NCBI GenBank assembly: GCA_009914755.4
Contig: CP068257.2
Location: 6,624,001-6,688,000 of the forward strand
Source of the DNA: the human T2T-CHM13v2.0 reference genome, Homo sapiens
Direction of reading: 5' to 3'
Length of the DNA stretch: 64,000 nucleotides
Positions 1 through 64,000 of this stretch are shown here, piece after piece; within the stretch, counting starts at the first letter, position 1; the number at the start of each line of letters is the position of its first letter. The notes under the pieces were generated by a model. The model saw nothing but the letters and a program-made list of their open reading frames with translations. It was not told the origin of the DNA and did not search any database. The position numbers and the translations under genes are program-made.

Positions 1-815
1 CTCCTGCTGTGGTCTGAATGTTTGTCCCTCACATAGGATTCCAGAACATTCATGCTGGGGTCTCAATGTTTCCCTTAACATAGGATTTCAGAACACTGCT
101 CTTGGGGTCTGAATGTTTGTCCCTCACATAGGATTACAGAACACTGCTGCTGGAGTCTGAATGTTTGTCAGTCACATAGAATTCCAGAACACTGCTACAA
201 GGGTGTGAATATTTTTCCCTCACCTAGTATTCCAGAACACTGTTGCAAGGGTCTGCATGTTGGTCCATCATATAGGATTCCAGAACACTGCTGCTGTGGT
301 CTGAATGTTTGTCCCTCACATAGAATTCCGGAACACTGCTACAAGGGTCTGAATGTTTGTCCTTCACATACCATTCCAGAACACTGCTGCCGTGGTCTGA
401 ATGTATGTCCCTCACATAGGATTCCAGAACACTGCTACTAGGTTCTGAATGTTTTTCCCACACCTAGGATTCCAGAACACTTCTGCTGGTGTCTGAATGG
501 TTGTCCCTCACATATGATTCCAGGACACTGCTATGAGAGTCTTAATGTTTGTCCTTCACATAGAATTCCAGAACACTGCTCCCGTGGTCTGAATGTTTGT
601 CCCTCACATAGCATTCCAGAACACTGCTACAAGGGTTTGAAAGTTTGTCCCTCACATAGGATTCCACAACACTACTGCTGGGGTCTGAATGTTTGGCCCT
701 CACATAGGATTCTAGAACACTCCAGCTGGCTTCTGAGTGTTTGTCCCTCACATAGGATTCCTGAACACTGCTGCTGTCGCTATAGTCGTTGTGAGTGTCT
801 GAATGTTTGACCTTC
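1..815. repeat. 48-bp tandem satellite, about 17 head-to-tail units (unit approximately ggattccagaacactgctgctgtggtctgaatgtttgtccctcacata); possibly the pericentromeric 48-bp CER-type satellite
   Basis: The motif 'acatagga' recurs at 31, 78, 126, 174 and so on, a strict 47-48 bp period to about 815; units are 80-90% identical. The family name is from memory only (48-bp satellite described near acrocentric and chr22 centromeres); the consensus was not verified. Confidence 0.85.
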
Positions 816-821
816 AACAAA

Positions 822-960
822 CACCAAATATCCTGGCCCTTTAGTCTTGGACTTTCCAGCCTCCAGATCTGTGAACAATAATCTCTGTTGTTTATGAATT
901 ACTCAGTCTGAAGTATTTTGTTATAGTAGCCTAAAGAGACTAAGAGAGCATCACCTGCCC
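822..960 (+). mobile_element. MaLR (THE1/MST-like) LTR 3'-terminal fragment
   Basis: Contains the characteristic MaLR LTR tail 'ccagcctccagatctgtgaacaataatctctgttgtttatgaattactcagtctgaagtattttgttatagtagcctaaagagactaag'. Confidence 0.45.
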
Positions 961-1099
961 TGTCACCTCATCACCGCATTACTGAAGCTATACTAACAGC
1001 AGTCACTTTACGTGGGTGCTTCATGCATGAGAATAAAGGGAAAAAATTGCAAGGCATACTAAAATCCAAAAAAAGAAAAAAATATAATTTGTGTCAAAA

Positions 1100-1900
1100 G
1101 AGCAAGCTTCAGAAGCAGACAAAGATATGACTTTGGAATTTTTTTTAAACCTCTGGAGAATATGCTAAGGGCCTAATGAATGAAGTAGACAGTATTCAAG
1201 TGTAGATGGGTAATGTTATCAGAAAGACAAACATCGTAAGAACTTTCAACATAATGTAGTGATGAAAAACGTGGTAAATAACTGAAGAATACCTCTGATG
1301 GCTTATTAGTAGACTGGACTCAGCTCAGTAAAAATCTCTGAGCTTGAGGATTTATCATCAGAAACTTCAAAAACTAAAGAAAAGAAACACTGAAAAGAAC
1401 AGAAGATGATATTCAAGACTGTGGGACAACTACAAAAAGTGAAACAGAGTAATGAGAATACCAGGAGGAGAAGAAATAGAGGAAAGTTCTGTAACAACCA
1501 TGTCTGAGAACTTCCAGTATTAATGTCAGACACCAAACCAAAGATCCAGGAAGCTCCGAGAACACCAGGCAGAATAAATGCCAACAACCTACACTTGGAC
1601 ATATAATTTTCAAACTCTATGAAATAAAAGATAAAGGAAAACTCTGAAAGAAACCAGAGGTGGGGCAGAAAACACCTTACCTACAGAGACACAAAGATAA
1701 GAACTGCATTCAACATTGCAGAAACTGTGAAAGCAAGAAGACAGTGAAATGAAAAATTCAAAATGTTGACAGAAAAAAACCCACCAACCTAAGTTTCTGT
1801 ACCCACTGAAACCACCCTTCAAAAGTGAAGGAGAATTAAGGCCTTCCTCAGAAAAATAAAAATTCAAGAAACTTGTTGCCAGGAGACCTGTCTTGCAAGA
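1100..1900 (+). mobile_element. Ancient L1 (L1M/L1PB-grade) ORF1 remnant
   Basis: A + strand translation gives L1 ORF1-like segments (…IIFKLYEIKDKGKL…, …RPVLQEMLNEIL…) with many stops. Confidence 0.6.
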
Positions 1901-1984
1901 AATGTTAAATGAAATTCTTTAGGGAAACAAAAGATATGTAACTGAAACCTGGATCAACATTTTTTTAAAAAGAGCATTAAAGAA

Positions 1985-2600
1985 AGAATTGTGGTACAAT
2001 AAAAACCTATGTATTTATTCTTAATTGATCTGACCAAGAAGTTCATAGACAATAACAAATACACACAGATAGATTATGTATGCTTATACACAATTGAAAT
2101 GAGTAACATTAATACAAGGAATGGAATGGAAGGATTGGAGGGAGGCATTGTGGTACAATAAAAACATGTATTTATTCATAATTGATCTGACCAATAAGTT
2201 TGTAGATAATAATAAATACACACAGATAGATTATGTATGCTTATACACAAGTGAAATAAGGAAAAATAATACAAGGAATGGAATGGAAGGATGGGAGGGA
2301 GGAATCAGGTGTTTTCTTTGTTAAGCAGGTAGTCACCCATGAAGTGGGATAGTGTTATCTGAAAGTGGACTTGAATTGGTTGTAAATGTATATTGAGGAA
2401 TTAGGTGTGTTCTTTGTTAAGCAGGTAGTCTTATTTGTGGGATAGTGGGATAGTGTTATTTGAAAGTGGACTTGAATTTGTTGTAAATGTTACTGAGGAA
2501 TTAGGTGTTTTGTTTGTTAAGCAGGTAGTCTTATTTGTGGGATAGTTGGATAGTGTTATTTGAAAGTGGACTTGCATTGGTTGTAAATGTATATTGCAAA
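1985..2600 (+). repeat. Local tandem duplications inside the old L1 inter-ORF region (2 x about 145 bp, then 3 x about 110 bp)
   Basis: The segment 'gtggtacaataaaaac…tacacacagatagattatgtatgcttatacaca…' is directly repeated twice, and 'ttaggtgt(g)ttctttgttaagcaggtagtc…gaaagtggacttgaattggttgtaaatgt' three times. Confidence 0.75.
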
Positions 2601-2754
2601 TTCTGTGGCAACTAGTTAAAAAAGGTTTTAAAAAGAGAAGTACGTGCTAAGAAAGACAGGGAAAATGTAGTCATCTAAAATCATCAATGAAAACTGCAAA
2701 AGGGAGAAAAAGAGTGGTAGACAAAAGAATGGAGACTGAGGAGAATGAATAGAA

Positions 2755-2865
2755 AACAGTAACAAATATAGTAGATATTAATCCAATGATATCAATAATC
2801 ACTTTGAATGTTAATGGTATGAATGTACCAATTCAAAGGTAGAGATTGTCACAGTCTGTCAAAAG
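2755..2865 (+). mobile_element. L1 ORF2 N-terminal (endonuclease start) fragment
   Basis: 'atcactttgaatgttaatggtatgaatgtaccaattcaaaggtagagattg' corresponds to ITLNVNGLN.PIKRHR at the start of L1 ORF2. Confidence 0.6.
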
Positions 2866-3534
2866 ACAGACACATCTTGTTTCACTGCACTTTGCTTTAT
2901 TGTGTTTTGTGACCATGTGTTTTACATATTGAAGGTTTGTGGCCACCCTGCAATAAGCAGGTCTGACTGGCACCATTGTTCCTACAGCACGTGCTCACTT
3001 CACGTCTCTGTGTCACATTTCGGTCATTCTCACAGTATTTTAAGATTCTTATTATTGAATCTGTTGTGGTGATCTGTAATCAGTGATCTTTAATGCTACT
3101 GTTGTCATTGTTTTGGGAACCACAAATCACACCAGGATAAGACAGCAAACAATTGACATATGCGTTTGTTCTGACTGCCCAACCAACGGGCCATTTCTCT
3201 TTCTCTTTTTCTCAGGCTTCTTTTTATTAATATTAAAATGTGGCCAATTAATAACCCTACAATAGCCTCTATATGTTCATGAAAGAAGAGTTGCATGTCT
3301 GTCACTTTAAACCAAAAGGAAGAAATAATTAAGCTTAGTGAGGAAGGCATGCTGTAAGCAAGACAGGCCAGTAGCTAGACCTCATGCAACAAACACTTAG
3401 CCAAGTTGTGAATGCAAACGAAGTGTTCTGGAAAGAAATTTAAAGTACTGCTCCAGTGAACACATGAATGATAAAAAGCTAAACAATCTTGCTGCTGTTA
3501 TGAAGAAAGTTTAATTGGTCTAGATAGAAGATGA

Positions 3535-3887
<353 letters not shown>

Positions 3888-4744
3888 TCTCTTCAATTCT
3901 ATGAAGACTTAGAGTGGTGAGGCAGCTGCAGAAGGAAAGTCTGAAGCTAGAAGAGCTTGTTTCTTGATGTTTAAGGAAAAAAGTCATCTCCATAACATAA
4001 AAGCGCAAGATAAAGCAGCAAGTACTGATGGAAAAGCTGCAGAAAGCTATCTAGAAGATAACTGATTAAGATGGCTACACTAAATAGATTTGCAATGGAG
4101 ACAAAACAGCCTTCTACTAGAAGGAGATGCCATCTAGGATGTTCCCAGCTAGAGAGGAGTTGATGCCTGGCTTTAAGGCTTCAAAGGACATGCTGACTCT
4201 TTTGTTAAGGGCTAATGCAGTTGGTGATGTTAACTTGAAACCAATGATGATTTATTATTCTGAAAATCCAAGGGCCCTGAAGAATTATGATAAAACACAG
4301 CTCTGTCTGTACTCTACAAATGGGAACAAAGCCTGGATGACAGACTATCGTTTTACAAATACGGTTTACTGAATATCTTAAGCCCACTGTTGACACCTAC
4401 TGCTCAAGAAATAAGATTCCTTTCAAAGTATTACCGCTCACTGACAATGCCCCTGGTACTCAAGGGCTTTTACAGAGATGTATAAAGAGCTGAATATTGT
4501 TTTCATGCCTACTAAACCAACATTCATTCTGGTGCCCTTGGATCAAAGAATAATTTCAACTTTCAAGTCTTATCACTTAAAAAATATATTTCATAAAGCT
4601 ATAGCTTCTCTAGAAAGTGATTCCTTTGATGGATCTGGGCAAAATAATTGAAAACCTACTGGAAAGGATTCACCATTTTAGATGCCATTGAGAACATTCA
4701 TGATTTTAAAAATAAGACCAAAATAGCAACATTAGGAGAAGTTG

Positions 4745-5026
<282 letters not shown>

Positions 5027-5050
5027 GAGAGAGAGAGAGAGAGAGAAGTT
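5027..5050. repeat. (GA)n microsatellite derived from the Alu tail
   Basis: 'gagagagagagagagagagagaag'. Confidence 0.8.
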
Positions 5051-5626
5051 GGGAAGATTATTCCAACCGTCACAGATGACACAGGGGTTCACCACTTCTG
5101 TGGAGGAGGTAACTGCAGATATGGTGGAAATAACAAGAGCACTAGAATCAGAGACAGAGCCTGAAGATCTGGCGAGACTGCAGAAGCCTCTGGAGAAAAC
5201 GTGAGTGGATGAGTTGCTTCCACGGATGAGCAAAGAATGTGGTTTCTTGAGATGAAATCTACTCGTGGTGAAGACAGTGTCAACAATGTTGAGATGACAA
5301 CAGATTTAGAATAAATTTAGTTGGTACAGCAGAAGGAGGGCTTGACAGAATTGAACCCAATGATTTACAATAATACATAAACTTACTTGGTACAGCTGTA
5401 CGAAGGCTTGACAGGATTGAATCCAATTTTGAAAGTTCTACTGTGGGTAAAAAGCTATCAAACAACATCGTATGCTACAGATAATTCTTTTGTGAAAGGG
5501 AGAGTCAATTGACACAGCAAACTTCAATGGTGTCTTATTTTAAGAAATTGCCACAGCCACCCCAACGCTCAGCAACCACCACCTTACATTAAGGCAAGAC
5601 CCTCCATCAGCAAGAAGACTGAAACT

Positions 5627-5895
5627 TGGCCAGGTGCAGTGGCTCACACCTGTCATCCCAACACCTTGGGAGGCCAAGGTGGGTAGATTGCTTGAGCCCA
5701 GGAAGTCAAGGCAACATGGCAAAACCCCAACTCTACAAAAAAAGAAAATACAAAAATTAGCTGGACACGGTGGCATGCATCTGTAGTTTCATCTAGTCAG
5801 GAGTCTGAGGTGGGGGTTTGATTGAGCATGAGGTTGAGGCTGCAATTACTCCAGCCTGAGCCACAGAGTAAAACCCTGTCACGCACACAAAAAAA
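5627..5895 (+). mobile_element. Alu
   Basis: 'ggccaggtgcagtggctcacacctgt…' with an A-rich tail. Confidence 0.9.
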
Positions 5896-6141
5896 GATTG
5901 CAGCTTTCTGAAGGCTCAGATGACTGTTAGCACTTGTTAACAATAAAGTATTTGTAAATTAAAGTGTGCATACTTTGTAGACATATGCTATTGCACACTT
6001 TATACAGCACAGTATAAACATACTTTTACATGCACTGGAAAACCAAAAGAAATTGTATAACTCACTTTATTGCAGTGGTCTGGAACCAAACCCACATATA
6101 TCTCTGATGCATGGCCGTCCTGTATTGTACACTTAAAATAA

Positions 6142-6472
<331 letters not shown>

Positions 6473-6595
6473 TCATTTTTTAAAAAGGGTGAGAATGAGA
6501 AATATATGGGGAGTGATGGTCAAGTTTACGGCATTATTTGTTGTGATGAGTCCTGGGGCGAATACTTATCTCTAAACTCATTAAGATGTATATAT

Positions 6596-7558
<963 letters not shown>

Positions 7559-7709
7559 CAATTTTTAAATATATATAATTAAAAATTAATAAAAAACAGG
7601 TATTTGCAAGTTTCCGTTTTCTTATATGCTTATTATTCTTTAACTTTACATCAGGTTGCTGTGTCAATACACTTAGGAGATCATAGTTTCTAAATTGAAA
7701 TACAAATAA

Positions 7710-8041
<332 letters not shown>

Positions 8042-8234
8042 TGGAATTTTTTTCTAAAATTTACATTTCTGAGTTAAGAATGCTTAAAATATTATAAAAA
8101 CAGAAGCACAATTCATTATGTGTTTCATTAATTACCTCTATTAAAAACAACACAATTATATTTCAATAGGACAAAAAAATGTTTAAGCAAATGAAAACAA
8201 AACCATGACATACCCAAACTCAGGAGGAGGCAAC

Positions 8235-8420
8235 AAAGGCAGTGCTAAAGGGAAGCTTACAGCTGCAGATGCTTAAATTAAAAAGAAGAAAGATCTCAAC
8301 CCCGGTAAAGGGAAGCTTACAGCTGCAGATGCTTAAATTAAAAAGAAGAAAGATCTCAAAGCCATGCTAAAGGGAAGCTTATAGTTGCAGGTGCTTAAAT
8401 TAAAAAGAAGAAAGATCTCA
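8235..8420 (+). repeat. 58-bp segment of L1 ORF2 triplicated in tandem
   Basis: '(c)taaagggaagcttacagctgcagatgcttaaattaaaaagaagaaagatctcaa…' occurs three times and encodes the [19 protein letters not shown] segment each time. Confidence 0.85.
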
Positions 8421-9453
8421 AACCAATAACCTAACATTACACCTAAAGGGAAAAAAAAAAAAAAACTAATGACAAACCAAGCAAAAGGAAGAAAGTAACA
8501 GATTAGAATAGAGATAAGCAGAATAAGATCAGAAAAAAAGGAAAAAAAAAACCACTGAGTTAGTTTTTTTAAAGATCAATAAAAATTTTAAAACTCACAG
8601 CTATATTAAGAAAAAAAGAGAAATCTCAAATACTAAAATCATAAATAAAAGAGGTGACAGTACAACAGATTCCACAGAAATGAAAAAGATTACAAGAGAC
8701 TAATGTGAGCAACCATATGCCACAAAACTGGGCAACCTAGAATAAATTTATAAATTCCTAGAAACACAAACCACCATACTGCATCATGGAGAAATAAAAA
8801 ATCCAAAGAGACCTGTAACTAGTAAGAAGATTCAACCAGTAATCAAAAACCCCCCAAAAAAGAAAATTCCAGGTCCAGATAACTTCACTGGAGAATTTTA
8901 CCAAACATTTCAAGAAGAATTAATGCCAGTCCTTTGCAAAATATTCCAAAAATGTACAAAAACCAGAAGGGGACATTCTAATCCATTCTATCAGGTCAAC
9001 ATTTATCTGGTTCCAGAGCCAGATGAACAACTTTTGTAATAAAAACACTCAAAGAATTAGTAATATATGGAAACTCCTCAGTAAATAAAGATTATACATG
9101 AAAAGCTCACAGCTAACATCATACTGAATGGTGAAAAACTAAAATCTTTTCCTCTAGGATCAGGAATAAGATAGCAACATCTCTTCCTGCCACTTCTATT
9201 CACCACAGTACTGGAATTTCTACTCAGAATAATTAGGCAAGAGAAAGTAATAAAAAGCATGCAAATTGGAAAGGAAAAAGTACAAAATTTTGTTCACAGA
9301 CAACATGATGTAATGTGTAAAAATCCTGAAATTCCACAAAATACTGGTAGAATAATGAAATTCAACAAAGTTTCAGGATACAGTAACACACACAAGTCAG
9401 TTGCATTTCTATAAACTAACAATGAACAATCTGCAAATAAAATTTTAAAAAGA

Positions 9454-10191
<738 letters not shown>

Positions 10192-13086
10192 TTATAAAAA
10201 TTAGAAATAAGCTTAACCAAGAGGGCAAAAGATTTGAACACAGAAAACTACAAAACACTGTTAAAAGAAATTAAACACAAATAAATGAAAAGAAAAGCTG
10301 GGTTTGCAGATTAGATGATTTCATCTTGGAATGATGTCAACACTACTCGAAGTGACCTAGATTCAATACAATCCTTATAAAGATTCCAATGACATTTTTG
10401 ATAAACAGAAAAACCTAACCTAAAACTCATATGGAATCTCCAGGGCCCATGAATAGGCAAATCAATCTTGAAACAGAACAAAATTAAAGGTCTCAAAGCA
10501 ATTACAAAACTGCAATAAGCCGAAAAAAAAATGTGGTCATGGCATAAAGACACTCTTGACACACTTATGGACCAACACAACAGAGACCTCAGAAACCAAC
10601 CCTGGCATATATGGTCCGATGATCTTCCACAAGGATGCCAAGACCACTCAATGGCAAAGCACAGTTTCTTCAACAAATGGTGTTGGGAAAATTGTATAAC
10701 TACATGCAAAACAATGAAGTTGGACTCTTACCTTACACCACGTTAAAATCAATTGAAAGTGAATTATAAACCTAAATGTAAAACTAGAACTATCAAACTC
10801 CTAGGGAAAACAAATTTGGAAAATGCTTTATGACGATGAATTTGTCAATAATTTTTAGGATATGACATTAAAAGCTCAGGCAGTAAAAGCAAAAATATAT
10901 CAAACCTAAAAACTTCTGTACCTCAAAGGTCACAACCAACAGGGTAAAAGGCAAACTGTAGAATAAAAGAAAATACCAGTTGAGTGTCCCTTATTTGAAA
11001 TGCTTGGGATGTGTTTCAGATTTTGTAATATTTGGATTATTCTTACTGGTTGAGGATCTCAAATTCAAACACCTGAGTCTGAGATGCTCCAATAAGCATT
11101 TCCTTTGCTTGTCATGTTGGCACTCAAAAAGTTTCAGACTTTGGAGCATTTGGGATTTCAGATTTTTGGATCAGAGACATTCAACCTATAGTTGCTCATC
11201 ATGTATCTCATAAGAAGTGAACATTCAGAATACGTAAAGAACTCCTACAGAGAGACTACCAGAAGCAGAGAGGAGCAAACACATTTTCACACTAGGGAAC
11301 CTCCTATCTCTCCTGGATTCCAATTAGGGCAGAGTAAGTGCTAGTTCTCTGCCAACCCAGGATTAGGTCCTGCAGCTGCAGTGAAAATAATCACAGAAGA
11401 AAACTAAGAAATAAAAAATGGAGAAAGTGAGACATCAAACTAGAATTACTAGAAACCCCCAGGAAGAAGGAAAAAAAATCCAAGAAAACAGAAAAACAAT
11501 CAAACCAGTTAATTAAACCTTGGTGTGACCAGAAGATCAGGGTTTCCTAAAGGAGTGGAAATTTATTGACTTGAAGAGGATTTATTGATTACTGATTTGA
11601 AGAGGAAGAAAACCATGAATGGTCTAAAGCAAAAGCCTAGTGTCTGAAGAAGTCAGTAGGGTGAAAACAAGAGCTGGCCAGAATGTCCACAGATGGTGAC
11701 AAGTTTGCAAAGCCTTTACTGGACTACTTGTGAAGCTAACTAGAGGCCAAGGAGCCAACACTGACCCTGTCCTTACAGAGAGACCCTACACAGGATTCCC
11801 AGATATACATGGAAGGACAACATCTTATCAGGTCCTCTCTGTGCAGATGTGGTTATCATTCCAAATAATGAGCTCCAGCCCCAAGACTGTTCCATCCTCA
11901 ATTGCTTTGAGTGGGCAATGTAGGCTCTCCACAGACGAGCTACATGTAGGTTCTTTGGGTACCCAGATGGGAGCCGTGAAACATAAACCCTCCATGGTCA
12001 GGTCAGTATCTGTTTCCTGCCTTTTTCCCAGCAATCTCCAGGCCTCAGCAGCAGTGGTCTACCTCTGCTGATTCTCATTCAGAATCTAAACTTAGAAACA
12101 ATTAGAACCTAGACCCCAATTCTACCTGAAAGTAACAGAATAACATAATCTATACCCTGCAGCATGACTGTTTGCCCAACGTAATGAGGATGAACTGAGA
12201 GATAATGAATGATCATGACCCTGGCCCAAGTAACAAGAAGGAACTGTGAGATAAATGAATGATCATGACCAAAAAACCCCACTACAACACAACAAAATAA
12301 AGTGATTAAAAAATGGACAAAGAGCATTCATCCAAAGATGCAAACATGATATACAAATAGCCAACAGATACATGAGATATATGAGAAGATGTGTAACATC
12401 ACTAATCATTACAGAAATGCAAATAGAAATCACAATGGGACATCACTTCAAACCCAAAAGAAAGTAACAAGTGCAGGTGAAACTGAAACTCTTGAACACT
12501 GTTGGTGGAAATATGAACTGGCTTCTCAAAAAAATAAAATAAAATGACCATATGATCCAGCCATCCAACTTCTACAGAGACAGAATAACTAGTAGCAGGA
12601 CCTCAAACAGATATGTGCACACCTATGTTCACAGGAGCATTACACAGCCACTAGGTGGAAGAAACCAAAACGTCCATCCAGGAATAGATGGATAAACAAA
12701 AGGATATACATATATATATATATATATAGAAAATATATATATATGAAGAAGTATTATTCAGCCATAGAAATGAAGAAAATCCTGACACTTCTGCACATAA
12801 CATGGAACCTACTTAAAAAACAAATATTATATAACCCTAGGTATATAAGCCAAATTTTTAGAAACACAAAGTAGAATAGTACTTGCCAGGAGGTAGAAGG
12901 AAGGGGAAATTAATAGTTGTTGAATGGGTATAGAGTTTTCCAAGATAAAAAAAAAATCTAGAAATCTGCTGCACAACAATGTAAATATTCTTAACTCTAC
13001 AAAACTGTATACTTACAACTGGTTATGATTGTAAATTTTAAGGTATGTGTTTGTTACCAAAATTCGAAATTATAAATTATTTATAA

Positions 13087-13387
<301 letters not shown>

Positions 13388-13496
13388 TATAAAAAAATTT
13401 CAAAAAGCCAAAAGATTAATCAAACTGGAATATTTAGAAACATTTAACCCAAAAGAAGATAGGAAAGAATATATAGAAGATCAAAAGACAGAAGAA

Positions 13497-13800
13497 GGCC
13501 AGGCATGGTGGCTCATGCCTGTAATCTGAACACTTTGGGAGGCCAAGGTGGGTAGATTGCTTGAGCTCAGGAGTTCAAGACCAGCCTGTGCAACATGGCA
13601 AAACCCTATCTCTACAAAAAATATAAAAATTAGCCAGGTGTGTTTCCATGCACCTGTAGTCCCAGCTACTCAGGGGGCTCAAGTGAGGATTGGTTGGGCC
13701 TGGGAGGCAGAGGTTGCAGTGAGCCAAGATTGCACCATTGCACTACAGTCTGGGTGACAGAGCAAGACCCTGTCTTAAAAAAAATAAACAAACAAATAGA
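13497..13800 (+). mobile_element. Alu
   Basis: 'ggccaggcatggtggctcatgcctgtaatc…' with an A-rich tail. Confidence 0.9.
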
Positions 13801-14290
13801 AAATAACTAGAAAAATGACAGACCTAAATCCAACCTTAGCAATGATTAGTTACAATGTAACTGGACAAATACTCTACTTAAGACAGAGACTGCCAGACCT
13901 GAGAGGAAGGCAAGACCCAACAATATGGCATCCACAGAGACACAATTTAAACACAAAGACACAAAGTATGAGAAAAATATGCTATGCAGACACTAAACAT
14001 AAAAATATGCTATCCAGACACTAATCATAAAAAGCTTCAACAGAGATGTTAACACTAGATGAAAGAGGCTTCAGAACAAAATATATCACCAGAAATAAAC
14101 AGGGTAATTTAATAAAAATAAAAGAATCAGAGAGGATGATGTTACAATTATAAATTGTGCCTCAAAGTGCACACAAACTACACACACACACACAGAGCCT
14201 CAAAGTATGTGAATCAAAAACAACAGAACAAAAGCAGGAAATTGACAATCCAAAATTATAGCTAGTGAATTAATACTGCTCTCTCAGTAA
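13800..14290 (+). mobile_element. Separate old L1 ORF2 5' (endonuclease-region) fragment
   Basis: Translation is weakly L1 EN-like (…RQDPTIW.PQ..H…K.THRLK…, …IASELILLSQ…) and strongly decayed. Confidence 0.45.
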
Positions 14291-15879
14291 CTGATGGAAC
14301 AACCAGATGAAAATATAGGAAAATACGGATCTAAATGACAAAATCCTGACCCAAATGGTACTTGGCAGTGCCAAGATAGACTGTATGTCAATCGATTGAG
14401 AAAAGGTTCAAGCCTGAAATAGTATACAAAGTATGTTGTCTGAACACTTGAAATTAAATTAGAAACCAACAACAAATTGATATCCAGAAAAGCCTCAAAT
14501 GTCTAAAAACCAAGTAATAAACTTTGAAATACCCTGTGAGTCAAAGAAGTATTCACAAGGGGAACTGGAATGTATTTGGAATAAACTTGTAATAAAAATC
14601 TCATTTCTGGTAGACTAAAGGTGACAAATTCTTTCCTGCCTCTCTCTCTGTGAGAACCAATTCCCCTTAAACCTTGACCAGACTAGTGACTTATTTAGCC
14701 AACAGAAGGTGACAAAGGTGGTATTTGGGGACTTCAGAAGCCAGGCTGAGAAAACAGAACACTTATCCAGGAGAAAGCCAGTCACTAGGCAGGAAATCCC
14801 ACTCCCCTGAGACCTCATGATGGAAACCACAAGGCCAGTCCATGACTAGCTACACGCATTGACATACCCCACTGAGCCTGCAGCAACACCAACTCCCAAC
14901 AACTAGTGAGCCTTCAGCAACATCCACTCCCAACCACTAGTGAGCCACCCTGCACACCACCCCACTGTGCTTTCACACAATCCAACTTGGCTGCAACTGT
15001 GTGTGATGAGCTGGCCACCAAGACTCTCTAAGCCAAAAAACAAGTAATAATGAGTTGTTTTACTTCAGAATAGATAACTGGAACAGAATATGGCAGCTGG
15101 AAATGAGCTGCTCTGGTAATCAGAAGCTACAATATGTGACACGACTGTGAGGCTGACCTGTAACTGGGCCTCAAGGAGACCATTCATGCAACCAGGAAGG
15201 GCATTAAGACTCTTGGTCAGAGCCTGAAGGACGGTGAGAAAATATCATTGGAAACTGGAGAAAAGGCCTGAGAGTTACGTGCTGAGGGACTGTGGGAAAA
15301 CTACGGCCACAACATGGAAACTGAAAGGACACTGCACCATCTCAGGGATCTGCCTAAGGAGACATCTGGGAAGAACATGGAAAGTGCTACCAGCCTCCCC
15401 TAACTGTCACTGAATAAATATGACAGGAGAGGGACATGATCTAAAGAAGAAGGTTCAGTTTTCAAACAGAATTTAGAGAAAATATAAAGAAATAATTTCT
15501 TATCTCAAAAGGCCAAAGTAAAAAAAAAGAAAAGAAAAGAAAAGGAAAAAAAATGAAAAAGAAGCCATTGAATACCCTATTGACCCTAAGAAAAAGGCAG
15601 GGAAAGTTGGTCAACGGCAACCCAGGCACCGAAGGAAAAAGAACATGGAGAATGACAAAAGCCCGGAGGGAGGAGTAAAAGGACACAAACACCATTCTCA
15701 GGGACCGGGACTGGGTGCCGTTCTCAGGGACCAGGACTGGGCACTAATCACAGAACTGTAACAGGCCCCCCATGGGAATGACCAACTCTTAGACTAGGCC
15801 TGCAGGGCAGCACTTCCCTCTTGCCTCCCACCAAAGCTTCTAAAGGGAAATGTCGACTGTTTTCACAGCAGTCCCCTCA

Positions 15880-16275
15880 CTGTGGCTGAGTTTGTGGGCT
15901 CAGATGATAGCTCACAACAACCTGATTCAGTCCCCACTGTGGCTGTGTGTGGGGGGTCAGTGACAGGCCACCACAACTTGATTCTGTCCCCACTGTGGCT
16001 GTGTGTGGGGGGTCAGATGACAGGCCACCACAACTTGATTCAGTCCCCACTGTGGCTGTGTGTGGGGGGCAGATGACAGGCCACCAAAACCTGATTCAGT
16101 CCCCACTGTGGCTGTGTGTGGGGGGTCAGATGACAGGCCACCACAACTTGATTCATTCCCCACTGTGGCTGTGTGTGGGGGGGCAGATGACAGGCCACCA
16201 CAACCTGATTCAGTCCTCACTGCGGCTGAGTGTGTGTGGGTGCAGGTGACAGGCCACCACAACCTGATTCAGGAT
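15880..16275. repeat. 56-57-bp minisatellite, about 7 units (unit approximately tccccactgtggctgtgtgtggggggtcagatgacaggccaccacaacttgattcag)
   Basis: 'tcccc' unit starts fall at 15931, 15987, 16044, 16100, 16157 and 16214. Each unit carries a G6-7 run. Confidence 0.9.
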
Positions 16276-33275: not shown

Positions 33276-35699
33276 GTAGAAGACTTGAGTAAGGCAAATA
33301 CAGTCCCCCTAAATTTGACTATTATTTAGGTTAATGGTGAGTTTAGAAGAAATAAGTTAAGACTACACAGAGTGGGCTAAAGTGCAAATAAACACTGGAA
33401 ATATTTCCCAGAAAATATGACTTTGAACAGGCTGCTGCACACCCTGCATGTAGAGATAAACTAAGAAAAATGTCTGGAGAGTTATTTAAGGACCTCTGGT
33501 TAACTCAGTCCTCAAGATGTTCTGGGTTTCATCCATGAATCAAGAAGGACCTCCCAAAAGCTGTTTGGGACCACACTCTTTGAGCAATGAGCACACCTTA
33601 CGATGGAAGCTGTGCTTTAGCGGCAGATGACCATTTCCACTGCACAACACACCATGCTTTAGCGGAAGATGACCGTTTCCACTGCACAACACTACAAGTG
33701 GTTACTGCCAGGCCGGTGTGAAATATGTTCCAGCACATAATCTATGTCACCAATGAAGGTGGTGGTTCGGACTTGGTGCACACAATCTTTCCTGTCCCAC
33801 AAGAACACAGCATACTCTCTTCTCGGGTTCCATTCCAATTACATAACAAATATGACTGCCTTTTTTGTCTCGGCATCAGAAAGATCAGAGGAAAATTTGC
33901 ACCCAACTTAGACAACTCTAAGCTCTTATAACCTGCCTATATCTACATGTCAGCTTTATCTTATTTATGTATATTTCCTTCAACCTGAGTTTTACTTATT
34001 TCTACTTTTCCTTTTTAATTCACAGACACCCATAAACTCAGAAAATACAGTGTAAAACAAAGTGAAGAACAAGTAAGCAACTCACCAGAGATTTATTCGT
34101 TCCCTGTTGCTCTTGGAAACACCCAGAGGACACTGGAAACATAGCTGGGATAGAAGGCAAATGACTTGGATTAAGGAGAGAACTGGTGTGGTGTGGTCCC
34201 AGATTCTTCTGCCCAACGCTCTAGACACATTACCTGGGAAAGCCCTCCTCCCTCCTGAAAAAGAAAAACTTCCCCAGGGGAGAAGAGTCCTTCACGCCTC
34301 ATTAGGGGCAGCAGAGGCTCAAGTTAAGATACATAGACAAGTACATTAATTGGTAGACATTAGATGCACAATTTATTTTTGAATAAATATATGTATTACC
34401 TACTAATTTAGTAACAATATTATCTAAAGATATAATCTAATAATTTAATACAAAGAAACATTATAAGTTCACTAAAATAAATGTTATAGAAATATACTGG
34501 GCTGTATTAACTATTTTCCTATTAATATGTAGATTCCACAAATAACTTCATATGAGTGTTCCCGTGACAGTACCTCTTGCTTTTCTATACCTGAACATCA
34601 TGGAAAGTGCATCTTGCAAACCAGCAATTTTGGCCTACAATTACGTTTTTTAAAATGTACATAATGCGTATTTCCTACAGTATCCCATTCTACTCATGTT
34701 TCCCAATAACACCTTTCCTTCTATCCAAGCCCTCATATTATGCTCTGACAATAAATTGGGCTTTTCCATCTGACTTGTCCAGTGAATGGACAATGGAAAA
34801 TGTGATGCAAATATCCATTGGTTCTTCCCTTTTTGGGAGAAATTGTGAAGAGGTCTGGAGCTACCCTGTTGGAGACACAGGGCCTAGCCAAGAGTCACCA
34901 CAAACCACCAGATAGTGAAGGAAACTATCTTAAACCAACCAGGCTCAGTCAACGCACCAGGTGACTAAGGCCTTTTTGTGATCCAGGCAACACAAATATA
35001 TCAACTACCCAGGTGAATCCACCACACCAAAATGCAGATCCACAGAACTTCAAACAAATAAAATGGTGGTTGTTTTTTATAAGCCAGTAAGGTTTAATTA
35101 GTTCCTTAAACAGCAAGTATTAACTGTTACACCTAAGTGAACAGAATTCACTTCTGTGTTTTCAACAAAATTATGTAGGGGGAGAAAATCTTAAATTACA
35201 AATCAAATACAATCAATAGAACTTCGCAATCTAATGCTAAATTTGGTGATGGACTAGGTTTAATATATTTCAGACGCGAAAAAACGAGCTAAGATTGAAG
35301 GAATGGGACTGTGTTTGGAGAGTATTTTAATCCTCTCAAGTATGACAGGTCACTCCTGAACCCCAGACCACACTTTCAGGCCCCTTCAAATAAGGAATAT
35401 TTCCTAAGTCCTTGCCTGTTTTTCTCAGCTGAATTCACCTCAACCTTCTGAAAGTTCGTCCAAACCTTCTACTATCACCTAGTCTTTGCAAATCTTGTGC
35501 ATTCTAGGGAGTAGAATTAATATTTCCTGAGCAAGGAAAACTGGGATCTTCACCTGTGTCCTTTTTTCCTCCTCTGAAGCACCAGGGAGAGGTTAGACCA
35601 GATGGCTGTTCTTTCAAGTGTGCTTCTTATTCATAGGGAACCCTCCCTTTCAAACTTTGTAACACACAGTTAAGACTGAAGTACCCTTAAGGCTGACGA

Positions 35700-36520
35700 C
35701 CATCATCTATTACGCCATCTCCCTCGCGGAATCAGTGAGTTCTTCCCTGGAAACTAGGTCTCGTATAAACTTCTGTAAATGCGACCCAGGAGGACTAGGC
35801 AGGTCACACAGTGAAGGAGGGAACCAGAAACTTCACTTGCTAAAGAGACACCAGGAAACCCAACTAATACAAACGTCAAGTTTAAGACTAGAGGCGCACG
35901 CGTTTCACACTACTCCTCTGGGAATGGGGAACGTCTCCCAAGAACTGTGTGTTAGCACTGGGACAGATGGGCAAACTGAGCATCATGCGGGTTGGTAACT
36001 GGGTCCCTCAGCAGCAGGACAGGAGCGCGGCCTGCAGACTCCGGGCCCAGGGCCACCGGCCTCTCCTACCCGCTCCTGTGCCTCTAGAACCCGCTTCACT
36101 GCTGGGACCCCACCCCTGTCCTCCCAGCCCCTGCCAGGGTCCGCAGCCCGCACCTGCTCTTCAGGCCCTGCCCTCCCGCGATGCGCCCACGCGTCTGCTC
36201 CCACAACTAGGGAACACTGGTCCGGCCTCCTGGGATCCCCTGAGGCCCACGGGTTCCTCTTGACCCTTGCACCGACCCACAGGGACATAGAACCAAGCCC
36301 CACGCCGGCCCAGCTACAGGACCGCCTCTGGGTGCCACACTTCCGGAGGAAAATGGCGGAGTGGGCCGGGCAGCGCTTGTGCAGAGAGAAAAGCTGGTTC
36401 CCAAGGTCCTTGATGGTAACATCATTGGAAGGTGACACTACAATTCCCATGAGGCTTTGCGGTCCCCCTTTAGGAACCCACGCCAGACATTCTGTTTTGC
36501 CCAGCAGTTGAGTCCAGTTA
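35700..36520. promoter_or_regulatory. CpG-island-like GC-rich segment with an ETS (CTTCCGG) plus YY1-like (AAAATGGCGG) core at about 36330-36360; a candidate TATA-less, possibly bidirectional, promoter
   Basis: CpG density is retained (cgcg, acgcgt, gcgcacgcg), unlike the surrounding CpG-depleted DNA. 'cacttccggaggaaaatggcggagtgggccgggcagcgc' is present. Confidence 0.4.
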
Positions 36521-36683
36521 CCCAGAGACCCAGACTTAATGTATCAGGACTGGTCCCTACCCAGTTGACACAGATGTGGCATTCTGGTTCTTTATTAAAT
36601 ACTGGTTTCACAGCCTGGGACATTGTGAAAATAATGGAGAAATTTCAATAGAGGCCAATTGGTCTATGCTATGAATGAGTAAC

Positions 36684-36985
36684 TTTTTTTTTTTTTTGAG
36701 ACGGAGTCTCACTCTGTCGCCCAGGCTGGAATGTAATGGTGTGATCTTGGCTCACCGCAACCTCCGCTTCCCGGGTCCAAGTGATTCTCCTGCCTCAGCC
36801 TCCTAAGTACCTGGGATTACAGGCGCGTGCCACCACACTCCACACTCGCCTAATTTTTGTATTTTTAGTAGAGACTGGTTTTCACCATGTTGGTCAGGCT
36901 GGTCTCCAACTCCTGACCTCGTGATCCACCCTCCTCAGCCTCCCAAGGTGCTGGGATTACAAGCGTGAGCCACTGTGCCCAGCCC
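36684..36985 (-). mobile_element. Alu
   Basis: Poly-T then 'gagacggagtctcactctgtcgcccaggctggaatgtaatggtg…gccactgtgcccagcc'. Confidence 0.9.
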
Positions 36986-38903
36986 TCAAGTCTATTTTTT
37001 ATAGATGCATTCGAAAGCATGAAAAAAATCATGTCTCTATTTTACTTTAAAATTTTAAAAACACAACTAATGAATATGGTAATTCTCTTCCAATCTGTTA
37101 TCTTCTCTCTCACTAAACTAATTTGTGAGCCTTCAATTTACACAGTTAGAAAATATGCTCTAGTGCATATACTAGGATAAAATAACAGGGTCATAAGACA
37201 GGTGCACTCCATAATCTTTGTGACAACTTTCACTTCCAGTGTCTGATAAATATTTGCCTGTAGACTCCCACATTTCATCCATCCATCCATCAATCAAATC
37301 TACCTATCTTTATTTATTTATTGTGAGAAAGACCTGAAATTTGCCTTTCCTTCCCTGATTTCTGCCACAAACTAGGCAAGGAGTTCTGCCTAGGGGTTTC
37401 TCAGAGCTCTGGCTACCACCGAGGTTCCTAACAGGGAAACGCAGGCTTGAATGCTCAGGGTTGATGTGGGAGTGCGTGTGAAACGGGGGTGGGGTGAAAG
37501 GGCAGTGACGTTTGTAGGTGGGCAGATGGGGGTGTTGATAGGCTTTCAGGTAAGAGGCACGCAGGAAACTGGGAGAGGCAGCGAAAGCACCTCACACCTC
37601 AGATCACCAGAAGACGCTCCCACCAGTGCCATGACAGTTTGCCAATGCCATGGCATCACGAGAAGTCCCCACCCCTTGCCATGGAAACAGATGGAAGTTA
37701 CTGCCCATTTCTAGCTATTTCTGAATAACCCGCCCCTTAATTAGCATGCCATTAAAAGTGAATTATAAAAGTGACTACAAGCCAACCCTAGGCTGCTGCT
37801 CTGGGAGCACAACCCACAGAGGGCTCCCTGCCCTGCCGGAGTGGATGCAGGGTTGTAACACCGCCAATGCCTCCATAGAGCTGCTTTCTTCCACCACAGG
37901 CTTGCTTTTGGATTTCTTCCTGAGCGACGCCAAGAACCTGCCCTTCCTCAGTGTGACTCTTGCCTAAAACCTATCCCTGGTATTCTCTTTTCCTAAGCAT
38001 GCCCTGACTTGTTCTTTCATCTCCTCTGATCTTGCAATTGGTCCTCAGTGACTCTATTCTGCAGATCCAGAAAACTCAACCTTAATCTTCCCAGAGCACT
38101 GTTGTCTCTAATATTGGAATCTATAGCCTTGTTTTCTCAGACGCCTAGATTACAGGCCTCTCTCTTGAACACCTATTGGTATGGTATCTGGGGATCCTTT
38201 AAGTACTTGATGATTGGCAGGGGTTAAATAGCGGAAATCAGTGAATGACAATTCGCCTTCCAGGATATGGACTGTCATTCCCTCTCTTGGTGGGCCTCAG
38301 TCTCTTATCCATAAAAGTAGAGATTGTAATACTCATTTGAATTGCAGATACCTCAACCCAAACCCACCTAATATAATGTAAAAGCCAAGAATGCAACCTC
38401 TTTCCTCACCCCGTGAAGGTAAAGCCCTCAGAGCCAAGGAGAGAAGGCTCAGGGATGGTATCTGGGTGTTTCCAACGCTAACCATGTATTGTACTTTTTT
38501 GTGTTCAAGTTTAAGCTTCCCCAGCTTTAATTCTATTGTAACAAGATTTATTTTTCTAATTCCATTTTTGGATTCTTGATTTATTGGTAAAGAAATACAG
38601 TTATTTTTGTATACCAATCTTACATAGTGTTACATTCTTAAATTTGTTCATGAGTCCTAATACTTTTTAGTAAATTTCTTACGATTTTCTAAATGCAAGA
38701 TCATGTCATCTGTACATAAAGATAACTGTACTTCTTCTTTTCCAATCTAGATGCTGTTTATTTATTTACATTGCCAAATTGTCCCAGCTACCACTGTTAT
38801 CAAGTAAAAGGGTCTCACTGCCCAAAGCACAAGAAGCCAGTACCATGACACTGAGTTTTCGAGAAAAGAAAATGTTTAAAGTCAAACCAAAACCTAGGGT
38901 AGA

Positions 38904-41010
<2,107 letters not shown>

Positions 41011-44000
41011 ATGGAATGGAACGGAAAGGAATCAACCTGAGTGGAATGGATTGGAATGGAAAGGAATGGAATGGAATTCAATGGAATGGAATTCAATGGA
41101 ATGGAATCAAATGGAAAGGAATGGAATGGAATGGAATGGAATGGAATGGAATGGAATGGAAGGGAATCAACCCGAGAGGAATGGATTGCAATGGAATGGA
41201 GTTATCCTGAGTGGAATGGAATGGAATGGAATCATCCGAGTGGAATGGAATGGAAGGGAATGCAATGGAATGGAATGGAATAGAATTAACACGAGTGACA
41301 TGGAATGGAAAGGAATGGAATAGAATTGAATGGAATGGAATCCACCCGAGTGGAATGGAATGGCATGGAATGCAATGGAATTGAACGGAATATAATGGAA
41401 TTAAATGGAATCATCCCGAGTGGAATGGAATGGTATCTAATGCAATGGAATGGAATGGAGCAGAACGGAATGGAATGGAAAGAATAGATTGAATCCAAGT
41501 GGAATTGAATGGAATGGAATGGATTGGAAAGGAATGGAATGGATTGGAATGGATTGGAATGGAAAGGAATGGATTCAACCCAAGTGGAATGTAATAGATT
41601 GGAATGGAAAGGAATAGAATGGAATGGAATGGAATGGAATCAACACGAATGGAATGGAACGGAATGGAATGGAATGGAATGGAATGGAATGGAATGGTAT
41701 GGAATGAAATGGAAAGGAACGGCATAGAATCAACAAAAGTGGAATGGAATGGAATGGAATGGAAGGGAATCAACACGAGTGGAATGGAATGGAAAGGAAT
41801 GCAATGGAATGGAATGGAATGGAATCAACCCGAGTGGAGTAGAAGGGAATGGAATGGAAACAACCCCAGTGGAATGGAATGGAATGGAATGCAATAGAAT
41901 GGAATGGAATGGAATGGAATGGAATTCAATGGAATCAACCCGAGTGGAAAGGAATGGTTTGGAATGCAATGGAATGGAGTTTAACAGAACGGAATGGAAT
42001 GGAATGGAATTGATTGAATCCGAGTGGAATTGAATGGAAGGGAATGCATTGGAAAGGAATGGAAAGGATTCAACCCGAGTGGAATGTAATGGATTGGAAT
42101 GGAGTGGAATGGAATTGAATGGAATGGAATGGAATGGAATCAACAGAAATGGAATGGAATGGAATGCAATGGAATAGAATGGAACGGAATGGAATGCAAT
42201 GGAAGAGAATGGAATGCAATGAAATGGAATAAACCCGAATGGAATGGAATGGAATGGAATGCAATGGAATGGAATGGAATGCAATGGAATGGAATGGAAT
42301 GCAATGGAATGGAATGGAATGGAATGGAATGGAATGGAATGGAATGGAATGGAATGAATTGTGATAAACCCGAATGGAATGGAATGGAATGGAATGGAAT
42401 GGAATGGAATGGAATGGAAAGGAGTGGAATGAAATAAACACCAGTGGAATGAAACGGAATAAAATGGAATGGAATGGAATGGAATGGAATGGAATGGAAA
42501 GGAATGAAATCTAGTCGAGTAGAATGGAACGGAATGCAATGGAATGGAATGGAAAGGAATGGAATCAACTGAAATGGAATGAAATGGAATGGAACGGAGT
42601 GGAATGGAATGGAAAGCAAAGGAATCAATAAGAGTGAAAAGCTATGGAATGGAACGGAATGGAATGGAATGGAGTGGAATGGAATCAACCCAAGTGGAGT
42701 GAAATAAAATGAAATGGAATTGAATGGAATCAACATGAGTGGAATTGAATGGAATGGAATGGAATGGAATGGTATCAACCAGAGTGGAATGGAATTGAAA
42801 GGAATGGAACGGAATGGAATGCAATGGAATCAACTGGAATGGAATGGAATGGAATGGAATGGAATGGAATGGAATGGAACGGAATCAACCTCAGTCAAAT
42901 AGAATGGAATGGAATTGAATGGAATGGAATGGAATGGAATGGAAACTACTGGAATGGAATGGAAACAACAAGAGTGGAATGGAATGCAAAGGAATGGAAT
43001 GGAATGGAATGGAATGTAAAGGAATGGAATGGAATCAACCTGACTGGAATGGAATGGAATGGAAAGGAATGAATGGAATGGAATGGAATAGAATGGAATT
43101 GTATGAAATGCAATGGTATGGAATTTAATGGAATGGAATGGAACGGAACGGAATGGAATGGAATTGACCCCAATGGAATGGAACGGAATGGAATGGATTG
43201 GAATGGAATGGAACGGAATTAACCCGAGTGGAACGGAATGTTATGGAATGGAGTGGAATGGAATGGAATGGAATGAAATGGAATGGAACAGAATCGAAAC
43301 CAATGGAATCAACTGGAATGGAATGGAATGGAATGGAATGGAATCAATCCGGGTGGAATGGAATGGTATGGAATACAATAGAATGGAATGGAATGGAATG
43401 GAATGGAATTCAATGGAATCAACCCCAGTGGAATAGAATGGTATGGAATGCAATGGAATGGAGTGGAACAGAACGGAATGGAATGTAATGGAATTGATTG
43501 AATCCGAGTGGAATTGAATGGAAGGGAATGCATTGGAAAGGAATGGAAAGGATTCAACCCGAGTGGAATGCAATGGATTGGAATGGAGTGGAATGGAATG
43601 GAATGGAAAGGAATGGAATGGAATGGAATCAACACAAATGGAATGGAATGGAATGGAATAGAATGGAAAGGAATGGAATGCAATGGAATCTAATGGAATG
43701 GAATGAAATGGAATAAACCCGAATGGAATGGAATGGAATGAAATGGAATGGAATGAAGTGGAATAAAGCCGAATGGAATGGAATGGAATGGAATGGAATG
43801 GAATGGAATGGAATGGAATGGAATGGAGTGGAATGGAATAAACACCAGTGGAATGAAATGGAATGGAATGGAATGGAATGGAAAGGAATGGAATGGAATG
43901 GAATAGAAAGGAATGAAATCAACCCGAGTAGAATGGAACAGAATGGAATGGAATGGAATGGAATGGAATGGAATGGAATGGAATGGAAAGGAATGGAATC

Positions 44001-45547
44001 AACTGGAATGGAATGAAATGGACTGGAATGGAGTGGAATGGAATAGAATGCAGTGGAATCAACAAGAGTGAAATGCAATGGAATGGAATGGAATGGAATC
44101 AACCCGAGTGGAGTGAAATAAAATGGAATGGAATGGAATGGAATGGAATGGAATGGAATGGAATGGAATGGAATGGAATGGAATAGCATGCAATCAACTT
44201 TGGTGGAATGGAATGGAATAGCATGCAATCAACTTTGGTGGAATGGTATGGAATGGTATGGAATGGAATGGAATGGAGTGGTACGGAATGGAATGGAATA
44301 AAAGGGCATGGAATGGAGTGGAATCAACCCGAGAGGAATGGAATGGAATGGAATGGAATGGAATGGAATGGAATGGAATGGAAATGAATCAAACCGAGTG
44401 GAATGGAATGGAATGGAGTGGAATGGAAACAATGCAAAGCAATGGTATCAACGGGAATGGAATGCATTGGAATGGAATGGAATGGAATCACCCTGAGTGG
44501 ATAGGAATGGAATGGAAGGGAATGGAAAGGAATGGAATGGAATGGAACCTAATGGAATGGAATTTAAACAACCCGAGTGGAACGGAATGGAATGGAATGG
44601 AATGGAATGGAATGGAATGGAATGGAATGGAATAAACACCAGTGGAATGAAATGGAATGGAATGGAAAGGAATGCAATGGAATAGAATGGAATGGAATGG
44701 AATGGAATGGAATGGAATGGAATGGAATGGAATCAACCCGAGTGGAGTAGAAAGGAATGGAATGGAATGGAATCAACCCCAGTGGAATGGAATGGAATGG
44801 AATGCAATAGAATGGAAAGGAATGGAATGGAATGGAATTCAATGGAATTAACCCGACAGGAATGGAATGGTATGGAATCCAATGGAATGGAGTGGAACAG
44901 AACGGAATGGAATGGAATGGAATTGACTGAATCCGAGTGGAATTGAATGGAACGGAATGCATTGGAAAGGAATGGAAAGGATTCAACCCGAGTGGAATGT
45001 AATGGATTGGAATGTAGTGGAATGGAATGGAATGGAATGGAATCAACACAAATGGAATGGAATGGAATGGAATGGAATGGAATAGAATGGAAAGGAATGC
45101 AATGCAATGGAATGGAATGGAATGGAATGAAATGGAATAAACCCGAAAGGAATGGAATGGAATGGAATGGAATGGAATGGAATGGAATGCAATGAATTGG
45201 AATAAACCCGAATGGAATGGAATGGAATGGAATGGAATGGAATGGAATGGAGTGCAATGGAATAAACACCAGTGGAATGAAATGGAATGGAATGGAATGG
45301 AATGGAATGGAATGGAATGGAATGGAATGGAATGGAATGAAATCAACCCGAGTAGAATGGAACAGAATGGAATGGAATGGAATGGAATGGAAAGGAGTGG
45401 AATCAACTAGAATGGAATGAAATTTAATGGAATGGAGTGGAATGGAATGGAATGCAATGGAATCAACAAGAGTGAAATGCAATGGAATGGAATGCAATGG
45501 AATCAACTAGAGTGAAATGCAATGGAATGGAATGGAATGGAATGGAA

Positions 45548-48500
45548 TCAACCCGACTGGAGTGAAATAAAATGGAATGGAATGGAATGGAATGGAATAA
45601 AATGGAATGGAATGGAATGGAAACAACGCGAGTGGAATGGAATGGAATGGAAGGGAGTAACCAGAGAGGAATGGAATGGAAAGGAGTGAAATGGAATGGA
45701 ATAGAATGGAATGGAATGGAATGGAATGGAATGGAATAGAATGAAAGGGAAAGGAATGGAATGGAAATAACCCCAGTGGAATGGAATGGATTGGAATGGA
45801 ATGGAATGGAATGGAATCAACCCCAGTTGAATGGAATGCAATGGAATGGAACGGAATATAATGGAATGGAACGGAAGCATCCCGAGTGCAATGGAATGGT
45901 ATGGAATGCAACAGAATGGAATGGAACAGAACGGAATGAAATGGGATGGAATAGATTGATTGCGAGTGGAATGGAATGCAATGGAATGGAATGGAATGGA
46001 ATGGAACGCATTGGAATGGATTGGAATGGAAAGGAATGGATTCAACCCGATTGGAATGTAATTGATTGGAATGGAATGGAATGGAATGGAATGGAATGGA
46101 ATGGAATGGAATGGAATGGAATCAACACGAATGGAATGGAACGGAATGGAATGGAATGGAATGGAATGAAAGGGAAAGGAACAGAATAGAATCAACCCAA
46201 GTGGAATGGAATGGAATGGAATGGAAGGGAATCAACACGAGTGGAATGGAATGGAAAGGAATGCAATGGAATGGAATGGAATGGAATGGAATGGAATGGA
46301 ATGGAATGGAATGGAATCAACCCGAGTGGAGTAGAATGGAATGGAATGGAATCAACCCCAGTGGAATGGAATGGAATGGAATGCAATAGAATTGAATGGA
46401 ATGGAATGGAACGGAATTCAATGGAATCAACCCAAGTGGAATGGAATGGTATGGAATGCCATGGAATGGAGTGGAACAGAACGGAATGGAATGGAATGGA
46501 ATTGATTGAATCCGAGTGGAATTGAATGGAAGGGAATGCATTGGAAAGGAATGGAAAGGATTCAACCCGCGTGGAATGTAATGGATTGGAATGGAGTGGA
46601 ATGGAATGGAATGGAATGGAGTGGAATGGAATCAACACAAATGGAATGGAATAGAATGGAAAGGAATGGAATGCAATGGAATGGAATGCAATGGAATGGA
46701 ATGAAATGGAATAAACCGGAATATAATGGAATGGAATTAAATGGAATAAACCGGAATGTAATGCAATGGAATGGAATGGAATGGAATGGAATGGAATGGA
46801 ATGGAATGAATTGGAAAAAACCCGAATGGAATGGAATGGAATGGAATGGAATGGAAGGGAATGGAAACTACTGGAATGGAATGGAAACAACCCGAGTGGA
46901 ATGGAATGCAATGGAATGCAATGGAATGGAATGGAATGGAATGGAATGGAATGGAATGGAATGGAATGTAAAGGAATGGAATGGAATAGAATGGAATTGT
47001 ATGGAATGCAATGGTATGGAATTGTATGGAATGGAACGGAACGGAACGGAATGGAATGGAATTCACCCCAATGGAATTGAATGGAATGGAATGGATTGGA
47101 ATGCAATGGAACGGAATTAACCCGAGTGGAATGGAATGTAATGGAATGGAGTGGAATGTAATGGAATGGAGTGGAATGTAATGTAAAGGAATGGAGTGGA
47201 ATGTAATGGAATGGAGTGGAATGGAATGGAATGTAAAGGATTGGAATGGAATGGAATGGAGTGGAATGGAGTGGAATGGAATGGAATGGAATCAACCCGA
47301 ATGGAATGGAACGGAATGGAATGGAATGGAATGGAATGGAATGGAAAGGAATGGAATGCAACGGAATAGAATGGAATCAACCCGAATGGGTTGGAATGAA
47401 ATGGAATGGAATGTAACGGAATGGAATGGAATGGAATGGAATGGAATGGAAAGGAATGGAATGCAACGGAATAGAATGGAATCAACCCGAATGGGTTGGA
47501 ATGAAATGGAATGGAATGAAATGGAATGGAATGATATGGAATCAACCGGAGTGTAATGTAAATGAATGGAATGGAATGGAATGGAATAGAATGGAATGGA
47601 ATGGAATGCTATGGAGTCAACAAGAGTGGAATGGAATGGAATGGAATGGAATGCAATGCAATGGAATGGAATGCAATGGAATGGAATGGAATGGAATGGA
47701 ATGAACCCAAATGGAGTGGAATGGAACGGAATGCAATGGAATGGAATGGAATAACATGCAATCACCTTTGGTGGAATGGAATGGAATGGAATGGAATGGA
47801 ATGGAATGGAATCAACCAGAGTGGACTGCAACGGAATAAAATGGAATGGAATGGAACTGAATGGAACGGAACGGAACGGAATTGAATACAATGGAATCAA
47901 CCCAAGTGGAAAGGAATGGAATGGAATGGAATGGAATGGAATAACATGCAATCAATGTTGGTGGAATGGCATGGAATGGTATGGAATGGAATGGAATGGA
48001 ATGGAATGGAATGGAATGGTATGGAATGGAATGGAATAAAAAGGCATGGAATGGAATGGAATCAACCCGAGGGGAATGGAATGGAATGGAATGGAATGGA
48101 ATGGAATGGAATGGAAATGAAGCAAACCGAGTCGAATGGAATGGAATGGAATGGAATGGAATGGAAACAATGCAATGCAGTGGTATCAACGCGAATGGAA
48201 TGCATTGGAACGGAATGGAATGGAATCACCCTGAATGGATAGGAATGGAATGGAAAGGAATGGAAAGGAATGGAATGGAATGGAAACTAATGGAATGGAA
48301 TGGAAAAAACTCGAGTGGAATGGAATGGAATGGAATGGAATGGAATGGAATGGAATACAACAAAATGGAAACAACCCGAGTGGAATGGCATGGAATGGAA
48401 AGGACCTGAATATAATGGAAAGGATTGGAATCAACGCGATTAGAAACTAATGGAATGGAATGGAATGGAAGGGAATGGAATGGAATGGAATGGAATGGAA

Positions 48501-50848
48501 TGGAAAGGAATCTACTCGAGTGGAATGGAATGTAATGGAATTAAATGGAATGGAATGGAATGGAAAGGAATGGAATGGAATCCACCCGAGTGGAATGGAA
48601 TGGAATGGAATGCAATGGAATTGAACGGAATATAATGGAATTCAATGGAATCATCCCGAGTGGAATGGAATGGTATCTAATGCAATGGAATGGAACGGAA
48701 CAGAACGGAATGGAATGGAAATAATAGATTGAATCCAAGTGGAATTGAATGGAATGGAATGGATTGGAAAGGAATGGAATGGATTGGAATGGATTGGAAT
48801 GGAATGGAATGGAATGGAATGGAATGGAATCAACACGAATAGAATGGAACGGAATGGAATGGAATGGAATGGAATGGTATGGAATGAAATGGAAAGGAAC
48901 GGAATAGAATCAACCCAAGTGGAATGGAATGGAATGCAATGGAAGGGAATCAACACGAGTGGAATGGAATGGAAAGGAATACAATGGAATGGAATGGAAT
49001 GGAATGGAATGGAATGGAATGGAATCAACCCGAGTGGAGTAGAATGGAATAGAATGGAATCAACCGCAGTGGAATGGAATGGAATGGAATGGAATAGAAT
49101 GGAATTCAATGGAATCAACCCGAGTGGAATGGAATGGTATGGAATGCAATGGAATGGAGTGGAACAGAACGGAATGGAATGGAATGGAATTGATTGAATC
49201 CGAGTGGAATTGAATGGAAGGGAATGCGTTGGAAAGGAAAGGAAAGGATTCAACCCGAGTGGAATGTAATGGATTGGAATGGAGTGGAATGGAATGGAAT
49301 GGAATGGAATGGAATGGAATGGAATGGAATGAATTGGAATAAACCCGAATGGAATGGAATGGAATGGAATTTAATGGTGTGGAATGGAATAAACACCAGT
49401 GGAATGGAATGGAATGGAATGGAATGGAATGGAATGGAATTGAATGGAAAGGAATGAAATCAACCCGAGTAGAATGGAACAGAATGGGATGGAATGGAAT
49501 GGAATGGAAATGAATGGAATCAACTGGAATGGAATGAAATGGAATGGAATGGAGTGGAATGGAATGGAATGCATTGGAATCAACAAGAGTGAAATGCAAT
49601 GGAAAGGAATGGAATGGAATGGAATGGAATAGAATGGAATCACCCGAGTGGAGAGAAATAAATTGGAATGGAATGGAATGGAATCAACCTGAGTGGAACG
49701 GAATGGAATGGAATGGAATGGAACGGAATGGAATGCAATGGAATGGAATGGAATGGAAACTACTGGAATGGAATGGAAACAACCCGAGTGGAATGAAATG
49801 CAAAGGAATGGAATGGAGTGGAATGGAATGGAACGGAATGGAATGGAATTGAATGGAATGGAGTCAACACAAGTGGAAAGGAATGGAATGGAATGGAATG
49901 GAATGGAATGGAATGGAATGGAACGGAATAAACACCAGTGGAATGAAATGGAATGGAATGGAATGGAATGGAATGGAATGGAATGGAATGGAATGGAAAG
50001 GAATGAAATCAACCCGAGTAGAATGGAACGGAATGGAATGGAATGGAATGGAATGGAATGGAAAGGAATGGAATCAGCTGGAATGGAATGAAATGGAATG
50101 GAATGGAGTGGAATGGAATGGAATGCAATGGAATCAACAAGAGTGAAATGCAATGGAATGGAATGGAATGGAATGGAATGGAATGGAATGGAATGGAATG
50201 GAATTGAATCAACCCGAGTGGAGTGAAATAAAATGAAATGGAATGGAATGGAATCAACCTAAGTGGAACGGAATGGAATGTAATGGAATCGAATGGAATG
50301 GAATGGAATGCAATGGAATCAACTGGAATGGAATTGAATGGAATGGAATGGAATGGAATGGAATGGAAAGGAACGGAATCATCCTGAGTCAAATAGAATG
50401 GAATGGAATGGAATCGAATGGAATGGAATGGAATGGAATGGAATGGAATGGAATGGAATGGAAACTACTGGAATGGAATGGAAACAACCCGAGTGGAATG
50501 GAATGCAATGGAATGGAATGGAGTGGAATGGAAAGGAATGGAATGGAATCAACACGAGTGGACTGCAACGGAATGAAATGGAATGGAATGCAATGGAATG
50601 GAATGGAATGGAATGGAACGGAACGGAACGGAATTGAATGGAATGGAATCAACCCAAGTGGAAAGGAATGGAATGGAATGGAATGGAATGGAAAGGAATG
50701 GAATCAACTAGAATGGAATGAAATTTAATGGAATGGAGTGGAATGGAATGGAATGCAATGGAATGAACAAGAGTGAAATGCAATGGAATGGAATGCAATG
50801 GAATCAACTAGAGTGAAATGCAATGGAATGGAATGGAATGGAATGGAA
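45548..50848 (+). repeat. HSat3 higher-order repeat, copy 1 (about 5.3 kb)
   Basis: The marker 'gggagtaaccagagagg' sits at 45653 and 50954 (offset 5301). Long translated stretches of the two copies are identical or differ by 1 aa (e.g. track ORFs 45548..46195 vs 50849..51346; 46211..46525 vs 51497..51811; 48651..49253 vs 53862..54800). Confidence 0.85.
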
Positions 50849-53800
50849 TCAACCCGACTGGAGTGAAATAAAATGGAATGGAATGGAATGGAATGGAATA
50901 AAATGGAATGGAATGGAATGGAAACAACGCGAGTGGAATGGAATGGAATGGAAGGGAGTAACCAGAGAGGAATGGAATGGAATGGAGTGAAATGGAATGG
51001 AATAGAATGGAATGGAATGGAATGGAATGGAATGGAATAGAATGAAAGGGAAAGGAATGGAATGGAAATAACCCCAGTGGAATGGAATGGATTGGAATGG
51101 AATGGAATGGAATGGAATCAACCCCAGTTGAATGGAATGCAATGGAATGGAACGGAATATAATGGAATGGAACGGAAGCATCCCGAGTGCAATGGAATGG
51201 TATGGAATGCAACAGAATGGAATGGAACAGAACGGAATGAAATGGGATGGAATAGATTGATTGCGAGTGGAATGGAATGCAATGGAATGGAATGGAATGG
51301 AATGGAACGCATTGGAATGGATTGGAATGGAAAGGAATGGATTCAACCCGATTGGAATGTAATTGATTGGAATGGAATGGAATGGAATGGAATGGAATGG
51401 AATGGAATGGAATCAACACGAATGGAATGGAACGGAATGGAATGGAATGGAATGGAATGAAAGGGAAAGGAACAGAATAGAATCAACCCAAGTGGAATGG
51501 AATGGAATGGAATGGAAGGGAATCAACACGAGTGGAATGGAATGGAAAGGAATGCAATGGAATGGAATGGAATGGAATGGAATGGAATGGAATGGAATGG
51601 AATCAACCCGAGTGGAGTAGAATGGAATGGAATGGAATCAACCCCAGTGGAATGGAATGGAATGGAATGCAATAGAATTGAATGGAATGGAATGGAACGG
51701 AATTCAATGGAATCAACCCAAGTGGAATGGAATGGTATGGAATGCAATGGAATGGAGTGGAACAGAACGGAATGGAATGGAATGGAATTGATTGAATCCG
51801 AGTGGAATTGAATGGAAGGGAATGCATTGGAAAGGAATGGAAAGGATTCAACCCGCGTGGAATGTAATGGATTGGAATGGAGTGGAATGGAATGGAATGG
51901 AATGGAGTGGAATGGAATCAACACAAATGGAATGGAATAGAATGGAAAGGAATGGAATGCAATGGAATGGAATGCAATGGAATGGAATGAAATGGAATAA
52001 ACCGGAATGTAATGGAATGGAATTAAATGGAATAAACCGGAATGTAATGTAATGTAATGGAATGGAATGGAATGGAATGGAATGGAATGAATTGGAAAAA
52101 ACCCGAATGGAATGGAATGGAATGGAATGGAATGGAAGGGAATGGAAACTACTGGAATGGAATGGAAACAACCCGAGTGGAATGGAATGCAATGGAATGC
52201 AATGGAATGGAATGGAATGGAATGGAATGGAATGGAATGGAATGTAAAGGAATGGAATGGAATAGAATGGAATTGTATGGAATGCAATGGTATGGAATTT
52301 AATGGAATGGAACGGAACGGAACAGAATGGAATGGAATTCACCCCAATGGAATTGAATGGAATGGAATGGATTGGAATGCAATGGAACGGAATTAACCCG
52401 AGTGGAATGGAATGTAATGGAATGGAGTGGAATGTAATGGAATGGAGTGGAATGTAATGTAAAGGAATGGAGTGGAATGTAATGGAATGGAGTGGAATGG
52501 AATGGAATGTAAAGGATTGGAATGGAATGGAATGGAGTGGAATGGAGTGGAATGGAATGGAATGGAATCAACCCGAATGGAATGGAACGGAATGGAATGG
52601 AATGGAATGGAATGGAATGGAAAGGAATGGAATGCAACGGAATAGAATGGAATCAACCCGAATGGGTTGGAATGAAATGGAATGGAATGTAACGGAATGG
52701 AATGGAATGCAATGGAATGGAATGGAATGGAAAGGAATGGAATGCAACGGAATAGAATGGAATCAACCCGAATGGGTTGGAATGAAATGGAATGGAATGA
52801 AATGGAATGGAATGATATGGAATCAACCGGAGTGTAATGTAAATGAATGGAATGGAATGGAATGGAATAGAATGGAATGGAATGGAATGCTATGGAGTCA
52901 ACAAGAGTGGAATGGAATGGAATGGAATGGAATGCAATGCAATGGAATGGAATGCAATGGAATGGAATGGAATGGAATGGAATGAACCCAAATGGAGTGG
53001 AATGGAACGGAATGCAATGGAATGGAATGGAATAACATGCAATCACCTTTGGTGGAATGGAATGGAATGGAATGGAATGGAATGGAATCAACCAGAGTGG
53101 ACTGCAACGGAATAAAATGGAATGGAATGGAACTGAATGGAACGGAACGGAACGGAATTGAATACAATGGAATCAACCCAAGTGGAAAGGAATGGAATGG
53201 AATGGAATGGAATGGAATAACATGCAATCAATGTTGGTGGAATGGCATGGAATGGTATGGAATGGAATGGAATGGAATGGAATGGAATGGAATGGTATGG
53301 AATGGAATGGAATAAAAAGGCATGGAATGGAATGGAATCAACCCGAGGGGAATGGAATGGAATGGAATGGAATGGAATGGAAACAATACAATGCAGTGGT
53401 ATCAACGCGAATGGAATGCATTGGAACGGAATGGAATGGAATCACCCTGAATGGATAGGAATGGAATGGAAAGGAATGGAAAGGAATGGAATGGAATGGA
53501 AACTAATGGAATGGAATGGAAAAAACTCGAGTGGAATGGAATGGAATGGAATGGAATGGAATGGAATACAACAAAATGGAAACAACCCGAGTGGAATGGC
53601 ATGGAATGGAAAGGACCTGAATATAATGGAAAGGATTGGAATCAACGCGATTAGAAACTAATGGAATGGAATGGAATGGAAGGGAATGGAATGGAATGGA
53701 ATGGAATGGAATGGAAAGGAATCTACCCGAGTGGAATGGAATGTAATGGAATTAAATGGAATGGAATGGAATGGAAAGGAATGGAATGGAATCCACCCGA

Positions 53801-56150
53801 GTGGAATGGAATGGAATGGAATGCAATGGAATTGAACGGAATATAATGGAATTCAATGGAATCATCCCGAGTGGAATGGAATGGTATCTAATGCAATGGA
53901 ATGGAACGGAACAGAACGGAATGGAATGGAAAAAATAGATTGAATCCAAGTGGAATTGAATGGAATGGAATGGATTGGAAAAGAATGGAATGGATTGGAA
54001 TGGATTGGAATGGAATGGAATGGAATGGAATGGAATGGAATCAACACGAACAGAATGGAACGGAATGGAATGGAATGGAATGGAATGGTATGGAATGAAA
54101 TGGAAAGGAACGGAATAGAATCAACCCAAGTGGAATGGAATGGAATGCAATGGAAGGGAATCAACACGAGTGGAATGGAATGGAAAGGAATACAATGGAA
54201 TGGAATGGAATGGAATGGAATGGAATGGAATGGAATCAACCCGAGTGGAGTAGAATGGAATAGAATGGAATCAACCGCAGTGGAATGGAATGGAATGGAA
54301 TGGAATAGAATGGAATTCAATGGAATCAACCCGAGTGGAATGGAATGGTATGGAATGCAATGGAATGGAGTGGAACAGAACGGAATGGAATGGAATGGAA
54401 TTGATTGAATCCGAGTGGAATTGAATGGAAGGGAATGCGTTGGAAAGGAATGGAAAGGATTCAACCCGAGTGGAATGTAATGGATTGGAATGGAGTGGAA
54501 TGGAATGGAATGGAATGGAATGGAATGGAATGGAATGAATTGGAATAAACCCGAATGGAATGGAATGGAATGGAATTTAATGGTGTGGAATGGAATAAAC
54601 ACCAGTGGAATGGAATGGAATGGAATGGAATGGAATGGAATTGAATGGAAAGGAATGAAATCAACCCGAGTAGAATGGAACAGAATGGGATGGAATGGAA
54701 TGGAATGGAAATGAATGGAATCAACTGGAATGGAATGAAATGGAATGGAATGGAGTGGAATGGAATGGAATGCATTGGAATCAACAAGAGTGAAATGCAA
54801 TGGAAAGGAATGGAATGGAATGGAATGGAATAGAATGGAATCACCCGAGTGGAGAGAAATAAATTGGAATGGAATGGAATGGAATCAACCTGAGTGGAAC
54901 GGAATGGAATGGAATGGAATGGAACGGAATGGAATGCAATGGAATGGAATGGAATGGAAACTACTGGAATGGAATGGAAACAACCCGAGTGGAATGAAAT
55001 GCAAAGGAATGGAATGGAGTGGAATGGAATGGAACGGAATGGAATGGAATTGAATGGAATGGAGTCAACACAAGTGGAAAGGAATGGAATGGAATGGAAT
55101 GGAATGGAATGGAATGGAATGGAATGGAATGGAACGGAATAAACACCAGTGGAATGAAATGGAATGGAATGGAATGGAATGGAATGGAATGGAATGGAAT
55201 GGAATGGAAAGGAATGAAATCAACCCGAGTAGAATGGAACGGAATGGAATGGAATGGAATGGAATGGAATGGAAAGGAATGGAATCAGCTGGAATGGAAT
55301 GAAATGGAATGGAATGGAGTGGAATGGAATGGAATGCAATGGAATCAACAAGAGTGAAATGCAATGGAATGGAATGGAATGGAATGGAATGGAATGGAAT
55401 GGAATGGAATTGAATCAACCCGAGTGGAGTGAAATAAAATGAAATGGAATGGAATGGAATCAACCTAAGTGGAACGGAATGGAATGTAATGGAATCGAAT
55501 GGAATGGAATGGAATGCAATGGAATCAACTGGAATGGAATTGAATGGAATGGAATGGAATGGAATGGAATGGAAAGGAACGGAATCATCCTGAGTCAAAT
55601 AGAATGGAATGGAATGGAATCGAATGGAATGGAATGGAATGGAATGGAATGGAATGGAATGGAATGGAAACTACTGGAATGGAATGGAAACAACCCGAGT
55701 GGAATGGAATGCAATGGAATGGAATGGAGTGGAATGGAATGGAATGGAATGGAATCAACACGAGTGGACTGCAACGGAATGAAATGGAATGGAATGCAAT
55801 GGAATGGAATGGAATGGAATGGAACGGAACGGAACGGAATTGAATGGAATGGAATCAACCCAAGTGGAAAGGAATGGAATGGAATGGAATGGAATGGAAT
55901 GGAATGGAATGAAATAGCATGCAATCAAATTTGGTGGAATGGTATGGAATGGTATTGAATGGAATGGAATGGAATGGAATTGTATGGAATGGAATGGAAT
56001 TTAACCGAGTGGAAAGGAATGTAATGAAATTAAATGGTATGGAATGGAATGGAATGGAATGGAATGGAATGTACCCGAGTGGAATGGAATGGAATGGAAT
56101 TTAATGGAATGGAATGGAATAGAATGATATGGAATCAACCCGAGTGGAAT
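50849..56150 (+). repeat. HSat3 higher-order repeat, copy 2 (about 5.3 kb, about 99% identical to copy 1)
   Basis: Same markers at +5301. A diverged 'ggagtaaccggagagg' at 56251 (+5296) marks the start of a third, more diverged unit. Confidence 0.85.
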
Positions 56151-59100
56151 GGTATAGAATGGAACGTAATGGAACGGAATGGAATGGAATAAAATGGAAT
56201 GGAATGGAATGGAATGGAAACTACCCGAGTGGAGTGGAATGGAATGGAATGGAGTAACCGGAGAGGAATGGAATGGAATGGAGTGGAATGTAATGGAATA
56301 GAATGGAATGGAATGGAATAGAATAGAATGAAATGGAAAGGAACGGAATGGAAATAACCCGAGTGGAATGGAATGGAATGGAATGGAATGGAATGGAATG
56401 GAATGGAATGGAATCAACCCCAGTTGAATGGAATGGAATGGAATGGAATTTAACGGAATATAATGGAATGGAACGGAATCATCCTGAATGGAATGGAATG
56501 GTATGGATTGCAACAGAATGGAATGGAACAGAACGGAATGAAATGGAATGGAATAGATTGAATGCGAGTGGAATGGAATGGATTGGAATGGAATGGAACG
56601 GATTGGAGTGGAATGCAATGGAATCAACACCAATGGGATGGAACGGAATGGAATGGAATGGAACGGAATGGAATGGAATGGAACGGAATGGAATCAACCC
56701 GATTGGAATGGAATGGAATGGAATGGAATCCACCCGAGTGGAATAGAATGGAATGGAATGCAATGGAATTGAACGGAATATAATGGAATTAAATGGAATC
56801 ATCCCGAGTGGAATGGAATGGTATCTAATGCAATTTAATGGAATGGAGCAGAATGGAATGGAATAGAAAGAATAGATTGAATCCAAGTGGAATTGAATGG
56901 AATGGAATGGATTGGAAAGGAATGGAATGGAATGGATTGGAATGGAATGGAATGGAAAGGAATGGATTCAACCCCAGTGGAATGTAATGGATTGGAAAGG
57001 AATGGAATGGAATGGAATGGAATGGAATGGAATCAACACGAATGGAATGGAACGGAACGGAATGGAATGGAATGGAATGGTATTGAATGAAATGGAAAGG
57101 AACGGAATAGAATCAACCCAAGTGGAATGGAATGGAATGGAATGGAATGGAATGGAATGGAATGGAATGGAATGGAATCAACCCGAGTGGAGTAGAATGG
57201 AATGGAATGGAATCAACCCCAGTGGAATGGAATGGAATGGAATGCAATAGAATGGAAAGGAATGGAATGGAATGGAATTCAATGGAATCAACCCGAGTGG
57301 AAAGGAATGGTATGGAATGCAATGGAATGGAGTGGAATGGAATGGAATCAACGCGAGTTGAATGGAATGGAATGGAATGGAACGGAATATAATGGAATGG
57401 AACGGAATCATCCCGAGTGGAATGGAATGGTATGGAATGCAATAAAACGGAAAGGAACAGAACGGAATGAAATGGAATGGAATAGATTGAATGCTAGTGG
57501 AATTCAATGGAATGGAATGGATTGGAATGGAATGGAATGGATTGGAGTGGAATGGAATGGAATCAACACGAATGGGATGGAACGGAATGGAACGGAATGG
57601 AATGGAATGGAATAGAATGGAATGAAATGGAATGGAATGGAATCAACCCGAGTGGAATGGAATGGAATGGAATGGAATCCACCCGAGTGGAATGGAATGG
57701 AATGGAATGCAATGGAATTGAACGGAATATAATGAAATTAAATGGAATCATCCCGAGTGGAATGGAATGCTATATAATGCAATGGAATGGAATGGAACAG
57801 AACGGAATGGAATGGAAAGAACAGATTGAATCCAAGTGGAATTGAATGGAATGGAATGGATTGGAAAGGAATGGAATGGATTGGAATGGATTGGAATGGA
57901 AAGGAATGGATTCAACCCGAGTGGAATGTAATGGATTGGAATGGAATGGAATGGAATGCGATGGAATGGAATGGAATGGAATCAAAAAGAATGGAATGGA
58001 ACGGAATGGAATGGATTAGAATGGAATGGAATGGAATGGAATGGAATGAAATCAACCCGAGTAGAATGGAACAGAATGGAATGGAATGGAATGGAATGGA
58101 AAGGAATGGAATCAACTAGAATGGAATGAAATTTAATGGAATGGAGTGGAATGGAATGGAATGCAATGGAATCAACAAGAGTGAAATGCAATGGAATGGA
58201 ATGGAATGGAATGGAATGGAATGGAATGGAATGGAATCAACCCGACTGGAGTGAAATAAAATGGAATGGAATGGAATGGAATGGAATGGAATAAAATGGA
58301 ATGGAATGGAATGGAAACAACGTGAGTGGAATGGAATGGAATGGAATGGAGTAACCAGAGAGGAATGGAATAGAATGGAGTGAAATGGAATGGAATAGAA
58401 TGGAATGGAATGGAATGGAATGGAATAGAATGAAAGGTAAAGGAATGGAATGGAAATAACCCGAGTGGAATGGAATGGAATGGAATGGAATGGAATGGAA
58501 TGGAATGGAAGCAACCCCAGTTGAATGGAATGCAATGGAATGGAACGGAATATAATGGAATGGAACAGAAGCATCCCGAGTGCAATGGAATGGTATGGAA
58601 TACAACAGAATGGAATGGAACAGAACGGAATGAAATGGGATGGAATAGATTGATTGCGAGTGGAATGGAATGCAATGGAATGGATTGGAATGGAATGGAA
58701 CGCATTGGAATGGATTGGAATGGAAAGGAATGGATTCAACCCGATTGGAATGTAATTGATTGGAATGGAATGGAATGGAATGGAATGGAATGGAATGGAA
58801 TGGAATCAACACGAATGGAATGGAACGGAATGGAATGGAATGGAATGGAATGGAATGAAATGGAAAGGAACAGAATAGAATCAACCCAAGTGGAATGGAA
58901 TGGAATGGAATGGAAGGGAATCAACACGAGTGGAATGGAATGGAAAGGAATGCAATGGAATGGAATGGAATGGAATGGAATGGAATGGAATGGAATGGAA
59001 TCAACCCGAGTGGAGTAGAATGGAATGGAATGGAATCAACCCCAGTGGAATGGAATGGAATGGAATGCAATAGAATTGAATGGAATGGAATGGAACGGAA

Positions 59101-59449
59101 TTCAATGGAATCAACCCAAGTGGAATGGAATGGTATGGAATGCAATGGAATGGAGTGGAACAGAACGGAATGGAATGGAATGGAATTGATTGAATCCGAG
59201 TGGAATTGAATGGAAGGGAATGCATTGGAAAGGAATGGAAAGGATTCAACCCGCGTGGTATGTAATGGATTGGAATGGAGTGGAATGGAATGGAATGGAA
59301 TGGAGTGGAATGGAATCAACACAAATGGAATGGAATAGAATGGAAAGGAATGGAATGCAATGGAATGGAATGCAATGGAATGGAATGAAATGGAATAAAC
59401 CGGAATGTAATGGAATGGAATTAAATGGAATAAACCGGAATGTAATGGA

Positions 59450-61830
59450 ATGGAATGGAATGGAATGGAATGAATTGGAAAAAACCCGAATCGAATGGAA
59501 TGGAATGGAATGGAATGGAAGGGAATGGAAACTACTGGAATGGAATGGAAACAACACGAGTGGAATGGAATGCAATGGAATGCAATGGAATGGAATGGAA
59601 TGGAATGGAATGGAATGTAAAGGAATGGACTGGAATAGAATGGAATTCTATGGAATGCAATGGTATCGATTTGAATGGAATGGAATGGAACGGAACGGAA
59701 TGGAATGGAATTGACTCCAATGGAATTGAATGGAATGGAATGGATTGCAATGGAATGGAACGGAATTAACCCGAGTGGAATGGAATGTAATGGAATGGAG
59801 TGGAATGTAATGGAATGGAGTGGAATGTAATGTAAAGGAATGGAGTGGAATGTAATGGAATGGAGTGGAGTGGAATGGAATGGAATGGAATGGAATGGAA
59901 AGGAATGGAATCAATCCGGGTGGAATGGAATGGAATGTAACGGATTGGAATGGAATGGAATGGAGTGGAATGGAGTGGAATGGAATGGAATGGAATGGAA
60001 TGGAATCAACCCGAATGGAATGGAACGGAATGGAATGGAAAGGAATGGAATGGAATGGAATGGAATGGAATGAAATGGAATAAACCGGAATGTAATGGAA
60101 TGGAACGGAATGGAATGGAATGGAATGGAATGGAATGAATTGGAATAAACCCGAATGGAATAGAATGCAATGGAATGCAATGGAAAGGAATGGAATGGAA
60201 TGGAATGGAATGGAGTGGAATGGAATAAACACCAGTGGAATGAAATGGAATGGAATGGAATGGAATGGAATGGCATGGAATGGAATAAAATCAACCCGAG
60301 TAGAATGGAACGGAATGGAATGGAATGGAATGGAATGGAAAGGAATGGAATCAACTGGAATGGAATGAAGTGGAATGGAATGGAGTGGAATGGAATGGAA
60401 TGCAATGGAATCAACAAGAGTGAATTGCAATGGAATGGAAAGGAATGGAAAGGAATGGAATGGAATGGAATGGAATTGAATCAACCCGAGTGGAGTGAAA
60501 TAAAATGAAATGGAATGGAATGGAATCAACCTGAGTTCAACGGAATGGAATGGAATGGAATGGTATCAACAAGAGTGGAATGGAATGGAATTGAATGGAA
60601 TGGAACGGAATGGAATGAAATGGAAAAAACTGGAATGGAATGGAATGGAAAGGAATGGAACGGAATCAACCTGAGACAAATAGAATGGAATGGAATGGAA
60701 TGGAATGGAAGGGAATGGAAACTACTGGAATGGAATGGAAACAACACGAGTGGAATGGAATGCAATGGAATGCAATGGAATGTAATGGAATGGAATGGAA
60801 TGGAATGGAATGTAAAGGAATGGACTGGAATAGAATGGAATTCTATGGAATGCAATGGTATCGATTTGAATGGAATGGAACGGAACGGAACGGAATGGAA
60901 TGGAATTGACTCCAATGGAATTGAATGGAATGGAATGGATTGCAATGGAATGGAATGGAATTAACCAGAGTGGAATGGAATGTAATGGAATGGAGTGGAA
61001 TGAAATGGAACGGAGTGGAATGTAATGTAAAGGAATGGAGTGGAATGTAATGGAATGGAGTGGAATGGAATGGAATGGAATGGAATGGAATGGAAAGGAA
61101 TGGAATCAATCCGGGTGGAATGGAATGGAATGTAACGGATTGGAATGGAATGGAATGGAGTGGAATGGAGTGGAATGGAATGGAATGGAATGGAATGGAA
61201 TCAACCCGAATGGAATGGAACGGAATGGAATGGAAAGGAATGGAATGGAATGGAATGGAATGGAAAGGAATGGAATGCAACGGAATAGAATGGAATCAAC
61301 CCGAATGGGTTGGAATGAAATGGAATGGAATGAAATGGAATGGAATGATATGGAATCAACCGGAGTGTAATGTAAATGAATGGAATGGAATGGAATGGAA
61401 TAGAATGGAATGGAATGGAATGCTATGGAAACAACCCGAGTGGAATGGAATGGAATGGAATGGAATGGAATGGAATGGAATGGAATGCAATGCAATGGAA
61501 TGGAATGCAATGGAATGGAATGGAAAGGAATGGAATGGAATGGAATGGAATGAACCCTAATGGAATGGAATGGAACGGAATGCAATGGAATGGAATGGAA
61601 TAACATGCAATCAACTTTGGTGGAATGGTATGGAATGGAATGGAATGGAATGGAATGGAATGGAATGGAATGGAATGGAATCAACCAGAGTGGACTGCAA
61701 CGGAATAAAATGGAATGGAATGGAACTGAAAGGAACGGAACAGAACGGAATTGAATAGAATGGAATCAACCCAAGTGGAAAGGAATGGAATGGAATGGAA
61801 TGGAATGCAATGGAATGGAATGGAATAGCA
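59450..61830 (+). repeat. Approximately 1.2-kb tandem duplication within distal HSat3 (two copies, about 59.45-60.64 and 60.64-61.83 kb)
   Basis: Track ORFs 59840..60073 and 61035..61370 share MEWNVMEWSG.EWNGMEWNGKEWNQSGWNGMECNGLEWNGMEWNGVEWNGMEWNGINPNGMERNGMERNGMEWNGME (offset 1195). 59455..59769 matches 60640..60909; on the - strand 59648..60529 matches 60843..61280. Confidence 0.75.
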
Positions 61831-64000
61831 TGCAATCAAAGTTGGTGGAATGGCATTGAATGGTATGGAGTGGAATGGAATGGATTGGAATGGTATGGAA
61901 TGGAATGGAATAAAAAAGCATGGAATGGAATGGAATCAACCCGAGAGGAATGGAATGGAATGGAATGGAATGGAATGGAATGGAATGGAATGGAAATAAA
62001 GCAAACCGAGTGGAATGGAATGGAATGGAATGGAATGGAATGGAATCAACACAAATGGAATGGAATGGAATGGAATGGAATGGAATAGAATGGAAAGGAA
62101 TGGAATGCAATTGAATGGAAAGGAATGGAATGGAATAAACCCGAATGGAATGGAATGGAATGGAATGGAATGGAATGGAATGGAATGGAAAGAATTAGAA
62201 TAAACCCGAATGGAATGGAATGGAATGGAATTTAATGGTGTGGAACGGAATAAACACCAGTGGAATGAAATGGAATGGAATGGAATGGAATTGAATGGAA
62301 AGGAATGAAATCAACCCGAGTAGAATGGAACAGAATGGAATGGAATCGAATGGAATGGAAAGGAATGGAATCAACTGGAATGGAATGAAATGGAATGGAA
62401 TGGAGTGGAATGGAATGGAATGCATTGGAATCAACAAGAGTGAAACGCAATGGAAAGGAATGGAATGGAATGCAATGGAATTGAATGGAATGGAATAGAA
62501 TGGAATCAACCCGAGTGGAGTGAAATAAATTGGAATGGAATGGAATGGAATCAACCTGAGTGGAACGGAATGGAATGGAAAGGAATGGAACGGAATGGAA
62601 TGCATTGGAATCAACTGGAATGGAATGGAATGGAATGGAACGGAATCAACCTGAGTCAAATAGAATGGAATGGAATGGAATGGAATGGAATGGAATGGAA
62701 TGGAATGGAAACTACTGGAATGGAATGGAAAAAACCCGAGTGGAATGGAATGCAATGGAATGGAATGGAGTGGAATGGAATGGAATGGAATGGAATAAAC
62801 ACGAGTGGACTGCAACGGAATGAAATGGAATGGAATGCAATGGAATGGAATGGAATGGAACGGAACGGAATGGAATTGAATGGAATGGAATCAACCCAAG
62901 TGGAAAGGAATGGAATGGAATGGAATGGAATAGCATGCAATCAAATTTGGTGGAATGGTATGGAATGGTATGGATTGGAATGGAATGGAATGGAATTGTA
63001 TGGAATGGAATGGAATTTAACCGAGTGGAAAGGAATGGAATGGAAATAACCCGAGTGGAATGGAATGGAATGGAATGGAATGGAATGGAATGGAATGGAA
63101 TGGAATCAACCCCAGTTGAATGGAATGGAAAGGCATGGAACGGAATATAATGGAATGGAACGGAAACATCCCGAGTGGAATGGAATGGTATGGAATGCAA
63201 CAGAATGGAATGGAACAGAACGGAATGAAATGGAATGGAAAAGATTGAATGCGAGTGGAATGGAATGGAATGGAATGGATTGGAATGGAATGGAACGGAT
63301 TGGAGTGGAATGGAATGGAATCAACACGAATGGGATGGAAACAAATGGAATGGAATGGAATGGAATGGAATGGAATGGAACGGAATGGAATCAACCCGAT
63401 TGGAATGGAATGGAATGGAATGGAATCCACCCGAGTGGAATGGAATGGAATGGAATGCAATGGAATTGAACAGAATATAATGGAATTAAATGGAATCATC
63501 CCGAGTGGAATGGAATGGTATCTAATGCAATTTAATGGAATCGAACAGAACGGAATGGAATAGAAAGAATAGATTGAATCCAAGTGGAATTGAATGGAAT
63601 GGAATGGATTGGAAAGGAATGGAATGGACTGGAATGGATTTGAATAGAAAGGAATGGATTCAACCCGAGTGGAATGTAATGGATTGGAATGGAATGGAAT
63701 GGAATGGAATGGAATGGAATGGAATGGAATGGAATCAACCCGAGTGGAGTAGAATGGAATGGAATGGAATCAACCCCAGTGGAATGGAATGGAATGGAAT
63801 GCAATAGAATGGAAAGGAATGGAATGGAATGGAATTCAATGGAATTCACCGGAGTGGAAAGGAATGGTATGCAATGCAATGGAATAGAGTGGAATGGAAT
63901 GGAATCAACGAGAGTTGAATGTAATGGAATGGAATGGAACGGCCTATAATGGAATGGAACGGAATCATCCAGAGTGGAATGGAATGGTATGGAATGCAAT

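What the first reader, a model, noticed from the sequence alone, without database searches (positions are those of the whole stretch)
35700..36520. Isolated CpG-island-like segment with an ETS plus YY1 promoter core next to heterochromatin
Within otherwise CpG-depleted, repeat-derived DNA this approximately 0.8-kb segment keeps many CpGs and has the composite 'CACTTCCGGAGGAAAATGGCGG' (ETS GGAA core plus YY1 CCAT core on the opposite strand), the signature of housekeeping-type TATA-less promoters. No downstream exon could be recognised. Neither the 155-aa minus-strand ORF (35983..36450) nor the plus-strand ORF starting MAEWAGQRL… resembles a protein I know. It may be the 5' end of a pericentromeric non-coding transcript or a segmentally duplicated promoter fragment of a gene located elsewhere.
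Basis: partly seen in the sequence, partly recalled or inferred. Interest (0 to 1): 0.5.

Follow-up and report, generated by a model that had tools for sequence, protein, structure and literature searches.

The report
Decaying duplicated CpG-island promoter copy
This 0.8-kb GC-rich stretch beside a satellite array is one worn-down copy of a promoter-type CpG island that was copied many times along with at least 8-9 kb of surrounding DNA, and it looks like an ordinary silenced relic, not a new gene or element.

Summary
The sequence facts hold. The 22-mer CACTTCCGGAGGAAAATGGCGG is at 36338-36359, both ORFs exist, and a (GGAAT)n HSat3-type array starts at 41009. But the segment is only a weak CpG island: GC 58.6%, 36 CpG, observed/expected (O/E) 0.52.

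An exact search for the 22-mer, plus protein look-ups, recovered 35 host-contaminant contigs. All are collinear with the window. The 19 found with the 22-mer align within about 30.3-39.3 kb, through the same Alus, at 94-97% identity. So this is one paralogue of a multicopy segmental duplication, not a transposon part.

The consensus of 19 copies is a true CpG island (61% GC, 53 CpG, O/E 0.70). It carries a compact promoter module: ETS, YY1, Sp1, inverted CCAAT and a ZNF143/THAP11 SBS2 site. The window copy is the most decayed of the 19 full-length copies. It has lost 19 of 53 CpGs and the Sp1 box.

Across copies, island CpGs decay at the same relative rate as flanking CpGs (6.0-fold in both). 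This is the signature of germline methylation.

Neither ORF is coding. I could not name the family; it carries no FRG1 exons. Verdict: an ordinary, probably silenced promoter relic.

The parts
35700..36520 (.). Decayed copy of a CpG island: GC 58.6%, 36 CpG, O/E 0.52. The family consensus has 53 CpG and O/E 0.70.
30325..39323 (.). Minimum extent of the segmentally duplicated unit shared with the metagenome contigs. It includes the 35-bp minisatellite and three Alus at fixed positions.
36339..36346 (-). ETS site, CCGGAAGT on the minus strand. Invariant in every copy that covers the site, including the four old lineages.
36350..36358 (+). YY1 site AAAATGGCG. Its ATG (36353) starts the MAEWAG ORF. 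Its CpG is mutated independently in the older paralogue lineages.
36368..36373 (+). Former Sp1 box: GGGCGG in the family consensus, GGGCAG in this copy (lost through CpG decay).
36424..36428 (-). Inverted CCAAT box (ATTGG on the plus strand).
36437..36461 (+). ZNF143/THAP11 SBS2 (M4-type) site: ACTACAATTCCCATGAGGCTTTGCG.
   Evidence: 1 match, 0 of 100 shuffles; motif definition from PMC3627581
35983..36450 (-). 155-aa ORF, spurious. Intact in only 7 of 20 copies; no named or Pfam homologue.
36353..36511 (+). 52-aa ORF MAEWAGQRL.... Open in all copies but short, and without any homologue except a chimeric contig.
36148..36156 (-). Only 5' splice-site-like sequence scoring at least 4 bits inside the segment (one more lies at 35013, outside it): CAG|GTGCGG on the minus strand. 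Inference only.
36684..36984 (-). Alu inside the duplicated unit. Most short-read contigs break here.
41009..64000 (+). HSat3-type (GGAAT)n satellite with CAACCCGAGT interruptions and about 5.2-5.3 kb higher-order spacing. It abuts an old L1 fragment.

Best explanation
The segment is one paralogous copy of a TATA-less CpG-island promoter. It was carried along when a block of at least 8-9 kb was duplicated many times in primate pericentromeric DNA.

The ancestral island had about 61% GC and O/E of at least 0.70. It held a compact core module within 125 bp: an ETS site, a YY1 site, an Sp1 box, an inverted CCAAT and a ZNF143/THAP11 SBS2 site. This is the kind of module that drives ubiquitous, often bidirectional, Pol II transcription.

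In the duplicated copies the island is no longer protected from germline DNA methylation, so its CpGs are being lost by deamination at the same relative rate as bulk CpGs. The copy in this window, 4.6 kb from an HSat3 array, is the most eroded of the 19 full-length copies: 19 of 53 CpGs are gone, 14 of them as TG/CA, and the Sp1 box is destroyed. It is most likely a methylated, silent or nearly silent relic.

It encodes no protein.

Shown here: the paralogy, the ancestral island, the motifs, the decay pattern and the lack of coding signal. Inferred: past promoter activity, present methylation and silence, and the direction of any residual transcription.
For: Paralogy:
- The exact 22-mer finds 19 metagenome contigs. 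All are collinear with the window at 94-97% identity and 93-99% identical to one another, running through the same Alus.
- Sixteen more collinear contigs include lineages that are 88-93% identical overall. The four representative old lineages differ by about 3-4% at non-CpG flank sites.

Ancestral island:
- The consensus has 53 CpG, 61% GC and O/E 0.70. Full-length copies have 42-53 CpG; the window has 36, the lowest.

Decay:
- Of the 53 consensus CpGs the window keeps 34, and 14 of the 19 losses are TG/CA.
- The pooled per-site CpG to non-CpG divergence ratio is 6.0 in the island and 6.0 in the flank. The window lost 36% of island CpGs and 31% of flank CpGs.

Motifs:
- ETS, YY1, CCAAT and SBS2 are present; the consensus Sp1 box is lost in the window.
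- SBS2 has 1 match against 0 of 100 shuffles. The SBS2/M4 definition and its association with CpG-island promoters come from PMC3627581.

Not coding:
- The minus ORF is broken in 13 of 20 copies.
- It hits only anonymous ORFs on contaminant contigs.
- The plus ORF hits only a bacterial-human chimera.
- Pfam finds nothing in six-frame ORFs of 30-39.3 kb.
Against: - No transcription, methylation or factor-binding data could be consulted, so 'promoter' rests on motif content and CpG-island ancestry alone.
- The ETS, YY1 and SBS2 sites in this copy are intact, so residual activity is possible.
- The main-clade contigs were ascertained by exact match to the ETS-YY1 22-mer, which biases that motif's apparent conservation.
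- Short-read metagenome contigs of a multicopy family may be chimeric, so copy number and some per-copy statistics are approximate.
- The island shows no excess conservation over its flanks, so there is no evidence of purifying selection on the promoter in the duplicates.
- The family and its parent locus could not be named.
- No contig is 99% or more identical to the window, so the exact species or locus remains unverified.
Confidence: 0.72

Rival explanations
1. This copy is still a working promoter of a pericentromeric non-coding RNA. That RNA may be bidirectional, or expressed only in hypomethylated contexts such as testis, placenta or tumours.
For: - The ETS, YY1, CCAAT and SBS2 sites are intact and identical to the family consensus.
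- The roughly 70 bp between YY1 and SBS2 (about 36365-36436) carries only 1-3 changes per copy in the displayed copies.
- In the analogous FRG1 family, most satellite-adjacent paralogues keep CpG islands and show some expression (PMC9186530).
Against: - CpG loss equals that of bulk flanking DNA: 36% against 31% in the window, and a ratio of 6.0 against 6.0 across the family.
- The Sp1 box is lost.
- O/E is 0.52.
- On the plus strand a poly(A) hexamer lies 240 nt past the YY1 site and the splice donor is weak.
- No downstream exon or conserved ORF was found.
Confidence: 0.18
2. The segment is the GC-rich interior of an interspersed repeat (an LTR such as MLT1J, or an SVA) and not a cellular promoter.
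For: SBS2 sites are reported to occur in, and possibly derive from, MLT1J LTRs (PMC3627581).
Against: - All 35 homologous contigs share the same flanks for 0.5-9 kb, the opposite of independent insertions.
- The segment has no second copy in the window.
- It contains no tandem repeat.
- An ancient LTR could still underlie part of the ancestral island without changing the present picture.
Confidence: 0.07
3. The segment contains a protein-coding first exon, either the 155-aa minus ORF or the MAEWAG plus ORF.
For: Both ORFs are open in the window. The 52-aa plus ORF is open in all 19 copies examined. The ATG sits inside a YY1 site, as in some short-5'UTR genes (general knowledge).
Against: - The minus ORF has stops, frameshifts or a lost ATG in 13 of 20 copies.
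- Amino-acid identity to the hits (79-95%) is at or below the DNA identity.
- No named protein matched among 5.8 billion sequences.
- There is no Pfam match.
- The plus ORF is too short, and the copies too similar, for its openness to carry weight.
Confidence: 0.02

Closest known systems
FRG1 paralogue family in T2T-CHM13 (Nurk et al. 2022, PMC9186530)
   Same: A multicopy, recently amplified primate duplication whose copies lie next to satellite arrays. Nearly all copies carry a 5' CpG island, with varying methylation.
   Different: The start of the plus ORF (MAEWAG...) is not FRG1's. So this is an analogue, not a member.
ZNF143/THAP11 SBS2 (M4 motif) CpG-island promoters (PMC3627581, PMC5006282)
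   Same: A perfect 25-bp SBS2, ACTACAATTCCCA...GCNNNGCG, lies in a GC-rich island close to the ETS, YY1 and Sp1 sites. This matches the described association of ZNF143 sites with CpG-island promoters and flanking Sp1-like sites.
   Different: Binding and activity were not tested. The older paralogue lineages carry ACTACT...CC variants that depart from the M4 consensus.
YY1 plus ETS housekeeping, often bidirectional, TATA-less promoters (general knowledge; e.g. the YY1 motif just downstream of start sites, sometimes containing the start codon)
   Same: CTTCCGG followed 3 bp later by AAAATGGCGG. There is no TATA box near the motif module; the only TATAAA in the segment is at 35764, about 580 bp away.
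   Different: No start site, exon or gene can be attached. The island lies almost wholly on the 'upstream' side of the YY1 site, and the poly(A)-hexamer and splice-site layout favours the opposite strand. The direction of transcription is therefore unresolved.
Juxtacentromeric duplicated gene fragments with CpG-rich 5' ends (e.g. the BAGE and TPTE regions of chromosomes 13 and 21; from memory, not checked here)
   Same: Promoter-bearing duplications at the boundary between euchromatin and heterochromatin, methylated in most tissues.
   Different: I had no sequence of these families to compare. The resemblance is conceptual only.

Membership tests
CpG island (Gardiner-Garden & Frommer: at least 200 bp, GC at least 50%, O/E at least 0.6) | O/E of at least 0.6 over the claimed segment | tested here: not met
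   35700-36520 has GC 58.6% and O/E 0.52. Only scattered 200-bp windows pass, with a maximum of 0.67. The family consensus does pass, at 0.70 over 821 bp.
CpG island (Takai & Jones: at least 500 bp, GC at least 55%, O/E at least 0.65) | All three thresholds met in a window of 500 bp or more | tested here: not met
   No 500-bp window passes in this copy; the best O/E is 0.599. The consensus passes.
Germline-unmethylated (protected) CpG island | CpG sites evolve no faster, relative to other sites, than expected without methylation, and clearly slower than flanking CpGs | tested here: not met
   The CpG to non-CpG per-site ratio is 6.0 in the island and 6.0 in the flank across 18 copies. The window lost 36% of island CpGs against 31% of flank CpGs.
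Segmental duplication | At least 1 kb at 90% identity or more, not explained by a transposable element, with flanks and embedded repeats shared between copies | tested here: met
   The 19 contigs found with the 22-mer align to the window over 2.3-8.2 kb at 94-97% identity, through the same three Alus. The 16 further contigs are 0.5-2.1 kb and collinear. The genomic positions of the other copies are unknown.
ZNF143/THAP11 SBS2 site | A 25-bp motif: ACTACAN followed by TTCCCANNANGCNNNGCG | tested here: met
   36437-36461 matches exactly; 0 of 100 shuffles match. The motif is as defined in PMC3627581. Occupancy cannot be tested with these tools.
Active Pol II promoter | A mapped transcription start (CAGE, PRO-seq), H3K4me3 and an unmethylated state | not testable with these tools
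   No expression or epigenome data are available here.
FRG1 paralogue | Presence of FRG1 exons next to the CpG island | tested here: not met
   tblastn of FRG1 (sequence from memory) against the window gives only chance hits, all with E above 4. The positive control worked.
Interspersed repeat interior (SVA or LTR) | Copies embedded in unrelated flanks; similarity to a repeat consensus | tested here: not met
   All 35 homologous contigs share the window's flanks. The SVA consensus from memory hits only Alus. Comparison with Dfam LTR consensi such as MLT1J was not possible.
Protein-coding exon | An ORF preserved among paralogues, with homologues or domains | tested here: not met
   The minus ORF is intact in 7 of 20 copies. 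There are no named homologues and no Pfam match.
Known structured RNA gene (Rfam) | A covariance-model match | tested here: not met
   Nothing reaches the gathering score in the whole window. At E up to 1, only the Alu/SRP match and a chance KCNQ1OT1_1 hit at 13.9 bits appear.

The most novel reading that the evidence does not exclude
Copies of this promoter family sit at the edges of HSat3 arrays and act as the long-sought initiation sites for sense (GGAAU)n satellite III transcripts.

In this window the YY1-defined plus-strand direction points at a (GGAAT)n array 4.65 kb downstream. That is the same polarity as, from memory, the stress-induced SatIII RNA. Activity would appear only when the island is demethylated or under stress.
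Probability: 0.03. Interest if true: 0.6.

Novelty: new member of a known kind. Interest (0 to 1): 0.15.

Why it matters
It matters little biologically. The segment illustrates the usual fate of a CpG-island promoter copied into pericentromeric DNA: loss of methylation protection and steady CpG erosion.

Its practical value is as an annotation caveat.
- The motif content alone would make promoter predictors call this site.
- The family is multicopy, so short-read CAGE, ChIP or methylation signal will mis-map among paralogues.
- Fragments of it contaminate public metagenome assemblies and protein catalogues as anonymous 'proteins'. One of these is a chimera with a bacterial isoleucyl-tRNA synthetase.

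If some copies do fire toward HSat3 arrays, that would bear on where satellite III transcripts start. Nothing here supports that beyond orientation.

Tried and rejected
- Naming the family by protein search. The 155-aa minus ORF and the 83-aa plus ORF were searched against 5.8 billion proteins. Only anonymous contaminant ORFs and one bacterial-human chimera matched.
- Pfam on six-frame ORFs of 40 aa or more. Regions 30-39.3 kb and about 10.7-18 kb gave 0 families. The chunks covering about 0.8-10.7 kb and 18-22.4/28-30 kb were not scanned.
- FRG1 hypothesis. It was prompted by '23 paralogues near satellite arrays with CpG islands', but no FRG1 exons are present.
- chAB4 multisequence family. 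A literature search gave only passing citations, and no sequence was available to compare.
- Full-text search for the motif sequences in papers: no hits.
- Exact search of bacterial and archaeal genome contigs for the SBS2 26-mer: none found.
- Transcript evidence from Logan or ENA contigs. All recovered contigs are collinear genomic DNA and none is spliced.
- A second, divergently oriented ETS-like/YY1-like pair at 35710-35731. I considered it the other half of a bidirectional promoter. Its CGCCAT core is absent from all four old lineages, so I dropped it.
- Rfam at the gathering and E-value thresholds: only Alu/SRP.
- Splice-donor scan with a position weight matrix. One weak minus-strand site was found inside the segment, and the plus-strand ATG|GTAACA falls below threshold.
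- SVA origin.

Full report
**What is in the window.** The DNA is primate: the finding is flanked by Alus at 31556-31849, 36684-36984 (minus orientation, seen by Rfam as SRP-like) and 38903-39200. L1 ORF2-type ORFs lie at 22.9-26.8 kb and 40.1-40.5 kb. From 41009 to the end the window is a (GAATG)n array, 4,600 copies by TRF. The array has CAACCCGAGT interruptions and a spacing of about 5.2-5.3 kb between recurring 24-mers, so it is HSat3-type satellite. It begins directly inside an old L1 fragment. 'Next to heterochromatin' is therefore correct.

**Checking the observation.**
- The 22-mer CACTTCCGGAGGAAAATGGCGG is at 36338-36359 and is unique; 0 of 100 shuffles match.
- Both ORFs exist. The ATG of MAEWAGQRL is at 36353, inside the YY1 site.
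- The segment has 36 CpGs against 8.2 expected from the non-satellite 41 kb (Poisson about 9e-13) and is the densest CpG cluster there.
- Explicit calculation gives GC 58.6% and CpG O/E 0.52.
- No 500-bp window reaches 0.6, and only some 200-bp windows pass, with a maximum of 0.67 at 36177-36376.
- An Alu cluster at 6.4-7.2 kb has O/E 0.55.

**It is one copy of a multicopy segmental duplication.** An exact search for the 22-mer in public metagenome contigs returned 19 contigs. All 19 align collinearly to the window within about 30.3-39.3 kb, over 2.3-8.2 kb each, at 94-97% identity. They run through the same Alus and into the 35-bp minisatellite at 30325-31479. They are 93-99% identical to one another, and no pair exceeds 99.41% over 1.9 kb. 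So many distinct paralogues exist, although short-read assemblies of such families can be chimeric.

Look-ups through the spurious ORF brought in 16 more collinear contigs, several labelled 'human gut metagenome', which points to host contamination. Among them are older lineages that are 88-93% identical overall, and the four representative ones differ by about 3-4% at non-CpG flank sites. One of these sequences was recovered from 11 different samples, identical or nearly so.

The nearest relative of the window copy is L035. It is 98% identical in the island and shares 17 of the window's 30 derived changes. No contig is 99% or more identical to the window. The segment occurs only once in the window. 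Shared flanks in every copy argue for segmental duplication and against an interspersed-repeat origin.

**The ancestral sequence was a real CpG island with a promoter module.** The majority consensus of the 19 copies over 35700-36520 has 61% GC, 53 CpGs and O/E 0.70. Full-length copies carry 42-53 CpGs. The window copy, with 36, is the lowest. The older lineages each hold CpGs that the consensus lacks, so the ancestor was richer still.

Five motifs sit within 125 bp:
- an ETS site (CCGGAAGT on the minus strand, 36339-36346);
- a YY1 site (AAAATGGCG, 36350-36358);
- an Sp1 box (GGGCGG at 36368 in the consensus);
- an inverted CCAAT (36424);
- a perfect 25-bp ZNF143/THAP11 SBS2 site, ACTACAATTCCCATGAGGCTTTGCG (36437-36461; 0 of 100 shuffles).

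SBS2 (the M4 motif) is a characteristic element of CpG-island promoters, with Sp1-like sites around it (PMC3627581; PMC5006282). That this combination marks TATA-less housekeeping or bidirectional promoters is established knowledge. Its activity at this locus is an inference.

**The copies, and this one most of all, are decaying as methylated DNA does.**
- Relative to the consensus, the window keeps 34 of 53 CpGs. Fourteen of the 19 losses are TG or CA.
- One loss destroys the Sp1 box, which is now GGGCAG.
- Pooled over the 18 other main-clade copies, CpG positions diverge 6.0 times faster than non-CpG positions inside the island, and 6.0 times faster in 2 kb of ordinary flank.
- In the window copy, 36% of island CpGs and 31% of flank CpGs are gone.
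- A germline-unmethylated island would show protected CpGs, and this one does not.
- Between the old lineages the island ratio is somewhat lower (3.5-5.4, against 4-13 in the flank, on small numbers). This is compatible with some protection earlier in the family's history.
- Across the lineages the island is more variable than its flanks, so there is no sign of purifying selection.
- The ETS core is invariant everywhere. The CpG of the YY1 site has been hit independently in the old lineages. The SBS2 of the old lineages reads ACTACT...CC, off the M4 consensus.

**It is not coding and not a known RNA.**
- The 155-aa minus ORF is intact in only 7 of 20 copies; the rest have stops, frameshifts or a lost ATG.
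- Its only database relatives are anonymous ORFs called on contaminant contigs, at 79-95% amino-acid identity. That is at or below the DNA identity.
- The plus ORF (52 aa from the ATG) is open in all copies, but it is short and the copies are close.
- Its only database hit is a 536-nt contig that fuses a bacterial isoleucyl-tRNA synthetase N-terminus to this human sequence, an assembly chimera.
- Pfam finds nothing in six-frame ORFs of 30-39.3 kb or about 10.7-18 kb.
- Rfam finds only the Alu.

**The direction of any transcription is unresolved.** The YY1 orientation, with ATGGCGG on the plus strand, predicts plus-strand initiation near 36.33-36.35 kb, pointing at the satellite. Against that, the island lies almost entirely to the left of the module. 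The plus strand also has an ATTAAA 240 nt downstream, 14 further poly(A) hexamers before the satellite, and only a sub-threshold donor (ATG|GTAACA). The minus strand has about 1 kb free of poly(A) hexamers and the only donor-like site scoring 4 bits or more inside the segment, CAG|GTGCGG at about 36153. I considered a second ETS-like/YY1-like pair at 35710-35731 on the minus strand as the other half of a bidirectional promoter. Its core is absent from all four old lineages, so I do not rely on it.

**Comparison with what is known.** The closest documented analogue is the FRG1 family in T2T-CHM13. It has 23 paralogues, all near satellite arrays, and nearly all have upstream CpG islands with varying methylation (PMC9186530). 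This window has no FRG1 exon by tblastn, so it resembles that family in behaviour but is not a member. I could not name the family. The tools held no primate genome or repeat library, a literature search for chAB4 gave only citations, and full-text searches for the motif sequences found nothing.

**Verdict.** The sequence facts are right. The 'CpG island' label applies to the ancestor more than to this copy. This is an ordinary feature of pericentromeric duplications, so interest is low. The only unusual reading left open is that such islands launch sense HSat3 transcripts. It rests on orientation alone and is disfavoured by the poly(A)-hexamer layout.

Noticed in passing
window 30325-31479: A 35-bp minisatellite with 33 copies (consensus GAGTGACGTGCTAAACCAGAAACCCAAAACAATGG). 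It belongs to the same duplicated unit: contigs L001 and L006 align into it.
   Followed up: partly
window 33613-33692: A 42-bp unit present 1.9 times here appears to vary in copy number among paralogues. Alignments of L007, L008, L012, L015 and L018 split at this point.
   Followed up: no
window 41009-64000: The HSat3-type array shows a higher-order spacing of about 5.2-5.3 kb between recurring 24-mers, with further peaks at 1195 and about 7.4 kb. It starts abruptly inside an old L1 ORF2 fragment at 41008.
   Followed up: partly
window about 37540-37990: An LTR-like element with a TATAAAA-type box (about 37765) and an ATTAAA (37751) lies between the island and the satellite. It was not identified.
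   Followed up: no
window 18700-19500 and 21500-22500: GC-rich blocks (GC 0.55-0.62) that are CpG-poor (O/E 0.27-0.40), with long spurious ORFs on both strands. They show that GC richness alone does not give CpG retention here.
   Followed up: no
window 4-776 and 15869-16272: Two further tandem repeats: 48 bp in 16 copies at the window start, and 57 bp in 7 copies.
   Followed up: no
L036 (ENA ERZ4768450 k141_64642), protein P0015: A public metagenome contig and its catalogued 'protein' are a chimera. A bacterial isoleucyl-tRNA synthetase N-terminus (PF00133) is joined to this human island sequence.
   Followed up: yes
L025-L034 (11 samples: 1 JGI, 10 ENA): One older paralogue lineage was recovered from 11 unrelated metagenome samples with the same 178-aa ORF, and 99.6-100% identical DNA in the three pairs compared. 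It is about 88-92% identical to the window and its island O/E is 0.66-0.72. It may be a homogeneous high-copy or ancestral locus.
   Followed up: partly

What the first reader, a model, noticed from the sequence alone, without database searches (positions are those of the whole stretch)
45548..56150. Approximately 5.3-kb higher-order repeat within Human Satellite III: two adjacent copies at about 99% identity
Inside the GGAAT array the base pentamer is organised into a long multimeric unit of roughly 1060 pentamers. Diagnostic variant strings recur at +5301 and +5296 bp (45653, 50954, 56251; also 'ggaaataaccc[ca]agtgg' at about 45766, 51067, 56349). Six-frame translations of the two central copies are identical over hundreds of codons. 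HSat3 higher-order repeats are chromosome- and subfamily-specific, so this approximately 5.3-kb period is a handle for assigning the array to a chromosome and subfamily and for judging its homogenisation. It is established that HSat3 forms higher-order repeats; I cannot tell from the sequence whether this particular period is catalogued.
Basis: seen in the sequence. Interest (0 to 1): 0.6.

Follow-up and report, generated by a model that had tools for sequence, protein, structure and literature searches.

The report
Local 5.3-kb duplication inside HSat3
Inside an ordinary GGAAT (Human Satellite 3-type) array, one 5.3-kb stretch has been duplicated once in tandem and the copies are still about 99.7% alike; this is a local event of a well-known kind, not a repeat period that characterises the whole array.

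Summary
The core observation holds. Window 45393-50693 (copy A, 5301 bp) and 50694-55899 (copy B, 5206 bp) are adjacent, head-to-tail and collinear. They differ by 16 substitutions (99.69%) and 12 indels, every one a multiple of 5 bp (97.35% if gap columns count). Background identity in the same array is about 80-95%.

The "higher-order repeat" reading is only partly supported. There are exactly two copies. Identity falls to background immediately outside them. All three edges sit in the same exact 28-bp (GAATG)5GAA run, which is the signature of one out-of-register exchange or slippage event.

A rearranged partial relative (copy C, 58.1-62.9 kb) lies 2.1 kb further on. An NTRprism-style spectrum at default settings shows no multi-kb period. 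The 5.2-5.3 kb peak disappears when copy B is removed.

Published work already describes multi-kb units in GAATG arrays and period lengths that vary locally ("nested tandem repeats"). Chromosome and subfamily could not be assigned with these tools. A 48-bp CER-like satellite in the flank hints at 14q11, 22q11, 18p11 or an acrocentric short arm. Ordinary; low interest.

The parts
41009..64000 (+). HSat3-type (GGAAT)n array, single orientation, running off the window end
   Evidence: TRF: period 5, 4601.8 copies, 73% matches. 100-122 GGAAT per kb and 0 ATTCC. 46 exact CAACCCGAGT and 235 at <=2 mismatches, about one per 98 bp.
45365..45392 (+). Left breakpoint: exact 28-bp run GAATGGAATGGAATGGAATGGAATGGAA
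   Evidence: The same 28-mer is found in register at all three edges. Identity between the sequence left of A and the end of A is 56-85% upstream of it.
45393..50693 (+). Copy A of the duplicated segment (5301 bp), ending in the middle 28-bp run (50666-50693)
50694..55899 (+). Copy B (5206 bp), ending in the right 28-bp run (55872-55899). Relative to A it has 16 substitutions and a net 95 bp fewer, through 12 indels that are all multiples of 5 bp, including a 60-bp gap opposite A 48074-48133
   Evidence: B is the only region collinear with A over the whole unit (41 tiles, mean 98.5%).
56199..57948 (+). Two overlapping ~1-kb 'mini-units' (56199-57323 and 57199-57948).
   Evidence: The outside contig L002 matches 55984-57337 at 91.7%.
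58173..59660 (+). Copy C, young patch: third copy of unit positions ~70-1620, about 98.8% substitution identity to A and B. Its best stretch, 58685-59492, has only 3 substitutions against B
   Evidence: Polarised A/B differences: 4 derived in A, 3 in B, 2 unresolved, so C is the outgroup to (A,B).
59661..62948 (+). Copy C, old rearranged part: roughly collinear with unit ~1620-2800 and ~3940-5300 at 84-95%. It lacks unit ~2800-3940 and carries an internal 1195-bp duplication (about 59401-60200 against 60596-61395, 91-98.5%)
62949..63698 (+). Third mini-unit (unit ~273-762 plus ~3082-3456), 88-94% to A and 90-95% to 56.3-57.8 kb
41600..46600 (+). Older zone with ~1.4-1.6 kb spacing of shuffled sub-blocks (offsets 1399-1599) at 83-92% identity
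   Evidence: A 1400-bp bin is among the top bins in the default NTRprism-style spectrum.
40112..41005 (+). Old L1 ORF2 fragment cut off by the start of the array
   Evidence: 70.4% identity over 911 bp to ORF2 of the younger L1 at 25272-26157. The sequence reads ...TATATGAAACCATAAGAATGGAATGG.

Best explanation
A single, fairly recent tandem duplication of a 5.3-kb stretch near the edge of an HSat3-type pentameric satellite array.

- **Event (inferred).** Two chromatids, or a slipping or re-priming replication end, paired out of register by 5301 bp at identical (GAATG)5GAA runs. Unequal exchange then produced L-A-B-R from L-X-R.
- **Possible help from older homology (inferred).** Sequence just right of each run is 82-88% alike (45.4-46.0 kb against what is now 56.0-56.6 kb), which may have helped the mispairing.
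- **Later change (differences shown, cause inferred).** The copies then drifted apart by 16 point changes and 12 pentamer-slippage indels.
- **Context (shown).** This is the top layer of a stack of local duplications. Copy C has a ~1.5-kb patch at about 99%. There is a 1195-bp duplication, ~1-kb mini-units at 85-96%, and ~1.4-1.6 kb spacing at 83-92%. This is the 'nested tandem repeat' behaviour published for HSat2,3.
- **Function.** The sequence indicates no function of its own. It is a by-product of satellite turnover.

Shown: the anatomy, the identities, the shared breakpoint run and the copy number in the window. Inferred: the exchange mechanism, the order of events and the age.
For: - Exactly two collinear copies with sharp edges. 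Identity is 98-100% per 100 columns inside (lower only in the few blocks that contain an indel) and 56-85% immediately outside.
- The same exact 28-bp pentamer run sits at L|A, A|B and B|R. A|B equals B|R to its left and L|A to its right.
- All 12 indels are multiples of 5 bp.
- 99.69% substitution identity, against 80-95% background.
- The NTRprism-style 5.2-5.3 kb peak depends entirely on copy B.
- C is the outgroup to (A,B), at about 1.2% against 0.3% divergence in the shared 1.6 kb.
- Literature: HSat2,3 long units are described as NTRs that expand 'hyper-locally', and the predominant NTR length varies widely along the chr20 HSat3B3 array. Multi-kb HORs cover part of some GAATG arrays.
Against: - Only 23 kb at one edge of the array is visible. 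A homogeneous 5.3-kb domain beyond 64 kb cannot be excluded.
- The 0.6 kb after copy B is collinear with the unit start at 82-88%. Copy C is partly collinear too. An older, decayed periodicity of similar length is therefore possible.
- The mechanism cannot be observed from sequence. Unequal crossover, replication slippage or template switching, and break-induced replication would all leave this junction.
- Reads supporting the assembly were not available.
Confidence: 0.77

Rival explanations
1. A true multi-copy 5.3-kb higher-order (nested tandem) repeat. A and B would be the last well-homogenised members of a domain whose other members are decayed (56.0-56.6 kb, copy C) or lie beyond the window end.
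For: - The unit start recurs at +5296 after B at 82-88%.
- Copy C is partly collinear with the unit.
- HORs that cover only part of a GAATG array are documented, e.g. Yq11.1 with 3360 and 5630 bp.
Against: - There is no third collinear copy in 8 kb downstream or 4.4 kb upstream.
- Identity left of A is at background.
- C is displaced by 2.1 kb, lacks ~1.1 kb and has its own duplication.
- The default NTRprism-style spectrum has no multi-kb peak.
Confidence: 0.12
2. Two old neighbouring copies that were re-homogenised by one long gene-conversion tract, rather than a recent duplication.
For: Conversion-like patchiness does occur here. Copy C is 99.6% identical to B over 58685-59492 but about 86% from 59870 onwards.
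Against: - Identity is uniform over the full 5.2 kb.
- Both ends coincide with the same 28-bp run that also forms the A|B junction. A conversion tract spanning exactly one period would be a coincidence.
- The left flank shows no older collinear copy.
Confidence: 0.07
3. Assembly artefact: a false tandem duplication, for example two haplotypes or two mis-joined read sets of a single 5.3-kb segment.
For: The level of difference (0.3% substitutions plus pentamer-length indels) is also what allelic satellite haplotypes or noisy long reads might show. Satellites are prone to misassembly (general knowledge).
Against: - The junction is a clean in-register pentamer run.
- The differences are spread evenly along the unit.
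- Copy C shares derived states with A at some sites and with B at others, as expected for real paralogs.
- No read data could be examined.
Confidence: 0.04

Closest known systems
Nested tandem repeats (NTRs) in HSat2,3 arrays, T2T-CHM13 centromere study (bioRxiv 10.1101/2021.07.12.452052; chr20 HSat3B3 example, Fig. S10)
   Same: A multi-kb unit built from diverged (CATTC)n. The expansion is recent and local. Period length changes over short distances. Older layers are nested beneath it.
   Different: Only two copies are seen here, so this is at most a nascent NTR. The published cases were called on windows of about 100 kb with many copies. The subfamily of this array is undetermined.
Multi-kb HORs in GAATG arrays: DYZ1 3.56-3.6 kb (HSat3A6), Yq11.1 3360 and 5630 bp, 4p11 (Warburton 2008, PMC2588610; Altemose 2014 Table S1)
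   Same: Pentameric GAATG satellite with a long secondary unit of a few kb and near-identical copies.
   Different: Those periods run across tens of kb or whole arrays with many copies. Here there is one pair. The lengths 5301 and 5206 bp match none of the listed periods. None of the flagship subfamily 24-mers is present exactly.
Acrocentric HSat3 clone units of 1.37-1.56 kb (pTRS-47, pTRS-63, HUMASAT3, pW-1, pR-1, pR-2; Altemose 2014 Table S1)
   Same: The older layer of this array shows 1.40-1.60 kb spacing. The flank carries a 48-bp CER-like satellite, a family reported on acrocentrics, 14q11, 22q11 and 18p11.
   Different: This is a resemblance in period only. Identity between the ~1.4-kb repeats here is only 83-92%.
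Tandem segmental duplication by non-allelic homologous recombination or replication slippage between direct repeats (general mechanism)
   Same: L-A-B-R structure with identical short homology at all three edges.
   Different: The 'direct repeats' are just runs of the satellite's own pentamer, so the substrate is available everywhere in the array.

Membership tests
Human Satellite 3 (GGAAT/CATTC pentameric satellite) | Dominant 5-bp period with GGAAT consensus | tested here: met
   TRF: period 5, 4601.8 copies, consensus GAATG. 55% of bases lie in exact GGAAT.
Human Satellite 3 (GGAAT/CATTC pentameric satellite) | Interspersed CAACCCGAGT-type 10-mer (classical satellite III description; from my own knowledge) | tested here: met
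   46 exact copies and 235 at <=2 mismatches, about every 98 bp, all on the + strand.
Human Satellite 3 (GGAAT/CATTC pentameric satellite) | Not HSat2 (23/26-bp structure, HSat2-specific 24-mers) | tested here: met
   TRF reports only period 5. None of the three HSat2 flagship 24-mers is present, even at 1 mismatch.
Human Satellite 3 (GGAAT/CATTC pentameric satellite) | Human (or ape) pericentromeric or acrocentric location | not testable with these tools
   No human or ape genome is available. The primate context is supported by about 20 Alu copies and L1 ORF1/RT domains in the flank.
HSat3 subfamily A1-A6 / B1-B5 (Altemose 2014) | Enrichment of subfamily-specific 24-mers | tested here: inconclusive
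   Only the 14 most common 24-mers (Table 1) could be tested. None is exact. HSat3B3's has 4 matches at <=1 mismatch. The held part of Dataset S2 shown (part 1 of 10) lists only HSat2A1; the file is sorted by subfamily.
Higher-order repeat (alpha-satellite sense, as used by the T2T authors) | Unit composed of a discrete number of monomers of similar length | tested here: not met
   The base unit is a 5-bp motif with irregular variants. The two copies differ in length by 95 bp through pentamer indels. Definition taken.
Higher-order repeat (alpha-satellite sense, as used by the T2T authors) | Many head-to-tail copies, so that the period dominates the array | tested here: not met
   Two copies only. 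No multi-kb peak at NTRprism default settings, and the peak is lost when B is removed. This applies to the 23 kb visible.
Nested tandem repeat in HSat2,3 (T2T-CHM13) | Multi-kb unit derived from (CATTC)n and repeated in tandem, with copies far more alike than the internal sub-repeats | tested here: met
   A/B at 99.69%, against 78-92% for sub-blocks within the unit. Minimal case: 2 copies.
CER 48-bp satellite (flank, 4-776) | 48-bp tandem unit | tested here: met
   TRF: period 48, 16.1 copies, 80% matches. CER is described as a 48-bp repeat.
CER 48-bp satellite (flank, 4-776) | Sequence match to the CER consensus | not testable with these tools
Four 20-22-mers of the unit were not found in any searchable paper.

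The most novel reading that the evidence does not exclude
The A/B pair may be the visible edge, or the seed, of an uncatalogued locus-specific 5.2-5.3 kb nested tandem repeat domain. Its copy number would vary between human haplotypes, making it a multi-kb VNTR inside a pericentromeric or acrocentric HSat3 array. It could then serve as a structural marker for that array's haplotypes.
Probability: 0.15. Interest if true: 0.3.

Novelty: already known. Interest (0 to 1): 0.12.

Why it matters
It matters little beyond book-keeping.

- It is a clean, base-resolved example of how pentameric satellites grow. An out-of-register exchange at a perfect pentamer run copies several kb. Pentamer slippage then outpaces point mutation per site: 12 indel events against 16 substitutions in 5.2 kb.
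- For annotation, the lesson is that a strong off-diagonal from one pair should not be reported as the period of an array.
- If the duplication turns out to vary in copy number between haplotypes, it could be a modest marker for that HSat3 block.

Tried and rejected
- **Inverted HSat3 at the window start.** The 13 ATTCC in the first kb suggested this. Rejected: it is a 48-bp satellite whose unit happens to contain ATTCC.
- **Subfamily classification with published 24-mers.** The 14 flagship 24-mers gave no exact hit. The stored part of Dataset S2 shown lists only HSat2A1.
- **The same locus elsewhere.** The prokaryote genome contig scan gave 0 hits. The metagenome scan gave two human-contaminant contigs, but both are paralogs (82-92%). 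L002 is a different array edge, inside another L1 position.
- **Exact look-up of 8 satellite ORFs** in the 15-billion-protein collection: none present.
- **Confirming CER by sequence** through a literature text search: 0 papers. The probe sequence is not printed in the NOR papers.
- **Placeable genes in the flank.** Non-repeat ORFs have no Pfam hit; only L1 ORF1 and RT domains matched. Rfam found nothing at gathering thresholds.
- **Shuffles in 50- and 200-bp blocks** were poor nulls, because they keep A/B-matching blocks. Only the 5-bp block shuffle is quoted.
- **First tile BLAST** timed out at word size 11. It was rerun at word size 20.
Full report
**What is in the window.** Bases 1-41008 are non-satellite, repeat-rich primate DNA. 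From 41009 to the window end there is one uninterrupted GGAAT array on the + strand. It carries 100-122 GGAAT per kb and no ATTCC. TRF sees it as a single period-5 array of 4601.8 copies. It also carries the classical satellite III 10-mer: 46 exact CAACCCGAGT and 235 at up to 2 mismatches, about one per 98 bp. None of the HSat2 flagship 24-mers is present. The HSat3-type label is therefore sound. 'Human' rests on context only: about 20 Alu copies, plus L1 ORF1 and reverse-transcriptase domains. No human genome could be searched.

**Checking the observation.**
- Rare-k-mer diagonals put the strongest signal at offsets 5201-5301.
- Global alignment shows a sharply bounded pair. Inside it, 100-column identity is mostly 98-100%, with lower values only in the few blocks that hold an indel. 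Immediately outside it is 56-85%.
- The core (A 45398-50693 against B 50699-55899) has 5170 matches, 16 substitutions and 125 gap columns in 12 indel events. Every indel is a multiple of 5 bp, and one is 60 bp. That gives 99.69% substitution identity, or 97.35% counting gap columns.
- Elsewhere in the array the best non-self match of a 400-bp tile is about 80-95%.
- Long BLAST alignments between unrelated parts of the array run at 78-81%.
- A 5-bp block shuffle gives at most 4 shared rare 32-mers on one diagonal, against 933 observed.

Several details need correcting:
- The true span is 45365/45393-55899, not 45548-56150.
- The first diagnostic string is exact only at 45650 and 50951.
- The second string is present only twice. 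The site at 56350 reads ...AACCCGAGTGG.
- The longest identical run is 475 bp, about 158 codons, and the frame shifts at each 5-bp indel.

**Anatomy of the junctions.** The same exact 28-mer, GAATGGAATGGAATGGAATGGAATGGAA, lies at 45365-45392, 50666-50693 and 55872-55899.
- Left of the middle run, the sequence equals what precedes the right run.
- Right of the middle run, it equals what follows the left run.

This is the L-A-B-R pattern expected from a single exchange between two pentamer runs that were 5301 bp apart.

**Is it a higher-order repeat?** Every 250-bp tile of the array was mapped onto copy A.
- Only copy B is collinear with A over the whole unit (41 tiles, mean 98.5%).
- Upstream (41.0-45.4 kb) is a shuffled set of unit sub-blocks at 81-97%, with ~1.4-1.6 kb spacing.
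- After B come two overlapping ~1-kb mini-units (56199-57323 and 57199-57948). Each joins unit positions ~205-770 to ~3080-3660.
- Copy C follows at 58.1-62.9 kb, then a third mini-unit at 62949-63698.

Copy C is two-layered.
- From 58173 to about 59660 it is about 98.8% identical (substitutions) to A and B. The stretch 58685-59492 has only 3 substitutions against B.
- From about 59870 divergence jumps to roughly 14%.
- The remainder lacks unit ~2800-3940 and holds its own 1195-bp duplication.
- Polarising the A/B differences with C gives 4 derived in A, 3 derived in B and 2 unresolved. C therefore branches outside (A,B).

The NTRprism-style interval spectrum gives the same answer.
- With published defaults (k=6, minimum count 10) the top bins above 300 bp are 325, 525 and 1400 bp. 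There is no multi-kb peak.
- With 2-copy k-mers allowed, the 5200, 5275 and 5300 bins dominate.
- When copy B is deleted in silico they disappear, leaving 7475 (A to C) and 1175.

The '5.3-kb period' is carried by one pair.

**Mechanism.**
- *Shown:* two copies, sharp edges, shared pentamer-run microhomology, indels only in multiples of five, and a stack of older and younger local duplications around them.
- *Inferred:* out-of-register pairing at identical (GAATG)5GAA runs produced a tandem duplication. It could have happened by unequal sister-chromatid or homolog exchange, or by a replication-based slip or template switch.
- The 82-88% similarity of the ~0.6 kb to the right of each run may have stabilised the mispairing.
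- Pentamer slippage then produced 12 length changes, and point mutation produced 16 substitutions: 6 transitions and 10 transversions. Three of the transversions are A<->T inside GGAA[A/T]GG.
- At 0.5e-9 substitutions per bp per year, 0.31% divergence corresponds to roughly 3 My. This is a rough inference that ignores gene conversion and satellite-specific rates.

**Rivals.**
- *A real multi-copy repeat* whose other members are decayed or lie beyond 64 kb is not excluded, because only the array edge is visible. Nothing in 12 kb of flanking array supports it.
- *Re-homogenisation of two old copies by conversion* is unlikely. The tract would have to coincide exactly with one period and end at the same run that forms the junction. 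Patchy conversion-like identity does occur in copy C, though.
- *An assembly artefact* cannot be tested without reads. The pattern of shared derived states with C argues for real paralogs.

**Outside sequence.**
- A scan of prokaryote genome contigs found nothing.
- The metagenome collection held two human-contaminant contigs with the diagnostic motif.
  - L001 is 81-88% identical to the array.
  - L002 is 91.7% identical to the mini-unit region 55984-57337. It is itself an array edge abutting an L1 ORF2 fragment broken at a different position.
- These contigs are paralogs. They show that the mini-unit module is more widespread than the 5.3-kb unit.
- Eight satellite ORFs are absent from the protein collection.

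**Comparison with what is known.**
- Warburton et al. 2008 already reported that some 'simple' GAATG arrays contain highly homologous multi-kb HORs over part or all of the array: 4p11, Yq11.1 (3360 and 5630 bp) and Yq12 (3600 bp).
- Altemose et al. 2014 list clone units of 0.6-3.6 kb for HSat3 subfamilies.
- The T2T centromere study names such units nested tandem repeats. [quoted passage not shown]

The present case is a minimal two-copy instance of that behaviour. I found no listing of a 5.2-5.3 kb HSat3 unit. A single local pair would not be catalogued as a period anyway.

**Chromosome and subfamily.** Neither was resolved.
- None of the 14 flagship 24-mers is present. HSat3B3's comes closest, with 4 sites at up to 1 mismatch.
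- The flank starts with a 48-bp satellite (4-776) that is cut by the window edge.
- CER is a 48-bp family reported distal to rDNA on all acrocentrics, and at 14q11.1, 22q11.1 and 18p11.21.
- Only the period was matched here, not the sequence.
- The older ~1.4-1.6 kb spacing resembles the unit sizes of acrocentric HSat3 clones, 1366-1556 bp. This is a resemblance only.

**Verdict.** The HOR interpretation is only partly supported. The phenomenon is ordinary and already described. Interest is low.

Noticed in passing
window 4-776: 48-bp tandem repeat (16.1 copies, 80% matches, consensus CTGCTGGGGTCTGAATGTTTGTCCCTCACATAGGATTCCAGAACACTG), cut by the window start. The period matches the CER satellite of 14q11, 22q11, 18p11 and acrocentric short arms. 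The sequence match could not be tested. It explains the ATTCC counts in the first kb.
   Followed up: partly
window 30325-31479: 35-bp minisatellite, 33 copies, 85% matches (GAGTGACGTGCTAAACCAGAAACCCAAAACAATGG). hsat4 is described as a 35-bp satellite, but no sequence comparison was possible.
   Followed up: no
window 40112-41008: The HSat3 array begins abruptly inside an old L1 ORF2 fragment (70% to the younger L1 in the window). An unrelated HSat3 array edge from a metagenome contaminant (L002) also abuts an L1 ORF2 fragment, at a different L1 position.
   Followed up: partly
window 22894-26817: Long L1 on the + strand with a 219-aa ORF1 (Transposase_22 domains, E=1e-56) and ORF2 split into several ORFs (RVT_1, E=2e-32).
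   Followed up: partly
window 15869-16272: 57-bp (also 113- and 170-bp) GC-rich minisatellite, about 7 copies at 90%. It gives a spurious 142-aa repetitive ORF.
   Followed up: no
window 1988-2596: Two adjacent short tandem repeats, 157 bp x2 and 100 bp x3.
   Followed up: no
window ~19000-20000 and ~36000-37000: GC-rich kilobases (GC 0.58 and 0.56) in an otherwise AT-rich flank. Long overlapping ORFs on both strands at 18740-19364 and an ORF at 35983-36450 lie at or next to them and have no Pfam hit. These could be CpG-island-like sequence; not examined.
   Followed up: no
window 58685-59492 vs 51292-52109 and 45991-46828: An ~0.8-kb stretch of copy C is as similar to B (3 substitutions) as A is to B, while the next kb of C is about 14% diverged. 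This is a sharp identity step, suggesting a gene-conversion patch or a separate small duplication.
   Followed up: partly
window 59401-60200 vs 60596-61395: Separate 1195-bp tandem-like duplication inside copy C, 91-98.5% identical.
   Followed up: partly
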